Assembly (NCBI GenBank): GCA_016213895.1
Contig: JACQZJ010000028.1
Location: 1,653 to 65,652, forward strand
Direction of reading: 5' to 3'
From: Planctomycetota bacterium
GTDB lineage: Bacteria > Planctomycetota > B15-G4 > JADJEK01
Length of the DNA: 64,000 bases
A program made the position numbers and the translations under genes. The notes beneath the pieces are model-generated. The model searched no databases. It saw nothing but the letters and a program-made list of their open reading frames with translations, and was not told the DNA's origin. This document shows positions 1 to 64,000 of this stretch, one piece after another; positions within the stretch are counted from its first letter, which is position 1, and each line of letters starts with the position of its first letter.

Positions 1-1300
1 CGCGGACGGCGGCGTCCGGGCGTTCGGCGCGGCGGCGCCGGTTCCGGACGCCGGCTGGACGGTGGTGGTGCTGCACGAGTACGAGGCGGCAATGGCGCCG
101 GCCCGCACCCTGTTCCGCAGCCTGCTGCTCTTCCTCTCGCTCTTGCTGCTCTCGGTCTTCCTGCTGTCCCTGCTCCTGTACCAGCGCTATCGCACGCAAC
201 AGCGCCTGCTGTGGCAGCTCGACCAGCAGGCCCGCTCGCTCGAGACCGAGGTGCGCGCGCGCACCGCCGACCTGGCGGCGACCAGCGCCCGCTACCGCGA
301 CCTGGTCGAGGACCTGCCGGACATCGTGTACGAGCTGGACGAAGCCGGTCGCTTCACGTTCGTCAGCCGGACGGTGGAGGCGGTGCTCGGCTTCCCGCCT
401 GCCGACCTGCTGGGGAAGACGCACCGCGAGTTCGTCGGGGCCGAGGACCGGGAGCGGTTCGACTCGTTCCGCACCGGTTTGACCGAGGGACAGCCGATGT
501 CGATCCTGGCGCTGCGCTACGCCACGGCGAGCGGCGGCAGGCGTTGGCTGTCGGTGCACAGCCGCGGCCTGTTCGACGCGCAGGGGCGGCTGCGCGGCCG
601 CCGCGGCGTGGCCCGCGACGTCACCCAGCAGGTGCTGGCGGAGAAGCGCATCCACGAGCTGTCGGGCAAGCTCATCAACGCCCAGGAGGAGGAGCGCAAG
701 CGGCTCGCGCTCGACCTCCACGACGAGACCGGGCAGCTCCTCTCGGCGCTGAAGCTGGGCCTGCAGGCGCTGGCCCGCTCGCGCCCGGAAGCCGCCGCGG
801 AGCTGGAGCGCCAGATCCAGCTCACGCAGCAGGCCATGGACCGCACCCGCACCCTGGCCTACAACCTGCGCCCCGCCATCCTCGACAACTTCGGGCTGGT
901 GCCGGCGCTCGAGGACCTCTGCGACACGCTGGCCGACTCGGGACGGTTGAAGGTGGACTACTCGCTGCAGGAGGTCGACGAGTCCCTGCTCCTGCCCAAC
1001 GTGAGGACCACGCTGTTCCGCTTCGTGCAGGAGGCGCTCACCAACGTCGTGCGCCACTCGGGCAGCGGCCGCGCCGAGGTGCGCCTGGTCAGCGGCGAAG
1101 CCCAAGTGCTGGTGGAGGTGCGCGACTTCGGCGGCGGCTTCGACGTGGGCCAGGCGCTGGACCCGGCGTCGGACCCGCGCCGCCTCGGGCTGGTGGGCAT
1201 GCGCGAGCGCCTCAACCTCGTGAGTGGCAGGCTGAGCATCGAGTCCTCTCCCGGCCTCACCGTGCTGAAGGCCGAGGTGGACCTGGGAGGCGCGGCATGA
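1..1300 (+). CDS. Sensor histidine kinase (TM helix, PAS, HisKA_3/NarX-type, HATPase_c); 5' end probably lies upstream of the window
   Basis: The frame is open from base 2. A hydrophobic stretch (LLLFLSLLLLSVFLLSLLL) is followed by a PAS-like segment. The H-box HDETGQLLSALKL and a C-terminal GxGxG ATPase region (VRDFGGGFDVG) are typical of NarL-partner kinases. The stop overlaps the start of the next gene (ATGA). Confidence 0.8.
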   Translation, partial: ADGGVRAFGAAAPVPDAGWTVVVLHEYEAAMAPARTLFRSLLLFLSLLLLSVFLLSLLLYQRYRTQQRLLWQLDQQARSLETEVRARTADLAATSARYRDLVEDLPDIVYELDEAGRFTFVSRTVEAVLGFPPADLLGKTHREFVGAEDRERFDSFRTGLTEGQPMSILALRYATASGGRRWLSVHSRGLFDAQGRLRGRRGVARDVTQQVLAEKRIHELSGKLINAQEEERKRLALDLHDETGQLLSALKLGLQALARSRPEAAAELERQIQLTQQAMDRTRTLAYNLRPAILDNFGLVPALEDLCDTLADSGRLKVDYSLQEVDESLLLPNVRTTLFRFVQEALTNVVRHSGSGRAEVRLVSGEAQVLVEVRDFGGGFDVGQALDPASDPRRLGLVGMRERLNLVSGRLSIESSPGLTVLKAEVDLGGAA

Positions 1301-1965
1301 AGGAGCGCGTGCGCGTGGTCGTGTGCGACGATCACGCCATCTTCCGCGAGGGGATCAAGCAGGTCCTCCTCGCCAACGGCTCCCTGGAGATCGTGGCCGA
1401 GGCCGCCACCGGCCTGGACGCGCTCCGGCTCATCCGCCAGGAGCGGCCGAGGCTCGTGATCATGGACATCTCCATGCCGGAAGTCTCGGGCATCGACGTC
1501 ACGCGGCAGGTGATGCAGGACCTGCCCGAGACGCGCGTCGTCATCCTCAGCGTGCACTCGCGCAAGATGTTCATCCTGGAGGCGTTGAAAGCCGGGGCGC
1601 GCGGCTACGTGCTCAAGGACTCGGCGGGCGAGAAGCTGCTCTCGGCGGTTGCGGCGGTGCTGAACGGCGAGTGCTACCTGGATTCGCCGATCGCCCAGCA
1701 CATCGTCGACGAGTTCATCCGCCTGCCGGCGCGCGACCAGGTCGCCGCGCAGGAGGAGCTGACCGACCGGGAGCGGCAGGTCCTGCTCTTGATCGTCGAA
1801 GGCTGCGGCAACAAGGAGATCGCGGCCAAGCTCCACCTCAGCCCCAAGACGGTCGACAACCACCGCTCGCGGCTCATGGCCAAGCTCGGCCGCCACGACG
1901 TCGTGGGCCTGGTGAAGTACGCGATCGGCCGCGGGCTGGTGGATCCGGACAGCTGGGGCCGGTGA
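1297..1965 (+). CDS. Two-component response regulator, NarL/FixJ (LuxR-type helix-turn-helix) family
   Basis: Receiver domain motifs (VVVCDDH, phospho-acceptor Asp in VIMDISMP, Lys in GYVLKD) and a C-terminal LuxR HTH (ELTDRERQVLLLIVEGCGNKEIAAKLHLSPKTVDNHRSRLMAKLG). The ATG at 1297 overlaps the kinase stop. Confidence 0.9.
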   Translation: MKERVRVVVCDDHAIFREGIKQVLLANGSLEIVAEAATGLDALRLIRQERPRLVIMDISMPEVSGIDVTRQVMQDLPETRVVILSVHSRKMFILEALKAGARGYVLKDSAGEKLLSAVAAVLNGECYLDSPIAQHIVDEFIRLPARDQVAAQEELTDRERQVLLLIVEGCGNKEIAAKLHLSPKTVDNHRSRLMAKLGRHDVVGLVKYAIGRGLVDPDSWGR

Positions 1966-2136
1966 GCAGGCCGGGGACGCGGGCAGGGAAGACTGAGGGA
2001 TCGCCCGAGCGCGAATGAGGTTCCTCCCTCATTCCGCCTGGCGCCAGGCCTCCCGAAGCTGGTCGTGAACGCCGGTTGGCCGGGCCCCGCCGCGGCCCGC
2101 GCCGGCGACACGTACGGCATCTGTGGGAGCCTTGAC

Positions 2137-2436
2137 ATGGCCTTTCGATTCAAGCTGGGAGCGTGGTCTAGCGCGCTCCTCCTGCTCCTCTCGCCCCTCA
2201 CGCGGGCCGCAGGCGAGAAGGCAACCGACCTGGTGGTGGTCGCGGACACCCGCGTGCTCGGCGGGTTCAACCGCTATCTCGCGGACCTCTACAACCACGA
2301 CCTGTGGCTGTTCGCGATCCACGCCGTGGTGCTGACCACCATCCTGGGCGGGACTCTCGGCCTGCTCATGGACGCGATCATGAAGCGCATCGGCATCGAT
2401 CTCGGGCGCAAGAAGACCGCGCAGCAGGAACACTGA
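2137..2436 (+). CDS. Small membrane protein (signal peptide plus one TM helix), function unknown
   Basis: Start MAFRFKLGAWSSALLLLLSPL with a second hydrophobic helix (LWLFAIHAVVLTTILGGTLGLL). It lies 15 bp upstream of the permease gene and is probably co-transcribed with it. Confidence 0.5.
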   Translation: MAFRFKLGAWSSALLLLLSPLTRAAGEKATDLVVVADTRVLGGFNRYLADLYNHDLWLFAIHAVVLTTILGGTLGLLMDAIMKRIGIDLGRKKTAQQEH

Positions 2437-2451
2437 CAGGAGCACGCGAAC

Positions 2452-3507
2452 ATGGACTGGCTGTACATGCACATGCCCATCGCGGGCGTCGACATCTTCT
2501 GGCCCGGACTCCTGCTCATCGGTTACGCGGTCGGCGTGATCGGCGGCTTCTTCGGCATGGGCGGCGCGTGGATGGTGACCCCCGGTCTCAACATCCTCGG
2601 CTTCCCCATGGCCTTCGCCATCGGCACCGACATTGCCCACATCGCGGGCAAGTCGATGATCTCCACCATGCGCCACTCGAAGTTTGGCAACGTGGACTAC
2701 CGCCTGGGGCTGATCATGCTGGTCGGCACCATGGCGGGCATCGAGGTCGGCGCGCAGGTCGTGATGTGGCTCGAGCGCCTCGGCGAGATCGGGCCGGTGG
2801 TGCGCTGGGTCTACGTGGTCTTCCTGGCCCTCATCGCGCTCATGGTCTTCTATGACTACGGCAAGGCGGTGGCCGGCCGCAAGAAGAGCCAGGACCCCAG
2901 TCACACCGGCGCCACCGGCGGCATCAACTGGGCGCCGAGCCTGCACAAGATCCGCATCCCGCCGATGGTCCACTTCCGCGTGGCCGGCATCTACTGCTCG
3001 ATGTGGCTGCCCATACTGGTCAGCTTCATCACCGGCGTCCTGGCCGGCTTCCTGGGAATCGGCGGCGGGCTCTTGCGCATGCCGGCTCTCGTCTACTTCA
3101 TCGGAGTGCCCACGCACGTAGCGGTGGGAACCGACCTGTTCGAGGTCATGATCTCCGGCCTGTACGGCGCGTTCACCTACAGCCTGAAGGGCCGCATCGA
3201 GCTGGTGGCGGTCTTCGTCATGCTGTGCGGCGCCGCCGTGGGCGCCCAGATCGGCACCGTCGCCACCAAGTACGCCAAGGGCTACGGCATCCGCCTGATG
3301 TTCGGCTTCGCGGTGGTCGCCTGCATGGTGTCGATCATCCTCAAGCAGATGGGCGTCACCACCACGGCCACGTTCATCATCCTGGGCGCGATCACCGCGA
3401 TCTGCGTCTACATTATGATCATCATGTTCCGGGGAGCGGCCCAGGAGCTGCGCGAGAAGCGCTGCGCCTCGTCGCAGCCGGCCGACCGAGTGGGAGCCGA
3501 GAGATGA
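2452..3507 (+). CDS. TauE/SafE (TSUP, DUF81) family anion exporter/permease
   Basis: Two internally repeated halves, each with a glycine-rich motif (GVIGGFFGMGGAWM and GFLGIGGGLL), and polytopic hydrophobicity, as expected for sulfite-exporter TauE/SafE proteins. Confidence 0.85.
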   Translation: MDWLYMHMPIAGVDIFWPGLLLIGYAVGVIGGFFGMGGAWMVTPGLNILGFPMAFAIGTDIAHIAGKSMISTMRHSKFGNVDYRLGLIMLVGTMAGIEVGAQVVMWLERLGEIGPVVRWVYVVFLALIALMVFYDYGKAVAGRKKSQDPSHTGATGGINWAPSLHKIRIPPMVHFRVAGIYCSMWLPILVSFITGVLAGFLGIGGGLLRMPALVYFIGVPTHVAVGTDLFEVMISGLYGAFTYSLKGRIELVAVFVMLCGAAVGAQIGTVATKYAKGYGIRLMFGFAVVACMVSIILKQMGVTTTATFIILGAITAICVYIMIIMFRGAAQELREKRCASSQPADRVGAER

Positions 3508-3821
3508 AGACGCTGCTGTCCTGCTGCCTGATGCTGCTCCTCCTGGTCGCTTGCGGCTGCGGGAATGGCGAGCGCGGCCAGGTGTACCAGGGTGTCTGTG
3601 TCAGAATGGATGCCGCCACGAAGACCCTCGAGCTGTCCAACACCGAGCCGGAGCTGAATCCCATCCCGGGCGGGACGGCGCTCTTCGACCTGTCGCGCGC
3701 CAGCGTGGGCCTTCTCCCGGAGCCGGGCGACGAGATCCGAGTCGCGTTCACCAGCGACGGCTCGACTCTCGTGGCGCACAAAGTCATGAACGTCTCCAAG
3801 CAGAGCCTGCGCGAGAAGTGA
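3504..3821 (+). CDS. Small lipoprotein
   Basis: ATG at 3504 overlaps the permease stop. Signal peptide with lipobox (MKTLLSCCLMLLLLVACGC). Confidence 0.6.
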   Translation: MKTLLSCCLMLLLLVACGCGNGERGQVYQGVCVRMDAATKTLELSNTEPELNPIPGGTALFDLSRASVGLLPEPGDEIRVAFTSDGSTLVAHKVMNVSKQSLREK

Positions 3822-3833
3822 AGGGAGGAAGTC

Positions 3834-4088
3834 ATGGACTTCCGCAGGCTGATCATCGTGTCGCTGATGGACCTCTTGCTGCTCGCGTCGCTCACCATCG
3901 CGATCTGGTGGGCGCACTTCGATCCGGCGGCAATCGCGTGGCGCTTCTGCCAGGTGTTCCTGCCGTGCGCGCTCCTGACGGTGCTGGCCGCCCGCGTCGT
4001 CCTCAAGCGGTTCGCCCCGAAGCGGGAGGACGCCGGACGGGGCTTTGGACCGGTGGGACTGTTCGGGAGGATTCCCGACAAGGACTGA
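3834..4088 (+). CDS. Small membrane protein, function unknown
   Basis: Strong RBS (GGGAGGAAGTC) before the ATG and two hydrophobic helices. It is tightly packed between the lipoprotein and the dikinase-like gene. Confidence 0.5.
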   Translation: MDFRRLIIVSLMDLLLLASLTIAIWWAHFDPAAIAWRFCQVFLPCALLTVLAARVVLKRFAPKREDAGRGFGPVGLFGRIPDKD

Positions 4089-4093
4089 GGGCG

Positions 4094-6589
4094 ATGGCGG
4101 CTTCCTTGCTCAACCGGCTGAAGAAGGCCTTGAACGTCCTGCGAGGCAAGCCGCCGGTGGCGGAACCGCAGCTCGCCGAGCTGAAGGCGCGGTTCAACGA
4201 CTTCAAGCACCTGTTGCGCGCCAACAACGACGTGCTGGGAATCATCGCGGAGATCCAGAACCGCCTGGACGAGAGCGGCTACCTGGGGCTGGACTTCCTG
4301 CGCTCGCGCTACATCGCCGCCAGCGCCAAGGTCCTGCTCATGATCCGCCACATGAACCTCATCAGCGGCGGGCGCTATCAGAGCCTGCTCGCCCCGTTCA
4401 TCGAGATCCGCCTGAAGGCGGATGACCTGCTCGCGGCCCAGGCAGGGGGCGAAGCACGGAACCCGTTCCTCCCGCTGGAGTCGGTGCTCCCGGGAATGGA
4501 GCACCTCTGCGGCGCCAAGGCGGCCAACCTGGCACAGCTCGCGCGTGAGGGGCTGCCAGTGCCCCCCGGGTTGGTCATCAGCACGGCCGCGTTCCGCCGC
4601 GTCATGGACGAATCCGGCCTCGACGCCACGCTGCGCAAGGGAGCACTGCAGGCGGAGGGGCGGGAGTGGGAAGCGCTCGAACGCTTCAGCCGCCGCATCG
4701 CGGACGAGTTCGAGCGGCTGCAGCTGCCGGCGGATCTCGAGCGCGAGCTGGTCGACCGCGCCGCCCAGTTGTCCGAGGCGCACGGCGGAGCGAGCCTCTC
4801 GATTCGTTCCAGCGCCCTCGGCGAGGACACGCAATCCTCGTTCGCCGGCTTGTACCAGAGGCTCGCCGACGCCGACGCCGAGATGGCGGCGCTGGTGCAG
4901 GTCATGGTCACGCCGGCGGCGAGCGGCGTGCTGTACACGCGCGATCCCCTGGGCGGCGGCGAAGACTTGATGCTGGTCAGCGCGGTTCCCGGACTGGGGC
5001 TCGGACTCGGCGACGGCTCCATCGACCCCGACGTGTACGCGGCCAGGGCTGGCGAGCGGCCGGTGGTGAACGTGCGGAACCTCGGCCGCCGGGGTCATTA
5101 CCTCGAGCTGGGTCCCGAGGGGCCGCGGCGGCGCGAGCTGGACGCCGCGGAGACGCGCGAGCCGCTTGTGCTCGCGGACGCCGTGCTGGAGCTGGTCCAA
5201 GTGGGCGCGCGCCTGCAGGATGTCCTCGGCGGACCGCTGGACGTCGAGTGGGTGCGGGACCGCGAAGGACGCTTCTGGATCCTCCAGGCGCGGCCGCTCT
5301 CGGTGCTGGAGTGGGCTGGCGCGGGCGCGCGCGTGCGCGTGAGCGCGCCAATGCTCCTCTCCGGCGGCCAGACAGCGAGGCCGGGCGCCGGCTGCGGGCC
5401 GGTCTTCCTGGTGAACGGACCGGAGGACATGGCGGCCTTCCGGGCGGGCGGCGTGCTGGTGGCGCGCGAATCGTCGCCGTCGCTGGCGTCGCTCCTGCCA
5501 GCGGCAGCGGCGGTGGTCACCGAGGTGGGAGGCGTGGCCGGGCACCTCGCCGCCCTGGCGCGCGAATATGGAGTGCCGGCGCTGCTCGGCGCCCGCGGCG
5601 CGCTCTCCCGGCTTCCCGCAACGGAGACCGTGACGGTGGACGCATCCGGCCGCAAGGTCTACTCCGGCCGCGTCGGCGCGCTCCTCGACCAGGAGGTGAC
5701 GGTCGGCTGGGCCCGCTCCACGGCGCGGGCCGCGCCCATCTGGCTGACGGCAGCGCAGCTCATCAGCCGGCTCAACCTCACCGATCCCCGTTCACGGGAC
5801 TTCAGCCCCAAGGGCTGCCGCAGCTTCCATGATCTGATCCGCTACATGCACGAGCTGTCGTTCCTGGAGATGTTCAACCTCGGAGACGAGGTCGGCCAGA
5901 CGGCTGGCGCCCAGGCGCGCCGCCTGCACGCGCTCCTCCCCTTCGAGCTGTGGTTCGTGGACCTCGGCGGCGGGCTCGCGGACGAGGGCGCCAAGCAACT
6001 GGAACCGGGGGCAGTGATCTCCAGGCCTGCCGCCGCGTTTCTCGGCGGGCTGCTCGACCCGCGTGTCCACTGGGGCGGGCCGCGCCCGCTCAGCCTGAAG
6101 GGGCTGGCTTCGGTCTTCACCGGCACGCTGCTGACGCCGCCGAACTCCGGCCAGATACGGGACCTCGGCAACCGCGCCTATGCGGTCGTGGGAGAGGACT
6201 ACTTCAACTTCAGCTGCCGGGTCGGATACCACTTCACCGCGCTCGACTGCTACTCGGGGTCGCGCATCAACGACAACTACATCGGCTTCCGCTTCCACGG
6301 CGGCGCGGCCACGGAGGACCGCCGCTCGCTCCGGGCGGAGATGGTCGAGCGCATCCTGCAGGGGCTCGAGTTCGCGGTGGAGCGGAACGGCGACGCGGTG
6401 AGCGCCTTCCTGAAGAAGCGATCGGCCGACGAGATCGAGAAGGTGCTGGCCGAGATGGGCCGGCTCGTGCTCTTCACCCGGCAGATGGACATGCTCATGG
6501 ACGGACCGGCCATGGTCGAGTGGCTCGCCCGGGCGTTTGCCCGCGGCGACTACAACCTGAGCCGCGCCAAGCCCGAACCGCGGCCCTGA
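4094..6589 (+). CDS. PEP-utilizing enzyme family protein (PEP synthase / pyruvate phosphate dikinase-like ATP-grasp domain plus swivel His domain) with atypical N- and C-terminal domains
   Basis: PPDK_N-like nucleotide-binding start (LCGAKAANLAQLAREGLPVPPGLVISTAAF), a DVEWV motif, and a mobile His domain (VGGVAGHLAALAREYGVPALLG). The C-terminal ~330 aa is not a clear PEP-binding TIM barrel. Confidence 0.8.
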   Translation: MAASLLNRLKKALNVLRGKPPVAEPQLAELKARFNDFKHLLRANNDVLGIIAEIQNRLDESGYLGLDFLRSRYIAASAKVLLMIRHMNLISGGRYQSLLAPFIEIRLKADDLLAAQAGGEARNPFLPLESVLPGMEHLCGAKAANLAQLAREGLPVPPGLVISTAAFRRVMDESGLDATLRKGALQAEGREWEALERFSRRIADEFERLQLPADLERELVDRAAQLSEAHGGASLSIRSSALGEDTQSSFAGLYQRLADADAEMAALVQVMVTPAASGVLYTRDPLGGGEDLMLVSAVPGLGLGLGDGSIDPDVYAARAGERPVVNVRNLGRRGHYLELGPEGPRRRELDAAETREPLVLADAVLELVQVGARLQDVLGGPLDVEWVRDREGRFWILQARPLSVLEWAGAGARVRVSAPMLLSGGQTARPGAGCGPVFLVNGPEDMAAFRAGGVLVARESSPSLASLLPAAAAVVTEVGGVAGHLAALAREYGVPALLGARGALSRLPATETVTVDASGRKVYSGRVGALLDQEVTVGWARSTARAAPIWLTAAQLISRLNLTDPRSRDFSPKGCRSFHDLIRYMHELSFLEMFNLGDEVGQTAGAQARRLHALLPFELWFVDLGGGLADEGAKQLEPGAVISRPAAAFLGGLLDPRVHWGGPRPLSLKGLASVFTGTLLTPPNSGQIRDLGNRAYAVVGEDYFNFSCRVGYHFTALDCYSGSRINDNYIGFRFHGGAATEDRRSLRAEMVERILQGLEFAVERNGDAVSAFLKKRSADEIEKVLAEMGRLVLFTRQMDMLMDGPAMVEWLARAFARGDYNLSRAKPEPRP

Positions 6590-6608
6590 ACAGTCCCGCG
6601 CCGCGCGC

Positions 6609-8120
6609 TCAGCGCGCGACGCGGAAGCCGATGCTGTCGCTCCTCCCGTCGAACGGAAACGAGAAGGAGCGGACCGCCGAGCGGCAGGAACTCGGCCCGC
6701 TGCGCCAGGATCCGCCGCGGAGCGCATGCCCGAAGCCCGTGTCCTCCGCGCTCAGCGGGTCTTTCCGGGGCGAACGGGCGTAGAAGTCCTTGTCGTACAC
6801 GTCCGCGCACCACTCCTCCACGTTTCCCAGCATGTCGAGGAATCCCCACGGATTCGCCGCGTACGTGCCCACGGGCGCCGTGAAGGCGCGGCCGTCGCCA
6901 TGGGGGAACACGTCAAACGGCGGCGGATGCCGTGCGCGCTTCAGTTGATCCTGGAAGTTCCCCGCGCCCTTGCCGTCCAGCTCGTCGTCGCCCCACCAGT
7001 ACGCCGTGCTCGTGCCCGCGCGGCACGCGTATTCCCATTCCGCCTCGCTGGGCAGGCGGTAGCCGTATGCCGCGCAGAACGCCTGCGCGTCCTTCCACGA
7101 CACCTGCGTCACTGGGTGCGAGTCGTCGCCCAACCCCGCCGCGTCGTCTGTGTATCCCCCTTCGCCCGACTCCTCTGCCTCGGTCCGATATCCAGTCCTC
7201 TTCGCGAACTCGCGCCACTGTCCGACCGTCACTTCCGTCTCGCTGAGGTAGAACAGCTTCGTGATCTCCACCTCGTGCCGCGGACGTTCGTCGTCAAACA
7301 GATACCCCTCCACCTCCCACTGCGGTGACCCCATCTCGAACTTCCCCGGATCCACCAGGATGAACGTGATCCCCGTCGCCGGGTCGCGCGCCTTCTTCGC
7401 GAAGCCCGCCGCTTCCACCCAGAATACGTCGCCGATCAGCGCCTGCGCATCGCCGTATGACATCGTGATGTATGCCGCGGCCGCGGAGTCCTTCATCACG
7501 AAGGCCCCGCCTCCCGGCTGCTCCGCATCGTCGACGCAGCCCACGATGAGCCGACTGTGGCCCGAACCCGCGGCTACGGGGTAGCCCTTGGCCAGCACGG
7601 CCTTGATCTCGCGCAGGTGTTCGTCCGTCAGTCCAGCTTCGGGCTTCCACGGATTGATCCAGTGGACCCGAAGGTCCAGACCCCGAATCTCCTTGGCCCG
7701 CGTCACCGCCTCCCCCGACGGCTTGAGCCCTGCATCGAACTCCGCCTGGTAGGGCATGTCCGCTTCCAAGCAGATGCCGTGCTCCTCGAAGCCCCGCAGC
7801 AAGTCATGGAAGAACCCACCGTCAGTCGGATCGCGCATGGCGGCGTTCGACGCCCAGTTCAGATACTCGACGCTGAGCGCGGTTCCCCGCCCGTAGTGCC
7901 GGGAGACGGCAAGCTCGAGCGCGCCCACAGTCGCGAAGACCGAGCAGGTGCCCCGCGCCCCCTGGCTGCGGGGCACAAGGCCCCACCCCTCGAGCTGCGG
8001 CCGCAGGTCCACGGACGCTGGCGCCTCCCCCTTGCCGGCGGGCAGATCGCCCTCCCGCAGAACCGCGGCGCCGAGTACCAGCGCCGCCAAGGTCCGCAGG
8101 AACCCTGAGGCTGCTCGCAT
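6609..8120 (-). CDS. Secreted fusion protein: papain-like (C1 family) cysteine peptidase domain plus FGE-sulfatase / SUMF1 domain
   Basis: N-terminal signal peptide. Papain-type active-site Cys context (QGARGTCSVFATVGALE). C-terminal formylglycine-generating-enzyme fold motifs (HPVTQVSWKDAQAFC, LPSEAEWEYACRAG, GNVEEWCAD, RGGSWRS, GFRVAR). Confidence 0.75.
   Translation of the reverse strand: MRAASGFLRTLAALVLGAAVLREGDLPAGKGEAPASVDLRPQLEGWGLVPRSQGARGTCSVFATVGALELAVSRHYGRGTALSVEYLNWASNAAMRDPTDGGFFHDLLRGFEEHGICLEADMPYQAEFDAGLKPSGEAVTRAKEIRGLDLRVHWINPWKPEAGLTDEHLREIKAVLAKGYPVAAGSGHSRLIVGCVDDAEQPGGGAFVMKDSAAAAYITMSYGDAQALIGDVFWVEAAGFAKKARDPATGITFILVDPGKFEMGSPQWEVEGYLFDDERPRHEVEITKLFYLSETEVTVGQWREFAKRTGYRTEAEESGEGGYTDDAAGLGDDSHPVTQVSWKDAQAFCAAYGYRLPSEAEWEYACRAGTSTAYWWGDDELDGKGAGNFQDQLKRARHPPPFDVFPHGDGRAFTAPVGTYAANPWGFLDMLGNVEEWCADVYDKDFYARSPRKDPLSAEDTGFGHALRGGSWRSGPSSCRSAVRSFSFPFDGRSDSIGFRVAR
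7250..7420. repeat. Duplicated DNA segment shared by the two FGE paralogs (copy 1)
   Basis: Roughly 85% nucleotide identity to 9105..9280 (GCGAAGAAGGCGCGCGAC...GGGATCACGTTCATCCTGGT...). The upstream regions also share a CGCCCAGGATCG motif. Confidence 0.7.
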
Positions 8121-8397
8121 GCATTCTCTCCGTCACGGCCTCGCCACGTCGCCCGGCCTGCCACGCCCGCGCCGGCCGCGCGCCAGGGTGCGCCAGGATC
8201 GCCGCTCTCGGCCAGCAGCGCAACCGGCTTGGGTTCCGGCAATGGGCGCGACCGTGGTCATAGCGCCGCGCAGCCTCCACCTTGCCACGGCCAGATGCCG
8301 CGCGGGGGCACTTGCTCTGCTCCGGCGCACTTCCCTGCCCGCGTGATCCGGGAGGGAAGGACGGGTAAGAGGGGAAGAGGATAGAGGATAAGAAGAA

Positions 8398-9429
8398 TCA
8401 GGGAGTCCTCGCGAGACGGAACCCGATGCCGTCGTACCGGCCGTCAGGAGCGTACCACAGGCGGAACGCGGAGCGGCAGTCCCTCGGATTGCTGCACCAG
8501 GCGCCGCCGCGAAGCGAACGGGCCCCGCCGCCGGCGCGCCCGGCATTCACCGGGTCCAGCTTCTGCGAACGGCCGTAGTAGCGCTCGTCGTACACGTCCG
8601 CGCACCACTCCCATACGTTCCCCAGCATGTCCCGAAAGCCCCACGCGTTTGCCGCGTACGTGCCCACCGGCGCCGTGAACACATGCCCGTCATCAAACGA
8701 GAACACTATCCCGCCGAAGTGGAACTTCCTCTTCGCCGCCTGGTCCGCGAAGTTGCCCTTGCCCTCGCCGCCGGACTCCTCATCGCCCCACCAGTACGCC
8801 GTGCTCGTGCCCGCGCGGCACGCGTACTCCCACTCCGCCTCGCTCGGCAACCGGCAGCCGAATTCCTTGCAGAAGGCCTGGGCGTCGTTCCACGACACCT
8901 GCGTCACCGGGTGCAGGTCGCTGAACTCGTACTCGTGCAAAGGTATCGGCTTTGCCCAGATCGCCCCCTTGCGCAACTCCCCACCATTTCCGGCTGCGTT
9001 GACGGTCCATCCCCCCTCACCGCTCTCCTCGGCGTCGGTCCGGTACTTGGTCTTCCGTGCGAACTCCCGCCACTGCCTTACCGTCACCTCGGTCTCCCCG
9101 AGATAGAACGGCTTGCTGATGTCCACCTCGTGCTGCGGGCGTTCGTCGTCAAACACTTCTCCCTCCACCACCTCCTCTTGCGGCGAACCCATCTGGAACG
9201 TCCCCGGCTCAACCAGGATGAACGTGATCCCCGTCGCCCGGTCGCGCGCCTTCTTCGCGAAGCCCGAAGCCCCGGCCGTGCCGTCCAGGACCTCCCAGCC
9301 CTCCGGGACCTTCCCCGCCGCCGGCGCCGCCTCGCCGCCCGCCTCCGCCTCCTGCCTGGCCCACGAAGCCGCCATCGCGGCCAGTGCCACCAAACCTCCC
9401 AGCGCCGCAACCTTCCGCTTCCCGCTCAC
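8398..9429 (-). CDS. Secreted FGE-sulfatase / SUMF1 domain protein (paralog of the downstream fusion protein)
   Basis: GTG start followed by a signal peptide. The same SUMF1 motifs are present (HPVTQVSWNDAQAFC, LPSEAEWEYACRAG, GNVWEWCAD, RGGAWCS, GFRLAR). The N-terminal region (GFAKKARDRATGITFILVEPG) is near-identical to the internal junction of the upstream gene. Confidence 0.8.
   Translation of the reverse strand: MSGKRKVAALGGLVALAAMAASWARQEAEAGGEAAPAAGKVPEGWEVLDGTAGASGFAKKARDRATGITFILVEPGTFQMGSPQEEVVEGEVFDDERPQHEVDISKPFYLGETEVTVRQWREFARKTKYRTDAEESGEGGWTVNAAGNGGELRKGAIWAKPIPLHEYEFSDLHPVTQVSWNDAQAFCKEFGCRLPSEAEWEYACRAGTSTAYWWGDEESGGEGKGNFADQAAKRKFHFGGIVFSFDDGHVFTAPVGTYAANAWGFRDMLGNVWEWCADVYDERYYGRSQKLDPVNAGRAGGGARSLRGGAWCSNPRDCRSAFRLWYAPDGRYDGIGFRLARTP
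9105..9280. repeat. Duplicated DNA segment shared by the two FGE paralogs (copy 2)
   Basis: See copy 1. The pattern indicates a tandem gene duplication that includes the 5' flank. Confidence 0.7.
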
Positions 9430-9826
9430 CTTCCTGCTCCTTCACGCAAGAACGTCCGCTTCGACGCCGCGATGCTACCACCAAGGCCCCACGCCTGCCT
9501 CCCGCGGCACGGCCTCGCCGCCTCCATCCGCGCTGCGCTGATGCGCGTTCCGCGCGCCCGCGTCGCCCAGGATCGTCGGTCGCCACGCCGCCCGTGCCTT
9601 CACCGCACCCAACCGCCCGCATCGCCGCCGCCGCCAACGAGCCACTCGTCGTTCCTCGCGAGCTGGATGCACCGAAAATCGCCCACCCGCCTCCGGATCC
9701 CAGGGCACCCCCGCGGCGCTCGTCACGGGAGGCATCCGCGGCGTCCGTCCCTCTCCACGCGCACTGGTCCGATTGTCATTTATCGATTCCTCCTCTCCCG
9801 CTGCCAGGCCGCATCATTGTCGTCTC

Positions 9827-11794
9827 TCAGTTCTCAATCACAATGGTCAGTGGCTCAGTCTCCCTCGAACACCACCGGGAAGTCCCATCGCCAAAGAGAA
9901 CCTCGCACTCATCCTCGTTCTTGAGCAGCACCACCCGTCCACGCCCGTTCTCGATGTAGCAGGTCACGGACTCGCTGGAGCCCTTCGGGCGCACGCGCAC
10001 AGATCTCGCCTCTATCCCATGACCATCACCGCTCACGAAATGGAACACCTGTACACGAAGCTTGTTCCTCATGTCGATCGAAGGAACCGAAACCGCCTCA
10101 CCGGGACGGCGTGGCAACGCAACCGAGACCGCCGCTGACTCCGCCAGCAGTCGTCCATTGGCGACAAGCCCAATCCTACCCTCGAAGGGTACGAGAAGCG
10201 CCGTAATGGAATAGCCTCCGTCAGGGCCAACAGGAGCAGACCGGCGGCAACCTGGCGGTCCCGTCTCCACGGACAACAACCCCGCGACTAGGGCATCTTC
10301 CTGTGTATCCAGAAGAACCGCACCAACTAAGTCAACCGCTGCTCCCAACTTGAGAGTCACTTCGGTGGACCCCGGCGGCAACAGCAATCCTCCTCCGGGC
10401 ACCAATGGTGCCGACGTTCCGTCACGAGATCCGAAGGAAACAAGGACCTCCTCGCAATCAACGAGTCCCCGGACTTCGTAACTACCATCCTCAGCCGACA
10501 CACCCAGCAGCTCCTGCCCGTCAGTCCACGGCAGCTCATTCTGACTCATACCGCGTGGCTCCACCTTGACCCAGGCTCGCCGCACCGGCTCGCCACTGCT
10601 CAACACAACCCGGCCACTGATGATCACTGGCCATGCCTCCAGGGAAACGTCTCCGAGATGCCTCTCGCCGTCTCCGGGACCTCCCCGAGACACGCGCATA
10701 CGGGACCACCCGCCCTTTGGCGCTCTCGCCGAGGGCCGAATCGCGATGTCGCACATGAAGTCCCCCTCGCCATCGGGACCGGGCACAGAGAAAGTCGCGC
10801 CCGCATCCGTCTTGCCTCGCGGAAAGGCAGATCGGTGCTTCCCAGTGCAGTCTGCCATTCGCATGTGAAACTCCGCGTCGGCCACGGGCAGTGCGTCGCC
10901 ATCCAGGAGTCGTCCAGACAGCACGACACGCCGCCGGCCAAGCACGATCGACACCCTTCGACAGTGCCCCGCGTATTCTGGGCCCTTCGCAAGCTCAGTT
11001 GCCCAGGAGAGAGCACCGGGTCGGTCGCCGGCGCCGATCTCCAATTCGCCACCGAGTTCAACACCTCGAAACACGACTTCGCCGCCAACGACCGGACACC
11101 TCGCAATCGTCTGAAAATCACCCGTCGGCCGTCTACAGGCTAGCGTGACTTCGCTGTCTCTGGGAATCTCTTGGTCCGCTGGATGCGGCATCACAGAGAC
11201 CTGAATGGTACCCACTGGCCCTAGCACGACAGTCACCAGCTCCCGCAGATCCGAAAGGTCCACCTCCTGAACCAGAGCCCGGTTCGTGCCTCGCGTTACC
11301 ACGACTTGGGCCATCCCCCCCTCGCGCGTGACCTTCTCACGGAGGGATGGGCCCACTTCGATTGTCGCAATCCCACTGGCGGGGTCAGTGGCAGCCGAGG
11401 CGATGCAGCGCACCGCTTCGGAATCGCCGCTGGGCGGTCCCGCGGCGAGGCACACATCGCGGTAGCCAACCGGGCTGCCGTCCGAGTCCAACACTCTCAC
11501 CCGCAAGGTCCCTTGCGCTGGCTCCGTAAAGGAGCCAGCGATGTCCGATTCCGAATGGCCGGCTACAGCGCGGACCGGCTCCTCGCCGGCCTCTTCTCGG
11601 TGAACAGGGTCTGTCTCACTACCCGGGCTGCCACCAACCTCCGTACCGCTGGCGCCCTCCTCATCCGACTGCCCTGATGGAACGCTGCAACGCTGCGCTG
11701 TGCGCACCACCAAGACTATGATGAGGAGAGCGACGATTGAAGCGGCAAAGAGCACCCGCTTCTGAGGTAGGCTTCCTATCCGGCTGCCAGTCAT
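9827..11794 (-). CDS. Membrane-anchored protein with a large extracytoplasmic domain of beta-sandwich repeats (carboxypeptidase regulatory-like)
   Basis: Short N-terminus then a TM helix (LFAASIVALLIIVLVV). Repeated LRVRVLDSDGSPV / GSYEVRGL-type motifs recur, as in the neighbouring large proteins. Confidence 0.6.
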   Translation of the reverse strand: MTGSRIGSLPQKRVLFAASIVALLIIVLVVRTAQRCSVPSGQSDEEGASGTEVGGSPGSETDPVHREEAGEEPVRAVAGHSESDIAGSFTEPAQGTLRVRVLDSDGSPVGYRDVCLAAGPPSGDSEAVRCIASAATDPASGIATIEVGPSLREKVTREGGMAQVVVTRGTNRALVQEVDLSDLRELVTVVLGPVGTIQVSVMPHPADQEIPRDSEVTLACRRPTGDFQTIARCPVVGGEVVFRGVELGGELEIGAGDRPGALSWATELAKGPEYAGHCRRVSIVLGRRRVVLSGRLLDGDALPVADAEFHMRMADCTGKHRSAFPRGKTDAGATFSVPGPDGEGDFMCDIAIRPSARAPKGGWSRMRVSRGGPGDGERHLGDVSLEAWPVIISGRVVLSSGEPVRRAWVKVEPRGMSQNELPWTDGQELLGVSAEDGSYEVRGLVDCEEVLVSFGSRDGTSAPLVPGGGLLLPPGSTEVTLKLGAAVDLVGAVLLDTQEDALVAGLLSVETGPPGCRRSAPVGPDGGYSITALLVPFEGRIGLVANGRLLAESAAVSVALPRRPGEAVSVPSIDMRNKLRVQVFHFVSGDGHGIEARSVRVRPKGSSESVTCYIENGRGRVVLLKNEDECEVLFGDGTSRWCSRETEPLTIVIEN

Positions 11795-12316
11795 TCGACC
11801 TGCCCTCGGGACGTGTTTGGGCGTTTCGGGTGATCACGGTGACGCGTTTGACGTCCTCCGAACGGCCCTTGGCCCGCGGGGTCGCCGACGCACCGTCGCA
11901 AGATGAGTGACCTCTCAACGCTCGCCCGCAACGCGTCACAGTACGCCATTTCACGGTGGACGATCGTACGGTCCGGTCGAGAAAATGGGGCTTCGACGTC
12001 TGGTGTGGGTAGCCACTTGGCCGTCCTCGGCGTTGCGCATGGAGTATTGACGATTCCGTGAGGTTGGGTGGCGGGGGTCGGGGAGGCCACGCGCCGCCCG
12101 CGGCTCCGGGGGCGCGACCGCGCCGAGCCGCAGCTGCTCGTCACGGCCGTGCGTCCCCTCGCCGCCGGGCTGCGCTCGCAAGCCCGCCGGACGACGCCAG
12201 TTGTGCGCCCGCCCCTTCGAAGTGAAGGGCGGGCGCTCCAGGGCCGATGTGCTTGAGGAGGGCCGGGGAGTCGTCCAGCCTATGCGGCGTTACCAACACG
12301 AAAGGTCGAAGCCGCG

Positions 12317-12811
12317 TTGTTCGCCATGGAGCGGCCCCGCCTGCACGGCAATCAGTACTCGGTGCCGCTGCCGGTGGGACGGCAGGTGCAGGTGCGCGAA
12401 ACGAGCCAGTCGATCGAGATCTACGACGGGCCGCGGACGGTGGCAACGCACCAGCGCGTGGAGGAGCCGGCCAACAAGCGGGTGACGGATCCGGCGCACC
12501 GCCCGCCACGAGGCGAGGGCAAGAAGATGCGCCTGGCTCAGGAGGAGGCGGCGCTCCTCGCGCTCGCGCCGGAGCTCCTGTCGTACGTCGACGGGCTCAG
12601 GAAGTCCGGGCAGGGCCTGCCCGTGCTGTGGCTGCGCCGCCTGCTGTCGCTCGTGCGCGACTACCCGCGCGCGCCGCTGGTCGCCGCCATCCAGGAGGCG
12701 GCGCGCTACGGGCTCTTCGATCTGCAGCGCCTGGAGCGCATGGTGCTGAAGCGCATCGGGGAGGACTTCTTCTTCCTCAACGGCGACAACGGAGAAGACC
12801 GGAATGAATGA
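12317..12811 (+). pseudogene. istA: IS21 transposase IstA, C-terminal fragment only
   Basis: The segment HGNQYSVPLPVGRQVQVRETSQSIEIYDGPRTVATHQR is the conserved IstA C-terminal domain. No upstream in-frame continuation exists. Confidence 0.7.
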
Positions 12812-13560
12812 CGAAGTCGAGCAGCTCTTGAAGAACCTGCACCTGTCGCGGATCGTCCAGGTCCTCGACGACGAGTTGGCCGCGGCCCGAGGAAAGGATC
12901 CTGGCCACGAGGAGTTCCTCCTGCGCCTCCTGCGCGCGCAGTGGCACGACCGCCAGGAGAAGGCCCTGGAGTGGCGCATCAAGCAGGCGCGCCTGCCTTT
13001 CCCCTGGACCATCGAGTCGTTTCCCTTCCAGCGCCAGACGGGTGTGAGCCGGCGACAGATCCGGAACTTCGCGACCCTGGAGTTCGTGCCACGGGCCGAG
13101 AACATCGTCTTCGTGGGCAAGACCGGCGTGGGCAAGACCGGGCTGGCGGTCGGGCTGTTGCTCAAGGCGCTGCAGAACGGCTACCGGGCGCTCTTCATCA
13201 AGGCCCAGGAGTTGTTCGACGAAATGTACGCCTCCCTCGCCGATCGCTCGACGCCGCGCTACATCCGTCGCCTCAGCCGCACCGACGCCCTGGCGGTCGA
13301 TGACCTCGGGCTGCGGCCGCTGGTGGGCGACGAGCCGCTGGACCTCTACGAGGTCATCCGCCAGCGCTACGAGCGCGGCTCGATGATCGTGACCTCGAAC
13401 CGGGCGATCGCGGAATGGCCGCCGCTCTTCCTGGACGCCCTGGTGGCGACCGCCGCCATGGACCGCCTGCTGCACGACGCGCAGGTGATCGTGATGGAAG
13501 GCGACTCCCACCGCAACCCGCCGACGACGAAGAGGCGGAAGGGGTGGAAGATGGTGGTGC
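12804..13560 (+). CDS. istB: IS21 helper ATPase IstB (3' end undefined; the frame reads through to 14612 without a stop)
   Basis: Walker A (VGKTGVGKTGLAVGL), Walker B (LAVDDLG) and a C-terminal LLHDAQVIVMEGDSHR motif. The native protein should end about 15 aa later; the long open tail is GC-driven read-through. Confidence 0.7.
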
Positions 13561-13989
13561 GGACGTCCGCCACGCGCGCGGAGCGACGCGGTGAGTCTCG
13601 TGTGCTGGTCACCGCCGTGGAGAGGCCGTGGACAGCTGACGCGGCGTGGAAAACTCCTTGCCTGTTTGAACGGCGGAGTTTCCCACACCGCTACCTGCCC
13701 ACGGCCTCCCCACGGCTCGTCCCCCGAAGAGCCCACGCCGGGCCGTCCGCTGCCGCTCTTTCCGCCCCCGATCCCTGGCCCGTTTCGCAAGAACCATGCC
13801 GCCAGCCGCCGTGGACCAGCCTGGCTGACCCGACCAGCGATTCTGCGCGGCGCCCACACCGCCTTCGTGCACAACGCCGAGCACGCCATCCGAACGTGCT
13901 CGACAAGTGGACTTGCTTGGCCGAACCAAGGGTGGACTTTGCAGGCCGGTCCTTGACAGAAACGGCCCTCTTCATCCGAGTAGACCACA

Positions 13990-16124
13990 GGCAGGACTCG
14001 CCCGGCGAGGACCGCGACGGACGCTTGGCCAGCGTTTCGCGTGAGCAGGATGCGCGCGTCGGGGACGAGACGTCCGTCGCGCCGGAGGACAACGCCGGCG
14101 ACCAGCGGCGGGGGCATCGCGATGTCTCCAAGAGCGATCGCGCCGCTTGCCGGGGCGTCGGCGATGCGCACGGAGCGGTCCGCGGCGCCAGCGGCGGCCG
14201 CCAGCGGGCGCAGCGTCAGCGTTGTGCCAACGGGCCGCTGCCGGTACTCCGCGACCTCGAAGGAGAAACGCCCGCAGTCATCGGTCTGGATCCACGAGCG
14301 CCTCACGCTGGAGTTCGCGTCCGCCTGCAGGTCCGCTTGGAAGATCTCGTGCGGGACGGGCGCGCCGTCTTCATGGACGAGCCGGCCCGACACGCTGACG
14401 AATCGGCCGTCCACGCTCAGATCGATGCGGGCAACGTCACCGGCCGATGTCGGCCCGTTCCCGGTCGTGCTGACGGGCTCCTGGTCCCAGCGGAGTGCTG
14501 CGCGCGCCTCCAGTGTGACTGCGATGCCGACGGGCCAGAAGTCGACTTTGCCGCTCACGGTCTTCCGCGTGAGCATCGTCAGGGCCGGGCTGAGTGCATC
14601 GTCTGCCGATGAGAGGGTGATCACTGCGCCATCGGCCAGCGGTGCCCCCGCGCATCCGGTGGTTTGGACGATGACCCGGCCTGTCGGAGGGCAGATCAGG
14701 GTCACCGGTTCACTGGGCCAGAGGCGCACGTCACCCGGGACCGTCGTCGCCACGGGATGAGCAAGCGGGAAGGCCAGGGCGACGGAGAGGACTGCTTGGG
14801 AATGCGGCGGAGGAGGATCGACCTTGGGCACAAGGCGCGCGAGCCCGCGCGCGTGGTCGGTTCGTGCGATCGCCAGGAATCTGGGTGTCTTCGTCCCGGC
14901 GCTCGGCGTCGTGCAGAGGAGCGCGACTGGAACATCGCCGACAGGCCGCGAGCAGGCGTCGACGACCCTCACGGCCAGGGAGGCCAGCGGCTCCAAAGAG
15001 ACCTCGACAGGGTCTTGTTGGCCGCTGCGAATGAGCGTCTTCCCAAACAGAGACTGACCGACGCGAGCGATGATCGTCGCTCCCATCGGGCCTGGCCGTG
15101 GGACGCAGGCGTTGCCATCCGCACCGGCCACGTCGCGGTACGTGAGCGAGCCGATCGCATCGAGCCAGTCGGCCAGGCTCAGTCGCTCCAGGTCGTGAAG
15201 CGCTTCGGCAAACGCCGCATCGAGGCAGCATCGGCCCTGCTCGATGAACAGAACCTCCGCTCCTGCCACGGGCTCCCCCGTGTCGGCTCTGACCACCCGC
15301 ACGGCCAGAGCAGGGGCGGATGCCGCCGCATCCGTCGGCGCTGATGCCAGTGGCACCCGGCTGGATTCTACCGGGGGGGGATCGGCGGAGACGGACTGCT
15401 TTCGGACAGGCGCTCTCCCAGCCCCTGCGGGCTGCGTGCCGGGAGATGGGATGTCGTCTCGGAACACCCAGATCGAGGATCCGGTCAGGATCGCCGCGAG
15501 CAGCACGGCAAGGGTCAGCAGTTTGCTCGCCACCAGCAGTCCACCCATCATCGATGCGTTCGCCTGCGGAGATCCCGATGCCAGCGGGAGCATCGCGGAA
15601 AGCCAGGCGGAACGGTCCCCGCCGTGTCTGCGGTCCAGTTGCTCTCTGAGCTTCCCGAGCGCGCGCGTCAGCCGGCTGTTCACTGTGGCCGGACTTGTTC
15701 CCTCGCGGCGCGCGATTTCCCTCGGGGCAAGCCCCTCGAAGAAGCGCCCCAGCACGGTGCCCCGGTAGGGCTCCTCGAGAGAGATCACTGCCGCTGCGAG
15801 CAGGCGCTGCTGCTCGAGGCGCTCCACGATCTCTTGCGCGGAGAGTCCGGGCTCAGGTCGCGCACCCTGCCTCTCGCGCCTCAGCCGGCGGGCGCTGCTG
15901 CGATGCTGTGCTGCCGCTACGTTCTTCACGATCCCGGCGAACCAGCCGCGGAAGGATCCTGTCGGCCGCGCGTCCGAAGTCAGAGCCGTGGAGTACGCAT
16001 CCTGGACGACGTCTTCGGCAAGATGAGAGTCCCCGACCAGCCGGCGGGCCAGGGCGATGACCCAGCCGCCATCTGCCGCAAGAACTTCGATTTCCCGGAA
16101 CGTCCGATCGGACATGGCATCCAT
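13990..16124 (-). CDS. ECF sigma factor fused to a TM helix and a large extracytoplasmic beta-sandwich domain (sigma/anti-sigma-like fusion); 3' end uncertain and possibly truncated by the IS21 remnant
   Basis: N-terminal sigma-70 region 2 (DVVQDAYSTALTSDARPTGSFRGWFAGIVKN) and region 4 (LEEPYRGTVLGRFFEGLAPREIARREGTSPATVNSRLTRA). A TM helix (LLTLAVLLAAILTGSSIWVF) follows, then AVRVVRADTGEPV-type repeats. The sequence becomes non-protein-like past roughly residue 700. Confidence 0.6.
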
Positions 16125-16413
16125 CAGTGCCTGGTCATGGCTGGCCTCAGTACGTGGTCGCCGGAGCCGGATTCAATGCAGGGAATCGGCCAGCAACATC
16201 AACGAAGAGGCTCTCTGACTTCAGTATAGGACGCGAATGGCCGTGGATCCGGGCAACGGACGGTGGGGATCGCGGCGGGCTTCGTCCAGCAGGTGGAGCG
16301 CTTCCCAGGAGGGAGGCACGTGCTCTGCGGCCGTCTCCCCGGGCGCCAGCGAGCGCGCAAGAAGCAAGGCAAGCGGAGGGTCGTGGTTCTGGCGGGGACG
16401 CCGGGAGTCCGCT

Positions 16414-17187
16414 TCAGCCGGATTCAGGCGCGTCCGGGCCGCTCTGCCAGCGGCGGAGGAGCCGGCCGGCCGCAGGCATGAGCAGCCGCTCGAAGAACCC
16501 GTGGAGCGGCGTCGCGAGCAGCAGGCTCATGGACGCGAGCGCGATGGAGCCGGAGCCGACGAGGTCGTCAGTCAGCCAGTGTGCGCCGCTCACCAGGCGC
16601 GGAAGGGAGAAGACCGCGGTGAAGGCCGCGTAGCACAGGCCCCAGGCCACGCCTCCATAGTACCAGAAGAAGCCGGTCAGCATCAGCAGGCAGACGCAGT
16701 GGTCGCCGAGGAAGGATTGGGTGGACGCGTCCTTCGAGGAGATCCAGGGAACGACTTTGGAGAGCCGAATCGCGCCGCTCACGACCCGAGTCGGACTGTG
16801 GCGGTGAATGTCGAGGACGTCGAGCCCCGCCAGCTTCCGCACCAACAGAATGAACAGCGCCACGGCCACGCCCGCGGCCGCCCGGCGGACCATTTGGCGG
16901 CGATCCCCGGCGAACACGAAGGCGCAGATGATCGCCAAGGTGAGGACGGCCGGCACGAGATCGAAGAGCCGGTGATTCGCGGCGGCCCACGCGACCTGCC
17001 ACCACCCCGGTCCGTCGAGGCTGCCGTTCAGCAGGTGGAATGCGGCACGGTCGAGGTGCTCCCAGTGGATGCGCGTGCTCGGGCAGAGCCACGAGCCGAG
17101 CAGGAGCCCGGCCAGCAGGTTGCACACCAGCAGCCCCACGACGCTCCAGCGAGCCGGGACGGCAGCGTCCGGCGCGAGATGCCTCAT
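16414..17187 (-). CDS. PAP2-superfamily membrane phosphatase
   Basis: Polytopic protein with PAP2 signature motifs (SFLGDH resembling PSGH, and SGAHWLTDD resembling SRxxxxxHxxxD). Confidence 0.75.
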   Translation of the reverse strand: MRHLAPDAAVPARWSVVGLLVCNLLAGLLLGSWLCPSTRIHWEHLDRAAFHLLNGSLDGPGWWQVAWAAANHRLFDLVPAVLTLAIICAFVFAGDRRQMVRRAAAGVAVALFILLVRKLAGLDVLDIHRHSPTRVVSGAIRLSKVVPWISSKDASTQSFLGDHCVCLLMLTGFFWYYGGVAWGLCYAAFTAVFSLPRLVSGAHWLTDDLVGSGSIALASMSLLLATPLHGFFERLLMPAAGRLLRRWQSGPDAPESG

Positions 17188-17385
17188 GAGATCCTCCAGA
17201 AGCGAATCGGCGTGGACCACGCCACGGCCTGCCTGAGAAGCAGTCGTCTCCGAGCGACGCCAACTTGCGCACGGGAACCCGGCGTGACGTGAAGAGCCCA
17301 GAGCACTACACTCTGCCGCAGCGCATGCCGCCCTGGATGCGCGTGAGTTGTCGCGGGCGAGGGCCCGGGCGGAGCGTGAAGCGTC

Positions 17386-18456
17386 GTGAGCTGGCCTGCG
17401 CTTGCGAGAAGGGCCGCAAAGGGGATCGCCATCCTCCTGGTTTCCTTCATCCTGGCCGAAATCGCGCTCCGAGCGTACGCGCACTTCCACCCGACGTTCA
17501 TCTTCTTCGATCCCTCGTACAATCGCTTCCGCGGGAATCCGGGGGCGCCCGACTACGATTTCCACCTCAATTCCCTGGGCTTCAAGGACGTGGAGTTCAA
17601 GCAGCAGAAGGAGGCGGGGACCTACCGAATCGTCGCCCTCGGTGACTCGTGCGCCTTCGGGGTCGTGCCATATCAGCACAACTACCTGACTCTGCTGGAA
17701 GAGAATCTGCGCGGGAACGGCCGCCGGGTCGAAGTGCTCAACATGGGCATTATTAGCACCGGACCGGAGCAGTACCTGGCGTTGCTCGCGAACGAGGGGC
17801 TGGGGCTGAAGCCCGACATGGTGCTGGTCTCCTTCTTCACCGGCAATGACTTCACGGACACACTCGCCAAGGAGCCCAGACGCTGGTGGCAGTACTCCGC
17901 TGTCGCGACGCTGGTCAGGTACGTCGTCGACCTGAATCTCAAGTACCAAGGGAGGTTGAGCTACCCGGGCGCTAGCTATGACGACAATGAGCCGACGTTC
18001 ACAGACGTGGCGTACCTGAGGATGGAGGTGGATCGCAGTCTGATCTACCTGAGGCGGAGGCCGTTCAAGAAGGCGTTCGCCGATGCGGTGGCGTATCTGG
18101 TGCGAATCAAGGACCTGTGCGAGGCGCGCGGGGTCGTGCTGACGGTCGTGATCATTCCTGACGAGGTCCAGGTGAGTCAGGGACTTCAGGCGAAGGTGAT
18201 GGAGACTCTCAGGGCGCCTCCCGAGGAGATCGACTTTGCGCTGCCCAACAGGTTCCTGGGTGAGGAGCTGGAGGTGCAGCAGGTGGACTGCGTGGACCTC
18301 TTGAGCGACTTCGTGGTCGCGGCGGTCGAGAGGGCGCTGTACAAGCCGCGGAACAGCCATTGGAACATCGCGGGGAACAGGCTGGCGGCGGAAGTCCTGG
18401 CCAGACACCTGGCCGCGAAGCTGGGCGGACCTGGCGCGCCTGATCCGCCGAGGTGA
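17386..18456 (+). CDS. SGNH/GDSL-family hydrolase with an N-terminal membrane anchor
   Basis: GTG start, TM helix (IAILLVSFILAEIAL), a GDS block (ALGDSCAFG), and GND (FFTGNDF) plus DxxH-like blocks. Confidence 0.7.
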   Translation: MSWPALARRAAKGIAILLVSFILAEIALRAYAHFHPTFIFFDPSYNRFRGNPGAPDYDFHLNSLGFKDVEFKQQKEAGTYRIVALGDSCAFGVVPYQHNYLTLLEENLRGNGRRVEVLNMGIISTGPEQYLALLANEGLGLKPDMVLVSFFTGNDFTDTLAKEPRRWWQYSAVATLVRYVVDLNLKYQGRLSYPGASYDDNEPTFTDVAYLRMEVDRSLIYLRRRPFKKAFADAVAYLVRIKDLCEARGVVLTVVIIPDEVQVSQGLQAKVMETLRAPPEEIDFALPNRFLGEELEVQQVDCVDLLSDFVVAAVERALYKPRNSHWNIAGNRLAAEVLARHLAAKLGGPGAPDPPR

Positions 18457-18531
18457 ACGGGTGGCGAGGGGAAGGCCGTGAGCGAGGCGGCCGCGACGCT
18501 CCTCCCTCTCTCTTCCGCGAGGTCAACCAGC

Positions 18532-21500
18532 CTACTGCAGCACCACCTGCACGACCTGATCGCTCGCGCCGTGCTGGATGTCGAGCGAGGCAGCGCCGGC
18601 ACCGGAGGTGATCGTCGCGGAGTAGACGCCGGGCTGGAGCGCGCCCAGGTCATAACGCCCCTGCTGGTGGCCGCCGAAGGCCTCGCTCAGGGCTTCGCCG
18701 AAGGTGATGAAGCGGGTCAGCTCCGTTCCCGCGGAGTCGAAGAGGCGGATGCTGGCCGCGCTGACCGGCTGGCCCACCGCGTCCCGCACCTCGACCACGA
18801 GGTTGGCCCCGACGCACAGCTCGATGTCGCGCTCGGTCACCTCGGAGGTGCGCACGTGCACGCCAGCGGCCACGCCAGGAGCGAAGCCCTGCGCTTTGAC
18901 CACGATGGAGTAGACGCCGGAGCGCATGCCGTCCGCGCTGTAGGCGCCTGATTCGCCCGTGAGGATCTCGCCGAAGTGGGCCTCGACCTCGTTGTTCCGC
19001 AGGAAGAAGAGCGTGGCGCCCTGGATCGGCCTGCCGCTCGCGTCGCTGACCTGGCCGTTCAAGGCGCCGCCGGGCTCGAGCAGGAAGTCCACTCCGCTGG
19101 TGAGTTCGCCGTCTTTCACCTCCACGAGCAGGGGCTCGGAGCGGCAGTAGCCGCAGGCGCCGATGCCGAACATGCCTGGCCCGCCCGCGGCCACGCTGTA
19201 GCGTCCGGGCGGCAGGCCGGTGGCGCGGAAGCGGCCGTCCTTGCCGGTGAAGAGGTCCACGACTCTGCGCGACCTGGCCGCGCGCGTCACGGCGTCGACC
19301 GTCGCTCCCTCGTCGAGAGTGTCGATGGACACCCGGGCGCCGGAGATCACTTTGTGGAAGGCCGCGGCGCACACGCCGCCCTCGATCCCGGTGGCGTCGA
19401 GCGCGAAGTCCAGCTCGTACTCTTCGACCTCGGGAATGGTGACGTCAAAGGACTGGCGCGTGGTCGCGGAGAGGGAGGATCCTCCCTGGATCGTCACGGT
19501 CCACTCGCCCGCCGGCATGTTCTTGACCTCGTAGCGTCCCTTGTCGTCGACCGCGGTGAGGCGCAGCCCCTCCTGGATGCCGCCGCCGCCCTCTCCCGGC
19601 GTGAACGAAAGGAACGCGCCGCGGAGCGGCTCGCTTCCTTCGGTGACCATGCCCCGGACCGTGACGCCCGCAGCCTCGCCGCCGGCGAAATCCACCACCT
19701 TTTCTTCGCCCGCCTTCAGCCTGACCGTGCGCGTGGCCAGACCCTCGACCAATGACGACATCATCGTCTCGGAGCCGATGTCGATCGACCCGCCGAGCTT
19801 CTGCACGGTGTAGGAGCCCGCGGCCAGGCCGGTCAGCTGGTAGCGTCCCTCCGCGTCCGTGTTGGTCATGATCGGCATCAGGTTGCCGGCCACGGTCGCC
19901 AGCACGACGTCGCCTCCGCGGGGCGAGCCGTCCGCGGCCGTGCCCGTGCCGCGGATCACTGCGCCGCGCTCGAGCCGGATGACGACGCCCTCCGCCACCT
20001 GCCCGTCGCCCAGCAGGACGCGGGCGGAGCTGCCGGGAGCGTAGCTGCGGGCCGTGACCGAAAGCCGATGGGCGCCCGCCTTCAGGCCGGTGATCGCGAA
20101 GCGGCCGCTCGCATCGGTATGCGTGTCGGAGTAGGGGGCAATCGGGTCCGGCTGGATCAGGGTGTTGCTGGCGCGCGTGGAGACCAGGGCGTTCGGCACC
20201 GGGGAGCCGGTCAGGGCCTCCAGCACCACGCCGCGGATCGCCGCCTCAGGGGGCAGGATGAGGATCACGCCGCGGACCTCTTCGCCGGGCCGAAGCTCGA
20301 TTTCCGGCGTGCTCTCGACGCCGTGCCCATCGGCTCTCACCCGGATGCGCCAGGTCCCCGCCTCGAGCTTGTGGAGAGTGAACGTGCCGTCGGCGCTGGC
20401 CACGTGCTCGAGCGGCGAGGGCGCGAAGCTCTTGGCGTCCAGGATGTCGAAGGGGCGGGTCGCGGCCGCCACGTAGCGCTGGATCGGCTCTGCATCGACG
20501 CGCGACAGGACGATGCCGGAGATGGATCCGTGCCGCTCGAGGACGACGGTGTGGTCGCTCGTGCCCGTGTCGACCCTCTCCAGGTGGCCGGTGGTCATCC
20601 CGTCCGCGCGGGCCGTGACGTCGTAGCTGCCTGGCTCGAGGGCCGGCGACACGAAACACCCGTTGTCGTCAGCGCGCGTCACCGAGCCGCCGAAGTCCTC
20701 GGCGCTCTCCGGCGGGACGCTCTTCGTGACTCCCATGCCCAGGAAGCCGCGGGGCTGGATGAAGCCGACGCTCGCCCCGGGCACGGGATGGTCCTGGTCG
20801 TCCACGACCGTGCCGGCGATGCGTTCGCCGCCCTTGAGCACGATCGGATCGGCGAGTTCCAGACCCCCTGCCGGCAGCTCCACGCGGCGCAGGGTGGCCG
20901 GGGAGAATCCCTCCGCCCGAACGGTCAGGCTGTACCGGTCAGCCGGCAGCCCGCTGATCTCGAAATTGCCCGAGGCGTCGCTTCGCCTCTCCACGGCGTC
21001 GAGGTCGTACGGGTCGATCTTGGCCAGCATGAACGTGGTCTCGGCCTTGCGGGCTGTCACCCGGGCCTCGGCGATTGGCTCTCCCCGCTCGCTCATGATG
21101 CGGCCGCGCAGGGCCGCGCCCTGCCCCGCGACGAGGAGGATCTGGGCGGTCTCACCCGGCGCGAGAGTCAGCCTTTCCGCGGCCGGGAGCAGGCCCTCCG
21201 GCTTGACGCGACAGACCATGGCCGCCTCCGCCGGCACTCCGGTGAACTCGAATCTTCCGTCCTCGCCGCACGCTGTGGTTCCGCTGCGCCAGGTCAGCCC
21301 CTCACGCATGATCTCCATCGCATCCAACGCGGGCTGGAGCATGACGCGTTCCGCGGCCAGGCCCGCTCCGCTTGGCGGGCGGGCCGCGCCGCGCACCACC
21401 CCGGCCGGCACGACGAGGACGGTCACCAGGCCCGGACCGCCCGCGGCGTCGACCCGAACGAGGTCGCGCGTGGCCGCGAACGGAGACAGTGCCCGGAGGA

Positions 21501-21999
21501 ATCCCCTGAGCCTGGGCCCGCGCAGCTCGAACGAACCGTCGGCGGCGATGGAGCCGCGGGCGAGCGGCACGGCGTCGGCCCGTCCTTGGCGCGGAAACTC
21601 GCTGTGGGCGAGCGCGGGGAGACGGACGAAGGGCGGCGGTTCGGAGAGGAGCACGACCTCACCATCGGCCACGGGCGAGCGGTCCAGCGCCCAGAGCACG
21701 AAACCCTCGAGAACGTCCTCGCGGACCGCGGCCTCGCTCCGGTCCGGCAGCGGCGGGGCTTCGATGTCCGGCAAGGTGACGTTCGGCGAATCCGCTCCGG
21801 CGAGAACTCCCTGGCCGGTCTCGAGCACGACGGGCGTGTCCTGATTACCCCGGTCAGCAAGCACGAGGAGGCAGACGACGGCGAGCGCCGCAAGCAGCGC
21901 GGCGGCGACAAGGAGAGTGCGTGTTCTCTGGGCCATGGCTGCGCTGGCATCCTCGAGTTTGGGCTGTTCACTCGGTATGAGAGGCGCCGCAACGGTCAT
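18532..21999 (-). CDS. Large membrane-anchored protein made of carboxypeptidase regulatory-like (CarbopepD_reg) beta-sandwich repeats
   Basis: N-terminal anchor (LLVAAALLAALAVVCLLVLA). At least 8 repeats of the type GRYEVKNMPAGEWTV, GRFRATGLPPGRYSV and GAYSADGMRSGVYSIVVKAQGFAP. Confidence 0.75.
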   Translation of the reverse strand: MTVAAPLIPSEQPKLEDASAAMAQRTRTLLVAAALLAALAVVCLLVLADRGNQDTPVVLETGQGVLAGADSPNVTLPDIEAPPLPDRSEAAVREDVLEGFVLWALDRSPVADGEVVLLSEPPPFVRLPALAHSEFPRQGRADAVPLARGSIAADGSFELRGPRLRGFLRALSPFAATRDLVRVDAAGGPGLVTVLVVPAGVVRGAARPPSGAGLAAERVMLQPALDAMEIMREGLTWRSGTTACGEDGRFEFTGVPAEAAMVCRVKPEGLLPAAERLTLAPGETAQILLVAGQGAALRGRIMSERGEPIAEARVTARKAETTFMLAKIDPYDLDAVERRSDASGNFEISGLPADRYSLTVRAEGFSPATLRRVELPAGGLELADPIVLKGGERIAGTVVDDQDHPVPGASVGFIQPRGFLGMGVTKSVPPESAEDFGGSVTRADDNGCFVSPALEPGSYDVTARADGMTTGHLERVDTGTSDHTVVLERHGSISGIVLSRVDAEPIQRYVAAATRPFDILDAKSFAPSPLEHVASADGTFTLHKLEAGTWRIRVRADGHGVESTPEIELRPGEEVRGVILILPPEAAIRGVVLEALTGSPVPNALVSTRASNTLIQPDPIAPYSDTHTDASGRFAITGLKAGAHRLSVTARSYAPGSSARVLLGDGQVAEGVVIRLERGAVIRGTGTAADGSPRGGDVVLATVAGNLMPIMTNTDAEGRYQLTGLAAGSYTVQKLGGSIDIGSETMMSSLVEGLATRTVRLKAGEEKVVDFAGGEAAGVTVRGMVTEGSEPLRGAFLSFTPGEGGGGIQEGLRLTAVDDKGRYEVKNMPAGEWTVTIQGGSSLSATTRQSFDVTIPEVEEYELDFALDATGIEGGVCAAAFHKVISGARVSIDTLDEGATVDAVTRAARSRRVVDLFTGKDGRFRATGLPPGRYSVAAGGPGMFGIGACGYCRSEPLLVEVKDGELTSGVDFLLEPGGALNGQVSDASGRPIQGATLFFLRNNEVEAHFGEILTGESGAYSADGMRSGVYSIVVKAQGFAPGVAAGVHVRTSEVTERDIELCVGANLVVEVRDAVGQPVSAASIRLFDSAGTELTRFITFGEALSEAFGGHQQGRYDLGALQPGVYSATITSGAGAASLDIQHGASDQVVQVVLQ

Positions 22000-22140
22000 G
22001 CCCGCGTGCAGCAGGGCATTACACGAGGATCAGAAAGCACTTATCGCGTCCCTGCGCGGGCCGCCTTGTGCCAAAACTGCTCACGGGAATCGGCACGCTC
22101 CCTGCGGCCGAAGCGACGGAGGCGTGTCGGACGCTTCCCG

Positions 22141-23574
22141 TCAGGCGTCGAGATCGACGTCGGCGATGCCGAGAACGGGCTGGAACGGAGCGATGGGGAC
22201 CGTGACCATGTCGCCGACGATGATCAGCCCTTCGACGCGCAGCGTGTAGTCCCCGTTCAACGTGAGGGGCACCTTGACGAGGTGCACCGCGACGAGGCTC
22301 GTGACCTTGTAAGCGGTGATGTTGACCACGGCTCCAGTCGGATCGAGGAGCGTGACCGTGATGTCCGTGAGCAGGAGCCCGCCCTTGGGGAACACGTTGG
22401 CGTTGACGATCGCTCCTGCGAGAGCGCCGATCTTGAACTCGACCAGGCTCTGCCCGGCCTTGGGCTCGGCCTTGGTGAAGGTGCGCGGCTTGGCCCGGTC
22501 CGGCAGCTTGCGATCGGTGAGCACCTTGTAGTCGCCCGTGCCCTTCTTGCCCTCGAAGCGCAGTGCAAAGAAGCCCGAGTCTTCCAGGTCGAACTGCTTG
22601 TTGTGGGTCTCGCCCCCCTTCAGCGTCCAGGACTTCACCACGGCGTCGAACTCGTCCACGATGCACACGCGCATCTTCTCGATGCCGTCGCCCGGCTTGA
22701 TCTTCAGCAGGAGCGTCATGCCCTTGAGGCCGTCGAACCAGGCCGCGTCGCTGTCGTCCTCGGCGTCGATCGAGCCGAGCAGCGTGTCCCCGACGGCGAA
22801 CGACTTCTTGGTGACCGCCAGGGTGACGTTGAAGTTGAAGATATTGCCGTTGCCGCCGCCGTTCATCTGGTGGGTGATTGTCACGAGTCCCGTGTAGTTG
22901 CCGTTCGCCAGGCCGATGGGGTCGATCTGGATCTCCACGGTCTGCGGGCTGCCGGACGGCGGGATCGAGCCAGTCGCGGGAACGGCCGTGATCCTCGAGG
23001 CAAGCGTGCCGCTGATGGCCGTGATCCAGTCGAGCTTGACCGTCTGGTTGCCGCTATTCGAGAGCGTGAGCACCACGGGGTCCGGAGGAATGCCGCCGGC
23101 ATCGTACGCGAAGGCAATGGGATTCGGACCGGTGACGGACAGAGTCCCCTCCGGGACGGTGACCGCTAGATTGACGTTGAAGCTGATGACGTTGCCGTTG
23201 CCGCCGCCGTTCAACTTGTGGACTACCCGCACCAGTCCCGTGTAGTTGCCGACCGCCAGGCCGACCGGATCGACGTAGACCTGTATGGTCTGCGGGCTGC
23301 CGAAGGCCGGGATGGAGCCGGTCGAGGGAACCGCCGAGAGCCTCGAGGCGAGCGTGCCGCTGATGGCCGTGATCCAGTCGAGCTTGACCGTCTGGTCGCC
23401 GGTGTTCGAGGCCGTGAGCACCGCCGGTCCCGGCAAGGGGTCGCCGTTTGCCCACGCGAAGTTGATCGGATTCGTGCCCGTGACGGTCAGGGTCCCCTCG
23501 GCTGCGACGAGGGTTCCGCTGAAGAGGCTGAGGACGAGAAGGGCTGTGAAGGGGCGCATCGTGACTCCTCGCAC
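22141..23574 (-). CDS. Secreted protein with two near-identical ~130-aa tandem repeats
   Basis: Signal peptide (MRPFTALLVLSLFSGTLVAAEG). Repeat 1 and repeat 2 share the string KLDWITAISGTLASR...GNYTGLV...NGGGNGN. GC content is lower than in the surrounding DNA. Confidence 0.65.
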   Translation of the reverse strand: MRGVTMRPFTALLVLSLFSGTLVAAEGTLTVTGTNPINFAWANGDPLPGPAVLTASNTGDQTVKLDWITAISGTLASRLSAVPSTGSIPAFGSPQTIQVYVDPVGLAVGNYTGLVRVVHKLNGGGNGNVISFNVNLAVTVPEGTLSVTGPNPIAFAYDAGGIPPDPVVLTLSNSGNQTVKLDWITAISGTLASRITAVPATGSIPPSGSPQTVEIQIDPIGLANGNYTGLVTITHQMNGGGNGNIFNFNVTLAVTKKSFAVGDTLLGSIDAEDDSDAAWFDGLKGMTLLLKIKPGDGIEKMRVCIVDEFDAVVKSWTLKGGETHNKQFDLEDSGFFALRFEGKKGTGDYKVLTDRKLPDRAKPRTFTKAEPKAGQSLVEFKIGALAGAIVNANVFPKGGLLLTDITVTLLDPTGAVVNITAYKVTSLVAVHLVKVPLTLNGDYTLRVEGLIIVGDMVTVPIAPFQPVLGIADVDLDA

Positions 23575-23766
23575 GCAACGGGGCTACCATTCATGGTAAC
23601 CCGTGCCAGGCGGAGCACCAGCGCCCTGTGCCGGAACCTCGGCATTTTGTCACCCTGCGGCAGGGGGCCGCCGCCCGGCGGAGGCGCGTCTCCCTGGCGG
23701 CTTGGCCTGGCCCGGGCGCGCTCGAGATGGCAGGATGGCCTCGTGGGCAAGGTCCGGAGGGCGGCC

Positions 23767-24364
23767 ATGCGCCGGGCTGCGACGTGGTTCGTGGAGGCGG
23801 TTCTTCTTCTTGCCGCCGCCGCGTGCGGCAGCCGGCCGGAGCCAGAGGCCGGGATGGCGAGTAGCGCAGCGGGCGTCTCCAGGACGGTCAGGATCGACGG
23901 CGCCGAGATCCACTGCCTGGGTCGACCTGCCTGGTTTCGGCGCGTCCGGACGGGTGTCGCTCGAGCCGGACGCCTTTCTCGCCGCCCTCCTCGACGCGCT
24001 CGAACTACGCCGGCCGGTGCTCGTGTCGCCGTCCCTGAGCGGCCGCTTCAGCCTGCCGTTCGCCGCCCGCAGCCCGGGCCAGCTCGCGGGCTTCGTCCCA
24101 ATCGCGCCGGCCGGCGTGGAGCACTGCCGCGAGGAGCTGGCTGGCGCGCACGTCGAGACCCTGGTGATCTGGGGAAGGAACGACCGCACGTTTCCCGTCG
24201 CCGGGGCGAGCGACCTGGCCGGGCTCATGCCGTCCGCGAGCATCGCGGTGATCGAGGACGCGGGCCATGCCTGCTACCTGGATCAGTCCGAGCGCTTCCA
24301 CGAGCTGCTGCTCGCGTTTCTCGCGCGCGCCGCCCCTACCGGTACGACTCCAGCTCGGCGTTGA
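23767..24364 (+). pseudogene. Alpha/beta-hydrolase lipoprotein, disrupted by an internal deletion and frameshift
   Basis: The N-terminus (lipobox LLLAAAACGS, then RIDGAEIHCLG) is in one frame. The remainder (DLPGFGASG...VIWGRNDRTF...IEDAGHACYLD) is in another frame. About 45 aa including the HG oxyanion-hole block are missing. Confidence 0.5.
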
Positions 24365-25364
24365 TCCTCATGCCGGCGCGCTCCGGCAGCGTGTCCCACA
24401 GCTCGTCCTGGATCTCCGCGAGGCGCGGCGATCCGGCGTGGTAGCGCAAGGACGCGGCCTGGCCGGGCACGGCGGTCAAGTGCCAGGCGAGGTGGTCGAC
24501 GCCGAGAGAGCGCGCGAGGCGCCGCGCTTCCTCCATCCCCTCGCCCGAGTCGTTCCACTCGAACAGGATGTAGCGCCAGATCAGCCACGGGCGCTCGCGA
24601 CCCTGCTCCTTCTTCATGGCCGCCAGGCGCCGCATGGCCTCGAGGACCCGCTCCAGGCGGCCTCCGCGCCGGTATTTCTCGTAGGTCTCCTGCCGCGCTC
24701 CGTCGACCGAGAAGATCAGGCAGTCGATGCCGCTGTTGAGGACCGCCTGGCGGCGCTCTTCGGTGTGGAAGAAGTGGCCGTTCGTGCTGGAGAGGATCAG
24801 GCAGCCAGGGTTCTTCTCCCGGCAGCAGCGCACCATCTCGTTCGCGGAGCGGTGCATGTAGTTCTCGCCGCCGAGGTGGAACTCCATGTACCCGAGGTCC
24901 GGGGAGAGCGCGTCGATGATCCTGGCGTAGGTGGCGAAGGGCAGGGAGAGGGAGGAGCGGCTGCCCTCGATTCCCGCGCGGTTGCAGCCGGGGCAGGAGA
25001 GGTTGCAGGCGGCGTGCGACTCGATGAAGAGGATGCGCGGCCGCGGCACGCCCGACTCGAAGTCCGGCGGCGGCGGCGGCCCGGCCGTGCGGTTGGGGCA
25101 GCCCCGGCAGATCGGCACCTGGTCGATGTCCGTGGCGATCGCGCGGCGCAGGGCGCGATAGGCCGGCCCGTTCCAGACCTCGTCGAAGCCCTGCCGGCCG
25201 AGGTCGCCGAGCGGGTTCCTCTTCTCCGCGTCCACGCAGGCGCAGACTGCGGTCCCGTCCGAGAGCACGGCGGTCTGGCGCCACGGCCGCGTGCAGTAGG
25301 GCCGGCTGGAGTCGGCCCGCAGCCACGTGGCGATCTCCGGGACGTGTTGTTCCTCGCGGTTCAT
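24336..25364 (-). CDS. Radical SAM enzyme with an N-terminal SPASM-like Cys-rich domain (circularly permuted arrangement)
   Basis: The rSAM core motif CNLSCPGC lies at residues ~113-120 of the protein counted from the MNREEQ start. It is preceded by a SPASM-like block (YCTRPW...DGTAVCAC...GDLGRQGFDEVWNG...ICRGCP). The gene may start 34 codons earlier, at 25466. Confidence 0.75.
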   Translation of the reverse strand: MNREEQHVPEIATWLRADSSRPYCTRPWRQTAVLSDGTAVCACVDAEKRNPLGDLGRQGFDEVWNGPAYRALRRAIATDIDQVPICRGCPNRTAGPPPPPDFESGVPRPRILFIESHAACNLSCPGCNRAGIEGSRSSLSLPFATYARIIDALSPDLGYMEFHLGGENYMHRSANEMVRCCREKNPGCLILSSTNGHFFHTEERRQAVLNSGIDCLIFSVDGARQETYEKYRRGGRLERVLEAMRRLAAMKKEQGRERPWLIWRYILFEWNDSGEGMEEARRLARSLGVDHLAWHLTAVPGQAASLRYHAGSPRLAEIQDELWDTLPERAGMRINAELESYR

Positions 25365-25497
25365 GGGCGGCCTGCCTGGCGCAGGGCGGCGGCGTTTGGC
25401 TCTCGGGGCGCTCTTGCACCATAGCCCGGCCTGGCCTACAACCTCGTCTTCATTCCGGCTCTGCAAGCGAGGAGGCGGCGGCGTGGTTCAGGGCGGG

Positions 25498-27123
25498 ATG
25501 CGGGCGCTCCTCGTGGCCGCCGTCCTGGCGCTGTCCCTGGCGCTGAACTGCGCGGGCATCGGCTTTGGCCAGCCCTGCCACTACGACCAGTCGGTGGACG
25601 CCATCCACCCGGCGCTCTCCCTGGACGCGCTCGAGCACCTCTGCGGCGGGAGCCGGATCACGGAGCTGAAGTACCCGCGCACGCACTTCCTGGCCCTCGG
25701 CCTGGTGCAGCGCGCCTACCTGCTGCTGCGCCACGGCCCGGAAGAGGCCGCGCGGCGGCAGGGCGAGCTGATGGCCGCGTTCGCGGCCGCGCCCGCGCTC
25801 TCCGGCGTGGAGGCGCGCGCCTCCTTCCGTCCCTTCGCCGGCACCATCGGCGAGCTGATCGTGGTGGGGCGCGTGCTCTCGGCTCTCTGCGGCTGCGGCG
25901 CCGTGCTCGCCCTGTTCCTGCTGGCGCGCGGCCTGTTCGGTTTCGTCGCGGGAGCGATCGCCGCCTTTCTCGCGGCGGTGAGCCATCCGCTGGTCTTCTA
26001 TTCGCACACCCTGAACGTCGAGACTCCCTACCTGTGCTGCGCGCTCTTCGCGCTCGCCAGCGCCGTGCGCGCGATCACGACGGGCGCGGCGCGCTGGATC
26101 TTCCTGGCCGTGCTGCTCGCGGCCCTCTCCGGTGCCATCAAGGACCAGGCGTTCGGCCTGTTCATCCTGGCGGCGCCGCTCTTCCTCTGGCTGCTGCTGC
26201 GGCCCGGTTCGTTGCGCCCCGGCGCGGCGCGTCCCTTCCCCCTGCTCGCCGTGTGTCTCGCCGTGCTCGCCGCGGCCGCCTTCTACCTCGCGCTGCTCGG
26301 CCTGCCCGGGGACGTCGAGGGATTCAAGCGGCACTTCGCGCACATCTTCGGCGCGGGCGTGGCGCCCTTTCGCGAGGCCTCGAACACGCTTCTCGGCCAC
26401 TTCGAGCTGCTGCGCTTGACCTTCCTGCACCTGCGAGACAGCCTGGGCGCGCCGCTCCTTCTCGCGGCCGCCGCTGGCGCGGCGTGGATGGCCGTGCGCG
26501 AAGGGCGCAAGGCCTTGGTGATCCTGCTGCCGATTGCCTCCTACTACCTCTCCTTCATCGCGCTCATCGGCTACGTGTACCTGCGCTTCACCCTGCCGAT
26601 CCTGCTGCTCGCGCTCGTCGCCGCCGCCTACCTGTGCACGGCGCTGCTGCGCGCGCCCTACGTGCGCGTCGCGGCCGCGGCCGGCCTGCTTCTCTTGCTC
26701 GGCAACCGGATGGTCCTGGCCGTGGATCTCGACCGCATGCTGCTCGCCGAGCCCAGGACCGAGGCGAGCGCTTTTCTGGAGGAAGTCCTGCCGGAGGGCG
26801 CGCGCGTCGCGGCCGCGATCGATCTGCCCATGCACAACATCGACTTCCCGGCGCGCGCGCAGGTCGAGTTCATCGACCTGCGGCCGCAAGCCGAGCGCGC
26901 GCTGCCCTGGGAGCCCGACTACGTCGTCGTGTCTCTCTTCCCGCCCACGCGCGGCATCGCCATGCCGGCGCCCGAGCCGCCCGAGATCCACGCGGAAGCC
27001 ACGCTCCTCGGCCTGCGCTTCGAGCTGGAGGAGTCGTTCACGCCTGCCATGAACCACCCGATCCAGCTCGGCGCGGCCTTCCAGCCCGTGATACTGGTCT
27101 ATCGCCGCGCCACGGGACCGTAG
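25498..27123 (+). CDS. GT-C fold membrane glycosyltransferase (ArnT / PMT, GT39/GT83-like)
   Basis: GGAGG RBS 23 bp upstream of the ATG. About 12 predicted TM helices with a periplasmic C-terminal domain, an arrangement typical of undecaprenyl/dolichyl-phosphate-sugar-dependent transferases. Confidence 0.7.
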   Translation: MRALLVAAVLALSLALNCAGIGFGQPCHYDQSVDAIHPALSLDALEHLCGGSRITELKYPRTHFLALGLVQRAYLLLRHGPEEAARRQGELMAAFAAAPALSGVEARASFRPFAGTIGELIVVGRVLSALCGCGAVLALFLLARGLFGFVAGAIAAFLAAVSHPLVFYSHTLNVETPYLCCALFALASAVRAITTGAARWIFLAVLLAALSGAIKDQAFGLFILAAPLFLWLLLRPGSLRPGAARPFPLLAVCLAVLAAAAFYLALLGLPGDVEGFKRHFAHIFGAGVAPFREASNTLLGHFELLRLTFLHLRDSLGAPLLLAAAAGAAWMAVREGRKALVILLPIASYYLSFIALIGYVYLRFTLPILLLALVAAAYLCTALLRAPYVRVAAAAGLLLLLGNRMVLAVDLDRMLLAEPRTEASAFLEEVLPEGARVAAAIDLPMHNIDFPARAQVEFIDLRPQAERALPWEPDYVVVSLFPPTRGIAMPAPEPPEIHAEATLLGLRFELEESFTPAMNHPIQLGAAFQPVILVYRRATGP

Positions 27124-27137
27124 TTTCGGACTCCCGG

Positions 27138-27983
27138 CTACTCGTCCTTCTTCCCCTCTTCGTCGCCGCCGAGCAGACCGCCGAGCCGGTCCTTCACGCC
27201 CTCGACCGCGCCCTTCACCTCCTCGCCAACGGCCCCGATCCGGCCGCCCACGTTCTTGAGGAACTTCGCGGCGTTCCTCGCCACCTCGCCGTCGAGGATG
27301 CCCTGCAGGTCAGGCGGCGCCAGGCCGCTCTTGGTCACGGCCGCCAGGATCGTGCCCAGGATCTCCTCGAGAAGCTGCGGCAGGGTGACGTCCCGCGAGG
27401 CGCTCGCCTCCTCGCCCGAGCCGCCGATGTCCGTCAGCTCGATCGTGGGCAGGCTGATGGTCTGTTCGGTCTTCAGGAGGAGCGACTGGGCGAGGCGCAC
27501 CTTGGGCGAGGTGATGGTCACCCGGCCGATCCTGAGCTTCTTGGAGGACGCCCCCTCTTCGTCCGCCGCGGGCTTTGCTTCTGCCTCGCCGCCGCCGGTG
27601 CGGGACTTCAGGTGGTCCATGAGCGCCCCGAAGTTGCTCCCGCCCGTGGAGACCTCGAGCGTGATCAGGGGCTCCGCGATGTCGATGTACTCGATCTCGA
27701 TCGTGTCGCTCAGGAGCGAGCTGACGGCGGTCTTGACGTCGATCTTGCCGACCTCGAGCGCGCTGTCCGCCTTGAAGCCCTCGGGGTTGCGGATGGCGAG
27801 CTTCTCCATCTGCACCTGCCCGCGGAGCAGCGACAGGGAGGCGGAGGACAGCTCCGTCTGGGAGCCGAGCGCCCAGGTGCCGCCTTTCACCACTCCCTTC
27901 TGCAGGATGCCTCCGGCCAGCCAGGAGACCGCGAAGGGGAGAAGGAGGATCACGATGACGACGACGATGATCAGCTTCTTCAT
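27138..27983 (-). CDS. Membrane-anchored periplasmic protein, AsmA-like/unknown
   Basis: The N-terminal anchor (MKKLIIVVVIVILLLPFAV) is encoded with noticeably lower GC. The rest is Gly/Glu-rich and acidic. Family assignment is weak. Confidence 0.55.
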   Translation of the reverse strand: MKKLIIVVVIVILLLPFAVSWLAGGILQKGVVKGGTWALGSQTELSSASLSLLRGQVQMEKLAIRNPEGFKADSALEVGKIDVKTAVSSLLSDTIEIEYIDIAEPLITLEVSTGGSNFGALMDHLKSRTGGGEAEAKPAADEEGASSKKLRIGRVTITSPKVRLAQSLLLKTEQTISLPTIELTDIGGSGEEASASRDVTLPQLLEEILGTILAAVTKSGLAPPDLQGILDGEVARNAAKFLKNVGGRIGAVGEEVKGAVEGVKDRLGGLLGGDEEGKKDE

Positions 27984-28041
27984 TTCGGTTTCTCCTGCGC
28001 CCGAGGCGCGAGCGAGACGATACCCGCCGCGGCCGCCGCCG

Positions 28042-29643
28042 TCACCGCGAAGCGCAGATCGCGAGGCGCGGATCGCCCCCTGGTCCGAGCACGCGGTGCG
28101 ATCCCGATCGCAGCCGCCGGCTGCCGAACCAGATCAGGGGCTCGGTCTCGCGGGCCAGCTCGTCCCAGGACTCCGCTTCCTCCACGGGCGCGAGGAAGTA
28201 GACCCCTCGTTGGTCGGAGCGCGCCGCCCGGAGCACGTCCTCTGGCCGGCCGACCAGCTTGAACGCGCGCACGTCGTAGTCCTGGAGCGGCCGGCAGTCC
28301 ATCTCCAGCTCCTCCGGCACGAAGACCGTGGAGCCGGGCGCGGCGTGCGCTCGGATCCAGTCGCTGGCGAGGTTGCGGGAGTCGGGAGACAGGTCATAGG
28401 CGCGCGCCAGCGCCGGCCAGGACAGGCCGAAGGCGCAGGCGCAGAGCAGGAGGATGGTGCAGCAGGCCGCCGCCCGGCGCGCGGGGGCGCGCGCCGGCCA
28501 ACGCCGCTCGAGCAGGCCGGCCGCGAAGCGCGCGACGAACACGAGTCCGACGGCGGCGAACAGGGCGCAGAAGGGGAACATGCTCACGACGTTGCGGATG
28601 AAGTGCACCTTCTGAGCGCTCATGTAGAGCCCGAGGACCAGCGGATAGGACAGGAGGATCGCCGCCCTTCGCCAGTCGACGAAGAAGGAGCGCGCGATGC
28701 CGATCAGCGCCAGGACGAGCACGACCGGGCCGAAGTTGGCCCGCAGGCTGTCCAGGTAGAACATGACCTGCGCCAGGCCCGACTCGGAAGTGAAGTCGGC
28801 GTGGCCGCGCGCGTAGTGGCGGATCTCCAGTCCGACGTCGTTCAGGAAGGCGGACAAGTCGAAGAGGCAGGGCGTGGTGGCGAGAAAGACCACGGCCGTC
28901 GTGCCGAGGAAGAGCGCGCCGCGCAGCATGAAGCGCCGCTCGCGCAGCACGAGGTTGAGGAGGAACGGCACGACGATCGGCCAGAGGTTGTACTTGCTGC
29001 CGATGGTCAGCGCGCACAGCACGCCGGGAACGAGGCAGCGCTCGGCGGGGCTTTCCGAGTCCGTGCGCCGGAACAGGTAGAGAACCGCGAGCAGGGCGAA
29101 GAAGCACCCGAACATGTCCACGTTCAGGTACTCCCAGGAGTAACCGAGGTACGTGAACGAGGCCGAGAGCAGGAGCGGCGCGAGCACGAGGACCAGCGCC
29201 GAGCCCGTCAGGCGCCAGCCGATGATCGCGGAAAAGACCATGGCCAGGACCGAGAGCAGCGCGAACAGCAGGCGCGCCGGCAGGACGATGCTCGAGTGCT
29301 CGTAGTACGGGAAGGTGAGGCAGCCGATCTGGTCGACGGTCTCCAGCTCCTGCCGCGACGAGGCGAAGAGGAAGCCCGCGACCAGACTCGCCGCCGTGAC
29401 GTAGATCGGCGGCGAGGGGTAGCGGTACCAGTGGGGCAGGTAGTCGCCGCTCGTGATGATCTGCTGCCCCAGGCCCGTGAGGTGGCGCTCGTCCTCGTGC
29501 AGGGGATAGGGGAGCGAGCCGCGGATCAGGTCGACGCGCACCCAGAACGCGGCAACGATGATCAAGAGGAGCGCCAGCACGGCGCAGCGCAACTCCACGC
29601 GGCGCGCGCCGCCTTCGGTCTCCATGCCCTCGGCCCGCAACAT
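28042..29643 (-). CDS. GT-C fold membrane glycosyltransferase (PMT_2 / ArnT-like), second copy
   Basis: Polytopic N-terminal region followed by a soluble C-terminal domain. It is divergent from, but architecturally like, the first copy. A DE-like motif lies near the first loop (HEDERH). Confidence 0.7.
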   Translation of the reverse strand: MLRAEGMETEGGARRVELRCAVLALLLIIVAAFWVRVDLIRGSLPYPLHEDERHLTGLGQQIITSGDYLPHWYRYPSPPIYVTAASLVAGFLFASSRQELETVDQIGCLTFPYYEHSSIVLPARLLFALLSVLAMVFSAIIGWRLTGSALVLVLAPLLLSASFTYLGYSWEYLNVDMFGCFFALLAVLYLFRRTDSESPAERCLVPGVLCALTIGSKYNLWPIVVPFLLNLVLRERRFMLRGALFLGTTAVVFLATTPCLFDLSAFLNDVGLEIRHYARGHADFTSESGLAQVMFYLDSLRANFGPVVLVLALIGIARSFFVDWRRAAILLSYPLVLGLYMSAQKVHFIRNVVSMFPFCALFAAVGLVFVARFAAGLLERRWPARAPARRAAACCTILLLCACAFGLSWPALARAYDLSPDSRNLASDWIRAHAAPGSTVFVPEELEMDCRPLQDYDVRAFKLVGRPEDVLRAARSDQRGVYFLAPVEEAESWDELARETEPLIWFGSRRLRSGSHRVLGPGGDPRLAICASR

Positions 29644-29755
29644 CTCGCTCCTCGCGGCCTGAAACCCGCGGCGTCCGCTTCGACCGGACTACTACACGGC
29701 CGGAACGTGCGCGAAGCAAGCACGAGGGGGGCGCCCGCTGCGGAGGGCGGCGGCG

Positions 29756-30937
29756 TCAGCCTCCCTTGTCGCGCCAGGGGGCATACCCTTCTATGACGAA
29801 GGGCGACAGGTCCTCGAACCCTCCGACCTCATCGTAGAAGGGCGTGACGATCGCTTCCTTGATCGCCTCGACCTCGGCGCGCGCTGGATCGTACGTGATG
29901 CGCACCGGCGCGTGGCCCGGACCCGGCCAGGTCTCGACCTTGAGGTAGCCTTCTACCTCGAAGATGTCCTCGCGGAACAGGAAGCTGGCCAGGCGGCTGG
30001 ACGAGCCGCGGCACGTCACGCCCTCGATGCGCAGGTCGAGCGTCTCGGTCACAGCCGGGGGCTTACCGCGCGCCACGAAGAAGGAGGGCAGCGGGAACAG
30101 GTAGGCGGCGCTCACCACGGACGCCGTGATCGCGAGCAGCACGGCGACCGCGGCCGCCTGCGGCCAGGCGCGGTGCGTGCGCCCCGGCGGGCCCCAGGTG
30201 AGCGTGCTCTTGCGGCGCGTGGGGCAGGAGGAGACGCAGGACAGGCAGCTGGTGCAGCGCGCGGCGGTCACCTCCTGCTTGCGCGAGACAGGGATGTTCA
30301 TCGGGCAGACGGTCTCGCAGTGGCCGCAGTCCGAGCAGGTCTCGAGATCGCGCCGCACGCGCGCCAGCCCGAAGCGCGACAGGGGATTGAAGAGCGCCGC
30401 CAGCGGGCACAGCCAGCGGCAGAAGGGGACGGTGAGGAAGAGCGCGCCGGCGACGATGGCGCCGGAGACGACGTAGGCCCAGAAGGTGATGTCCTCGCCG
30501 TGCCGGCTGAGCAGGGCGTAGCACGGGTCCGCGGTGCGGAACAGCAGCTCGCCGGCCTTCCACGTCACCCAGAGGATGAGCGCGAGCACGCCGTACTTCA
30601 AGAGCGCCAGGACCGATTCCAGGGCCTGCGGCACGCGCGCCGGCTTGATGCCGGCGCGCCGAGCCAGCTTGCCGAGCCACTCGGTGATCGTGCCGATCGG
30701 GCAGATGTAGCTGCAGAAGGCGCGCCGCAAGAGCAGGGCCATGAGCAGCACGCCGCCGAGCGCGAAGAAGTTGGAGACCGCCAGCGAGCAGGGCATGTTC
30801 CCTTCGTTGGCGTAGGTGTAGATCGCCTCCGCGCCGCCGAAGGGGCACCAGCGCTCGGCGTTGCCGCCCACGACGAACACGCCGATCAACGTCAGGGCCA
30901 GGAAGGCGGCCTGGATGGCTCGCCGCGTCCTCTGCAT
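29756..30937 (-). CDS. Membrane polyferredoxin (NapH / MauN / CcoG-like, two 4Fe-4S motifs) with a C-terminal HMA-like domain
   Basis: TM helices flank a CxxCxxCxxxCP motif (CSDCGHCETVCP) and a second cluster motif (CTSCLSCVSSCP). The C-terminal region (RIEGVTCRGSSSRLASF...) resembles a heavy-metal-associated fold with a single Cys. The start was re-assigned to the in-frame MQRTRR at 30937. Confidence 0.75.
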   Translation of the reverse strand: MQRTRRAIQAAFLALTLIGVFVVGGNAERWCPFGGAEAIYTYANEGNMPCSLAVSNFFALGGVLLMALLLRRAFCSYICPIGTITEWLGKLARRAGIKPARVPQALESVLALLKYGVLALILWVTWKAGELLFRTADPCYALLSRHGEDITFWAYVVSGAIVAGALFLTVPFCRWLCPLAALFNPLSRFGLARVRRDLETCSDCGHCETVCPMNIPVSRKQEVTAARCTSCLSCVSSCPTRRKSTLTWGPPGRTHRAWPQAAAVAVLLAITASVVSAAYLFPLPSFFVARGKPPAVTETLDLRIEGVTCRGSSSRLASFLFREDIFEVEGYLKVETWPGPGHAPVRITYDPARAEVEAIKEAIVTPFYDEVGGFEDLSPFVIEGYAPWRDKGG

Positions 30938-31031
30938 GGCACGCGCCTCGTTCGCTGCTGTAGGGGCCGGAAACAGGAAAGGGCGGTTCGACCCGCCCCT
31001 TCCCGCGCTGAAACGCCGCTGGCTGCTGCGC

Positions 31032-31931
31032 CTAGCCGTCGGCGTCCTTCTTGTCGTCGGCGCAGCCGTCGTCCTTTTCGCTCGAGCAGCCGCCCTTGCT
31101 GGGGCAGGAGCCGCAGTCCGCTCCGCTGCTGCAGGACGACTCCGCGACCTTGGACTCGGTGGCAAGGACCGTCTCGAAGTTGGCGTTCGCCGGCAGGGCC
31201 TTGAACTCCGGGAGGTTCACGACGAACTCCCGGAAAGCGGTGATGCCGCGCGGGGAAGTGGACTCGAAGGCCGAGGTCAGGCGGACCATGGCGTCGTCCA
31301 CCTTGCCGCACAGCACCTCGAGGCGGGCCACGTCGCACAGAAGGCGCGGGCTCGCGGGCTCGGGCAGGACGACCTGCTCGAGGATGGCGCCGGCCTCGTC
31401 GAGCTTCTTCTGCCGGCCGAGACCGATGCCCAGGAGGACCTTGGCCTGAGGCGTGAGGTCGGCCTGCGGCTGGCTGGCGAGCAGCTCCACCACCTCGGCG
31501 TCCTCTTCCATGTTCAGCAGGGCGTCCGCCAGGAGGGTCGCGCTGCCGACCGACTGCTTCTTCTCATGCATCTGGCGGGCGAGGGCCAGCAGGTCAGCGT
31601 AGAGGCGGTTGCTGTAGTAGAAGTTCTTGAGCGTCGCCGCCGTCTTGGTCCACTGCTCGGGATCCTGCTCCGCGGCGAGGCCCTCGCGCAGCGACACGAC
31701 CTTGCGCAGGACCATGTACTTCTGGCGGTACTCGGTCTTCTCCTCGTCGAGCTGGCTGGCAGCGGCGTAGGCGTCGAGCGCGCCGCTGAAATCCCCCCGG
31801 TGCAGGAGATCGGTCCCCTTGGCGAACTCGAGGGCGGCCTTGTCCGCGTCCGGTCCATCGTAAGCCGCCGCCCCGCCAGCGGCGAGCAGGCCGAACATCA
31901 CGCTGATCAACATCATCCGTGGGAGCTTCAT
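31032..31931 (-). CDS. Secreted TPR-like helical protein with a Cys-rich acidic C-terminal tail
   Basis: Signal peptide (MKLPRMMLISVMFGLLAAGGAAA). Helical repeats. Tail sequence SSCSSGADCGSCPSKGGCSSEKDDGCADDKKDADG. Confidence 0.65.
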   Translation of the reverse strand: MKLPRMMLISVMFGLLAAGGAAAYDGPDADKAALEFAKGTDLLHRGDFSGALDAYAAASQLDEEKTEYRQKYMVLRKVVSLREGLAAEQDPEQWTKTAATLKNFYYSNRLYADLLALARQMHEKKQSVGSATLLADALLNMEEDAEVVELLASQPQADLTPQAKVLLGIGLGRQKKLDEAGAILEQVVLPEPASPRLLCDVARLEVLCGKVDDAMVRLTSAFESTSPRGITAFREFVVNLPEFKALPANANFETVLATESKVAESSCSSGADCGSCPSKGGCSSEKDDGCADDKKDADG

Positions 31932-32480
31932 CGTCTCGATCCTGTTCCTGTCGTGTGCTTGCCTCGGTTCTGGCCGGGGCGTTCCGATAGCCAGATACAG
32001 TCTAGTAGAAACCGGCCAGGCGCCGCCAGGGAGCGCGAGAAAGCGCGCGGATTTCGCTCCGACGTTTCGTTTCTGCGGCCTGTTGCGCGGGCGCGAAAGC
32101 GCAGGTGGTCCGGGCGGTGCGTCGCGGCCGTTTTCCCCGGACTGGAGCGGGAGGGCGGTGAGCAGAGCGTCGCGGCCGTTTCCCCGGGGTCCGGGGCCGC
32201 ATGGCGACTTCCGGTGCATCGCGTGCGCGACGAACGAGCAGGGGCTCGTCACGGCAGAGGCGATGCCGGCGGTTCCGTGGCGTGAGAAACGGCAGGCGTG
32301 AATCGGTACGACGTCGCTGGCGGCCCCTGAACCGGGGAAAGGCCGCGCCGCTCCACGTGGATCCCGTGCTCGCGGTCGAGGCGGGCCTGCTCGAATCAAC
32401 GTACTTGATGTAGGCGATCGCGGGTGGGACCCGCGATCGCACGGAATGTGTGCACCGCGCTGGGACGCGCGGTGCGGCCG

Positions 32481-33812
32481 TCATCCGCCGAAGAGGCGCT
32501 GGCGCGGGATCTCGTCCTCGCCGACCTCGGCCACCTGCGCCCCGAGGTCCTTCTGCGCGCCCGAGCCGGAGAGCACGGCGAGCGCGACCTCGAACGTCTT
32601 CTTCACCGCGTCGTCGGCTTCGGCGTCGCGCGCGGCCTCGAGCGCCGCCACGAAGCGCGGTTCGCGCGAGATGGCTGCGGCGCAGGCCGCCGCCCTCCTG
32701 ACGCCGCCGGACGCGTCGCCGAGCGCCTGCGAGAGCAGGTCCTCGATCTCGTCGTCCATCTGCAGGGAGCCCGCGGCGATGAGCGCGTTCTTGCGCAGCA
32801 GGACCTCCTTGGGCCCGTCGTCGCGGGCTGCCTTGAGAACCGTCTTCCTGGCCTTGTCGTCCTCGGCGCCGAGCGCTCCCGCGGCCCGCAGCCACTCCTT
32901 GGCCACGGCCGCCTCCTTCTCCTTCTTGTAGGCCTCGAGGACCTCCTTCAGCGCCTTCGGGCTGCCGAGCTGCTCCAGGGCCACGGCCGCCTCGGCGCGG
33001 ATCTTCGGCTCGCCGTCCTTGGCGAGCGGCAGGATCACCTCGTAGTAGGAGGGCGGCGAGGCCTCGCCGACCGCGCGGATGCACTCCGCGAGCGTCTGGC
33101 TGCCGTCGCGCCGCATCCAGCGCGAGCCGAACTGGATTTTGGCGAAGGCGATGGCCTCGGGCTCGTCGGCGGTGATGAGGCGCAGGAAGAGGAGGTGCAC
33201 ATTGTCGCGCGAGGTGGTCTTGGCCTCCTCGAGCAGCTGGAGCGCCTGCTCGCGGTTCAGGCTGCCGGCATCGCCGGCGCCTGGGTCGATCACGCCCTTG
33301 AGGATGAGGCGCTTGGGCGCGCGGCCGCCCCTGGTCTTGAACTCGGGATCGACCGAGCCGATCGCCATGAGGAAGCACCAGGTCAGCTCGCTCTTGGTGA
33401 CGGCATAGGGCACCGAGAGGATCACGGCGCCGCTCGCGTCGAGGAAGACGTGCTGCGGCGCGATGACCCAGCCGTTCGCCGCTTCCTTCACCACGCGCTT
33501 GCGCACCTGCTTGTCGACCGCCTGGTGCACCGCGCAGGAAACGCCGCCGAAGCGTGGGCACTCGCGCTCGCCTCCGGCGTGCGTCTCCTTCGAGGCCAGG
33601 AGGTTCGCCGTCAGGCCGGCCAGCTTGACGATGTCCTTGTCCTTGTAGACCGTGTTCGCGAGCGTGTCGTTGGCGCGCTCGCCGTCCATGTTGACGGCGA
33701 CGAAGACGACCTTGTTCTCGGCGCGGGCCTTCTCCAGGGCGGCGTCGAGCGACTCCTGCCACGCGATGCCGGCGAGCGCGGCCAGGAGGAAGGGGATGAG
33801 CAAGGCGGGCAT
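32481..33812 (-). CDS. Secreted thioredoxin-fold (redox-inactive, no CxxC) plus HEAT-repeat protein
   Basis: Signal peptide MPALLIPFLLAALAG. A Thioredoxin_7-like N-terminus (WQESLDAALEKARAENKVVFVAVNMDG) has the CxxC position replaced. The C-terminus carries HEAT-like repeats. Confidence 0.65.
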   Translation of the reverse strand: MPALLIPFLLAALAGIAWQESLDAALEKARAENKVVFVAVNMDGERANDTLANTVYKDKDIVKLAGLTANLLASKETHAGGERECPRFGGVSCAVHQAVDKQVRKRVVKEAANGWVIAPQHVFLDASGAVILSVPYAVTKSELTWCFLMAIGSVDPEFKTRGGRAPKRLILKGVIDPGAGDAGSLNREQALQLLEEAKTTSRDNVHLLFLRLITADEPEAIAFAKIQFGSRWMRRDGSQTLAECIRAVGEASPPSYYEVILPLAKDGEPKIRAEAAVALEQLGSPKALKEVLEAYKKEKEAAVAKEWLRAAGALGAEDDKARKTVLKAARDDGPKEVLLRKNALIAAGSLQMDDEIEDLLSQALGDASGGVRRAAACAAAISREPRFVAALEAARDAEADDAVKKTFEVALAVLSGSGAQKDLGAQVAEVGEDEIPRQRLFGG

Positions 33813-34007
33813 GGTTCTCGCTTTCTGGGCACGGGAGCGGCCGGCGGATTGTAGCGCGGGCGCCCGCGCGCGGCCCCTTGCTTGCGGCGCCCCTGGATCG
33901 CCCGTATCCTGGCGCGTGTCACGTCCACGTGGACCTGAAGGGCGCGGCCCAGGCGCGGGCCGCGCCCCCGCGTTTCCGCTCCGGGTTCCTTTCACAGGAG
34001 GAGAGAC

Positions 34008-34433
34008 ATGCTTCGACACATCCTGCTGACTGGCGCGCTGTGCCTGTCCCTGCCCTTCGCTGTTTCCGCCGACTGCAACCTGGCCCTGAACGTCACGCCG
34101 GACACGGTGGTGACCGCGGGCAGCACGGTCACGATCGACGTGACCGGGGCCGCGCCCACGGACTACGTCTTCCTGGTCTTCGGCAACACGCTCGGCTCGA
34201 CGACGGTCGACATCGGCGGCTTCGTCTCGGTCACCCTGGGGCTCGCCCAACCGTTCAACCTGGCTTTCCTCGGCACGGGCGACGCCGCGCTCGCCTTCAC
34301 TCTGCCGCAGGTGCCGCCGCAACTGGCCGGCTTGACGTTTCACATGCAGACCTTCTCGCTCGCGCTGTCCATGGGCGGCGGCATGCCCACCGTGACCGCC
34401 TGCGTGAGCAACATGGATTTGCTCTCGTTCTGA
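34008..34433 (+). CDS. Small secreted protein, unknown function
   Basis: Excellent RBS (AGGAGGAGAGAC) before the ATG. Signal peptide MLRHILLTGALCLSLPFAVSA. Confidence 0.6.
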   Translation: MLRHILLTGALCLSLPFAVSADCNLALNVTPDTVVTAGSTVTIDVTGAAPTDYVFLVFGNTLGSTTVDIGGFVSVTLGLAQPFNLAFLGTGDAALAFTLPQVPPQLAGLTFHMQTFSLALSMGGGMPTVTACVSNMDLLSF

Positions 34434-34458
34434 GACCGAAAGCGACGTTTCACTGCAA

Positions 34459-34502
34459 CGGAGGCCATCGGATCGCGCATCCGGTGGTCTCCGCGCTTTT
34501 CC
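34459..34502 (+). terminator. Putative intrinsic terminator (imperfect GC hairpin followed by a T4 run)
   Basis: The arms GGAGGCCATCGGATCGCG and CGCATCCGGTGGTCTCC can pair with three mismatches. The run GCGCTTTTCC follows. It lies 26 bp after the stop of the small secreted protein gene. Confidence 0.35.
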
Positions 34503-34537
34503 CGGCGCGCCGCGCGCCGTGCGCTCGCTGAGGAAAC

Positions 34538-35461
34538 ATGGAGATCCTCGACACCGTCTTGCCCGTCTTCGTGGTCATGGGCGCTGGCTATCTGCTGCGC
34601 GTGACCGGGCAGATCGAGGCAGCGGTCAACGCCGCCTTCGCCCGGCTCGTCTTCTACGTCGCGGCCCCGGCGCTGCTGTTCCGCGGCGCCGCGCTCGCGC
34701 CACTCTCCGAGAGCGTGGACCTGAAGACCCTGGCCGTGCTTGGCGGCGCCACGCTCGCCGTGGCCTTCGCCGTGTACGCCGCGGCCGCGCGCGCCGCGCC
34801 CGCTCGGCGCGGCGTGCTGGCCCAGGGCGCGCACCGCAGCAACATGGTCTTCGTCGGCTTGCCGGTCGCGGCCTACGCCTGCGGCGAGGAGGTGCTCGGC
34901 GCGGCCGCGGTGTTCATCGGCTTCATGGTCATCGTGTGCAATCTCCTGTCGGTCCTGGTGCTGGTCCTGCCGCACAACCGCCAGGCGCTGAAGGGCGGCG
35001 CGGCGCGCCGCACGCTGCTCGAGATCCTGGGAAACCCGCTGATCCTCTCCTGCGCCGCGGGGCTGCTCTTCTCCGCGTGGGACATCCGCCTGCCGGTGAG
35101 CGTCGATCGCTCGCTCGAGCTGATCGGCGCCATCGCGCTGCCGCTCGCGCTGCTCTCTTCGGGCGCAAGCATCGACCTCGGCAAGCTCTGCGCCGACGGC
35201 AGGACGGCCGCCTGGGTCTCCCTCATCAAGCTCGTGGTCCATCCCGGGCTGGTCTACCTCGGTCTCAGGTGGGCCGGCCTCGAAGGAGCCGGCCTGGCCT
35301 GCCCGGTGCTGGTGATGGCCGCGCCGACCGCGGTGGTGTCGGCCGTGATGGCCCGCGAGATGAAGGGCGACGAGCCGCTCGCCGCCGCGATCGTGATCGG
35401 CTCGACGCTCGGCTCGCTCTTCACCCTGTCCGGGTGGATCTGGCTCTTGGGCGCGGGGTAG
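34538..35461 (+). CDS. AEC (auxin efflux carrier / malate permease-like) family transporter
   Basis: Start MEILDTVLPVFVVMGAGYLLR. About 10 TM helices and a conserved C-terminal half typical of the AEC family. Confidence 0.85.
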   Translation: MEILDTVLPVFVVMGAGYLLRVTGQIEAAVNAAFARLVFYVAAPALLFRGAALAPLSESVDLKTLAVLGGATLAVAFAVYAAAARAAPARRGVLAQGAHRSNMVFVGLPVAAYACGEEVLGAAAVFIGFMVIVCNLLSVLVLVLPHNRQALKGGAARRTLLEILGNPLILSCAAGLLFSAWDIRLPVSVDRSLELIGAIALPLALLSSGASIDLGKLCADGRTAAWVSLIKLVVHPGLVYLGLRWAGLEGAGLACPVLVMAAPTAVVSAVMAREMKGDEPLAAAIVIGSTLGSLFTLSGWIWLLGAG

Positions 35462-35900
35462 TTGCTGTTGCGTAGCGCGCCCGGTGGCACGGATCCGTCG
35501 TTCTCGTCGCACATACGGAGGCACGCGATCGGCGGCGGGATCCGGCAGCCTCTCGGTCCGAAGGCCATCAACAAGTGAAGCCCACGGTGGACGAACACCG
35601 TGGGCTTCTCGCATTCCCGCGCTGCCGTCGTGCTTCACCGGCCTTCGGCAGCGCCAGCAACCGTGGATGCATCCTACATCAAGCCGAGGCCGGCCGCACG
35701 TCCGCGAGCGATCGCTCGCTGCCGGCCGTTCGTGGTCGCGAGCCACGATCCGGGGCCATCCGGCCGCCTCGAACCGGATCTTCCCGACCGCTGCCCCCAG
35801 GGGATCGAAGAGGCGGACGGACGCGCCTGCTCGGTCAGGATTTCGTTCTTCCGCGGGCGCAAGGCCGGACCGGGGTATCAGGCCTCAACTCGCGTGGCCG

Positions 35901-36241
35901 ATGATCGGCAACGGCATCTACCGCTTGACCCAGGCATTCCCGGCGGACGGGCGCTTCGGCGTGACGTCGCAACTGCGCAGGGCGGCGACCTCGGTGCCGA
36001 CCAACATCGCGGAGGGATCGCGGCGGCAACGGCCGGCGGACTTCGCCCGGTTCTTGAACATCGCGGAAGGTTCCCTGGCCGAGGTTGAATACCTGCTGCT
36101 GCTGAGTCGCGACCTGGGCTACGTGGCGGGAAAACAGTGGAAGCCCAGCTTGGCGAGACGGGCGAGATCTTCGCGATGCTGCATGCGCTGCGCAGGAAGG
36201 TGGAGGACGGTAGCGGGCCGTCCGGAACTTCCGACTACTGA
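35901..36241 (+). pseudogene. Four-helix-bundle protein (TIGR02436; the '23S rRNA intervening-sequence protein' family), N-terminally truncated and frameshifted
   Basis: The core block YRLTQAFPADGRFGVTSQLRRAATSVPTNIAEGSRRQRPADFARFLNIAEGSLAEVEYLLLLSRDLGYV is in one frame. The C-terminus ETGEIFAMLHALRRKVEDG is in the -1 frame. The shift sits at an A4 run (GGGAAAACAG). Confidence 0.6.
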
Positions 36242-36325
36242 CTTCGAACTTCCGACTCGCGGCGGCGCCGGCCCGCTACAATCGAACAAGACGAGAGGAT
36301 CTCACACGAACTGCGGCGGCCGGCT

Positions 36326-37093
36326 TTGGTTGCGGCGCCGCCGCGATGTGATGGTCGTCAGCGGGTCGTGAGGATGGTCATGGTATGCGCGGATGCCCTG
36401 AGGGGGAAACCGCGAGAACGTCAGCCACGTGGTTGGCTGTTTCGTGCCGGGGCAGTGGCCTTCGGCGCGGTGGTGGTGGTCTTCGCGTGGAGGGTTGTTT
36501 ATGAGCTGGAGGAGCTTCGGTCTGCAGCGGAGGCGTTGTGTACCGAGAGTGCGCGCGCGCACTCGGAGGTCAGGGAGGGACTGAGCCGGGTGGAGCGAGC
36601 GGTCGATAGTCTGATGGGGGCGGAGGTTGTTCTGCCGAATAGGGTATTGGGCAAGGATGATGATGATCCTGCTGCTCGCGGGGACAGCGTGGCGTGGTCG
36701 AAGGATCACGACGAGATTGGCGGGTCGTCGTCGGCTGGCGCTGAGCGAGCCGCTGTGGACCCTGCAGAGGACGTCGAGAGGTCTTGTGCGTGGACTGACT
36801 TCGTGCCGCGAGAGCTGGCCAGTGTGCTGGTGGCGCATGGGCTCACGCCCTTCGACTCGGGCGTGGACCGCGCCTTGTCGGAGGCTGCTCGGCAGTGGCG
36901 AGACGTGGTGCAGGCCGAGGAGGAGGCGCGCGCAGCGTGGAACCAGCGCTACGGCAATGTCGGTGCAAGTGATCCTCTCTGGTCCGAGAGACAAGAAGCG
37001 CAGATGAACATGGAGTTAGTTGGGCGGCGGGAGAGGAAGAGAATCTTGGATGCGTTTGATCTGAGTGTAGGGCAGGTTGCAGCGCGGGAGTGA
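36326..37093 (+). CDS. Hypothetical membrane-anchored coiled-coil protein with atypical codon usage
   Basis: G-first RNY periodicity, but third positions are G/T-rich, unlike the C-rich third positions elsewhere. Anchor sequence AVAFGAVVVVFAWRVVY. The start may be at 36374. Confidence 0.45.
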   Translation: MVAAPPRCDGRQRVVRMVMVCADALRGKPRERQPRGWLFRAGAVAFGAVVVVFAWRVVYELEELRSAAEALCTESARAHSEVREGLSRVERAVDSLMGAEVVLPNRVLGKDDDDPAARGDSVAWSKDHDEIGGSSSAGAERAAVDPAEDVERSCAWTDFVPRELASVLVAHGLTPFDSGVDRALSEAARQWRDVVQAEEEARAAWNQRYGNVGASDPLWSERQEAQMNMELVGRRERKRILDAFDLSVGQVAARE

Positions 37094-37250
37094 AGGAGCG
37101 CGCGCAGCTTGGTGTGGATCTTCCCGCGCACCGTGCCGTGTGCCCTGTCCAGTTCGAGCGCGATCTTCCGGCTCCCTTTCCCTGCTCGAGGCGAGCGATC
37201 AGCGCCTCTCGGTACGGCCCCGGCAGGTCCCCGAGGGCTGCGGCGAGCGC
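37085..37250 (-). pseudogene. ECF sigma factor fragment (region 4 only), frameshifted
   Basis: Minus-strand translation gives LPGPYREALIARLEQGK, then after a 1-nt shift SRKIALELDRAHGTVRGKIHTKLRAL. This matches sigma-70 region 4_2. No region 2 is present. Confidence 0.5.
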
Positions 37251-37265
37251 TTCCCGGGTCTCCTG

Positions 37266-37280
37266 GGGGTGGGGGGGGGG
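37266..37280. repeat. Homopolymeric tract (G5-T-G10)
   Basis: The sequence GGGGGTGGGGGGGGGG is read directly. It sits in the 40-bp gap between the BNR gene stop and the sigma fragment. Confidence 0.9.
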
Positions 37281-37321
37281 TCGAAGGTACGGAAGGGTAG
37301 ACGCTTCCTTCCGCGGCGGCG

Positions 37322-39952
37322 CTACGGGCAGAAGGTCACCTGCAGCGCGTCCGAGTGCTGCACGTCGCCGCCGAAGCCCGGGTCGCGCGCCGCGAACTCG
37401 TAGCAGAAGGACTTGCCGGCGAGCCACGCCGTGACGGGGATCGCGACGGACACCGCGCCGGCAGCGTCCGTCTGCACGTAGGTGCGCGTGACGAAGCCGC
37501 CGGTCCAGATGGTGCCCCAGCCCTCGACGTTCTGGCCCTGCTGGTCGCCGGTGAACAGTACGCCCAGGCTGTTCGGCCGGAAGCCCGCGCCGGCCACGGC
37601 GAAATTCGGGTTGCCCAACGCGGGGTCGCCGCCCGTCGCCGCGATGACCGCGAGCTGGCCGGTCGAGCCAGTCTCGCCGTAGCCGTAGTTCCACACCGCG
37701 CAGCCGGACGGATCGGGCACGCGGTAATCCCAAATGCCGCGCCCGTACGTGCCGAAGCGCATCGTGCCCGCGCTTCGCACCGCCTCCACCGACCACCAGT
37801 TGGTGATCGGCGCGTGCACGTCCATGACGTTCGTCCACGCTCCGGCCGCGCGGTCGTAGCGGTAGGCGCCGGCGTCGGTCGCGGCGTAGATGTCGCCGCT
37901 CCCGTCGCAGGAGTAGGCCAGGCCGTTGACCAGGGTCTGCGGCAGGCCGCTCACGAGCGGCTGCCAGGTCTGTCCGCCGTCGATGGTGCGGATGACTCCG
38001 GGCGCGCTGTAGCCCGAGCCGCCCACCGCGCACTCGAGCGGGTTCGCGGGATGCACGGCGATCGCCTGGCCGTAGAAGTACTGCCCGGCCGGCGCGCCCG
38101 GCAGCGGGCTGGTCCAGGTCACGCCGTGGTCCGTGGACACGTAGACGTAGCCGGCCTCGTTCACCGCGTAGCAGCGCTGGGAGTCGGTGGGGGCGAAGGC
38201 CAGAGCCGTGAGGAAAGCGCCGCCGCCGGCGGTGAACGCCTGGCTCGAGTGCAGAGTCGGGCTCCATGTGGAGAACACGCCCTTGGCGAAGCGCCACAGC
38301 CGGTCGCCGCAGAAGAAGAACGCGGTCTTGTCGAGCGGATCGGCGGCGACCGGCGGCATCCACTCGCAGGCGCAGCCGGCCGGATAGTCGACGAAGAAGA
38401 GCGATGGACTCGACTCGCCCTTCTGCACCAGGATGAAGCCCGGGTAGGTGCTGAACACCCAGGCGTGCGTGCCGTCGGCCGAGGTCAGGTGGCCGTAGTC
38501 GCCGCTGATGAGCTGCGTGAACGGCGTGGACGGGCCCGCGGGCAGGGGCTGCACGAACACGCCGCGCTGGTAGCCCTGGTCCTGGGAGCCGGCGGCGATG
38601 ACCAGCGGGTTCGCGGCCGAGGTGAGCGTGGAGTAGTACTGGCTCACGCCGAGCCCGGAGAGCGAGAGGTTGTTCACCGTGGCCGCGAGCGTGTCGCTGT
38701 CGTAGAGGCCGCCGTCGGTGCAGAAGTACCAGCGCTCGCTCCCCGGCAGCGAGGGATGCGGCAGGCAGTGGAGCCCGAAGATGTCGGCGTGCAGCCTGTG
38801 GGCGGGATCGCCGTAGTAGTCGTACCAGGCGTTGACGTGGGCGAAGTTCGCGCCGCCGTTGCTCGAGCGCCAGGCCTCGACCTCGCCGTAGACCACGACG
38901 TTCTGGTCGGTGATCGAGGCGCAGAGCGGTCCCCAGAAGGAGGGAAGCGTGTTCACCTGGGCGAAGCTCGCGCCGCCGTTGCTGGAGCGATGCAGCTGCC
39001 ACTGGCCGCCCGCGTAGACGGCCGCGTAGAGCGCCGGGGCCCCGGCCTCGGAGCCCGCCAGCACGCCGCTCGACGTGCCGCTCGCGACGGTCGAGAGCTT
39101 GGTGAAGGTGTAGCCGGCGTTGGTGGAACGCAGCAGGTCGCCCTGGTGCAGCAGGTAGAGGGTGGAAGACGCGGCCGCGCCCGTGCGCGGCGCCCAGAGC
39201 CAGGCGTCCGACGCCGGGCTCGAGGACCAGCGCTGCAGGAAGGTGTGGCCGCGATCGATCGAGGCGAAGACGGCGCTCCAGGCGCCGGCGCGTCCCAGGC
39301 AGACGATCGTGTCGCTCGCGTCCTGGAGGACATGCAGCCCGCGCACGCTCGTGATGTTCCCGGCGCCCGCCGGGATCTGCCACGTGGCGCCGCCGTCGTG
39401 CGTCACGCGAAGCCTGCCGTCCACCTCGGCGACCACGACGTCCGGATCGCCCGGATTGCTGCCGGCCACCACGACCAGGTCCTCGACGTGGCCATAGAGG
39501 TTGTCGCCGATCGGCTCCCAGTTCGTTCCCGCGAGCGCGCCGCGCCAGATCCCGCCGAGATCCGACCCGGAGTAGAGCGTGGCCTGGTCCGATCCGATGG
39601 CGGCGCAGCGCATGCGGCCGGCCAGGTTGCTCGAGCCGACCTCCGTCCACGGGCTTGGCGCCGCGCGCGCCAGCCCCAGGCCGGTCAGGCGGTTGCGGCG
39701 CTCCATCTCGCGCGCGCCGTTTTCCGCGTTGATCGCGTGCCAATCGACGCCCGGAGCCGTGCGGTGGATGCGCTCCATCCAGGCGCGTCGGCCGCGTCCC
39801 AGCTCTTCCTCGACGTGGCGGTCGTTGCGGCCTCCCGCGGGCGCGGGCGCGGGCAGCCCTTCGCCCGGCCGGGCGCAGCACCCGAGCGCGGGAGCGAGCA
39901 CGAGCGCAACGAGCGAGACGAGCAGGACGCGGGGGCGGGCGAGGCTTCGCAT
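37322..39952 (-). CDS. BNR/Asp-box repeat lipoprotein (sortilin/Vps10- or xyloglucanase-like beta-propeller glycoside-hydrolase-like protein)
   Basis: Lipobox (LVLAPALGCC). Multiple SxDxGxTW-type Asp-boxes (STNAGYTF, SSNGGASF, SSNGGANF, STDHGVTWT, TIDGGQTWQ). Confidence 0.75.
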   Translation of the reverse strand: MRSLARPRVLLVSLVALVLAPALGCCARPGEGLPAPAPAGGRNDRHVEEELGRGRRAWMERIHRTAPGVDWHAINAENGAREMERRNRLTGLGLARAAPSPWTEVGSSNLAGRMRCAAIGSDQATLYSGSDLGGIWRGALAGTNWEPIGDNLYGHVEDLVVVAGSNPGDPDVVVAEVDGRLRVTHDGGATWQIPAGAGNITSVRGLHVLQDASDTIVCLGRAGAWSAVFASIDRGHTFLQRWSSSPASDAWLWAPRTGAAASSTLYLLHQGDLLRSTNAGYTFTKLSTVASGTSSGVLAGSEAGAPALYAAVYAGGQWQLHRSSNGGASFAQVNTLPSFWGPLCASITDQNVVVYGEVEAWRSSNGGANFAHVNAWYDYYGDPAHRLHADIFGLHCLPHPSLPGSERWYFCTDGGLYDSDTLAATVNNLSLSGLGVSQYYSTLTSAANPLVIAAGSQDQGYQRGVFVQPLPAGPSTPFTQLISGDYGHLTSADGTHAWVFSTYPGFILVQKGESSPSLFFVDYPAGCACEWMPPVAADPLDKTAFFFCGDRLWRFAKGVFSTWSPTLHSSQAFTAGGGAFLTALAFAPTDSQRCYAVNEAGYVYVSTDHGVTWTSPLPGAPAGQYFYGQAIAVHPANPLECAVGGSGYSAPGVIRTIDGGQTWQPLVSGLPQTLVNGLAYSCDGSGDIYAATDAGAYRYDRAAGAWTNVMDVHAPITNWWSVEAVRSAGTMRFGTYGRGIWDYRVPDPSGCAVWNYGYGETGSTGQLAVIAATGGDPALGNPNFAVAGAGFRPNSLGVLFTGDQQGQNVEGWGTIWTGGFVTRTYVQTDAAGAVSVAIPVTAWLAGKSFCYEFAARDPGFGGDVQHSDALQVTFCP

Positions 39953-40020
39953 GGGCCGTCCTTCTGGGTTCAGGGCGACGCAGGGCTGAACCCAGCATAA
40001 CCGGAGCCCGGCGCCGCAGC

Positions 40021-40533
40021 CTACGGGTCGATCTTCTCGAGCGCCGCCTGGATCACCGCCGAGAAGTCGGCGGGAAAGGGCGCGCCAGCGTGGCGCACTT
40101 GAACCGGGACGCCCTTGGTCTTCTCCAGCAGGTCGCGGCACAGGCCGCAGCTCTCGAAGTGGGAACGGGCCTGCTGCCTCGTCTCCTCGGGCAGGGCCGC
40201 CTCGTTGAGCGGGTCGGCGCACTGGAAGAACGTCTCGGGGTCGATGTGGCCGCCCCCGGCCTCCTCCATCCGCATGCTGACGAGCGCCGTCCACGTGGCG
40301 CGAAAGACCCAGTTGTAGAAGGTCTCGACCAGGTCGACGAAGCGGCCGGCGCGGAGGTCCGCGGCCAGGGACTGCACGACGCGGGCGAGGCGCGGAGCCG
40401 CTTCCACGTCGGCCTTGCCATAGAAGCGCACGAGCCCTTCGCGAAAGAGCGCCCCGTGGCGTTCGAAAAGGCCCTTCAAACCCTCTCGGTCGCGGCCGAC
40501 GATCTTCCTCAGGACGTCGCGTTCGGTTGGCAT
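40021..40533 (-). CDS. Hypothetical cytoplasmic protein with a C-terminal HxxxCxxC zinc-finger-like motif
   Basis: 170-aa ORF ending in the motif SHFESCGLCRD. It is divergently oriented from the B12-rSAM gene. Confidence 0.5.
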   Translation of the reverse strand: MPTERDVLRKIVGRDREGLKGLFERHGALFREGLVRFYGKADVEAAPRLARVVQSLAADLRAGRFVDLVETFYNWVFRATWTALVSMRMEEAGGGHIDPETFFQCADPLNEAALPEETRQQARSHFESCGLCRDLLEKTKGVPVQVRHAGAPFPADFSAVIQAALEKIDP

Positions 40534-40799
40534 GGCGGCGGATCCGATGCTATCTCACGGATGTGCTGTAACTCGCCGGCGGTCATGCACTTAGGCCTGC
40601 CGCTCCGGCGGGCGGCTTGCTTTCCTCCGTCCCTGAGGATACGTTCGCTCCATCGGGCGGCGAGTATACACCTTCGGCACCGGGGGAGCGCAAGACGACG
40701 GCCGCGCGCGTAACTGGTCGTTCCCGTTGGCCTTGAGGATTGCCGGAACAGCGACGATAGACACCTGAGAGCGCGCTCCGAGGGCGCCGGTGAGGAGCC

Positions 40800-42332
40800 A
40801 TGCGAGTCCTGTTCGTCCAGAAGTACCTCCCCGCCGAGATGATCGGGATCATGTACCTGTCGACGTGGCTGAAGAAGGCCGGCCACGAGGTCAGGACCCA
40901 GTTCCTCCCGGAGAAGGACTGGCTGGAAAAGATCAAGGAGTACCAGCCCCAGGTCCTGGCCTACTCGATGACCACCGGCGACCACGTGTACTACCTGGGC
41001 CTGAACCGGCAGTTGAAGGAGCTGACCGGCGCGTTCTCGGTCTTCGGCAACTCCCATCCCACCTTCGTGCCGGAGATGATCGAGGAGGAGGGGGTGGACG
41101 CCATCTGCCGCGGCGAGGGCGAGATCGCCTTCGCGGATCTCTGCAACCGCCTGCAGAAGGGCGAGGACGTCTCCGACACCAAGAACTTCTGGATCAAGCA
41201 GAACGGCACGATCCACAAGAACCCCCTGCGGCCGCTGGCGCATAACCTCGAGGCTCTCGGGTTCCCGGATCGCGGCGTCATCTACGACCACGGCGACTGC
41301 TACCGCGAGATCGAGCGCAAGATCTTCATCACCGCGCGCGGCTGCCCCAACAGCTGTTCCTACTGCTTCCACCACGCCTGGCGCGACAAGGTCTACGGCG
41401 CCACGGTCAAGGACTACGTGCGCAAGCGGTCGGTCGGCCACGTCATCGAGGAAATCAACCTGGTGCGCGAGAAGTACCCCTTGCGCTTCGTGCACTTCCT
41501 CGACGACATCTTCAACATCAGCGATCAGTGGCTCGACGAGTTCTGCGTGAAGTGGCCCAAGGAGGTCAACCTCCCCTTCGACGTGATCCTGCGCACCAAC
41601 CTTACCACCGAGCAGCAGATGAAGGACCTGAAGCGGGTGGGCTGCATCTCGGCGCGCCTGGCCTTCGAGGCGGCGAACGACTACATCCGCAACGTGGTCT
41701 ACAGGAAGAGCGTGACCATGGAGGACCTGAAGACCTCCTCCCGGCACGTCAAGGAGGCCGGCCTCCGCCTGACCTCGCTGCAGCTCCTCGGCGCGCCCGG
41801 CGGCACGCTCGAGGACGAGCTGGACACGCTGCGCCTCAACATCGAGTGCAAGGTCGACCACCCTTGGGTCAGCCTGCTGCAGCCCTACGCGATGACCGAC
41901 ATCAACGAATACACCAAGGAGATCGGCATCGCGGTCGACGAGTGGGACAAGTTCCCGGAGAAGTTCAACCGCACCACGGCGGTGCACCACCAGCACCGCC
42001 GCGAGGTCGAGAACCTGCACAAGCTCTTCCCCTTCGTGGTGCGCTTCCCGTTCCTCATGCCGATCGTGCCCTTCCTGCTCCGTATGCACTTTCTCCGGCC
42101 CCTCTACCTCGCGATCTACGCCCTGTGGACCGAGTACCTGGTGAGCGAGCAGAACCAGCAGTGGTCCGAGGCCACCGGGAAGCGCGGCCTGCTGTCGTGG
42201 GCGCCCGTCGACTGGCTGCACCGCACCACGGTCAAGGTCTTCCTGCGCCTGCGCGAGGTGCTCTTCGGCAAGAAGTTCAGGAAGGCCCAGCTCAAGCTGC
42301 AGATGAGCACCGACACCCTGATCCACTCGTGA
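40800..42332 (+). CDS. B12-binding-domain radical SAM enzyme (class B rSAM methyltransferase-like)
   Basis: N-terminal cobalamin-binding Rossmann-like region (VLFVQKYLPAEMIGIMYLSTWLKKAGHEV), rSAM motif CPNSCSYC, and a long C-terminal domain. GC is lower than in the flanking DNA. Confidence 0.85.
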   Translation: MRVLFVQKYLPAEMIGIMYLSTWLKKAGHEVRTQFLPEKDWLEKIKEYQPQVLAYSMTTGDHVYYLGLNRQLKELTGAFSVFGNSHPTFVPEMIEEEGVDAICRGEGEIAFADLCNRLQKGEDVSDTKNFWIKQNGTIHKNPLRPLAHNLEALGFPDRGVIYDHGDCYREIERKIFITARGCPNSCSYCFHHAWRDKVYGATVKDYVRKRSVGHVIEEINLVREKYPLRFVHFLDDIFNISDQWLDEFCVKWPKEVNLPFDVILRTNLTTEQQMKDLKRVGCISARLAFEAANDYIRNVVYRKSVTMEDLKTSSRHVKEAGLRLTSLQLLGAPGGTLEDELDTLRLNIECKVDHPWVSLLQPYAMTDINEYTKEIGIAVDEWDKFPEKFNRTTAVHHQHRREVENLHKLFPFVVRFPFLMPIVPFLLRMHFLRPLYLAIYALWTEYLVSEQNQQWSEATGKRGLLSWAPVDWLHRTTVKVFLRLREVLFGKKFRKAQLKLQMSTDTLIHS

Positions 42333-42454
42333 GAAGCGCTCTGGGGGCGCCCTGGCCGGCGGCGCGCGCCGCCTGAATGCCGCCGCACTCTTGCGGCCGG
42401 CCCGCGCGTTCCATAGAACTCGCGGTCCTCGTCCCGCTCCCACGGAAGCCCCAC

Positions 42455-44797
42455 ATGACCGCAGAGACTCGATCGGCGTCCCCGCCCGCGGAACGTGCCG
42501 GCGCCGCGCTCCTTCTCGCCGTGGCGCTGCTCTCCGCCTCCGGCCTGATGTTCGAGGTGACGCTCACGCGCCTGTTCTCCGCCACGATCTGGTACCACTA
42601 CACCTTCGTCGCGATCTCGGTGGCCCTGTTCGGCTGGGGCCTGGGCGGCTTCCTGGTGTGCGTGCTGCGCCTGGCGCGCTTCGAGCGCCAGGTGGCCTCG
42701 ATCCTCGGCGCGCTCTCCCTGCTCGTGGCCGTGACCTTCCCGCTCTTCCTCGTGCTGCTCCTCCAGGTCGGATTCACGCCGCACGACCTGACCTGGTACT
42801 TCCTGCTCAGCCTGCTGCCGTTTCTCGCCGGCGGCGCGGCGCTCAGCCTCGCCTTCGAGAGCCGCGGCAAGGACTCGAACCGCCTCTACTTCGCCGACCT
42901 CCTGGGCGCGGCCGCGGGCACGCTGCTCGTTCCGCTGGCGCTCTCCCGCCTGGGCGCGGAGACGACCATCCTGGCGATCGGCGTGCTGCCCGGGATCGCG
43001 GGCGTCTTGCTCCTCGCACCTTGCGGCGGCGAAGGGCGCCCCTGGCGGCTTCTCGCCGCGCTCGTTCCGCTCGCGGCCGCCCTCTGCGCCGCGTGGAACC
43101 TGACGAGCGACGCCCTGGCGGTGCGGGACGCTCCTGAGAAGGAGCTCTACAAGCTGCTCGCCGCCCATCCCGGGAAGGCGCGCGTGGACAGCGACCGCTG
43201 GAACGCCTACTCGCGCATCACGGCTGTTTCCGGGTTCGACGAGTTCCACATCGCGCGGCTCTTCATCGACAGCAGCGCCGAGACGAGCGTGCTGCGCTGG
43301 AACGGCACGGACCAGGACCCGCCGGGCGCCGCCTCCTGGTTCCGGGCCTTTCCCTTCCGCATGAAGCGCGGCGCGCGCGTGCTGGTGATCGGGCCGGGCG
43401 GCGGAACCGACGTGGTGCTGGCGCTCGTCACCGGCAGCCCGAAGGTGACGGCCGTGGAGATGAACCCGCTCATCGTGGATTGCGTGCGCCGCATCGGCGC
43501 GGCGGCGGGCAACCTCTACGACCATCCGCGCGTCGAGCTGGTCATGCAGGAGGGGCGCAACTACATCGAGCGCACGGACGAGCGCTTCGACCTGATCGTG
43601 CTCGGCTGGGTCGATTCCTGGGCGTCGGTGGCGAGCGGCGGCCTGGCCCTGACCGAGAACTACCTGTACACGCAGGAGGCGCTCGCGGCCTACTACGACC
43701 ACCTGACCGAGGACGGCGCGCTGGCCATCATCCGCTGGCCGATCGACGTGCGGCGCCTCGCGGCCAATGCCGTGGCGTTCCTCGGCGCGCGCGGGCTTCC
43801 GCCGCAAGATGTCGGCCGGCGCGTGCTGGCCGCCAGCCTGCGCCGGCCCGAGGCGGACGAACTGTCCACGGTCGAGACCGTGTTCCTGCTCGCCCGCTCG
43901 CCGCTTCTGCCCGAGAAGGTCGGCGAGCTGCTCGCCGGGCACGAGGACGCGTACTTGATGCACGCCCCGGGCCGGGCGTCCGCGCAGCCCTGGGACGCGC
44001 TCTTCTCCGGGGAAATGACGCTCGCCGCCTACGGCGACAGCTTCGACACGCTCGCCACCCCGGTGAGCGACGACCATCCCTTCTACTTCGCGTGGGACAA
44101 GCCGCTCGGCATCCCGGGCTTCGTGGTGCGGCTGCTGCTCCTGCCGGTCGGTGCGGTCGTGGCCTTCACGCTGCTCCTGCTCCTCGGCGCCAAGCGCCTC
44201 GGCTTCCGGGCGCCGCGCGGCCGCACCGTGGCGTACTTCGGCGCGCTCGGCATGGGCTTCATCATCGTCGAGGTGGCGCTCATTCAGCGCCTGATCCTGC
44301 TGCTCGGCCATCCGCTCTACAGCCTGGTGGTGATCCTGTTCACGCTGCTCGTCTGCGGGGGGATCGGCTCGCTCTGCGCGCGGCGCGTCCCGGCCGAAGG
44401 AGTGCGGCGCGCGCTCGGTTGGATCGTGCCGCTCGTGGTGCTGCTCTTGCTCGCCGGCGCCTTTGCCCTGCCGGACCTCGTGCGGGCGCTCCTGCCGCTC
44501 GCACTCCCGGCGCGCGTCCTGCTCGCAGGCCTGCTCGTCCTGCCGTTCGGCTTCCTCATGGGCATGCCCTTCCCGCTGGGGCTGCGCCACGAGGCGGCCG
44601 ATCCGGGCGGCGCGCCCCTGTCCGCGCTCTGGGGCGTGAACGGCGTGGCCTCGGTGATCGGCTCGATCTGCGGGCTGAGCCTCGCGCTGATCGCCGGCTT
44701 CACCTGGGTCTTCGTGCTCGGCGCCGTCTGCTACGCGGTCGCCTGGGTGGCGCGGCCGCGCGTGCCTCGCCTCGCGCAAGGCGAGCGCGTACCATAG
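42455..44797 (+). CDS. Membrane-embedded spermidine-synthase-like (aminopropyltransferase fold) protein with N- and C-terminal polytopic domains
   Basis: About 7 N-terminal TM helices. A SpeE-like Rossmann core (VLVIGPGGGTDVVLAL...VTAVEMNPLIVD...DLIVL). About 5 C-terminal TM helices. Confidence 0.8.
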   Translation: MTAETRSASPPAERAGAALLLAVALLSASGLMFEVTLTRLFSATIWYHYTFVAISVALFGWGLGGFLVCVLRLARFERQVASILGALSLLVAVTFPLFLVLLLQVGFTPHDLTWYFLLSLLPFLAGGAALSLAFESRGKDSNRLYFADLLGAAAGTLLVPLALSRLGAETTILAIGVLPGIAGVLLLAPCGGEGRPWRLLAALVPLAAALCAAWNLTSDALAVRDAPEKELYKLLAAHPGKARVDSDRWNAYSRITAVSGFDEFHIARLFIDSSAETSVLRWNGTDQDPPGAASWFRAFPFRMKRGARVLVIGPGGGTDVVLALVTGSPKVTAVEMNPLIVDCVRRIGAAAGNLYDHPRVELVMQEGRNYIERTDERFDLIVLGWVDSWASVASGGLALTENYLYTQEALAAYYDHLTEDGALAIIRWPIDVRRLAANAVAFLGARGLPPQDVGRRVLAASLRRPEADELSTVETVFLLARSPLLPEKVGELLAGHEDAYLMHAPGRASAQPWDALFSGEMTLAAYGDSFDTLATPVSDDHPFYFAWDKPLGIPGFVVRLLLLPVGAVVAFTLLLLLGAKRLGFRAPRGRTVAYFGALGMGFIIVEVALIQRLILLLGHPLYSLVVILFTLLVCGGIGSLCARRVPAEGVRRALGWIVPLVVLLLLAGAFALPDLVRALLPLALPARVLLAGLLVLPFGFLMGMPFPLGLRHEAADPGGAPLSALWGVNGVASVIGSICGLSLALIAGFTWVFVLGAVCYAVAWVARPRVPRLAQGERVP

Positions 44798-44802
44798 CGG
44801 CG

Positions 44803-45336
44803 GTGGACGGCGAGGCCGAGCTGCTGGAGATCCTGCGCGAGCACTGGGTGCTGGCTCTCGCAACGCGCGATCCCGAGGACGCGTCCCGCGAGCCCTACTC
44901 CACGCCGCTCTTCTACGCGCTCGTGGACGAGGAGCGCCTGCCTGGCTGCGGCGCGCCCGTCCTCGTCTTCGCCGGCAAGGAGTCGTCGGCCCACGGCCGG
45001 CACCTCGGCTTGGGCCCGACGCGCGCGTCGGCCGCCGTCTTTCTCGAGACCGAGACAGTGGGCCAGATTCGCGGCGTGCAGCTTCGGGGCCACGTGGTCC
45101 AGGCCGCGGCCTGCGCCCGACGCGCCGCCTCCGCTTTTCGGGCCGCGTACTTGACGCGACACCCGGTGGCCGCGCCTCTGCTCCTTCTTCCCGGCGAGAC
45201 GCTCTACGCCTTCGTCATCTCCTGGGCCAAGGTCACGGACAACCGCTTCGGCTTCGGCGTGCGCAAGGTCGTGGAGTTCGCGCCGGACTGGTCCGTCCTC
45301 GGCTGCGATCCGCCCGACGCCGAGCCAGCGCGGTGA
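44803..45336 (+). CDS. Pyridoxamine 5'-phosphate oxidase-like FMN-binding split-barrel protein
   Basis: GTG start 6 nt after the upstream stop. Sequence LEILREHWVLALATRD...PYSTPLFYAL is typical of the PNPOx / general-stress-protein-26 fold. Confidence 0.6.
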   Translation: MDGEAELLEILREHWVLALATRDPEDASREPYSTPLFYALVDEERLPGCGAPVLVFAGKESSAHGRHLGLGPTRASAAVFLETETVGQIRGVQLRGHVVQAAACARRAASAFRAAYLTRHPVAAPLLLLPGETLYAFVISWAKVTDNRFGFGVRKVVEFAPDWSVLGCDPPDAEPAR

Positions 45337-45539
45337 GACGGATCGTCCTCACGCAGGAAGGTCGGCGCCGTCGAGCAGGTTCTGCACCAGGCGGATCATG
45401 AGTTCCTTCTGCGCCGGGTCGCTCTGGGCGGTGAGAAGCGCCAGCGCCACCATCGCGTTGTCGGGCAGGCGCGGCGCGCGCGTCGTCGAGGGACAACAAC
45501 GCAGTCGGCGCCGCCGGTCGCGGGGGATTCCCCGCCGGC

Positions 45540-45810
45540 CGGTCCTCGTCAACCTCGAAGAGCAGGCGCCAGGCCCGGGCATACTGGGTTGTCGCCGTAC
45601 TCGACACATGGTCCGCAGCGCATTGCGGCGAACCGCCGCTTGCCATCGTCACCGACCGCGAACCGGAGAACCTGAACGGCGCCGTCGAGGCATGGTGCGA
45701 GGAGCATCGCGTGGTGCATGTGAAGAACGCCCAGCACACGCCGCAGCACATTCTCTGGGCCGAGCACGGCTGGCGCGAGGTGAAGACGGAGAGCGGCCTG
45801 GGTGCCCCGC
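45540..45810 (+). pseudogene. Degenerate DDE integrase-core (rve-like) transposase fragment
   Basis: YWVVAVLDTWS resembles the YLxxvlDxfSR block. IVTDREPENLNGAVEAWCEEHRVVHVKNAQHTPQ resembles the DNGxEF...PxxPQ block. A large internal deletion separates the two. Confidence 0.35.
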
Positions 45811-46180
45811 TCCTTGTGCCCTCCACGACCGCGGGGCGCCGCCGCCCCGACCCAGCGCCCTGGCGCCTGAACGAAGGCCGCCTGCGCAAGACGCTTGGCT
45901 TTCGCACCGCGGCGGAGCGTGACAAAGACCCGGCGCCGCGCTACAGTGCGGAGCAGCGCGAGGCCTTCTGCGCCGCCGCGCGGGACGCGTGCGCGACGCC
46001 CAGGAGAAGGCACCCTGCCGAACGAGACGCCCTGTGGGAAGTCATGGAGTCCCTTGGCTTGATCACCCGAACCCGAGGCGAGGCGCGGCGTGACGCCATA
46101 CCGGAAGTTGTTTCGTGAGCACTACAGGCAAGTGAGGCCGCAGTGAACAGACACCGCGGCAGAAAGAAGCGTGAACGCGG

Positions 46181-46708
46181 ATGTTGACGGGTCGGAGACA
46201 AGGGACTCTGCGGTCCGTATCGTTACTGATGGCTGCCTGGGTCTGCGGTTGCTCGGCCCGTGATGGAAGGGACGGCTGCGTCGAATGTCTGGCTACGGCC
46301 GATTACAAGGTGGGTGGGATCTGCTGTCGGTTGCCCATCAACTGGCAGAAAGGCGGCGGTTTCTGGTCAGAGGGAGGGGCCGGCGATACGCTGTTCTCCG
46401 GAAGGACGGGAGATGGGGGCGGAGCGGTGCACGTAACGATCAAGAAGGTGGGTTATGACTTGTCCGTCGAGATCTCTGAGGAGAACCTGGCAAGAGCCAT
46501 GACCATCGGTGGGCTGCGTGTGACGCCTTGTGCGATCGGTGGGTCTGATAGTGGAGCTTTCTTGACCTACGTACTCGACGATGTCGACGGGACTCGGTAT
46601 GTCGTGATGATAGATGGAGTTGCGGCCCTAATCAGACAACATATGGACTGTATAGGGACGTTTCTAGCATCAATGCGCAGCGAGCAGGGGGCGGGGAGGG
46701 GGAAGTAG
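46181..46708 (+). CDS. Hypothetical lipoprotein-like protein encoded by a low-GC patch
   Basis: Local GC is roughly 57% against about 70% genome-wide. Signal-like N-terminus (LLMAAWVCGCS). No recognisable domain. Confidence 0.45.
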   Translation: MLTGRRQGTLRSVSLLMAAWVCGCSARDGRDGCVECLATADYKVGGICCRLPINWQKGGGFWSEGGAGDTLFSGRTGDGGGAVHVTIKKVGYDLSVEISEENLARAMTIGGLRVTPCAIGGSDSGAFLTYVLDDVDGTRYVVMIDGVAALIRQHMDCIGTFLASMRSEQGAGRGK

Positions 46709-46879
46709 AGCGGGCGGACGGGTGCGCCGATCTGCGCCGGGTTGCGAGCCGGCGCGATCAAGTGCCGCCGGCATGGTATGGACGTGCGCGTCGTTCTGCG
46801 TCCGCTCCGCGGCGACCGCTATCGGTTCTGCTATCGGCGGAAACGCAGAGGCCGGAACTCCGCTCGCCTGCAACGACTT

Positions 46880-46954
46880 GGCGCGATCCCCTCCCGGTCC
46901 TGAAAACCGCTTAGTCGAAAGGCTACAGGAGTTCGAATCTCCTGCCCTCCGCCA
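46880..46954 (+). other. tRNA 3'-end-like fragment (T-arm, acceptor 3' strand and encoded CCA) without a matching 5' half; possible attachment-site remnant
   Basis: AGGAG-TTCGAAT-CTCCT forms a canonical T-stem/loop. It is followed by GCCCTCC-G-CCA. No complementary GGAGGGC 5' acceptor strand or D-arm is present upstream. Confidence 0.35.
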
Positions 46955-47100
46955 GTTTGTCTTCGCCACGGCGCGCACGGGGGCGCAGGGAATGGGGCTC
47001 CCAAGCCGTATCTGTGGGTGAATACGGATCGGGATCGCCGGCGGAGCAGGACTTGGCCGCTGGCCGCCCGCACGATTCGCGCGCGGGCTGAGGCCGCCCG

Positions 47101-48297
47101 TCAGTTCCACGTGCTCCACTGGATGAGCCAGAAGAAGCGGTAGCGGTTCTCGGTGGGGCTCGTCTCGAACTCGAACATGCCGAGGGGGAAGAGGGACAGC
47201 TCGGTCTGCTCGGCTGGAGCGCGGCCGGCGGCGCGCAGGAAGTGGCTGCTGTAGTTGGCGCCGAACTGGAAGATGAAGTCGAGCAGGGACCAGGAGGTCT
47301 GGTCGACGCTGCTCTCGTACTCGAAGAGGATGGGGAAGAAGAAGCGCGACGAGTCCATGGCGCCGGCCCTGACCGGGAGCGAAGCGCTGTGCGACCCGAG
47401 CGGGCCGAGGACGCTGAGGTTCATGTCGCCGTCCGCCGCGGCGGGCTGGGTGGGCGCGGCCTGGGCCGCGTCCGGCAGCTCCACGACGTCCGCCGGCAGC
47501 TTGAGCGCTGCAGCGCGGGCGCGCACTCCGTCGCGCACGCGCGCCAGGCTCACGTCCGTGTCGCCGTCCACGCTGAGCACGCGGTCGCCGCAGCGGAAGC
47601 CGGCGTGGTAGGCGGGCGAGCCCGTGACCACGCCCGAGACCACGGTCAGCGGCGCGGCCACGGCGTAGATCTCGGACGCGAGATCGGGCGGAACGGTCGC
47701 GACCTGCAGGCCGGTCAGCTCCTGCACTCCCTTCGAGGTCTCAAGCGGGAACGAATCGGTCTTGGTCTCGGTGACCTTCTTGCTGTCCGGCACGACCTCG
47801 AGGGCGAGGGCGACGCGGCCCTTCGCCTCTCCCTCGCCGCCGCCGGCGCGCGAGAGCTGGAAGGTGAGCGGCGCGCCGGGCGCGAGCACGGGCGCGAGCA
47901 GCTCCTCGAACTGCTGCTTGCTGACGAGCGGTTTGCCGTTCATCGACAGGATGACGTCCCCCTCCACGAGACCGGCCTTGGCGGCGCTCGATCCTTCGCC
48001 CACGCGCTCGACGAAGACGCCTTCCCAGGGTGCGACCGCCAGGTCCTTGGCCAGATCCGCGGTGACCGAGGCCACGACCAGGTTGACCGTGGACTTCTCG
48101 CGCTCGGTCGTGGTCACGCGGTGGATGGCCGGGGCGCTCTCGCTGCCGGGCAGCAGGCGGAAGACCACGCTGCCCCCTTCGCCCAGATCCTTGCGGGCAA
48201 GCTGCACGTCCTCCTTCGGGACCTTGACGGTCACGCCGGCGCATGAGGTCAAGGCGAGCAGCGCGGCGGCAAGAGAGAGCGAGTTCCTGATCAGCAT
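47101..48297 (-). CDS. Lipoprotein with two PDZ domains and a C-terminal domain of unknown function
   Basis: Lipobox (LLALTSCAG). PDZ signatures (GLVEGDVILSMNGKPL and AGFRCGDRVLSVDG). Confidence 0.75.
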   Translation of the reverse strand: MLIRNSLSLAAALLALTSCAGVTVKVPKEDVQLARKDLGEGGSVVFRLLPGSESAPAIHRVTTTEREKSTVNLVVASVTADLAKDLAVAPWEGVFVERVGEGSSAAKAGLVEGDVILSMNGKPLVSKQQFEELLAPVLAPGAPLTFQLSRAGGGEGEAKGRVALALEVVPDSKKVTETKTDSFPLETSKGVQELTGLQVATVPPDLASEIYAVAAPLTVVSGVVTGSPAYHAGFRCGDRVLSVDGDTDVSLARVRDGVRARAAALKLPADVVELPDAAQAAPTQPAAADGDMNLSVLGPLGSHSASLPVRAGAMDSSRFFFPILFEYESSVDQTSWSLLDFIFQFGANYSSHFLRAAGRAPAEQTELSLFPLGMFEFETSPTENRYRFFWLIQWSTWN

Positions 48298-48363
48298 GGC
48301 TGTCTCCGCATCATCTGTCGCCGGGGAAACGAGCGCCGGCGAGGGTTTGGTTCCACGATTCCG

Positions 48364-49620
48364 TCACAACGTGCCCCAGGTCTCGGACTCGAGGATGAGC
48401 AACGCGTTCTTCTCCCACCAGGAGTTCCAGTAGCTCGCGCCGTCCTCCACGCGCGGCTTTTCGTCCCGCGTCGCGCGCGCCGTGAAGAAGCGCTCGACGC
48501 GGTCGAGCGCGCCGCCCTGCTTCTCGCCGTCTCGGTCCACGGCCACGAGCCGGTCCGCGAGCGCGGCGTCGCTCTCCAGCTCGCGGCGCATTTCCTCGAG
48601 CCGGGAGAGGGCGAGCTGGACCACCTGCGGGTCCCTGTCCTCGAGCAGCACGAGCAGGCGCGGCACGATCTCGTACCGCGGCCCGAAGGTCTCGAGGCTC
48701 ACCCTGCCCTCGGCGCGCGTGACGACGACTGCGGAGGGAACGTCTGCCTCCGGGGCGGGGCTCGCCGCGGCGACAGAGACCGGAGCGGCGGCCTCGGGCA
48801 GGGCCCCGGGCAAAACCGGAGCGGGCGCCGGCTCCTCGGCCGCGGCGGGCGCGGCCGCGACCGCTTCCGCGCGTTCCCTGAGCGCGCCGGCCAGCGACGA
48901 GCCGAAGAGGTCGATGGAGCGGCTCACCTCGCGCGCCGCCTGCCGCACGGCCTCGCTGTCCACCTCGAGGCTCAGGTCGAGGAGCGGGCCGCGGCGCACG
49001 GTCCGCACCCTCTCGACCACCTTCTCCACGACCTCGGGCGGCGGCGGCGCCTCGGGCCGAGCCTCGATGCGCAGCGCGCCCGCGTCGCCGAGGACGAGCG
49101 AGACCCCGCCTCCCTGGCGCACGCTCAGCACGTCCCCGGCTCTCGGCTCGAAGACGTTCGCGGGATCGAGCGGCCGCGCGCGCCCGTCTCTGAGCAGCGT
49201 GCCTTCCCCGGCGACGAGCTGCAGGCCGACCGGCTGCGGGACAAAGCGCACGGCCGGCGGCGGCGCCACCGCCGTCTCGCCCTGCGTCTCCGGGAGGTTC
49301 GCCATGACCAGCACGGCCGCGGCCGCGCCGAGCGCCGCCGCCAGGACGTGCGTGCCCGCGCGCCGCACCCGCGCCGCACCGGCCCAGCGCTGCTCGCCCG
49401 CGGTTTCGCCGACCGCGGCCATGATCGACGCCACGTGCTCGCGCGGCGTCGGACCGACCTCGAGCGCGCGCAGCCTGGCCGTGGCCGCGGCAAAGGACGC
49501 GTACTCCTGGCGGCAGGCCGCGCACTGCTCGAAATGCGCGCGCACGGCCTCTTCGAGCGAGCCCGAGAGCCGCGCGTCCAGGATGTCCGAGAACAGGGGG
49601 AGGATCGCCTCACACTTCAT
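48364..49620 (-). CDS. Anti-sigma factor (zinc-finger ZAS-type N-terminus, single TM helix, large extracytoplasmic domain)
   Basis: N-terminal HFEQCAACRQEY (HxxxCxxC) motif. TM helix VLAAALGAAAAVLVMANL. The start overlaps the sigma-factor stop by 11 nt. Confidence 0.7.
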   Translation of the reverse strand: MKCEAILPLFSDILDARLSGSLEEAVRAHFEQCAACRQEYASFAAATARLRALEVGPTPREHVASIMAAVGETAGEQRWAGAARVRRAGTHVLAAALGAAAAVLVMANLPETQGETAVAPPPAVRFVPQPVGLQLVAGEGTLLRDGRARPLDPANVFEPRAGDVLSVRQGGGVSLVLGDAGALRIEARPEAPPPPEVVEKVVERVRTVRRGPLLDLSLEVDSEAVRQAAREVSRSIDLFGSSLAGALRERAEAVAAAPAAAEEPAPAPVLPGALPEAAAPVSVAAASPAPEADVPSAVVVTRAEGRVSLETFGPRYEIVPRLLVLLEDRDPQVVQLALSRLEEMRRELESDAALADRLVAVDRDGEKQGGALDRVERFFTARATRDEKPRVEDGASYWNSWWEKNALLILESETWGTL

Positions 49621-50206
49621 GGCAGGCACCTGGCGCACTGGCCCGGCCGGCGAGGCCGCCGGCCGCCTTCAGGTATTGGTCGCGGAAGGCGAAACGTCCC
49701 CGGTTCACCCGCGACTTCACGGTCCCCACGGCGCAGTCGAGGCTCCTGGCCGCTTCCTCGTAGGAGAAGTCCAGCACGTCGACCAGGCAGAGCGCGCTGC
49801 GGAAAGGCTCCGGCACGCGCTCGAGCGCCGCCTCGATGGCCGCCGCCTCGTCGCTGCGGCCGCGCGGGTCGAACCATCCGCCGGCCGCGGGCGCCGCACT
49901 GAGGTCGCCGGCGCAGACCTCGCGGCGCCGCTGGCGCTGCCTGAGCGCGTCCCGCACGTGGTTCAGGGCGATGCTGAACAGCCAGGAGCGGAACGAGCCC
50001 TCGGGGCGGTAGCGGTGCATGGCCCGGAACACCTTGACCCAGACTTCCTGGGCCAAGTCGAGGGCGGCGTGGTGGTCGTTCACCTGCTTTCCGATCACGG
50101 CCAGGAGGGACGAACCGAAGCGCGCGACGAGCGCCTCGAAGGCGTCGCGGCGGCCTGCCGCGGCCTCCCTGGCGAGATCCTCGTCTGCTGGGTAGGTCTG
50201 ATGCAT
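49610..50206 (-). CDS. ECF (group IV) RNA polymerase sigma factor
   Basis: Region 2 (AALDLAQEVWVKVFRAMHRYRPEGSFRSWLFSIALNHVRD) and region 4 (VLDFSYEEAARSLDCAVGTVKSRVNRGR). Confidence 0.85.
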   Translation of the reverse strand: MHQTYPADEDLAREAAAGRRDAFEALVARFGSSLLAVIGKQVNDHHAALDLAQEVWVKVFRAMHRYRPEGSFRSWLFSIALNHVRDALRQRQRRREVCAGDLSAAPAAGGWFDPRGRSDEAAAIEAALERVPEPFRSALCLVDVLDFSYEEAARSLDCAVGTVKSRVNRGRFAFRDQYLKAAGGLAGRASAPGACHEV

Positions 50207-50343
50207 CCGGACCGCACGGGAAACGCCGGCGCCTGCGCGGAAGTTCCCGCCCGACGCCGATTCTACGCATTCCCCTGCCGCGCGGCCGGGCCGTGTGCGT
50301 ATCCTGGGCGCCTGCCCCGGACCCGTGCGAAGGGAGGCGCGCG

Positions 50344-51408
50344 ATGATCATGCAGACTGTGCTTCTGGCCGCGATGCTCCTCTTCTCGCCGCAGGAGGGC
50401 GCCCAGGAAGCCGCGCCGGCCTGGCAGGACCTCTTCGACGGCCGCACCCTCGATGGGTGGGCGCGGCGGGGAGGCGCCGCGCTCTATTGCGCCGAGGAGG
50501 GCTGCATCGCCGGCGCGTCGGTCCCGCGCACGGCGAACACCTTCCTCTGCACCGAGCGGCTCTACGGCGACTTCATCCTGGAGTACGAGTTCAAGGTCGA
50601 TCCCGAGCTGAACTCGGGTGTGCAGATCCGCAGCTTCCTCGCGGGCGAGCGCGTCACCGGCTACCAGGTCGAGATCGACATGGACCCGAAGCGCGACCGC
50701 TTCTGGACGGCCGGCCTCTACGAGGAACGGCGGCGCGGCTGGCTCGACGACCTGTCGGACAACGAGGCGGCGCGCGCGGCGCACCGACTGGGCGAGTGGA
50801 ACCAGGTGCGGGTGGAGGCGTTGGGGGACCGCATTCGCACCTGGCTGAACGGCGTGCCCGCTGCCGACCTGGTCGACCCGGTCTTGTTTGAGGGCTTCAT
50901 CGGCCTGCAGGTGCACGGCGTGGGAGAGCGCGCGGACCCGCTCGTGGCGCGCTGGCGCAACCTGCGCATCCAGGACCTCGGCCGCCACAGGTGGCGCCGG
51001 TTCCTCGAAGGCCCGGCGGCCGCGCTCGAGAGCGCCGAGGCGTATCTCGACGCGACGCTGGCCATCGAGTTCCGGCTGGAAGGGTGCGGGCTCGTCGCGT
51101 CCTGGGGCGACATCCAGGTCCGGGTCGGGGCGGACCGGGGGAGCGGCGAAGTGCGGGCCGGCGAGGTGCTTCTTCCCTGGCAGATCGCCGCCGGGCAGGT
51201 TCAAGTCATGCCGGCCGACCCGGCCTCTGACCGCCTGACGCTCAGCCGGCACGGGCGGCGCGTGGCGGCGCACCTGAACGGCGTGCGGCTCGCCGATCTC
51301 GAGACCGCGGAGCCCGCGGCCGGCGGCTCCGCGCTGAAGGCCGCGCTCGACGGGCAAGGCGGCGCGGGCGCCGGCATCCTGCTCCTCGAGGTGTTGGCGC
51401 CGGAGTGA
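50344..51408 (+). CDS. Secreted DUF1080 (3-keto-disaccharide hydrolase-like concanavalin/jelly-roll) domain protein
   Basis: Signal peptide MIMQTVLLAAMLLFSP. The DUF1080 hallmark WQDLFDGRTLDGW...NSGVQIRS is present. Confidence 0.7.
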   Translation: MIMQTVLLAAMLLFSPQEGAQEAAPAWQDLFDGRTLDGWARRGGAALYCAEEGCIAGASVPRTANTFLCTERLYGDFILEYEFKVDPELNSGVQIRSFLAGERVTGYQVEIDMDPKRDRFWTAGLYEERRRGWLDDLSDNEAARAAHRLGEWNQVRVEALGDRIRTWLNGVPAADLVDPVLFEGFIGLQVHGVGERADPLVARWRNLRIQDLGRHRWRRFLEGPAAALESAEAYLDATLAIEFRLEGCGLVASWGDIQVRVGADRGSGEVRAGEVLLPWQIAAGQVQVMPADPASDRLTLSRHGRRVAAHLNGVRLADLETAEPAAGGSALKAALDGQGGAGAGILLLEVLAPE

Positions 51409-51415
51409 GCCCTGC

Positions 51416-52321
51416 ATGAACACGGATGACCGGAGCGCCGCCCTGGAGCGGCGCATCGCCGAGCTGGAAGCGGAGCTGGGGCGGCAGCGCACCTGGCGGC
51501 CGCCGGGCCACTTCTACTCGCCCATTCCCGATCCGGCAGAGGTGGAGAAGCGCCAGGAGCGGATCTTCGACTGCACGCCGCGCCACCTGCCCGGCATCGA
51601 CCTGAACGCCGAGCGCCAGCTCGGCCTGCTCGATGAGTTCAAGGAGTACTACCGGGAGATGTCCTTTCCCGTAGAGCGGCAGGACGGGAGGAGGTACTGG
51701 TTCGAAAACATCCAGTATTCCTACTCCGACGCCGTCTTCCTCTACTGCATGATCCGCCACGCGCGCCCGCGGAGCATCATCGAGGTGGGCTCGGGCCACT
51801 CGTCCTGCCTCATGCTCGACACGAGCGACCTCTTCTTCGGCGGCGCCATCGAGTGCACCTTCATCGACCCGTTTCCCGAGGCGCTGCGCGCCCTGCTTCT
51901 GCCGGGAGACGAGGCGCGCGTGCGCATCGTGCCGGAGCCGGTGCAAGACGTGCCGCTCGAGCTGTTCTCCGCGCTCGAGGAGAACGACATCCTCTTCATC
52001 GACTCGACGCACGTGGTCAAGACCGGCGGCGACGTCAACCACCTCTTCTTCGAGGTGCTGCCGCGCCTGGCGCGCGGCGTCTACGTCCATGTGCATGACG
52101 TGCACTTTCCCTTCGAGTACCCGAAGGAGTGGGTGCTGGAGGGCCGCGCCTGGAACGAGACCTACCTGCTGCGCGCCTTCCTCATGTACAACCGCGCCTT
52201 CGAGGTGCAGTGCATGAACACCGCTCTCGAGAGGTTCAGGACCGAGTGGTTCCGCGAGCACATGCCCCTCTGCCTGAAGAACCCGGGAGGCAGCATCTGG
52301 CTCAGGAAGGCGGGCGAGTGA
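51416..52321 (+). CDS. Class I SAM-dependent methyltransferase (Methyltransf_24 / CmcI-like)
   Basis: Sequence IIEVGSGHSS...ILFIDSTH. It starts 8 nt after the DUF1080 gene stop. Confidence 0.75.
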   Translation: MNTDDRSAALERRIAELEAELGRQRTWRPPGHFYSPIPDPAEVEKRQERIFDCTPRHLPGIDLNAERQLGLLDEFKEYYREMSFPVERQDGRRYWFENIQYSYSDAVFLYCMIRHARPRSIIEVGSGHSSCLMLDTSDLFFGGAIECTFIDPFPEALRALLLPGDEARVRIVPEPVQDVPLELFSALEENDILFIDSTHVVKTGGDVNHLFFEVLPRLARGVYVHVHDVHFPFEYPKEWVLEGRAWNETYLLRAFLMYNRAFEVQCMNTALERFRTEWFREHMPLCLKNPGGSIWLRKAGE

Positions 52322-52893
52322 CGCGGCGGCGGCGCGCCGTCCTGCTGCTTCCGCTCCTGGCTCTCGTTTCCTGGAGCGACCCTCCGCCCGTGCCGAGCAA
52401 GAAGGGGCTCGGGGTGCAGATGATCGACGATGCTCTCTCCCTGGGGATCGCCCACGCCACGCTGAACGTGCAGATCGGCGATCTTCTCGTTGCCGCGCCG
52501 CAAGCGGACGACGTGATCGTGGCCTGCGAGGGGCAAGAGGTGCGCTTCGCGGCCCAGGCTGCCGCCGCCCTCGACCTGCAGGTCGAGCCGCTCGCCGCCG
52601 CGGGCGTGCGAGTGTATCTCATCCTGCTGGCGCGCGCGACCGGCGATCCGGCGCGCGACGCGCTCATCCTGCACCGCCACGTCGACCACGCCGGAGAAGG
52701 CGGGCTGCGCCTCGGCCTGTGGACCAGGAAGGAAGGCACGCTCTGCGCCCCGGACTGGCCGCGCCGCATGCACGAGGTCTTCCGCCTGTGCCACGGGCCA
52801 GGGGGCGAGGAGGCGCTGCGCTTCGCCCTGCCGGTCATCGGCATCCAGGACTGGGGCGAGGTGGTCGCGAGCGAGGAGGGCGAACAAGGCTGA
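52318..52893 (+). CDS. Secreted hypothetical protein
   Basis: GTG start overlapping the methyltransferase stop (GTGA). Signal peptide RRRRAVLLLPLLALVSWS. Confidence 0.5.
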   Translation: MTRRRRAVLLLPLLALVSWSDPPPVPSKKGLGVQMIDDALSLGIAHATLNVQIGDLLVAAPQADDVIVACEGQEVRFAAQAAAALDLQVEPLAAAGVRVYLILLARATGDPARDALILHRHVDHAGEGGLRLGLWTRKEGTLCAPDWPRRMHEVFRLCHGPGGEEALRFALPVIGIQDWGEVVASEEGEQG

Positions 52894-53334
52894 GACATCC
52901 TGTCTCAAGCCCTCTGCATGAGACGACGTCGAAGATCGTCGTCGGGGGAGCAGGAGAGGGCGCTCTCCGCCGCCGCTTCGGCGCGCTAACGTGTTCGAAG
53001 GGCCTTGCGCCGCCCGCGGCATCGGCTGCACGGCCGCGCCGAGCCGCGCCGAAGGTCGGGCGCGGGAAGCCAGGTGCCGCGAACGCGGCTCGTCACGGCC
53101 GTGCGTGCCTGCATCTGCGGGCTCTGCTGGCACAAGGCCAGACCTAGCAGTGGTTGACGCGACCGCCCTGACGAGTGAAGGGCGGTCGCGCTGGCGAACT
53201 GTCGCGGGGGTGGGTCCACGTTCTCCGGCACGAGGCGAACGGACGGGATCTTGCCTCTCACGGCTTCAGGGCCAGGGTGCACGCGGTGGTGCGGGCGGGT
53301 TTCTACCGGACGAGCTGGTTGACGGGGGGCAGCG

Positions 53335-54042
53335 TCAGAGAGCCCGGGCGGCGGGAACCTCGCGCATGCTGATCAGGCCGCGCTTCCGCCAGCCGAGTCC
53401 GAGCAGCCAGGTTCTCGCTCGCGCCAGCGGGGGGTCTCCGTCCCTATCGCTCAGGCCGCGGGGCAGCCGGCCCGCGGTCTCCTTCCAGCCGCCGAACCAG
53501 AATCCGCTGGCGAAGGGATCGAGCAGCGCCTTCCCGAGCCGCGCCGCGTGCCGCCGCGCGTTGTTGAGGACGTAGCAGAGAGCGTTCCTCACCTCGCGCG
53601 GCGTCCTCAGGATGCGGGCGTGGTAGCGGTCGGCGAACACCCGCCCGTGGCGCTCCCAGAGCCGGTTCAGCGCCTTGGCCAGCCGAATCAAGAGTCCCTG
53701 CATGCCCTTCGCCAGCGCCTCCCGGTCCTTTCCCTCGCAGATCATGTGCAGGTGGCTCGTCTGCACCGAGTAGTGCGCCAGCCGAAACCCGAACCGGTCG
53801 CACCCAGCCGCGAACGCGCCCTTCAGCACACGGTAGGTCTTCGCGTCGCGGAGCCGCGGCAGGCCCTGCTCGAGCCGCACGGTCACGTGCACGGGGAAGC
53901 GCGCCGCGAGCTTCTCGCGCGTCCTGTGCGACAGCCCGGCCCGCTCCCCCTTGGGCTTGCGTCCGGCGCCGGGACGCCGGCCGCCACGCCTGGCGAACGC
54001 GAACCGTTGCTGGCTCGGGATCGGTTGTCGCTTCCTGCCCAT
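53335..54042 (-). mobile_element. IS200-like Y1 transposase of the REP-associated tyrosine transposase (RAYT) type
   Basis: HLHMICE matches the HuH motif. The catalytic Tyr region (VFADRYHARIL) and an Arg/Gly-rich N-terminus are present. Confidence 0.75.
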
Positions 54043-54362
54043 GTGATTGAGCAGATATTAGCCATTGGCCACCAGGAAGTCAAGCAGAAACCCACAGTTC
54101 ATGCGTGTCACACGACGAGGAAGCGCCCCACCGCGGCGGGGAAGTGGTGATCGACGCGAAGGGACACGGTCTTGCAGCTCGCCCAGGAAGATACGGCCGA
54201 AGCGGCCGTGCGCGCGGCAAGGCCTTGTCGGTCAGAGGGTGGCGGGCGGCGCGTGGATACCGGCGGGGAGGCTGAAGAAACGATCGCAGGGAGCTACAGT
54301 CACTTCAGGAGAGGCCCGTTCACCCCGACGTCGCGGTCGCCGCAGCAACGCAACTGGCTCGC

Positions 54363-57300
54363 TCACTTCACCCTGAGCAACGGCGTGAAGTAGCGGTAGT
54401 AGACCTCGAGCGCCAGCACGCACATGGCCGTGGAGTAGCCGCGGCTCTGGTCCGTGTCGCACGCGCGCTCCGAGTAGGGGCAGATCGGCCGCCACGAGCC
54501 GTCTCGCTGCTGCGCCGGCAAGAGAGTCGCCTTCATGGCCTCGTTCCAGCGCCGCCAGTCCTCGCCGCCGGCGCGGAACAGGGCGAGCGAGCCGTAGTAC
54601 CAGAAGTAGAGGTTGCCCGAGGCGTCCTCGACGAACTGCTCCTCGCCGCGGCAGCGATACTCGGCGGGCGAGCGCTCGAGCACGAACGCGCGCGGCCGCG
54701 CGAACTCGCGCGAGGCGATGTCGTCCCCGAGCAGCGAGAGGGCGAACAGCGCCGCGGGCGTGGACGCGGGCAGCGTGCGGTACGACGAGTCGAGCCGCTC
54801 CGGGTCGTGGCAGTAGCGGTAGAAGCCGCCGCGCGCGTCGTAGGCGTTCTTCAGGAACGCGGCCGCGCGCTCGAACACGACATCCTCCACGGCGAGGCCG
54901 CCGAGGCGCGCCGACTCGAGCGCCATGATCTGCCAGGCGCTGATCGACACGCGCGACCAGCGGTCGAAGTGCTGGCCCTCGGGGTTGTAGTAGCCCCAGC
55001 CTCCGCCCAGGCGCGCGTCGCGGCTCTGGCTCTGGTTCTTGAGGATCTCGGCCACCGCACGTTCCAGGGGCGCGCGCAGCGCCTCGTCCCGCGTCATGGC
55101 GTAGCACTCGGCGAGCGCGTAGGTCGCGATGCCGTGGCTGTAGGACGAGGTCCAGCCGAAGTGGCCGGACTCTTCGTCCTGCACCTCGCGCAGGAAACGG
55201 AGCGCCTTCCCTACCACGCCGCTGTGCTCGGTCGCGGACGCTTGCGTGTGGCCGGCGCCGAGGAAGGCGAGCAGGCAGAGCCCGCTCTTCCCTACGCAGA
55301 CGAAGCCGTACTTGTCCTCGTAGTCGTCCTGCGAGCCCCAGAAGCCGTCCTTGTTCTGCAGGCGCGCCAGGTAGGCGAGGCCGTCCGCGACCGCCTTCTC
55401 GGTCTCGCGGCTCCCACCATGCAGCTCGATCGCCTTCTGCTTCTCGCTGCCGAAGCGGTTGCGATACGGCGTGTGCTCGAGGCGGCGCGGCAGCTCCGCG
55501 TCCGGCTCGCCGGGCGCGGCGCGTGCGATCTCGAGCGCGGGCCCGGGCCGCGGCGAAGGCGGCGCGAGCGGCTGGTCGAAGGCGAGGCGCGCCGGCCCGG
55601 AGGAGCTTTCGGACCGGCGCGGCAGGGCGTCGAGAGCGCGCGGCGCGGGCAACGCGAGGCCCTCTCTCGCGCCCGCGGCCGGCTCGTTCTGAGTTGCCGC
55701 ATCCTGTTCCCAGCCCTCCGGACGGTCGTCGAGCGCCACGTCCAGGAGGTCCCCCGCGGCACGCGCCGGCTCCGCGCCCCCCCGCGCGCGCGGCGGAGCG
55801 CTCTCCGCTAGGGCACCGGCGCGCCTCGGGCCTATCCCCTGCGGCGCGGGCGCGCCCGCGAGCGCGTCTCCCGCGGGAAGCGGCGCCGTCTCGCCGCCGA
55901 AGCGGTCGGGCCCCGGCCCTTTCGGCGAGCGAGCACCCGGCGTGGCGGGCGGCAGGCTCGGCAGCGGCTCGGAAACGCGCGATCCCTCTCCCGGCGCCTG
56001 CGCGAGCGGCGCGAAGGACTCGGCGTCCTCGAGAGCCGGCAGGGAACGTGCGTGCTGCAAGGGCAAGCTTGGCGCGAGAGCAGCCCTTTCTGCCGGCGCT
56101 TCAGGACCCTGGCCGCCATCCTGCGCGCGAACCACGAGCGGCCGGTCGGGCCGGGCCTCCTGCTCGCCGGATGCCGCGCCCGCCCGCACGCCGGGGAGCG
56201 GCTCTCGCGGAGCTGCGGGCGCGCCCCGCTCTGGCGCGCCGCCGATGTCTCTTACGGCGAGGAGGAGCGCGGGCGCATCTGCCGCCATGCGCTCCTGCGG
56301 CGCGCCGTTGTCCGCGAGCGCCACGTCGGGCAGGCCGTCCGCCGCGGAGCGGTCGGGCGCCTCCCCCGGCCGGCGGCCGGGCGCGGGCGGAGCCTCGGGT
56401 CGCGCGCGCGAGGCCGCCGCGAGGGGCGCTGCTTCGAGGCCTTGCACCGGCGGCTGTGCTGCCGCGCGCTCGGGCCCGGCGAGCTCCGCGGCCGCGCGCT
56501 CTGCCCGGAGCACGCCGCCCAGCTCACGTTCCGCCGCGCCGTCCGCGCGCGTCCTGGCGAGGGCCACGTGGAAGAGCGCGTCCCGTCCCCCCGGCGCGTC
56601 GAAGGCGCCGCCTTTGACCGTGACCTGCTGGAAGTACCAGAGCATCAAGAGGTGCAGCACGAGCGCGAGCAGGTAGCAGCGGTAGAGGACGTCGAGCGAC
56701 TCCCAGCGCTTCGCCAGCCAGGCGAGCAGGGCGGCGAGCAAGAGCGCGGCCAGGATCGTCAGGTCGAGCCAGCCGATCGGTCTCCCCGGCATGCGGAACA
56801 GCTCGAGCGAGCGCGCCCGCAGCAGGTCGAAGTCGCCCGCGGCGTTCTCGGCCGAGAACAACAGGGTGAAGCCGTCCGCGGCCGGCAGCGGCCCGCGCTC
56901 GGAGGCAGGCGTGTTCACGCCTGCCACGGGCTTGGCCGGCAGGAAGACGCCGCGGTCGCGCACGCTGCGGTACAGATCGAAGCCGCCGCAGCCGTCCTCG
57001 CGGTCAGAGGCGAAGAGCAGGGCCGCGCCGTCGGCGGAGAGCGCGGGCTCGCGATCGTCCTGCAACGAGTTGACCGCCGCGAGCGGCGCGACGGCGTATT
57101 CCGGGCTCGCGCCGTCCTGCGGCGCCGGTCCGGGAGTCGCCAGGTAGAGGTCGAAGTCGCGCTGGCCGCGGTTCGAGGCGAAGGCGAGCACGCCGCTGCC
57201 CGCCAGGCCGGCCGGATCGGTCTCGTCGGCCGCGCTGTTCAGACCGCCGCCGGCCGGCTCTGGCAGGTCGAACACGCCGCTTCGCACGCGGCTCACGTAC

Positions 57301-57740
57301 AGGTCGAAGCCGCCCGCGCCGCCCGGCCGGTTCGACGCGAAGTAGAGCGCGTCGCCGGCAAAGGCCGGCGCAATCTCGTCGCATGGCGAGTTGAGGAGCG
57401 AGAGCGGCTCGGGCGGGCCGGGCTCGCCGCCGCTCATCTCGCAGACGTAGAGGTCCTGGTTGAGGCCGGGCTTGCCGGCGCAGAAGACCAGGCGGAGCCC
57501 GTCCGGCGAGAGCGCGGGCCGCGTCTCCCAGTCCTCGCCGTTCACGGCCGGAGAGAGCGGCACGGGGTCGTCCCAGACCGCGTAGCGCATTTCCTCGCCC
57601 GCCGTGCTGGCGAAGTGGCGTTCGCCGTCGGTCCAGGTCGCCTCGTCGCCGAGGTGCGAGCGGAAGCGCAGGTAGGCCAGGAAGAAGCCCGCGGCGAGGA
57701 GCGCCAGGGCGATGACGGCGGTCTTGCCCGGGTGCCTCAT
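54363..57740 (-). CDS. Multidomain envelope protein: N-terminal TM helix, TolB-like PD40 beta-propeller repeats, two internal TM helices, Pro/Ala-rich extended region, C-terminal prenyltransferase / squalene-cyclase-like alpha-alpha toroid
   Basis: PD40 repeats (LSPDGLRLVF, ALYFASNRPGGAGGFDLY, SADGAALLFASDR). Internal helices (LTILAALLLAALLAWL, LLALVLHLLMLWYF). Five toroid repeats of the QxxDGxW type (QNKDGFWG, DEESGHFGWTS, RLGGGWGYY, ARGGFYRY, QQRDGSWR). Confidence 0.75.
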   Translation of the reverse strand: MRHPGKTAVIALALLAAGFFLAYLRFRSHLGDEATWTDGERHFASTAGEEMRYAVWDDPVPLSPAVNGEDWETRPALSPDGLRLVFCAGKPGLNQDLYVCEMSGGEPGPPEPLSLLNSPCDEIAPAFAGDALYFASNRPGGAGGFDLYVSRVRSGVFDLPEPAGGGLNSAADETDPAGLAGSGVLAFASNRGQRDFDLYLATPGPAPQDGASPEYAVAPLAAVNSLQDDREPALSADGAALLFASDREDGCGGFDLYRSVRDRGVFLPAKPVAGVNTPASERGPLPAADGFTLLFSAENAAGDFDLLRARSLELFRMPGRPIGWLDLTILAALLLAALLAWLAKRWESLDVLYRCYLLALVLHLLMLWYFQQVTVKGGAFDAPGGRDALFHVALARTRADGAAERELGGVLRAERAAAELAGPERAAAQPPVQGLEAAPLAAASRARPEAPPAPGRRPGEAPDRSAADGLPDVALADNGAPQERMAADAPALLLAVRDIGGAPERGAPAAPREPLPGVRAGAASGEQEARPDRPLVVRAQDGGQGPEAPAERAALAPSLPLQHARSLPALEDAESFAPLAQAPGEGSRVSEPLPSLPPATPGARSPKGPGPDRFGGETAPLPAGDALAGAPAPQGIGPRRAGALAESAPPRARGGAEPARAAGDLLDVALDDRPEGWEQDAATQNEPAAGAREGLALPAPRALDALPRRSESSSGPARLAFDQPLAPPSPRPGPALEIARAAPGEPDAELPRRLEHTPYRNRFGSEKQKAIELHGGSRETEKAVADGLAYLARLQNKDGFWGSQDDYEDKYGFVCVGKSGLCLLAFLGAGHTQASATEHSGVVGKALRFLREVQDEESGHFGWTSSYSHGIATYALAECYAMTRDEALRAPLERAVAEILKNQSQSRDARLGGGWGYYNPEGQHFDRWSRVSISAWQIMALESARLGGLAVEDVVFERAAAFLKNAYDARGGFYRYCHDPERLDSSYRTLPASTPAALFALSLLGDDIASREFARPRAFVLERSPAEYRCRGEEQFVEDASGNLYFWYYGSLALFRAGGEDWRRWNEAMKATLLPAQQRDGSWRPICPYSERACDTDQSRGYSTAMCVLALEVYYRYFTPLLRVK

Positions 57741-57746
57741 CGGCCG

Positions 57747-58166
57747 CTAACCGCCGCTCGCGTCGAGCGTGCCCACGGCGAGGTTCGTCAAACCGGCGGC
57801 GCCGCAGGCGTCCATCACTTGCACGATCCTCTCGTGGTGCACCAGCCGGTCGCCGCGGATGGTGACCGGTAGCTCGGCGCTCTTCCGCGCCGCGCGCTCC
57901 AGGGCGGCGGCCAGGCCGGCCTGGTCGGTCTCGCGCCCGGAGACGATCAGCGTGCCGTCCTGCAGCACGTTGATGATCAGCTCGTCCGGCGCCTCGCCCG
58001 GCGCCTCGCCGGAGACGGCCTGCGGCAGCTCGATGCCGATCTCCCGCTCCGGGTCGAGGAAGGAGGTCGCGCACATGAAGAAGATGAGCAGCAGGAAGAC
58101 CATGTCGATGAGCGGCGTGAGGTTGATCTGGAAGTGCTCGTTGTCTTCCGTGTCACGGATGTGCAT
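57747..58166 (-). CDS. ExbD/TolR-family biopolymer transport protein
   Basis: Start re-assigned to MHIRDT, which has a GGAGG RBS. The ExbD signature INLTPLIDMVFLLLIFFM is present. Confidence 0.85.
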   Translation of the reverse strand: MHIRDTEDNEHFQINLTPLIDMVFLLLIFFMCATSFLDPEREIGIELPQAVSGEAPGEAPDELIINVLQDGTLIVSGRETDQAGLAAALERAARKSAELPVTIRGDRLVHHERIVQVMDACGAAGLTNLAVGTLDASGG

Positions 58167-58818
58167 GGGTCGCCTCCGCAACCTGCAGGTACATCTCCTC
58201 CGTGTCGCGCACGAAGCGGTCGATCTTGCCCTTGAAGTAGAAGTAGGCCGCCTGCGTGGGGATGGCGATGGCCAGGCCCGCGGCCGTGGTGATGAGCGCC
58301 TGGGAGATGCCGGTGGCGAGCAGCGCCGGCTTGCCCAGGCCGTCCCGGAGCGCGATGTTCGAGAAGGCGATGATCATGCCCCAGACCGTGCCGAGCAGCC
58401 CGAGGAGCGGCGAGATCATGGCCACGACCACGAGCGGCTTGAGGTTGGCCGAGAGCGCGCGCACCTCGCGCGAGCCCGCGTCCTCGACCGCCTTTTCGAC
58501 CTCGAGCACGGGCGCGCCAATGCGCCTCAGGCCGGCGCCGAGGATGCGCGCCAGCGGCAGCGCGCGCTCCGCGCAGAGCGCCGCGCCGCCCACCGCGCCG
58601 CCGCTCTTGACCGCCGCGAGCAGCTCCTGGCCGAAGCGCCGGCCGCCGAGGCGGCCGCCGCGCAGGCGGATGGCGCGCTCCACGATGTAGGCCAGCGCGA
58701 TGACCGAGCACAGGCCGAGCGGCCACATGAGCGGCCCCCCGTTCACCACCAGGTCGTACAGGGAGAGCAGGTAGGGCGCATCTCCTCGCTGCGCCGCCAA
58801 GAGCGTCATCGCTGGCAT
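58153..58818 (-). CDS. ExbB/TolQ/MotA-family proton channel
   Basis: Three TM helices and the conserved C-terminal TolQ block (MISPLLGLLGTVWGMIIAF...ALITTAAGLAIAIP). It overlaps the start of the ExbD/TolR gene. Confidence 0.85.
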   Translation of the reverse strand: MPAMTLLAAQRGDAPYLLSLYDLVVNGGPLMWPLGLCSVIALAYIVERAIRLRGGRLGGRRFGQELLAAVKSGGAVGGAALCAERALPLARILGAGLRRIGAPVLEVEKAVEDAGSREVRALSANLKPLVVVAMISPLLGLLGTVWGMIIAFSNIALRDGLGKPALLATGISQALITTAAGLAIAIPTQAAYFYFKGKIDRFVRDTEEMYLQVAEATHAHP

Positions 58819-58831
58819 GGACTCCTCCACC

Positions 58832-60067
58832 TCAGAACGTCTTCAGCTCGTCCAGGCGCGCGCGCGCCTGCGCGGCGAACGGCGACTGGGGGTGTTTCTG
58901 CACGATCTCCTGGTACTGGCCGCGTGCTCGGTCCGCGTCGCCGAGTTTCTCCAGGCACTGGCCGGCGAGAAAGAGCGCCTCGGCCACCTCGGCCTCGCCG
59001 CCGAAGAGCACGGCCACCTTCAGGAACTCGGCGAGCGCCTTCTCGGTGTCGCCGGCCAGGCCGTGGAGGCGCCCGAGCTCGATGCGCGCCTGCGCCGCCA
59101 GCACGCCGCGATCCCGGGCGATCACGCGCTCGAGCGCCTGCCGCGCGCCGCGCGCGTTGCCGCGCGCGGAGAGCGCGCGGCCGCGCCACAGCTCGGCCTC
59201 GGCGCCGTTCTCGAACTCGGGGAAGCGCCGCGCCAGCTCGGTGAGGGCCTCCTCGCCCTCCTGCCAGCGCGCGTCGCGGCAGTGGGCGAGGCCCAGGCGG
59301 AAGAGCGTCTTGGCCATTGCCTCGTGGCCGGGAGACGCGCGCCGCAGGCGCTCGAAGCAGGCGATCGCCTCGTCCAGGCGGTCGAGGCGGTAGAGCATCT
59401 CCCCTTGCAGGTAGAGGCTCTCCCCGAACAGGGGGCTTGTCGGGTGCTCTTCGGCCAGACGAGCGAACGAGCCCGCGGCGCCGGCAGCGTCGCCCTCGCG
59501 CATGCGCGCGAATCCGCCCTTGTAGAGGGCGCGGTCCGCGGCCGGGCCGCCCGGCGTCTTTGCCGCGATCTCGTAGAGAGGCACGGCGCGCGCGTCCTCT
59601 GCGCGCTCGTAGAGCGCCTCGGCCACGAAGAAGGCGGCCTCCGCGAGACGCGGATCCTCGGGCGCGCAGGCCAGCGCCTGGCTGAGGTGCGCCTCGGCCG
59701 CGTCGGGGTCGCCCTGCTCCAGGGAGATGTAGGCGCGCTCGATGCGCGCGGCCGCGCAAAGCTCGGCGCCCGCGCCGTCGAGGGACGCGAGCAGGGCGTC
59801 CGCCTCGGCGGCGCGGCCGCCCTTGGCGAGCGCCTGCGCCGCGGCGCGTGCCGCGTCCAGCAGCTTCTGCCCGTTCGGGGACGCCTCGCGCAGGCGCGCG
59901 CAGCTTTCCGCCGCGCCGTCCAGGTCCCCTGCCCTCAGCTCGGCAAAGACGAGCAGCTCGAGCGCCGCCGCGCGCAGGTCCGCCGCCAGGCCCTCCTGGC
60001 TGGCGAGCTGGCGCAGCTCCTTGGCCGCGGCCGCGTGCTCCCCGCGTTCATGGAGCGCCCCGGCCAT
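58832..60067 (-). CDS. TPR-repeat protein (start uncertain, between 60067 and 60148)
   Basis: Repeated A/L/G/Y-rich 34-residue units. It ends 2 nt before the ExbB/TolQ gene. Confidence 0.6.
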   Translation of the reverse strand: MAGALHERGEHAAAAKELRQLASQEGLAADLRAAALELLVFAELRAGDLDGAAESCARLREASPNGQKLLDAARAAAQALAKGGRAAEADALLASLDGAGAELCAAARIERAYISLEQGDPDAAEAHLSQALACAPEDPRLAEAAFFVAEALYERAEDARAVPLYEIAAKTPGGPAADRALYKGGFARMREGDAAGAAGSFARLAEEHPTSPLFGESLYLQGEMLYRLDRLDEAIACFERLRRASPGHEAMAKTLFRLGLAHCRDARWQEGEEALTELARRFPEFENGAEAELWRGRALSARGNARGARQALERVIARDRGVLAAQARIELGRLHGLAGDTEKALAEFLKVAVLFGGEAEVAEALFLAGQCLEKLGDADRARGQYQEIVQKHPQSPFAAQARARLDELKTF

Positions 60068-61667
60068 CCCGTCGCGCGCGCCCGCGGCCAAGGCGCAGAA
60101 GGGCGATGAGCACGTCCGGGCGATGAGCGCCCTCGGGATGCTCGGCAAGGTGCCGCTCGAAAGAACGAAGTGCCGCGCCCTGCTGGCCCGTGCCTTCGCA
60201 GGCGCGGCCCAGCATGTAGAGGGCCTCCTCCTGCTCCTTCGCTCCTTGGCCGTGGTCCACGACCCAGCGGAAGGCCTCGGCCGCCGCGGCGTGCTCGCCG
60301 TTCAGGAAGCGGCACCAGCCGGCGCGCTCGGTCGCGCTCAGCTTCACGGCCTCGTCGCCGGAGCGCGCCGCCTCCAGGAACTGAGCCGCGGCGCCCGCGT
60401 AGTCCTCTTCCGCCAGGAGGCACTCGCCGAGGATGGCGCGCGCGGCCGCGGCGTAGGAGCTTTCTTTTCGCTCCGCGAGCAGGCGCTCGGCCAGCTGGCG
60501 CGCGCCGGCCGGCCGCCCGGCGTTCAAGCTGGCCGCGGCCGCGGAGTAGAGGGCGTGGTCGCTTTCTGACGCGGCGTAGGCCTCGGCCGCCTCGGCGCTC
60601 CGCCCCAGGTCGAAGAGCAGGTCGCCGCGCGCGACCTGGCAGCGCTCGCAGAGCTCCGCCTCGGGCTTCAGGGCCAGGGCGCGCTCGCAGTCGGCGAGCG
60701 CGCCGGCCGGGTCGCCGGCCGCGGCGCGCGCGCGCGACCGCCAGTAGCAGAGCTCCGCGCCTTCCTGCGCCGTGGCCGAGGAGAGCACGGCTGCGGCCGC
60801 CTCGGCCTGGCCCGCCTTCAACAGGTGGATGCCGCACTGCAGGGTCGCCTCGGCGGCGTAGCGGCTCTCCGGCACGCGCTCCACCACCTTGCCGAACATC
60901 TCGGCCGCGGCGGCGTGCTCGTCGAGCTCGCCGAGCGCGAAGCCCGCGCCGCGCAGGGCGGAGTCGAGGAAGGGGCCGTCCTCGACCTGGGTGTAGGCGG
61001 CGAGCGCCTCTTGCGGGCGCCCGGCCTCGAGAAGGCACTCGCCGGCGAGGAAGCGCAGCTCGCCATCGAGGGGGTCGCCGCGGTGGAGGCGCGTGAACTC
61101 CTCGATGGCGGCGAGCGCCGCGTCGTATTCGCCGCAGCGGAAGCGACACCAGGCGATCCCGTAGCGCGCCTCGCGCGCGTAACGGCCCTCGGCGTCGGTG
61201 GCGAGCGCCTGCTCGTAGAGCGGCCGCGCGGCCGCGAAGTCGCCCTTGCGGAAGGCGGCCTCGCCCAGGAGGAAGGTCGCCGGCAGGCGCAGGTAGGGCC
61301 GGTCGAGCTCGAGCACGCGGGCGAGCGCGGCCTCTGCCTCGGCGAAGCGGCCGGCCCGCAGCTCGCACTCGCCCAGGCGGAAGGCAGCTTCGGCCGCGAA
61401 CTCGAAGTCCGCGAGGTCCAGGAGGCGGCGGAAGTGGGGCGCGGCCTCGGCGCCGCGCTCCAGCTCGAAGAGGGCCGTGGCCAGGCGGTAGCGCGCGTGC
61501 GCCTCGCGCGCGTGGCCGCGGTGTTCCTTCAGGAAGGCTTCCGCCTCCTTCACGGCCATGTCGTACATCCCCTTCTCGCAGAGGCCGGCGATGAACTGGT
61601 ACTGGTCGTCGGCTTCGTCTGGGGCGGGCAAGAGGAGCGCGAGGAAGAGGACGAGGATCGAGGACAT
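60048..61667 (-). CDS. Secreted TPR-repeat protein
   Basis: AGGAGGGGAG RBS. Signal peptide MSSILVLFLALLLPAP. About 12 TPR units. The frame overlaps the next TPR ORF by 20-100 nt. Confidence 0.65.
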   Translation of the reverse strand: MSSILVLFLALLLPAPDEADDQYQFIAGLCEKGMYDMAVKEAEAFLKEHRGHAREAHARYRLATALFELERGAEAAPHFRRLLDLADFEFAAEAAFRLGECELRAGRFAEAEAALARVLELDRPYLRLPATFLLGEAAFRKGDFAAARPLYEQALATDAEGRYAREARYGIAWCRFRCGEYDAALAAIEEFTRLHRGDPLDGELRFLAGECLLEAGRPQEALAAYTQVEDGPFLDSALRGAGFALGELDEHAAAAEMFGKVVERVPESRYAAEATLQCGIHLLKAGQAEAAAAVLSSATAQEGAELCYWRSRARAAAGDPAGALADCERALALKPEAELCERCQVARGDLLFDLGRSAEAAEAYAASESDHALYSAAAASLNAGRPAGARQLAERLLAERKESSYAAAARAILGECLLAEEDYAGAAAQFLEAARSGDEAVKLSATERAGWCRFLNGEHAAAAEAFRWVVDHGQGAKEQEEALYMLGRACEGTGQQGAALRSFERHLAEHPEGAHRPDVLIALLRLGRGRARRDGRGAP

Positions 61668-61949
61668 GCGGCTCCCCTCCTGGGCACGAGAGAGGTTCGA
61701 TGCCGCGCCGGTCCGGCCCGGGAGGGAACCGCGGCCGCCCCGGCGCGGAACTCCTATACGTTTAGGAGTTGGCGCGTGTGAGGGCATCAGGATTTTTCCG
61801 TGACTCGCCGCGCCGCGGCGGCAAGGCGGGTGCGGATTGACACTTCCGGAGCAGAGCCTCTATGGTGCGCCCTTCCCGCGCGTCTTTCCGCCGGCCGGCA
61901 CGATGCTTCGGGGCGGCGGTCTCCCGCGCGCGATCGGAGGAAGCCCGTC

Positions 61950-63137
61950 ATGGACCTCGGCAAGATCCAGGCCGCTCTCAGGGACGCCCGGCTCGACGGG
62001 TGGCTCTTCTACGACTTCCACAACCGGGACGTGCTCTCCTACCGCGTCCTGGGGATGGACCCCGCCAAGTTCACCTCGCGGCGCTGGTTCTATCTCATCC
62101 CGGCCGCGGGCGAGCCGCGCAAGCTCGCGCACCGCGTGGAGCCGACCAAGCTCGACTTGCTTCCCGGCAAGAAGGAGATGTACCTCTCCTGGCGCGAGCT
62201 GCACCGGAAGATCGGCGAGCTCCTGCGCGGCATGCGGCGCGTGGCCATGCAGTACTCGCCGCTCAGCAACATCCCGTACGTCTCCATGGTGGACGGCGGG
62301 ATCCTCGAGCTGGTGCGCCAGACGGGGGTCGAGGTCGTGTCCTCGGCCGACCTGGTGCAGACCTTCGAGGCGGTCCTGGACCAGGAGGCGTACCAGAGCC
62401 ACGTCGAGGCGGCGGCGCGCGTGGACCGCATCCGCGACGAGGCGTTCGCCGAGGTCGGCCGCCGCATCCACGCGGGCAAGCCGCCCACGGAGTATGAGAT
62501 CCAGCAGTTCATCGTGCGCCGCTTCGGCGAGGAGGGCCTCACTTGCAAGGGGGAGAACCCGATCGTCGGCGTCAACGACCACCCGGCCAACCCGCACTTC
62601 GAGCCCACGCCCGAGAACAGCTACACGCTCAAGGCCGGCGACACGTTGCTCATCGACCTGTGGGCCAAGCTCGACCGTCCCAAGGCGGTGTTCTACGACA
62701 TCACCTGGTGCGGCTTCATCGGCCGCGGGCAGGTCCCGCCGCGCTATGCCGAGATCTTCGCGACGGTGCGCGACGCGCGCCGCGCGGCCGTGGACTTCGT
62801 GCGGCGGCGCTTCGCCGCCGCGGAGGCGGTGGCTGGCTTCGAGGTCGACGACGCCTGCCGCAAGGTGGTGGCCGACGCCGGCTACGGCGCCGAGTTCGTG
62901 CACCGCACGGGACACTCGATCGGCGAGGAAGTGCACGGCAACGGCGTGAACATCGACAACCTCGAGACCAGGGACGAGCGCCTGCTCGTGCCCGGGATCT
63001 GCTTCTCCGTCGAGCCCGGCATCTACCTCGAGGGGGAGATGGCGGCCCGCTCCGAGATCAACGTGTTCATCACGCCCGCGGGGGAGGTCACGGTCGCCGG
63101 CCGGCAGCAGGAAGAGCTGGTCGTCGTGGACGCCTGA
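61950..63137 (+). CDS. M24-family metallopeptidase (Xaa-Pro aminopeptidase / creatinase-like)
   Basis: GGAGG RBS. N-terminal creatinase-like domain followed by a pita-bread domain with metal ligands (DLWAKLD...HRTGHSIGEEVHG...FSVEPGIY). Confidence 0.85.
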   Translation: MDLGKIQAALRDARLDGWLFYDFHNRDVLSYRVLGMDPAKFTSRRWFYLIPAAGEPRKLAHRVEPTKLDLLPGKKEMYLSWRELHRKIGELLRGMRRVAMQYSPLSNIPYVSMVDGGILELVRQTGVEVVSSADLVQTFEAVLDQEAYQSHVEAAARVDRIRDEAFAEVGRRIHAGKPPTEYEIQQFIVRRFGEEGLTCKGENPIVGVNDHPANPHFEPTPENSYTLKAGDTLLIDLWAKLDRPKAVFYDITWCGFIGRGQVPPRYAEIFATVRDARRAAVDFVRRRFAAAEAVAGFEVDDACRKVVADAGYGAEFVHRTGHSIGEEVHGNGVNIDNLETRDERLLVPGICFSVEPGIYLEGEMAARSEINVFITPAGEVTVAGRQQEELVVVDA

Positions 63138-63168
63138 TCCCCTCGCGGCCGCCTGCAGAGAGAATGCC

Positions 63169-64000
63169 ATGAGCTACTACGTCTGGATCATCCTCGCCTA
63201 CCTTCTGGTTCTCCTCGGCTTCAACTTCTGGAGGTCCTTCAAGGTCAAGAGCCAGGAGGACTTCATGGTGGCCGGGCGCTCCCTGTCCATGCCCGTCCTG
63301 GTGTTCACCCTGGTGTGCACCTGGATCGGCTCGGGGACGTTCATCGCCGGGGCGGAGTTCGCCTACCAGGCCGGCTTCTCCGCGCTGTGGATGGCGGCCG
63401 GCGCCTGGGCCGGCATCGTCGTCATCTACTTCCTCGCGGCGCGCGTGCGCACCTTCGGCCAGTACACCATCGGCGACATCCTCGAGGTGCGCTACGGTCC
63501 GCTCGCGCGCCTGCTCGGCGCGCTGGCCCTGATCGTGAGCTTCACGGCCATCGTCAGCTACCAGTTCCGCGCCGGCGGGTTGATCCTGAACATGATCACG
63601 CGCGGGGCGGAGAACCGCTCGGTCTTGACGCTCGCGAGCGGCGAGCGCGTTTCGGTGCAGGACCTGCGCGAGTACCAGGCCAGCGCGATCGTCAAGCAGG
63701 ACGGGTCGCGCGTCGAGGCCTTCAACCTGATGACCGATCAGGCCGCGGGCGTGCACCGCTTCTACGACGAGGCCGGGGAAGAGCGCACCGTGCCGCTCAG
63801 CGCCGCGCTCCGGGTCGAAGCGGGCAAGGGGGTGTACCTGCACCGCCTGGCGGACGGGAGCGTCGCGCGCCTCGCGGCCGCGGACATCGTGGACAAGGAG
63901 TTCGAGGGGACGATCTCGCGGAACAAGGGAGCGGTGATCGCGGCGATCTTCGTCATCCTGTTCACCGCGCTCGCCGGCATGATGGCCGTGGCGCACACCG
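63169..64000 (+). CDS. Sodium:solute symporter (SSS) family transporter, 3' end truncated by the window edge
   Basis: Start MSYYVWIILAYLLVLLGFNFW...DFMVAGRSL and polytopic hydrophobicity. The frame is open to the window end. Confidence 0.75.
   Translation, partial: MSYYVWIILAYLLVLLGFNFWRSFKVKSQEDFMVAGRSLSMPVLVFTLVCTWIGSGTFIAGAEFAYQAGFSALWMAAGAWAGIVVIYFLAARVRTFGQYTIGDILEVRYGPLARLLGALALIVSFTAIVSYQFRAGGLILNMITRGAENRSVLTLASGERVSVQDLREYQASAIVKQDGSRVEAFNLMTDQAAGVHRFYDEAGEERTVPLSAALRVEAGKGVYLHRLADGSVARLAAADIVDKEFEGTISRNKGAVIAAIFVILFTALAGMMAVAHT

Follow-up and report, generated by a model that had tools for sequence, protein, structure and literature searches.

The last gene of a permease operon in the window, the whole 64-kb stretch of planctomycete DNA analysed here, encodes what is, by its sequence, a member of an uncharacterised family of PpsA-like His-swivel dikinases, in whose layout a family-specific C-terminal domain stands in place of the PEP/pyruvate TIM barrel. 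Our main reading, to which we assign a probability of roughly 55%, is that of an ATP-driven dikinase which passes phosphate to a non-pyruvate acceptor, is tied to a TauE permease and operates under two-component control. The gene and its parts are as follows:

4094..6589, + strand: PpsA-like dikinase gene (831 aa), a real ORF and the final gene of the operon
4094..4459, + strand: family-specific N-terminal three-helix bundle (residues 1 to ~122; conserved F37, N44, and L98)
4466..5308, + strand: ATP-grasp nucleotide-binding domain (PPDK_N, PF01326), which keeps Lys142 and Arg238-Ser-Ser
4859..4860, + strand: deletion junction, with 99 bp (33 aa) lost in frame by comparison with contig L001 and every homologue examined
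5429..5653, + strand: swivel phospho-histidine domain (PF00391, E=5.6e-17), with the catalytic His484 at codon 5543..5545
5690..6586, + strand: family-specific C-terminal alpha+beta domain of ~300 aa, from invariant residues, profile and fold searches
5816..5851, + strand: CxxxHDxxRxxH motif within the C-terminal domain

The reading frame opens with an ATG 5 nt past the end of the preceding gene, and homologues begin at the same start as the 831-aa window protein. Four parts follow one another, namely the N-terminal three-helix bundle, the PPDK_N ATP-grasp domain, the swivel phospho-histidine domain with His484, and the ~300-aa C-terminal domain. In Pfam searches, PPDK_N matches in two stretches (E=5.9e-49) and residues 450-518 are assigned to the PEP-utilizers mobile domain, while residues 1 to ~125 and ~533 to 831 have no Pfam match. 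Alignment to PpsA by hhalign reaches a probability of 100% across the ATP-grasp and swivel regions and places His484 on the catalytic histidine of PpsA; together with the invariant columns of the family, it reveals that GxK, RSS, FAGQ, DxEW, QxRP, and the catalytic histidine are conserved between the two. The swivel motif G....H.A...RE...P occurs in 304 of the 325 full-length family proteins. In the AF2 model of the N-terminal bundle (pLDDT 88.6), a short helix precedes three long ones (24-61, 66-91, and 96-121), and alignment and model agree that the window protein carries both this bundle and the F..LL.ANN motif. A fold search with the bundle retrieves generic helical bundles only. An HPt-like role is unlikely, because no histidine is found among the conserved columns F37, N44, and L98. 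The original prediction had described an extra helical N-terminal domain of ~130 aa, in line with this model and with the missing Pfam match. It had also called the ATP-grasp and swivel-His domains clear, which holds insofar as Pfam detects both, but it had overlooked the 33-aa deletion in the ATP-grasp domain.

This deletion sets the window allele apart from its family. Logan contig L001 (SRR12113406) is identical in DNA sequence to window 3262..7017 (~3.7 kb) save for the 99 bp, and its protein (P0001) matches the window protein at 830 of 864 positions with a single gap of 33 residues. The missing segment, P0001 residues 256-289 (33 net), is absent from the window allele only, being kept in the closest genome (L006) and in all aligned homologues. 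It holds the nearly invariant residues L258, V260, Y269, A274, and Y284 (P0001 numbering), aligns by hhalign with a conserved segment of PpsA, and comprises a strand and a helix of the ATP-grasp core. The intact core, a feature of the family, is thus lacking in this allele: the PPDK_N match is split in two because of the deletion, and its score is 168 bits compared to 311 bits in an intact homologue. The window allele may have lost its activity, or the deletion may have arisen during assembly. We put the odds that one of these two applies at even. They are favoured by the independent contig, the retention of the segment in L006 and all aligned homologues, the reduced PPDK_N score, and a junction with just 4 nt of microhomology (CCAG), whereas the deletion is in frame and the gene bears no further lesion. 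If the deletion is real, the window copy is probably impaired, judging from the residues lost. The matter is separate from the function of the family.

The C-terminal domain is the distinguishing part of these proteins. It contains 15 invariant columns in the family alignment, among them Cys575, His579, Asp580, Arg583, His586, His713, Arg747, Asp767, and Asp799, all of which are present in the window protein. The CxxxHDxxRxxH motif is carried by 317 of 325 full-length members, whereas the three PpsA-like proteins checked all lack it. As the Cys is replaced in the other 8 members, Cys-based chemistry is not obligatory. From their conservation, these residues look like an active site. The domain has no Pfam model and no sequence match in the PDB, and no solved structure comes close to it in fold. 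The possibility of a rhodanese-, PTP-, or HD-like site was considered and rejected, as neither Pfam nor fold searches support one and the Cys is replaced in the 8 members mentioned. PF02896, the PEP/pyruvate-binding TIM barrel, is not matched by Pfam in any family member. Likewise, hhalign of the C-terminal profile against PpsA yields a probability of 0.08%, and the AF2 model is not a (beta-alpha)8 fold, with no TIM barrel among its fold matches. The earlier observation that the C-terminal ~330 aa carry no PEP-binding TIM-barrel signature is therefore borne out. An end-to-end alignment with the PpsA barrel including the catalytic Cys, named at the time as the result that would identify a bona fide PEP synthase, is not what we find.

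Comparison with known enzymes places the family next to PpsA (8a8e, 2ols), its best sequence match, with which it shares the order of ATP-grasp and swivel His, the nucleotide-binding motifs, and the catalytic histidine. However, PpsA has a TIM barrel where the family has an unrelated alpha+beta domain, it lacks the N-terminal three-helix bundle, and it is at home in gluconeogenesis, while the family sits among permease and two-component genes. A genuine PEP synthase (pyruvate, water dikinase) whose PEP-binding barrel at the C-terminus has diverged strongly would agree with the PpsA domain order, with PpsA as the best NCBIfam and PDB match, and with the database names "phosphoenolpyruvate synthase" or "pyruvate, water dikinase" of several homologues. 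Nevertheless, the solved PpsA chains match residues 259-534 only, the PpsA equivalog models score far below their cut-offs (NF005057, 195.8 vs 598; TIGR01418, 187.8 vs 739.75), and PF02896 is missing from all members. Within the limits of sequence and predicted fold, this reading is already refuted, and we regard its remaining probability as negligible. Assignment as a PPDK fails as well, with 40.3 bits against a cut-off of 843.45 for TIGR01828 and no PF02896.

Rifampin phosphotransferase (RPH; 5hv1, 5fbs) and its relatives (PigC/RedH and the PRK06241 group) resemble the family in being dikinases of the PpsA superfamily in which the pyruvate site is swapped for another acceptor site. RPH-type enzymes are a precedent for non-pyruvate acceptors, and their domains follow the order ATP-grasp, rifampin-binding substrate domain, and C-terminal swivel His. 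The family, in contrast, keeps the PpsA order, its swivel being central (450-518) and followed by 300 aa, and the RPH chains match the window protein in three separate stretches only. The RPH and PRK06241 models are the second-best NCBIfam matches, and RPH structures match the ATP-grasp domain, as would suit an RPH-like enzyme that inactivates a xenobiotic or antibiotic and is paired with an efflux permease. Yet the scores remain at 162.8 bits against a cut-off of 999 (NF041857) and 113.1 against 1700 (NF000283); RPH is absent from the fold matches of the C-terminal model, to which we find no similarity of RPH in sequence or fold. Moreover, the family is concentrated in anaerobic Desulfobacterota, with sensors and anion permeases, not resistance genes, as partners. 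We therefore consider such a detoxifying enzyme very improbable, and the analogy with rifampin phosphotransferase drawn in the original prediction fails on domain anatomy.

Swivel phospho-histidines also serve other kinds of acceptor. In Enzyme I of the PTS, the phosphate is passed to a protein (HPr), and in plant glucan, water dikinase to a polymer (starch), where the dual-specificity phosphatase SEX4 opposes the reaction. Both are weakly similar in sequence to the window protein, in the swivel domain only. Enzyme I differs from the family in using PEP instead of ATP and in having a TIM barrel, and glucan, water dikinase in its reverse domain order and its carbohydrate-binding modules.

Upstream of the dikinase gene, the window holds the following features:

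1..1300, + strand: 3' part of a sensor histidine kinase gene (PAS, HisKA_3, and HATPase_c by Pfam), cut off by the left window edge
1297..1965, + strand: NarL/GerE-type response regulator with receiver (Response_reg, E=3e-26) and LuxR-type HTH (GerE, E=6.5e-19)
2015..2032, no strand assigned: palindrome ATGAGG-N6-CCTCAT, ~105 nt upstream of the first operon gene
2137..2436, + strand: DVU0150-like small protein with signal peptide and C-terminal TM helix, first operon gene, by sequence comparison
2452..3507, + strand: TauE/SafE (TSUP family) permease, 351 aa (PF01925, E=5.7e-42)
3504..3821, + strand: lipoprotein, 105 aa, lipobox LVAC, from sequence reading; overlaps the end of the TauE gene by 4 nt
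3834..4088, + strand: 84-aa protein with two predicted TM helices, from sequence reading; 49% identical to its L004 counterpart

The operon genes are separated, 5' to 3', by 15, -4, 12, and 5 nt. The permease is 86.5% identical to its Desulfarculus orthologue. In tblastn, residues 254-681 of the Desulfarculus kinase align to window 11..1297 with 59% identity, and the NarL-type regulator, which shares its first 4 nt with the end of the kinase gene, is 66% identical to its Desulfarculus counterpart. In Desulfarculus-type loci, a module of kinase, receiver, and second dikinase lies 3' of the dikinase; tblastn finds none in the 64-kb window. The DVU0150-like protein and the lipoprotein are each 52% identical to the products of L004 genes, of which the former matches PF28216 (DVU0150) and the latter has a weak C-terminal match to DUF4881. 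The palindrome is the sole match to its pattern in 64 kb, with 0.10 expected, and occupies the corresponding position in L004/5, L010, L012/13, L014, and L018, as well as in L006, where it has one mismatch. It is a candidate operator of the NarL-type regulator. Promoter and terminator scans of 1900..6900 found nothing, a result that is uninformative in planctomycete DNA of 70% G+C. The genes thus confirm the earlier description of a dikinase that ends a TauE/SafE permease operon with small membrane proteins and a lipoprotein, downstream of a two-component system.

This arrangement extends well beyond the window. The C-terminal domain is matched at E<=1e-3 by 1,671 representative clusters (50% identity) that are found mostly in Desulfobacterota and span several phyla; in the best 150 of these 1,671 matches it forms the C-terminal part of proteins that are mostly 830-900 aa long, and the shorter entries look like fragments. 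A scan of species-representative genomes with a 10-sequence C-terminal alignment gave at least 553 matches. Synteny was assessed on the best 80 of these at least 553 loci, so that relatives of 40-90% identity are over-represented in the figures: a DVU0150-like gene and TauE lie within 10 kb in 41 of the 45 loci with at least 5 kb of flank on both sides. Operon-like gene order is seen in the window, in L002-L024, and in L030. Distant subfamilies have operons of kinase, TauE, Alph_Pro_TM, dikinase(-receiver), and receiver; in L085, a paralogue adjoins a second TauE and a receiver, and more distant members either neighbour a DASS transporter or lack a permease in their vicinity. The comparison of gene neighbourhoods proposed earlier establishes that the link to permease, small membrane proteins and lipoproteins, and two-component genes is conserved across phyla. 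No product-consuming downstream enzyme is conserved in the clusters examined.

The connection to two-component signalling is similarly recurrent. Histidine kinases and receiver-only regulators are usually near family loci. The family protein P0106 carries a fused receiver domain (residues 855-965); among its 120 best relatives, roughly half share such a fusion, and it characterises one subfamily as a whole. Owing to these fusions and the constant receiver and kinase neighbours, the enzyme is best read as an output of two-component signalling, here presumably under the PAS kinase and the NarL-type regulator. The same fusions and neighbours leave a protein or permease target open.

In our main reading, whose first three steps follow by homology with PpsA, the ATP-grasp domain would bind ATP and the beta-phosphate would be moved to the swivel histidine, His484 in the window protein. 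The swivel domain would then carry the phosphate to an acceptor held by the C-terminal domain, which bears a helix face lined with (Cys)-His-Asp-Arg-His and further invariant His, Arg, and Asp residues. Since this domain replaces the PEP/pyruvate TIM barrel, the acceptor would not be pyruvate. The data show the domain anatomy, the lack of the TIM barrel, the size of the family, the synteny, the receiver fusions, and the deletion; we infer which way the phosphoryl group moves, what kind of acceptor takes it up, which would be a small molecule, and that the enzyme is coupled to transport. Phosphorylation of the TauE cargo or a closely related metabolite after uptake appears most likely; by acting on the cargo or a related small anion or metabolite once it has entered, the enzyme may trap or activate it.

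Alternatively, the dikinase may be a regulatory phosphotransferase, a two-component output that phosphorylates a protein (TauE, a small membrane partner, or a receiver) and thereby switches transport. We regard this as possible, albeit rather unlikely. Receiver fusions or receiver-only neighbours are the rule in several subfamilies, a kinase shares the operon in the distant ones, and no enzyme consuming a product is conserved nearby, all of which would suit a regulatory role; on the other hand, receivers commonly just regulate the enzyme they are attached to and are thus uninformative on the acceptor. Further, a 300-aa domain with ~15 invariant polar and structural residues argues for a substrate-binding catalytic domain rather than a docking surface. 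As far as we know, every ATP-grasp/swivel dikinase characterised so far has a small molecule or a glucan as its acceptor. The dikinase of Nitratidesulfovibrio sp. HK-II (L047) starts 4 nt past the stop of a divergently transcribed sigma-54 activator and is co-transcribed with this activator instead of the permease. There, the dikinase lies 3' of the sigma-54 activator that controls the DVU0150 operon (PMC4641369), an arrangement that fits a regulatory as well as a metabolic role.

Genetic data on a similarly built locus bear on the same question. The Desulfovibrio "nitrate cluster" DVU0251-DVU0245/Dde_0597-0605 (Korte et al. 2014) encodes TauE, a small hypothetical protein, a kinase, a receiver-only regulator, and a protein with PPDK_N and mobile domains (PMC4001038). 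Mutants in TauE, the regulator, and the dikinase-like gene share a nitrate-resistance phenotype, and the authors proposed thiosulfate uptake (PMC4001038). That loss of a receiver-only regulator or of the dikinase-like protein equals loss of TauE, and that a mutant in the neighbouring dual-specificity-phosphatase-like gene has the opposite phenotype in DvH (PMC4001038), would favour a regulatory phosphotransferase. However, transposon phenotypes could be polar effects, and DVU0246 (744 aa) is likened to the family by its described domains, not by its C-terminal sequence. In the second homologue search, neither its organism nor that of Dissulfuribacter DITHS69_1988 is among the matches listed. 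While the gene set is the same as in the window, the nitrate cluster additionally has a PtxB-like binding protein and the phosphatase-like gene, both absent from the window locus.

The DVU0150-DVU0146 operon of D. vulgaris Hildenborough matches the window in composition with respect to the DVU0150-like gene, TauE, and the lipoprotein. Syntrophic growth induces this operon, which is under the control of the adjacent activator DVU0151 (PMC4265775, PMC4641369), papers in which the dikinase is not discussed; a literature search found nothing on DVU0152, the gene expected 3' of DVU0151. The window differs in that its dikinase lies inside the permease operon and in that its regulator belongs to a NarL-type two-component pair rather than being a sigma-54 activator.

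Genome pipelines routinely label family proteins "PEP synthase" or "pyruvate, phosphate dikinase", and in a proteomics study a TauE-adjacent gene with such a label was read as gluconeogenesis (PMC13490349). If that gene belongs to the family, metabolic reconstructions of anaerobes, sulfate reducers included, go astray on account of such names. More tentatively, and with considerable doubt, the family may constitute a new two-component output, in which a PEP-synthase-derived, ATP-driven phospho-His enzyme acts directly on the TSUP/TauE system, either by gating the permease or its small membrane partner or by phosphorylating an incoming sulfur oxyanion (thiosulfate, sulfite). If true, sulfur-oxyanion phosphorylation on entry would be a group-translocation-like step for inorganic anions, and the poorly understood TauE family would gain an energy-coupled or signal-gated mechanism. 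The family is consistently wired to two-component sensors and to TauE/TSUP permeases, whose substrates and energetics are largely obscure. The identity of the acceptor would explain the nitrate-sensitivity and syntrophy-induction phenotypes of similarly built clusters in Desulfovibrio, and it could uncover a novel mechanism that couples ATP to the transport of anions or to the control of that transport.

The dikinase closes a permease operon that is preceded by two-component genes, and consecutive genes from the DVU0150-like gene to the dikinase are spaced by 15, −4, 12, and 5 nt.

Features of the dikinase locus, in gene order (window coordinates, strand where noted)
1..1300, PAS-HisKA_3 sensor kinase, cut by the left window end
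NarL-type regulator, followed by a 171-nt gap
2015..2032, palindrome ATGAGG-N6-CCTCAT, ~105 nt upstream of the next gene
DVU0150-like small protein, first gene of the operon
2452..3507, TauE permease
lipoprotein
2-TM protein
4094..6589 (+), dikinase, 831 codons, ATG 5 nt past the preceding stop
6609..8120 (−), FGE-sulfatase (formylglycine-generating-enzyme-like) gene
8398..9429 (−), second FGE-sulfatase gene in tandem

The dikinase has a PpsA-like front end. Although the frame stays open upstream of its ATG from 3551, across a stretch overlapping two other genes, homologues begin with the same MAASLLNRL-type N-terminus, and this extension is therefore not used. Pfam recognizes PPDK_N in two stretches (E = 5.9e-49) and the PEP-utilizers mobile domain at residues 450–518 (E = 5.6e-17), with no match in residues 1 to ~125 or ~533–831. 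All NCBIfam equivalogs score far under their cut-offs (PpsA, 196 vs 598 bits; RPH, 163 vs 999; PPDK, 40 vs 843), and PpsA chains in the PDB align exclusively with residues 259–534. These matches bear out the domain anatomy of the original prediction, except that the C-terminal remainder measures ~300 rather than 330 residues. Across the family, the PpsA nucleotide-binding motifs GxK, RSSxxxED, SFAGQ, DxEW, and QxRP are kept, as is the swivel histidine in the motif G....H.A...RE...P, and full-length family and PpsA profiles align by hhalign with 100% probability across the ATP-grasp and swivel regions. By homology, His484 would be expected to autophosphorylate from ATP.

In place of the acceptor-binding barrel of PpsA stands a novel C-terminal domain. 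Alignment A3 comprises the C-terminal ~300 residues of 34 family members; none of the 34 has a Pfam match in this domain, the A3 profile finds no match among PDB sequences, and its hhalign probability against four true PpsA, all with PF02896, is 0.08%. AF2 models this domain (pLDDT 79.6, pTM 0.69) as a long helix and, after it, antiparallel sheets with helices packed against them, without the alternating (βα)8 order. Together, the Pfam, hhalign, and AF2 results uphold the earlier suspicion that the C-terminus lacks the PEP/pyruvate TIM barrel. Fifteen columns of A3 are invariant, including Cys575, His579, Asp580, Arg583, His586, His713, Arg747, Asp767, and Asp799 (window numbering). The first five form the motif CxxxHDxxRxxH in the opening stretch of the long helix. 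Read against the AF2 secondary structure, the i, i+4, i+8, i+11 spacing would place Cys, His, Arg, and His on one helix face. This motif occurs in 317 of 325 full-length family proteins examined, the other eight keeping HDxxRxxH with the Cys replaced, and in none of three PpsA-like proteins checked.

The window allele itself carries a deletion. Its best database match, the 864-residue protein P0001, matches it at 830 of the 831 positions aligned, a single 33-residue gap aside, and the contig encoding it (L001, Logan assembly of SRR12113406) equals window 3262..7017 except for 99 bp. The window lacks this in-frame segment at 4859/4860; the segment encodes 33 aa of the conserved ATP-grasp core and has CCAG microhomology on its flanks. 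It is present in all aligned homologues and in the closest species-representative genome, L006, a Phycisphaerae-labelled MAG with ~92% DNA identity upstream of the junction. The missing segment TRLGVRPVEVPRAYREVLGSLFTTQALAYRGRQG corresponds in the alignment to a strand and helix conserved in PpsA, and nearly invariant residues lie within it; PPDK_N scores 168 bits in the window protein vs 311 in an intact relative. The sequence comparison points either to a real, probably impaired allele or to an assembly error in the window. Whether this allele is active is a question separate from what the family does.

The genomic partnership of the dikinase with TauE-family permeases is tight and ancient. 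We compared 45 related loci that each extend at least 5 kb to either side; 41 have a DVU0150-like gene and a TauE orthologue (≥55% identity) within 10 kb. TauE lies upstream and co-directional in 14 of the 45, upstream and divergent in 18, and downstream and convergent in 10; a receiver-only gene lies within 3 kb in 28, and 28 contain a dCache-type kinase. This comparison confirms the predicted neighbourhood of TauE, small membrane proteins, and two-component genes. The window gene order recurs in Desulfarculus-type and other loci. In these loci, the first dikinase is usually succeeded by a dCache kinase, then a receiver-only regulator and another dikinase, a paralogue with ~33% identity to the window protein, which gives each cluster two family members (L002–L005, L007–L014, L018; e.g. 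L004 10583..15286); this module is absent from the whole 64-kb window and from L006. In one further locus (L085), a second dikinase with the family N- and C-terminal motifs adjoins another TauE and a receiver. In Nitratidesulfovibrio sp. HK-II, receiver, 373-aa protein, DUF4881 lipoprotein, TauE, and DVU0150-like genes run divergently from a sigma-54 activator followed by the dikinase, in agreement with the published description of DVU0145–DVU0151 (PMC4641369). A Desulfovibrio MAG contig (L087 1..7641) has a DASS permease instead of TauE, its family member following a Na_sulph_symp (DASS) transporter fragment, Yip1, and a receiver-only gene and preceding two kinase/receiver pairs. One distant family member has no permease nearby.

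The TauE of this planctomycete-like window shares 86.5% protein identity with that of Desulfarculus. TauE is 85–92% identical in Binatia and Thermodesulfobacteriota loci, whereas its operon partners reach only 49–66%, a contrast pointing to exceptionally strong constraint on the permease or to its recent transfer. The homologues of the truncated sensor kinase measure ~660–680 aa, and their N-terminal dCache region falls outside the window. Downstream, the two FGE-sulfatase genes have a DNA stretch of ~76% identity in common, and the N-terminus of the first product weakly matches a papain-like domain; in other taxa the pair does not belong to the conserved cluster.

The dikinase is also integrated with two-component signalling. 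Distant subfamilies form operons of HAMP kinase, TauE, Alph_Pro_TM, dikinase, and receiver, the last either separate or fused to the dikinase C-terminus, a Rosetta-stone arrangement found in P0106 (residues 855–965) and shared by roughly half of its 120 top-ranking relatives. One distinct subfamily with such compact operons, often with the fusion, occurs in Acidobacteriota and other taxa (L088–L091, e.g. L089 2643..9344); a Cytidylate_kin2+BON gene is repeatedly close by and, in L090, so are DsrE, Rrf2, and siroheme-synthesis genes. The palindrome, matched once in 64 kb (0.10 expected), recurs in seven loci of other phyla (L004/5, L010, L012/13, L014, L018), in each at the corresponding place, and with one mismatch in L006. 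In most palindrome loci, the operon is preceded by this same pair of PAS kinase and NarL-type regulator genes; L002 has the pair and no exact palindrome match. The palindrome is a plausible candidate operator of the NarL-type regulator.

The C-terminal profile matches 1,671 clusters at E ≤ 1e-3 (50% identity representatives; 1.84 billion proteins searched). In the best 150 of these, the domain is C-terminal, mostly in proteins of 830–900 aa, and shorter entries look like fragments. Species-representative genomes yielded at least 553 confirmed matches, the best 80 of which are mostly from Desulfobacterota (Desulfarculus, Nitratidesulfovibrio, Desulfatitalea, Syntrophobacter) and also include Planctomycetota, Binatia, Sumerlaeota, and others. 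Sources give these proteins generic or incorrect names ("PEP/pyruvate-binding domain-containing protein", "pyruvate, water dikinase", "phosphoenolpyruvate synthase"), and our literature search found no paper on this dikinase family.

Clusters of similar build have been published. For the DVU0150–DVU0146 operon, a prediction names the divergently encoded sigma-54 activator DVU0151 as its regulator, and the operon was placed under "transmembrane transport" (PMC4641369); its expression rises in syntrophic co-culture (PMC4265775). The Desulfovibrio "nitrate cluster" comprises DVU0251 (TauE), DVU0250, DVU0249 (PtxB-like), DVU0248 (kinase), DVU0247 (receiver-only regulator), DVU0246 (PPDK_N and mobile domain, 744 aa), and DVU0245 (phosphatase-like); nitrate resistance arises in transposon mutants of the TauE, regulator, and dikinase-like genes alike, and the authors proposed a leaky thiosulfate transporter (PMC4001038). 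In Dissulfuribacter thermophilus, thiosulfate disproportionation goes along with higher levels of the products of three neighbouring genes, DITHS69_1988 ("PEP synthase"), 1989 ("TM protein co-occurring with TauE"), and 1990 (TauE) (PMC13490349). Judged by these cluster descriptions, DVU0246 and DITHS69_1988 are leads as candidate family members.

We propose that phosphate would pass from ATP to His484 and on to an acceptor bound at the C-terminal domain. We favour, with a probability of roughly 0.55, a small molecule related to the permease cargo as acceptor, because this domain, a large one, has many invariant His, Asp, and Arg residues and because, to our knowledge, the non-ATP-grasp domain serves as the substrate site in every characterized relative. 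The main rival, a signalling output in which the dikinase phosphorylates the permease system or another protein, fits the receiver and kinase context as well as the concordant mutant phenotypes of the nitrate cluster; we regard it as possible, though rather unlikely. An RPH-like drug kinase is unsupported and very improbable given the low RPH equivalog score, and a true PEP synthase, lacking the PpsA barrel by Pfam, hhalign, and AF2 and falling well below the PpsA cut-off, is likewise unsupported and extremely unlikely.

What is new here is a dikinase of the PpsA/PPDK superfamily whose acceptor domain and functional partnership have both gone undescribed. Although the window copy appears damaged, the family is a good lead toward TauE/TSUP biology and toward two unexplained Desulfovibrio phenotypes.

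Follow-up and report, generated by a model that had tools for sequence, protein, structure and literature searches.

Short and multidomain forms of the C1A (papain-family) cysteine peptidases are widespread in bacteria and almost unstudied, and the lack of an I29 prodomain is typical of the 'short' forms (PMC10380794). Two of these, xylellain of Xylella fastidiosa (3OIS) and Legionella Lpg2622, have the papain fold in ~200 amino acids, with the Gln, Cys and His motifs. The FGE-sulfatase domain (PF03781) has the FGE/C-type-lectin-like fold and is found in the formylglycine-generating enzymes (FGE; human SUMF1, S. coelicolor 2Q17/6MUJ, T. curvata 6S07), in which Cu(I) is bound by a C-x4-C pair (C336/C341 in the human protein, C272/C277 in that of S. 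coelicolor). Non-FGE members of the fold include PvdO (Pseudomonas, 5HHA), which is periplasmic and is not known to carry the catalytic cysteines, PorK/GldK, CalU17 and the DGR variable protein TvpA. Domains of the TvpA type bind ligands, and the FGE fold acts as a ligand-binding module in DGR variable proteins (PMC7159879); some peptidases of the caspase and trypsin types also have an FGE-fold domain at the C-terminus (PMC7159879, PMC3501461). The metacaspase–FGE-sulfatase layout is present in 33 of the 671 bacterial metacaspases (PMC3501461), and in the VMAP systems, the FGS domain invariably sits C-terminal to its partners (PMC7159879). A first-pass annotation of the locus described here considered a protease–SUMF1 fusion unusual, which is overstated in view of these documented cases among caspase-family proteases.

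The locus lies in a window of 64,000 nucleotides (the whole stretch of DNA that was analysed) and consists of two adjacent minus-strand open reading frames, genes A and B. Both contain an FGE-sulfatase domain by Pfam (E 2.6e-57 for A and 2e-62 for B), in agreement with the adjacent same-strand FGE genes originally described; gene A combines a putative signal peptide, a C1A-like peptidase domain and the FGE-sulfatase domain, and gene B a putative signal peptide and the FGE-sulfatase domain.

6609..8120, minus strand: gene A, 503 amino acids (MBI4878697.1), delineated by the ORF, the Pfam domains and an exact match to P0121; ATG start preceded by the RBS-like sequence GGAGAG
8052..8120, minus strand: putative Sec signal peptide of A, residues 1 to ~23, MRAASGFLRTLAALVLGAAVLRE, with a basic n-region and a hydrophobic core
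8398..9429, minus strand: gene B, predicted secreted FGE-sulfatase paralog of 343 amino acids (MBI4878698.1; P0124); GTG start preceded by the RBS AAGGAG
9358..9429, minus strand: putative signal peptide of B, MSGKRKVAALGGLVALAAMAASWA followed by RQ, with a hydrophobic core and an A-S-W-A motif

As in the metacaspase (orthocaspase), trypsin and caspase fusions, the protease of gene A is N-terminal and the FGE-sulfatase domain C-terminal; in contrast to the caspase fusions, the protease belongs to clan CA (papain) rather than clan CD (caspase), and the protein is predicted to be secreted instead of functioning in cytoplasmic NTPase conflict systems. A role in defence was discarded because neither A and B nor the gene upstream had a PADLOC match. 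A scan of positions 6400–12200 for promoters and terminators found none, although such a scan is uninformative for this phylum. In the NCBI record, the product of gene A is labelled only 'SUMF1/EgtB/PvdO family nonheme iron enzyme', so that the public annotation misses the protease domain altogether.

The first-pass claim of signal peptides in both proteins stands as a prediction from sequence: each N-terminus has a basic n-region and a hydrophobic core of ~12 residues, consistent with Sec. In A, the Kyte–Doolittle maximum over 11-mers is 2.76, the region is modelled by AF2 as a low-pLDDT N-terminal helix (residues 7–17), and the standalone homologs of the protease domain bear canonical signal peptides; the N-terminus of B is the same as that of P0122. 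Both proteins are thus predicted to be exported, and their FGE-like domains would be extracytoplasmic.

Residues 1–236 of A, which carry the motif QGARGTCSVFATVGALE, substitute for the signal peptide and linker of B, as the first reading of a C1-like module in place of the signal-peptide-proximal region had it. The features of this part of gene A are the following.

7413..8018, minus strand: C1A-like (papain-fold) cysteine peptidase domain, residues 35–236, without an I29-type prodomain
7962..7964, minus strand: Gln53, predicted oxyanion-hole residue equivalent to papain Gln19 (codon checked)
7944..7946, minus strand: Cys59, predicted catalytic nucleophile, in the motif QGARGTC
7557..7559, minus strand: His188, predicted catalytic base, in the motif GSGHSRLIVGC
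7488..7490, minus strand: Asp211, third residue of the triad, where papain has Asn175 (motif VMKDS)

The AlphaFold (AF2) model of the protease domain has a pLDDT of 92, and the top 50 PDB matches of this model in Foldseek are cathepsins S, L and K (E values to 7e-11, TM 0.6–0.69); judging by the model, the domain is a genuine papain fold, as had been proposed. The Pfam match to PF00112 (Peptidase_C1) is marginal, at 21.7 bits against a GA of 20.7 and covering only positions 2–97 of the 220 in the profile, and close homologs straddle the cut-off (16.4 to 33.3 bits). When the family profile is compared with PDB, the best match is xylellain (3OIS, E 6e-7). In the alignments, Cys59 falls in the catalytic Cys region of the cathepsins and xylellain, the His188 motif is matched to GHAVLCVGY of xylellain, and Asp211 (KDS) to the Asn of xylellain RNSW. 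Gln53, Cys59, His188 and Asp211 are invariant across 117 homologs, with the invariance of Asp211 applying to the close clade, given that a sister clade has Asn in this position (FRNS). Replacement of Asn175 by Asp is a conservative variant that occurs elsewhere in clan CA. The absence of the catalytic triad, which the first-pass annotation had considered, is therefore not borne out, the classical Asn being the only residue that differs. The active-site residues are also retained, with Asn for Asp in the sister clade, in 26 of the 27 fused versions checked, the exception being the degenerate or truncated P0301. The protease is accordingly predicted to be catalytically competent and may well be proteolytically active.

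Compared with xylellain and Lpg2622, the clade of gene A has Asp rather than Asn as the third triad residue, A itself has a putative signal peptide, there are no conserved disulfide cysteines, and the family is extensively fused and lies at the edge of PF00112, with many members below the cut-off. The cathepsins L, S and K are the best structural matches (TM 0.63–0.69), and the N-terminal half aligns with them by sequence, but the identity is only ~20%, there is no prodomain or zymogen, Asp replaces Asn175, and the context is bacterial and predicted secreted. The I29 prodomain had no Pfam match in A, where the domain begins ~10 residues past the predicted signal peptide, just as it does in the standalone homologs.

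The FGE-sulfatase domain of A follows the peptidase domain directly, the two abutting between VFWVE and AAGFAKKARD.

6612..7412, minus strand: FGE-sulfatase (FGE/C-type-lectin-like fold, PF03781) domain of A, residues 237–503
6684..6716, minus strand: degenerate copper site of A, GGSWRSGPSSC, in which the first Cys of C-x4-C is Ser and the second is kept
7113..7142, minus strand: site of a loop deletion in A, with ~20–23 amino acids missing and low pLDDT at model residues 85–100
8476..8508, minus strand: variant Cys motif of B, GGAWCSNPRDC (C-x5-C), aligned to 2Q17/6MUJ

PF03781 matches A from position 5 to 255 of the 255 in the profile with 194.8 bits and B with 211.6 bits (cut-off 23.3). The AF2 model of the domain of A (pLDDT 86) is matched by Foldseek to the FGEs of S. 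coelicolor and T. curvata (TM 0.78–0.81, 30–34% identity) and equally well to PvdO (TM 0.77–0.79). The copper site is where A and B depart from the FGEs. In the HMMER alignment, GGSWRSGPSSC of A stands opposite GGSYLCHDSYC of the S. coelicolor enzyme (2Q17/6MUJ), and B has the first Cys one residue off the C-x4-C register, with the Ser of GGS changed to Ala. The copper-binding pair, on the conservation of which the first-pass annotation had left the matter open, is thus incomplete in A, and in B two cysteines are present with the first one shifted. Without the first copper-binding Cys, A cannot act as a canonical formylglycine-generating enzyme, and, to judge from the sequence, its FGE-like domain is not one. 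Also unlike the FGEs, A has lost a conserved loop, which pairwise alignments recover in B (NGGELRKGAIWAKPIPLHEYEFS), the ortholog and the FGEs, and both A and B are extracytoplasmic by prediction. The domain of A is the most diverged in its clade (66–71% identity, compared with 74–80% among the relatives).

Several more specific identities for these proteins were considered and rejected. The EgtB, OvoA and SenA models score 79–104 bits against cut-offs of 360–420, with the match spanning only the FGE-like part, and the N-terminal domain of A is a papain fold instead of the DinB-like iron-binding domain that these sulfoxide or selenoxide synthases have in front of the FGE-like domain. The NCBIfam cut-offs for GldK (100.6 against 350), GldJ (42 against 458) and PvdO (106 against 500) are not reached, and neither signal peptide contains a lipoprotein Cys or lipobox, which argues against GldJ/GldK/PorK or PvdO. 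The differences between A and B include all twelve substitution types and are spread across the domain without the adenine specificity expected between the variable and template repeats of a DGR variable protein, such that A and B differ in this respect from TvpA.

The fusion recurs in a second genome. An ortholog of 533 amino acids with the same architecture (L010:4001-5602) is encoded on the MAG contig DYIW01000088.1 (Phycisphaerae); it is 69% identical to A overall (C1 domain 85%, FGE domain 69%) and has the same neighbours, namely convergent genes for a PEP-utilising enzyme, TauE and a histidine kinase. The ortholog retains the linker PEGWEVVDGTPGAQG, found behind the signal peptides of B and P0122, which shows how the join was made; relative to the ortholog, A lacks 14 amino acids of linker and the ~20-residue conserved loop. 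Both domains of A evolve under purifying selection relative to the ortholog (dN/dS 0.19 for the protease domain and 0.44 for the FGE domain). An artefact of assembly or binning, be it a chimeric join or the collapse of one FGE gene into two, could be suspected from the single-member, single-contig protein cluster of A, the absence of its contig from the gene-position index and an exact 44-nt stretch common to A and B. However, the same fusion in the same neighbourhood comes from an independent assembly of a different organism at 14–24% nucleotide divergence, and A and B differ at 36% of the residues and so cannot be copies of one gene. The artefact that the first-pass annotation allowed for is effectively refuted, and the in-frame fusion of a papain-like peptidase to an FGE/SUMF1-type domain in A is genuine.

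The duplication that gave rise to A and B is old. Residues 237–503 of A align with residues 54–341 of B at 64% protein identity (E 2e-119). The DNA identity of about 85% reported previously is found in short segments (89% over 102 nt, 84% over 180 nt), whereas blastn gives 80% over 277 nt and 74% over 519 nt. At 0.60, the dS between the two FGE domains equals or exceeds that between A and its ortholog (0.41–0.51), so that the duplication is not recent as had been suggested; the related MAG holds several more paralogs. The claim of shared 5' flanks reduces to one stretch of weak similarity missed by blastn.

8130..8207, minus strand: stretch upstream of A weakly similar to 9504–9581 upstream of B

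This 78-nt stretch (repeat D7; −87 to −10 of A, −152 to −75 of B, ~68% identity) has a local alignment score of 26 against 13.1 ± 2.0 for shuffled sequences, exceeding all 300 shuffles (z ~6.9), and it overlaps a block conserved upstream of the ortholog, where the region resembles that of A with z 17.9. It is possibly a regulatory element.

The protease family comprises ~240 clusters (50% identity, E <= 1e-30), mostly from Planctomycetota, with some from Verrucomicrobiota and Armatimonadota, and more than half of it consists of standalone proteins of ~250 amino acids. Among the 57 multidomain representatives, 10 have WD40 as the partner; the others include TPR, RicinB, FG-GAP, BNR, DUF6807, GH127, DUF2961 and S1/P1 nuclease. 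The C1-like module almost always stands at one of the two ends of the protein and was joined to FGE-like domains at least four separate times, gene A included, in both orders (FGE then C1 as well). Hence it was not grafted uniquely in this locus, as the first-pass annotation implied; it is a promiscuous module, and A exemplifies how this protease module, on which little work exists, is joined to many secreted proteins. The copper-site Cys pair is missing in all other C1–FGE fusions found (the ortholog, P0125, P0127, P0332 and P0301). P0122, the best full-length match of A after itself, is no such fusion: it is an FGE–FGE tandem that lacks the protease domain, and its gene neighbourhood is unrelated. 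An operon link between C1-like and FGE-like genes was likewise dismissed: the neighbourhoods of standalone homologs have neither an FGE gene nor a conserved context, and an FGE match occurs within 4 kb in only 2 of the 80 species-level loci, both of them fusions themselves. A literature search for the C1 plus FGE-sulfatase architecture or a planctomycete papain-like family found none, an absence that is not proof.

The most likely reading, with a probability of about 0.6, is that A is a Sec-exported protein in which a competent papain-fold protease and an FGE-like binding module were brought together by in-frame joining. The N-terminal domain is a compact papain fold (C1A, of the 'short bacterial' or xylellain type) without a prodomain, with Gln53, Cys59, His188 and Asp211 as the predicted active site, and the FGE-like domain would bind a peptide, protein or glycan ligand and keep the protease on or near an extracytoplasmic substrate, much as the WD40, TPR, ricin-lectin and FG-GAP modules would do in the sister proteins. 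The fusion probably arose by the in-frame joining of two genes, one for a secreted C1-like peptidase that stood alone and the other for a secreted FGE-like protein; the latter, from a local multi-copy family, would have lost its signal peptide on joining, and B would be a surviving unfused paralog. The SUMF1 domain as a binding or targeting module, already suggested by the first-pass annotation, fits the loss of the first copper-binding Cys in A and every other C1–FGE fusion, but it is no general rule for the family, because the GH127, DUF2961 and nuclease partners are enzymes. The marginal PF00112 match confined to the N-terminal half weighs against this reading, as do the divergence, loop loss and higher dN/dS of the FGE domain of A, which may reflect relaxed constraint rather than a defined binding role.

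Such constraint, taken to the extreme, leads to the view, which appears unlikely, that the fusion came about by chance and is largely neutral, the protease alone being of consequence and the FGE-like domain a decaying passenger. This would account for the divergence of the domain, its lost loop and linker residues, the W-to-E change in the conserved NVWEW motif, a dN/dS that exceeds the value for the protease more than twofold and the prevalence of standalone proteases of ~250 residues; yet, 267 codons are still open, dN/dS is well below 1 and similar to that of B and the ortholog (0.445), Pfam matches the domain from end to end, the fold is modelled confidently as intact, the fusion has been kept since the split of the two MAG lineages (dS ~0.4–0.5), and C1/FGE fusions arose repeatedly. 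Still less probable is a persisting, non-canonical redox activity of the FGE-like domains, by which a protease and an oxidase would act in sequence on one extracytoplasmic substrate, for example in the maturation of exported sulfatases or on a peptide. Active FGEs are the closest solved structures, A keeps the second Cys, B has two beside the FGE register, and earlier authors speculated on a combination of proteolysis with formylglycine modification in the metacaspase–FGE fusions (PMC3501461). Nevertheless, the first Cu-binding Cys is absent from A, the number of Cys at the site is zero in P0125 and P0301 and one in the ortholog, P0122 and P0332, the scores against the EgtB, SenA, OvoA, PvdO and GldK models are far too low for their cut-offs, no sulfatase gene or further FGE or C1 copy was found beside A and B, and the periplasmic PvdO matches about as well as the FGEs.

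About as improbable as the redox scheme is a C1-like domain that serves Planctomycetota and related bacteria as a portable module acting in cis, added to either end of secreted proteins for self-processing or sortase-like surface attachment, with the FGE-like domain as cargo. Its terminal position, the lack of a prodomain, the catalytic residues conserved in nearly all fusions and the very unrelated cargos, complete enzymes in no need of a protease partner (GH127, DUF2961, S1/P1 nuclease) among them, would be expected in this case; the standalone proteins, more than half of the family, offer no target for processing in cis, the junctions show no conserved motif for cleavage or sorting, and the closest folds are ordinary endopeptidases. 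If true, gene A would show the capture of a local FGE-like family member, and the module would represent a new route of protein maturation or anchoring in bacteria with unusual cell envelopes.

Nothing is overturned by the protease and binding-module reading of gene A: the parts are of known kinds, and their combination follows the known logic of proteases joined to the FGE fold. What comes to light is a sizeable, uncurated clade of short, predicted-secreted C1A-type peptidases with an Asp-variant triad, in which the C1-like module has been recombined with a very wide range of partners. It has long been suspected that the very abundant 'FGE-sulfatase' paralogs of these phyla bind ligands rather than act as enzymes, and gene A is a concrete case in which this can be tested; it also opens a way into the multidomain papain-family enzymes of bacteria, which are almost unstudied.

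Two adjacent reverse-strand genes in the window, which is high in GC (63–75%), encode proteins with FGE-sulfatase domains, and the first of them (hereafter A) carries a papain-type peptidase domain (the C1-like module, aa 35–236) ahead of its FGE-like domain (aa 237–503).

6609-8120, minus strand: gene A, 503 aa, ATG start, protease-FGE fusion
A, aa 34-129: Peptidase_C1, a marginal Pfam match (21.7 bits; cut-off 20.7)
A, aa 253-503: FGE-sulfatase, Pfam, E 2.6e-57
8398-9429, minus strand: gene B, 343 aa, GTG start, unfused paralog
B, aa 69-341: FGE-sulfatase, Pfam, E 2e-62

Both genes have coding-type GC3 (0.86–0.87) and are preceded by Shine-Dalgarno-like sequences, and no further FGE or C1 copies are found within the 64-kb window; the first-pass annotation, which had reported two genes here, one of them a protease-FGE fusion, was largely right. 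The products are identical to MBI4878697.1 (A; ‘SUMF1/EgtB/PvdO family nonheme iron enzyme’ at NCBI) and MBI4878698.1 (B; ‘formylglycine-generating enzyme family protein’), which come from one 110.5-kb contig of a Planctomycetota MAG. The public name of A omits the protease domain, and the iron enzyme that it implies is unsupported; the C1-like module is covered by no NCBIfam model.

Comparison with a second genome indicates that the fusion is genuine. A scan of species-representative genomes identified an ortholog of A, a 533-aa ORF (L010:4001-5602) on contig DYIW01000088.1, whose label is Phycisphaera mikurensis isolate FI88_71_9. In it, too, a signal peptide is followed by a C1-like and then an FGE domain; its identity to A is 69% overall, 85% for the protease domain and 69% for the FGE domain. 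The two loci share a neighbourhood in which a convergent PPDK_N/PEP-utilizers gene is followed by small ORFs and then by TauE and a PAS histidine kinase. Nucleotide divergence between the two organisms is 14–24%, which makes their assemblies independent. Because an independent, divergent and syntenic assembly has the same fusion, a chimeric assembly is effectively excluded, and so is the collapse of a single gene, which had been raised earlier as a potential artefact. The dN/dS ratio between A and the ortholog is 0.19 for the protease half and 0.44 for the FGE half and, by these estimates, both halves are under purifying selection. The junction of the ortholog, VFWVEAPGRAPEGWEVVDGTPGAQGLARKARD, includes PEGWEVVDGT-GA-G, which is the post-signal-peptide linker of B and of P0122, a two-FGE-domain protein of the relative. 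From this linker, the fusion arose when a standalone protease gene was joined at its C-terminal end to an FGE-like gene immediately past the signal peptide of the latter, and 14 linker residues were lost later in the lineage of the window, where the junction reads VFWVE|AAGFAKK.

The protease half belongs to a sizeable family. A search with aa 33–239 of A returns 390 homologs at E <= 1e-3 in a clustered protein collection, the best of which are standalone, secreted proteins of 240–260 aa with 70–74% identity, several of which their sources call ‘C1 family peptidase’. Among 1.84 billion representatives, a profile search recovers 239 clusters at E <= 1e-30, a number that rises to 676 at E <= 1e-10. 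Residues Q53, C59, H188, D211, S212 and W234 (A numbering) are invariant in an alignment of 117 members, and the AlphaFold model built on this alignment (pLDDT 92, pTM 0.86) finds cathepsins S, L and K as its top solved structural matches (E 7e-11, TM 0.63–0.69, ~20% identity). The top PDB sequence match of the family profile is xylellain (3OIS; E 6e-7), with GHSRLLVGY aligned to GHAVLCVGY and KDS to RNSW, which places Asp211 at the position of papain Asn175. Taken together, the invariant residues, the fold and the xylellain alignment dispose of the possibility that the catalytic triad is absent, the outcome that the first-pass annotation had named as fatal to its proposal: the residues are present, with Asp in place of Asn. 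Thus, as judged from alignment and model, the protease domain looks catalytically competent as an Asp-for-Asn variant. No prodomain was detected in A, where the fold starts ~10 residues past the predicted signal peptide. The sister clade of the C1-like module (loci L035, L056, L079 and L087; proteins P0264, P0312, P0325, P0332 and P0343) retains the canonical Asn and has a ~25-aa insertion ahead of the catalytic His (GFRWPK...DGHS); a C-terminal DUF2961 is present in the three loci checked (L035, L056, L079), and a C-terminal extension of ~570 aa at several further loci.

By its domain contexts, the C1-like module is strikingly promiscuous: at ~35–40% of 80 species-level loci it lies within a larger ORF, at either terminus. 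Its partners are WD40 propellers (10 of the 57 multidomain cluster representatives), TPR, DUF6807, GH127, DUF2961, BNR, S1/P1 nuclease, squalene-cyclase-like repeats, FG-GAP, ricin-type lectin, PEGA and FGE-sulfatase. The catalytic residues are retained in 26 of the 27 fusions checked, the exception being P0301, which is degenerate or truncated. Record titles assign most of the family to Planctomycetota (Phycisphaerae, Pirellulales, Planctomycetales, Isosphaeraceae) and a minority to Verrucomicrobiota and Armatimonadota. The C1-like module meets an FGE-like partner in at least four separate settings:

A and its ortholog: C1, then FGE
P0125 and P0127: FGE, then C1
P0332: C1, then PEGA, then FGE
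P0301: degenerate C1, then FGE, then Lon_C

P0125, found on 17 contigs including one of an Armatimonadota-labelled MAG, has an FGE domain only ~32% identical to that of A. Neither an FGE gene nor a conserved neighbourhood occurs near the standalone C1-like homologs, so the link between the two modules is one of fusion only, and operon linkage is rejected.

The Cys pair is absent from every FGE-like domain in these four settings. In alignments to the Streptomyces coelicolor FGE (GGSYLCHDSYC), A reads GGSWRSGPSSC, with the first copper-binding Cys replaced by Ser and the second retained, and B reads GGAWCSNPRDC, with two Cys in a C-x5-C register; conservation of the pair, an earlier question for both copies, hence fails in A. 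The model of the FGE-like domain of A (pLDDT 86; weak at a deleted loop and residues ~155–180) shows the FGE fold intact and matches bacterial FGEs (TM 0.78–0.81) and PvdO (TM 0.77–0.79) about equally, and scores for the NCBIfam equivalogs PvdO, GldK, EgtB, SenA, OvoA and GldJ are all far under the cut-offs. From the loss of the Cys it follows, at the sequence level, that A is not a canonical formylglycine-generating enzyme.

A (aa 237–503) and B (aa 54–341) share 64% amino acid identity (E 2e-119). The ~85% DNA identity reported at first holds only over segments of 100–180 nt (84–89%), and drops to 74–80% over long blastn blocks. The description of the duplication as recent was overstated: the synonymous divergence of A and B (dS 0.60) is no lower than that separating A from the ortholog (0.41–0.51 between the two genomes), which makes the duplication, by this measure, old. 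The claimed similarity of the 5' flanks amounts to a 78-nt stretch of ~68% identity that beats all 300 shuffles, although it is weak and missed by blastn. The FGE domain of A is the most distinct in its clade (66–71% identity to the others, vs 74–80% among them) and lacks a conserved loop of ~20 aa. Additional copies in the relative are the tandem P0128 and P0129, on the syntenic contig, and P0122 (L001:4798-6726, contig DYIW01000079.1), a secreted protein of 642 aa with two FGE-like domains of the clade head to tail, each preceded by a PEGWEVVDGTPGA-GFAKKARD linker, and with a weak Lectin_C match. P0129/P0128 (L090:8346-10000) have a near-identical upstream repeat of ~170 nt (local score 158, z 80), which points to a more recent duplication in the relative, promoter region included. 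A block conserved upstream of A (8130-8240; −120 to −33) and the ortholog (L010:3880-3985), GCCGGAACCCAAGCCGGTTGCG...AGCGGCGATCCTGGCG (z 17.9), part of which recurs upstream of B, is a candidate regulatory site; a scan of 6400-12200 gave no sigma-70-type promoter.

Further upstream of B lie the following:

9827-11794, minus strand: 655-aa ORF directly upstream of B, which starts with a hydrophobic anchor and whose sole domain match, to CarboxypepD_reg, is weak; in the lowest-GC part of the window (63%), failing the GC3 > 0.8 coding filter
12317-13550, plus strand: IS21-family remnant (Mu-transposase C-terminal fragment 12317-12811, then IstB_IS21 ATPase gene from 12804), antisense within the next ORF
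12777-16124, minus strand: long ORF with an N-terminal ECF sigma factor (Sigma70_r2/r4), then a CarboxypepD_reg-like region
18532-21999, minus strand: 1155-aa ORF in which CarboxypepD_reg is repeated eight times (E 5e-85); at least three proteins of this type, including this one, lie within 12 kb

The IS21 insertion may have disrupted or rearranged the region upstream of B. ORF 9827-11794 may be foreign or fast-evolving; its surroundings show no synteny with the relative, which has pilus-like genes and a scaffold gap on the upstream side.

The best-supported reading of A is a Sec-exported cysteine endopeptidase with a non-catalytic FGE/C-type-lectin-fold module, where export, activity and binding are all predicted properties. 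By binding a peptide, protein or glycan, the FGE-like module would localise the protease, a role that would parallel, by analogy, the one played in sister proteins by WD40, TPR, lectin and FG-GAP partners. This reading agrees with the literature. In DGR variable proteins FGE-fold domains bind ligands, and such domains commonly follow a caspase or trypsin domain (PMC7159879); 33 of 671 bacterial metacaspases contain an FGE-sulfatase domain (PMC3501461); the portrayal of a protease-SUMF1 fusion as unique therefore went too far. According to a papain-family survey from 2023 (PMC10380794), short (xylellain-type) and multidomain bacterial C1A proteins are widespread; the survey left them unanalysed and states that only two bacterial members have a known function.

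Three less probable explanations have to be set beside this reading. The FGE-like domain of A could be a decaying passenger, a proposal for which the missing loop and the divergence of the domain speak, and against which stand the intact modelled fold and the constraint on the FGE half. Alternatively, FGE-like domains might keep a residual redox function, most plausibly in B with its two Cys, the pair being lost from the protease-fused domains. The protease module, finally, might act in cis, in processing or anchoring.

The C1-FGE fusion combines parts of known kinds, and it is chiefly useful as a way into an uncurated protease clade and into the putatively non-enzymatic FGE-like paralogs that Planctomycetota carry.

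Follow-up and report, generated by a model that had tools for sequence, protein, structure and literature searches.

Background

In the SPASM enzymes (anSME, PqqE, MftC and the sactisynthases, for example) the SPASM domain lies C-terminal to the radical SAM core and uses 7-8 cysteines, with the motif CX2CX5CX3C, to bind two auxiliary clusters; in all solved structures of SPASM/twitch radical SAM enzymes that we know of, the auxiliary-cluster domain comes after the core. A planctomycete gene raises the question of whether this order can be reversed within one protein and, if so, on what such an enzyme would act. An earlier note on the same DNA (the window, that is, the whole stretch of 64,000 nucleotides that was analysed) had claimed for this gene a circularly permuted radical SAM enzyme with a SPASM-like cysteine block at its N-terminus.

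The coding sequence and the order of its domains

The gene had been placed at 24336-25466. A reverse-strand open reading frame of this extent does exist, but only part of it is coding sequence:

24336..25364, reverse strand: coding sequence of the radical SAM (rSAM) protein, 342 aa plus stop codon (24336-24338), from the ORF list, GC3 and the NCBI match
25365..25466, reverse strand: non-coding 5' extension of the open reading frame, 34 codons from a TTG start, from GC3 and the homologues

GC3 is 0.96 in the coding sequence and 0.74 across the 34-codon upstream extension, which has no counterpart in the family alignment; the N-termini of the homologues all lie near the methionine of MNREEQ, which is also where the 100% identical 342-aa NCBI product (P0001) begins. 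The start is the ATG at 25364. The earlier note had allowed for this start, coupled with a separate upstream gene for the cysteine block; translation does begin at this methionine, yet the block follows it. The protein is already in NCBI under the name 'SPASM domain-containing protein', has ~75 full-length homologues at 49-70% identity, and is modeled by AF2 with a pLDDT of 90.2 and a pTM of 0.88. Its parts, all encoded on the reverse strand, are:

25080..25307: N-terminal twitch (half-SPASM) domain, with a putative auxiliary [4Fe-4S] cluster, residues ~20-95, from PF13186 and the BtrN profile match
25293-25295, 25242-25244 and 25236-25238: codons of C24, C41 and C43
25107-25109 and 25098-25100: codons of C86 and C89
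24984..25007: CX3CX2C motif CNLSCPGC (C120/C124/C127), read from the sequence and invariant in the family
24465..25034: radical SAM (beta/alpha)6 core, residues ~111-300, with GGEN (165-168) and SSTNG (192-196)
24339..24464: conserved C-terminal tail, residues 301-342 (S..RY..GSP.L.EI..ELWDTLP), from the family alignment

The claim that a SPASM/twitch-homologous domain precedes the CX3CX2C core in one protein holds: PF13186 (SPASM) matches residues 58-124 of the open reading frame over its full length (profile positions 1-67 of 67; E 2.5e-12; 47.4 bits, cutoff 21.5), and PF04055 (Radical_SAM) follows at residues 152-284 (E 2.5e-10; 41.2 bits, cutoff 29.5). The partial TIM-barrel core and its SAM-binding motifs (GGE and others) mark the protein as a radical SAM enzyme. 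CNLSCPGC occupies residues 120-127 of the 342-aa protein (154-161 of the 376-aa open reading frame), slightly off the ~113-120 first given. In an alignment of 32 family members C24, C41, C86, C89, C120, C124 and C127 are invariant and C43 is ~94% conserved; in a set of 24 sequences from two phyla all five N-domain cysteines (C24, C41, C43, C86 and C89) are invariant. The C-terminal tail, with AF2-predicted helices at 313-329, has no match in Pfam or NCBIfam and no equivalent in canonical enzymes.

As far as sequence can tell, the order is also swapped relative to BtrN and to the closest canonical relatives, P0080 and P0088, which carry the same twitch-type domain at residues 263-359; 'circularly permuted' is to be understood as a swap of domains along the polypeptide sequence.

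A twitch domain for one predicted auxiliary cluster

By its cysteine pattern and profile matches, the N-terminal block belongs with the twitch domains, in which 3-4 cysteines serve a single [4Fe-4S] cluster; it has 4-5 cysteines, for one cluster, and is not a full two-cluster SPASM domain. The description 'SPASM-like' is thus right as to homology with SPASM/twitch domains and wrong if a full SPASM domain is meant: the second auxiliary-cluster motif CX2CX5CX3C is absent, with no cysteine between C86-x2-C89 and C120 and five conserved cysteines in the N-terminal domain. Against solved structures, the sole significant match of the N-domain profile is the twitch domain of BtrN (residues 164-242; E 8e-10 over 79 residues); C24 aligns with BtrN C169 and C86/C89 with C232/C235, and BtrN C187 falls between C41 and C43. 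The whole-family profile likewise finds BtrN as its top match (E 2e-17), in two stretches whose order is swapped. The spacing C-x12-G-x3-C...CxxC is that of the twitch topology, whose hallmark succession of cysteine, beta-hairpin, cysteine, helix and CxxC is seen in the AF2 model: the hairpin (30-33/38-40) is predicted between the first and second cysteines, and a helix (67-82) leads into CxxC. What departs from the twitch pattern is position; the domain usually lies C-terminal to the core, and here residues ~20-95 precede the CX3CX2C motif.

CxxC pairs are frequent in zinc ribbons, and the N-domain profile also draws weak, non-significant matches to TraR zinc fingers (E 0.28), so the alternatives raised in the earlier note, a zinc ribbon with no relation to SPASM/twitch or a separate gene upstream that encodes the block, have to be weighed, as does any other unrelated metal-binding motif. 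Against a zinc ribbon stand a PF13186 score more than twice its cutoff, the alignment of the ligand cysteines in the BtrN match, and a cysteine spacing and predicted hairpin that fit the twitch topology; against a separate gene stand one unbroken coding sequence of uniform GC3 and the presence of both domains in every homologous protein. Both alternatives fail on these grounds and deserve hardly any credence.

BtrN, which we take to be the founding twitch-domain radical SAM enzyme (2-deoxy-scyllo-inosamine dehydrogenase of the butirosin pathway; PDB 4M7S/4M7T), nevertheless differs from the family described here in more than the place of its twitch domain (C-terminal, 164-242, as against N-terminal, ~20-95). 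In the family, five N-domain cysteines are invariant and flank the position of BtrN C187, and the C-terminus carries a conserved tail of 40 residues; the rSAM protein is only ~22% identical to BtrN, has a larger core and is not an orthologue of that DOIA dehydrogenase. Aminoglycoside genes are absent from the window. With canonical SPASM enzymes the protein shares a PF13186 match above threshold and a CX3CX2C core of the same subgroup, and its closest non-permuted relatives, P0080 and P0088, are of canonical SPASM type (TIGR04317-like); it differs from them in having one cluster's worth of cysteines, placed N-terminally, and neither a peptide substrate nor an RRE was found for it. BlsE (PDB 7VOB) is the top Foldseek match (E 3.7e-10, 22% identity) and ranks second among the sequence matches. 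BlsE is a cytosylglucuronate decarboxylase and, like DesII, carries out radical chemistry on a sugar ring; with both enzymes only the core aligns, their auxiliary or C-terminal domains coming after it. Against TIGR04466 the rSAM protein scores 37 bits, the cutoff being 400.

An auxiliary [4Fe-4S] domain ahead of the core has precedent in the methylthiotransferases MiaB and RimO and in lipoyl synthase (PMC9477430), and conserved cysteines N-terminal to the barrel occur in some Megacluster-1-1 members (RadicalSAM.org paper). The N-terminal domains of MiaB, RimO and lipoyl synthase (UPF0004; CX4CX5C) are, however, unrelated to twitch/SPASM in sequence and fold, and their clusters donate sulfur.

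Extent and origin of the family

The implied novelty of the arrangement was overstated: a curated model already covers the architecture, the family is large, and an identical protein has been deposited. Relatives of the rSAM protein occur in 425 GTDB species representatives, mainly Planctomycetota and Acidobacteriota; the family profile retrieves 2596 representatives at E <= 1e-30, and most of the best 150 of these match it from ~20 to 320 in a single stretch. The curated model is NCBIfam NF033640 ('N_Twi_rSAM'), an N-terminal-twitch family described as a twitch domain-containing radical SAM subfamily. Residues 22-92 of the rSAM protein align to its positions 3-72, which in the canonical P0080 and P0088 match the C-terminus, and paralogues or relatives in L027, L030, P0203 and P0151 are colinear with positions 2-285. 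NF033640 and the rSAM family share their domain order; the NF033640 profile is longer (398 positions), and the rSAM protein scores 35.7 bits against its cutoff of 170. Eleven other matching relatives score 29-57 bits, so that none of the close relatives tried as members passes. These scores, far below 170, set the rSAM family apart from NF033640 as a separate, uncurated family. For neither family did the literature search turn up a published characterisation, and the literature on SPASM permutation and on radical SAM enzymes in envelope-glycan synthesis did not yield a description of the N-terminal twitch/SPASM layout or of the rSAM family. The N-terminal-twitch layout is therefore widespread and already catalogued, not a new kind of system, and the rSAM protein is an uncharacterised member of a known architecture.

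A neighbor-joining tree built from the cores only has one bipartition that separates 117 proteins with the N-terminal order from 63 with the C-terminal order, without exceptions. Since the swap marks one large clade, the N-terminal order probably arose once. Tandem proteins of the form core-twitch-core-twitch, which contain both orders, exist and would represent natural duplication intermediates.

Neighboring genes and fusions

The rSAM gene is flanked on the opposite strand by two genes:

25498..27123, forward strand: GT-C glycosyltransferase (PMT_2/ArnT-like; PF13231, E 2.8e-11), divergent, a possible functional partner
23767..24364, forward strand: alpha/beta-hydrolase pseudogene, convergent, a neighbor outside the system, from Pfam and comparison with L007

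Both had been described correctly. The divergent PMT_2 gene begins 133 bp from the rSAM coding sequence. The pseudogene, which overlaps the 3' end of that coding sequence by 29 bp and matches Pfam in its C-terminal part only, is genuine: compared with its intact L007 orthologue it has lost ~41 codons internally and has a frameshift at ~23920. Two aerobic FGE-type sulfatase maturases are also encoded in the window.

A GT-C orthologue occupies the equivalent position in L001 and L007, and in L003 and L024/L025 GT-C genes lie immediately downstream of the rSAM homologue and overlap it; the pairing recurs in ~4 of ~20 independent lineages, and the GT-C gene is not tied to the rSAM gene in a fixed operon. 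When the GT-C, AsmA-like, hydrolase and 477-aa genes were compared by BLAST across all loci, they proved common only to the window and the near-identical MAG L007, with the GT-C gene also in L001; the gene order of the window is therefore not a conserved cassette.

Across the family, envelope genes recur in other forms. In L027-L029 lpxB lies directly upstream of the homologue, near lpxC-fabZ, lpxD and a Gfo/Idh/MocA oxidoreductase; lpxC is convergent to the homologue in ~22 Vicinamibacterales loci; an operon of Wzm/Wzt, GT2, GT4 and PIG-L genes lies downstream in L088; and ManC adjoins the homologue in L015. Fusions occur as well: P0154 joins a GT4 glycosyltransferase to the twitch-rSAM module (36% identity over 300 aa), and P0163 joins a methyltransferase and a Capsule_synth domain to it; several other homologues are fused to DUF4214. 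These neighbors (GT, lpx, Wzm-Wzt and ManC) and the GT4 and capsule fusions suggest a radical reaction whose substrate is an envelope glycan or an LPS sugar.

The same survey has a less suggestive side. No partner gene conserved family-wide was found, nor, in 83 loci, any cross-phylum partner other than lpxC and, in a few loci, lpxB. Clustering of conserved neighbors over these 83 loci gave well-populated clusters only for Vicinamibacterales housekeeping synteny (sigma factor, STAS, lysA, obgE, lpxC), a pattern that common descent may explain and that therefore amounts to about one event. In about half of the Planctomycetota loci the neighbors are unrelated (MFS, Nramp, histidine kinases, GuaA, ZnuA, O-methyltransferase, beta-lactamase). 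It is conceivable, if rather unlikely, that the protein is a housekeeping small-molecule enzyme (for a cofactor, lipid or isoprenoid) and that glycan genes adjoin it by coincidence in genomes that are poor in operons.

Substrate and function

Many SPASM/twitch enzymes are peptide or protein maturases, and sulfatases are numerous in planctomycetes. A peptide- or protein-modifying maturase (for a RiPP, or akin to the anaerobic sulfatase maturases), with its substrate encoded elsewhere in the genome, must thus be considered. The best NCBIfam scores of the core are to 'maturase' models (TIGR04311, 82.6 bits; TIGR04317, 76.3 bits), yet these, like the scores to all the RiPP-maturase models matched, are far under the curated cutoffs (380-400), and TIGR03942 (anSME, cutoff 349 bits) is not among the best 25 of 27 matches at E <= 1. 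In L088 a sulfatase gene is found 5 kb away from the homologue; on the other hand, anSME requires a full SPASM domain and this protein has only one auxiliary-cluster motif, and the two FGE-type enzymes of the window are themselves sulfatase maturases. The earlier note had seen no precursor-peptide ORF nearby, and a check of 700 bp on either side of the rSAM gene in 29 Planctomycetota loci agrees, there being no conserved short ORF; the small-ORF candidates that turned up were Arg-rich antisense artefacts of high-GC DNA. Functionally linked genes are scattered in planctomycete genomes, and the missing adjacent peptide is therefore weak evidence. Pfam shows no RRE/PqqD or other peptide-binding domain, however, and the fusion partners are glycosyltransferase and capsule-synthesis domains, not peptidases or transporters. 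A maturase is, on this evidence, improbable.

On balance we favor a two-cluster N-terminal-twitch radical SAM enzyme that modifies an envelope carbohydrate or glycolipid precursor rather than a peptide. The best characterised relatives (BtrN, BlsE, DesII, MoaA and viperin) act on sugars or cyclitols, and the contexts and fusions found agree with the initial suggestion that the substrate may be a glycan or lipid rather than a RiPP. [quoted passage not shown] The radical would take a hydrogen atom from a sugar carbon of an LPS, lipid A or other surface glycan precursor; the auxiliary cluster, if fully cysteine-ligated, might serve as electron acceptor or relay, by analogy with the dehydrogenase BtrN, and the fifth invariant cysteine is a possible hydrogen-atom donor. 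The product would presumably pass to neighboring glycosyltransferases, here the GT-C enzyme.

A more specific reading, which we put forward only tentatively, is that of a single-origin circular permutant of the twitch fold which, in Planctomycetota and Acidobacteriota, carries out an undescribed radical reaction on a sugar of LPS, lipid A or a surface glycan, with its product handed to GT-C or Lpx enzymes; BtrN-like anaerobic dehydrogenation, or epimerisation with the fifth invariant cysteine as hydrogen donor, would be examples of such a reaction.

Significance

To our knowledge, few cases of radical SAM chemistry are on record in the biosynthesis of envelope glycans or LPS, and the envelopes of the host phyla are poorly understood. 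The fusions and neighborhoods offer a testable lead, suggesting that an entire uncharacterised radical SAM clade works in envelope glycan/LPS biosynthesis, and the N-terminal-twitch clade is a natural test of whether the auxiliary cluster keeps its place relative to the active site when the connectivity of the chain is altered.

Gene boundaries and the N-terminal domain

The radical SAM gene is shorter than the open reading frame first assigned to it. That ORF, 24336-25466 (-), is present in the mechanical ORF list (376 aa with a TTG start), but the true start is the ATG at 25364, the methionine of MNREEQ, because GC at the third codon position is 0.96 from this ATG to the stop but falls to 0.74 over the preceding 34 codons, homologues all start 10-20 residues ahead of a conserved IATW motif, and the identical NCBI product (P0001, named 'SPASM domain-containing protein [Planctomycetes bacterium]') has 342 residues. 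The earlier note had recognized that its reading would fail if MNREEQ were the start and the cysteine block belonged to a separate upstream gene. MNREEQ is the start, but the block lies downstream of its methionine in the same protein, so that the objection does not apply.

Pfam places SPASM (PF13186) at ORF residues 58-124 (E = 2.5e-12; 47.4 bits, the gathering score being 21.5) and Radical_SAM (PF04055) second, at ORF residues 152-284; an auxiliary-cluster domain does precede the core, as had been proposed. The core motif CNLSCPGC (CX3CX2C) follows it at residues 120-127 of the 342-aa protein (window 24984-25007), slightly later than the original placement at ~113-120. The cysteines of the N-terminal domain are C24, C41, C43, C86 and C89 (C-x16-C-x-C-x42-C-x2-C), the first one after C89 being C120. 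Since the motif CX2CX5CX3C is absent from this domain, its predicted ligands suffice for one auxiliary cluster, and what had been called SPASM-like is a twitch domain rather than a full SPASM domain. Across 32 family members C24, C41, C86 and C89 never vary, and C43 hardly does; all five are invariant in 24 sequences from Planctomycetota and Acidobacteriota.

Built from the family alignment, an AlphaFold2 model reaches high confidence (mean pLDDT 90.2, pTM 0.88). Between the first and second cysteines it places a β-hairpin (30-33, 38-40), followed by helices (60-64, 67-82) and then the CxxC, which is the hallmark of a twitch; the core strands begin at residue 111. A zinc ribbon, the other candidate for the N-terminal block, is unsupported, and both this topology and the profile match to the BtrN twitch described below argue against it.

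Swapped domain order

A profile of the N-terminal domain alone, searched against all PDB sequences, has a single significant match: the C-terminal twitch (residues 164-242) of BtrN, the 2-deoxy-scyllo-inosamine dehydrogenase of the butirosin pathway (E = 8e-10). In this alignment C24 pairs with BtrN C169 and C86/C89 with C232/C235, while BtrN C187 falls between C41 and C43. The codons of C41 and C43 occupy window 25236-25244 (-); these two residues, invariant across two phyla, flank the position of that ligand, and the domain has five conserved cysteines where one cluster needs four. Run against all PDB sequences, the whole-family profile too matches BtrN best (E = 2e-17), and the alignment falls into two parts: residues 15-98 of the window protein pair with BtrN 161-245, and its core pairs with the core at the BtrN N-terminus. 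The analysis shows a radical SAM core that bears its cluster motif and, ahead of it in the chain, a twitch of the BtrN type with conserved cysteines; this architecture and cluster assignment are very probably correct. In its predicted mode of action the window protein is akin to BtrN and BlsE, radical SAM enzymes of the twitch-domain kind; it differs from BtrN in that its twitch is N-terminal.

By core sequence, P0080 and P0088 come next among database relatives, and both have the canonical order: positions 3-74 of NF033640, the NCBIfam model N_Twi_rSAM, fall on their residues 263-359, behind the core. The description 'circularly permuted' holds, relative to BtrN, P0080 and P0088, for sequence order only. 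Among the proteins retrieved, 120 have the twitch before CX3CX2C (N-type) and 70 have it after (C-type). In a core-only tree one bipartition parts all 117 N-type from all 63 C-type sequences, which is consistent with a single origin of the N-type order, the tree being a neighbour-joining one without support values, from biased sampling. Proteins with tandem modules, arranged core-twitch-core-twitch (P0234, P0244) or with both orders in one chain (P0122, P0215), may be plausible duplication intermediates toward the permuted order.

An uncurated family within a catalogued architecture

With one genome scanned per species, relatives turned up in 425 genomes. The best 80 come from two phyla: Planctomycetota, at 47-91% identity, and Acidobacteriota, chiefly Vicinamibacterales, at 35-42% identity and with a ~135-aa C-terminal extension. 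When 1.84 billion representatives were searched exhaustively with the profile, 2596 proteins reached E <= 1e-30; of the 150 best, the majority cover profile positions ~20 to 320 without a break, in proteins of 310-985 aa.

The implied novelty of the architecture was overstated: the order is widespread, and the layout is already curated as NF033640 ('twitch domain-containing radical SAM protein'), the first ~70 positions of which are the twitch. The window protein's family is nevertheless separate from NF033640 and uncurated, since the window protein scores 35.7 bits and eleven other matching relatives 29-57 bits, under the cutoff of 170. Extra conserved cysteines N-terminal to the barrel have been described for some members of the SPASM/twitch megacluster (RadicalSAM.org paper, PMC9477430). 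The literature searched contained no paper characterising any N-terminal-twitch radical SAM enzyme. The window protein falls under the cutoffs of NF033640, BlsE and all RiPP-maturase models, and the anSME model is not among the best 25 of its 27 matches; compared with full SPASM enzymes it has neither the second cluster motif nor the canonical C-terminal domain position. For these reasons it belongs to no characterised family, and is most fittingly classed as a new and uncharacterised one inside the already catalogued architecture of N-terminal-twitch radical SAM proteins.

Neighbouring genes

Genes of the window around the radical SAM gene
6609-8120 and 8398-9429 (-): two FGE-sulfatase (SUMF1-type, oxygen-dependent) formylglycine-generating enzyme genes
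12317-14612 (+): Mu-transposase C-terminal fragment (164 aa), then IstB-like ATPase in a 602-aa ORF; IS21-type remnants
17386-18456 (+): AlgX/SGNH-like protein
18532-21999 (-): secreted CarboxypepD_reg repeat protein
22141-23574 (-): secreted protein
23767-24364 (+): convergent α/β-hydrolase pseudogene, its 3' end overlapping the radical SAM stop region by 29 bp
25498-27123 (+): PMT_2/GT-C glycosyltransferase, divergent from the radical SAM gene, as the earlier note described, across a 133-bp spacer
27138-27983 (-): AsmA/DUF748-like protein
28042-29643 (-): second PMT_2-like GT-C (25.4 bits, just below cutoff)
29756-31165 (-): Fer4_5 membrane polyferredoxin
40800-42332 (+): B12-binding radical SAM gene, ~15 kb from the radical SAM gene
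42377-44797 (+): 806-aa spermine-synthase-like protein, after the B12-binding radical SAM gene

The hydrolase was rightly called a pseudogene: relative to its intact orthologue in L007, a 91%-identical MAG locus, ~41 codons are gone, including the HG oxyanion region, and the frame shifts at ~23920 (IHCLG / VDLPGFG). The lesion is taken as genuine, an assembly error being a possible alternative. The three genes at 27138-27983, 28042-29643 and 29756-31165 are common only to the window and L007; in principle, a radical SAM enzyme could draw its electrons from the polyferredoxin. With two FGE-sulfatase genes in the window, one of which has a weak N-terminal papain-like match, a role of the enzyme as anaerobic sulfatase maturase is less necessary. 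Two other loci (L005, 1-741; L088, 1-486) likewise have a B12-binding radical SAM gene no more than 10 kb from the homologue, an association that may be coincidence.

Clustering of neighbours, and BLAST of the window neighbours against the homologous loci, revealed no partner gene conserved across the family. Genes of envelope-glycan metabolism nonetheless turn up beside the gene repeatedly, in independent lineages. The GT-C association is among these, but the link is not fixed: GT-C is divergent in the window, L007 and L001, and directly downstream, overlapping the radical SAM stop codon, in L003 and L024/L025. A GH-like 768-aa protein is encoded near the homologue in L001, L012 and L016, ManC adjoins it in L015, and downstream of it in L088 is a Wzm/Wzt ABC exporter with GT2, GT4, acetyltransferase and PIG-L. 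In three Planctomycetota genomes a second radical SAM paralogue has lpxB 3-15 bp upstream, alongside a Gfo/Idh/MocA oxidoreductase, lpxC-fabZ, lpxD, skp and bamA. Two such lipid A clusters (L027, 8826-18270; L029, 1111-7659) contain an lpxC-fabZ fusion gene (438 aa), with lpxB and then the paralogue convergent with the remaining genes, the oxidoreductase being possibly GnnA-like. Some 22 Vicinamibacterales loci have a convergent lpxC immediately downstream of the radical SAM gene; L032-L086 (e.g., L058, 9983-11344) have a fixed block of ECF sigma factor, STAS anti-sigma antagonist, radical SAM gene and convergent lpxC. This otherwise housekeeping block probably represents one event. In about half of the Planctomycetota loci the neighbours are unrelated.

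Gene fusions are stronger evidence than neighbours for an envelope-glycan link. P0154 joins a GT4 glycosyltransferase to an N-twitch radical SAM module that shares 36% identity with the window protein along 300 residues, C-terminal tail included; P0163 (L090, 2158-4983) joins a methyltransferase and Capsule_synth to such a module, with a GT4-TylF fusion gene upstream. In four more relatives (P0156, P0164, P0182 and P0195) the fusion partner consists of DUF4214 repeats.

As had been noted, no precursor-peptide ORF adjoins the gene: in 29 loci searched out to 700 bp from the gene for short ORFs that are conserved, high-GC artefacts alone came up, and Pfam found no RRE domain in the window protein.

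A possible role in envelope glycans

A glycan role, with chances near even, is proposed tentatively. The C120/C124/C127 cluster would cleave SAM, and the resulting 5'-deoxyadenosyl radical would take a hydrogen atom from a carbon of a nucleotide-, polyprenyl- or lipid-linked envelope sugar. The fully cysteine-ligated auxiliary cluster would serve as electron acceptor or relay, as proposed for BtrN, and the product might be passed to neighbouring glycosyltransferases. More speculatively, the extra invariant cysteine beside the cluster could be a hydrogen-atom donor, giving epimerase-type chemistry. The original observation was correct and its interpretation largely right; it does not amount to a new kind of system, and the glycan/LPS lead that it provides is testable.
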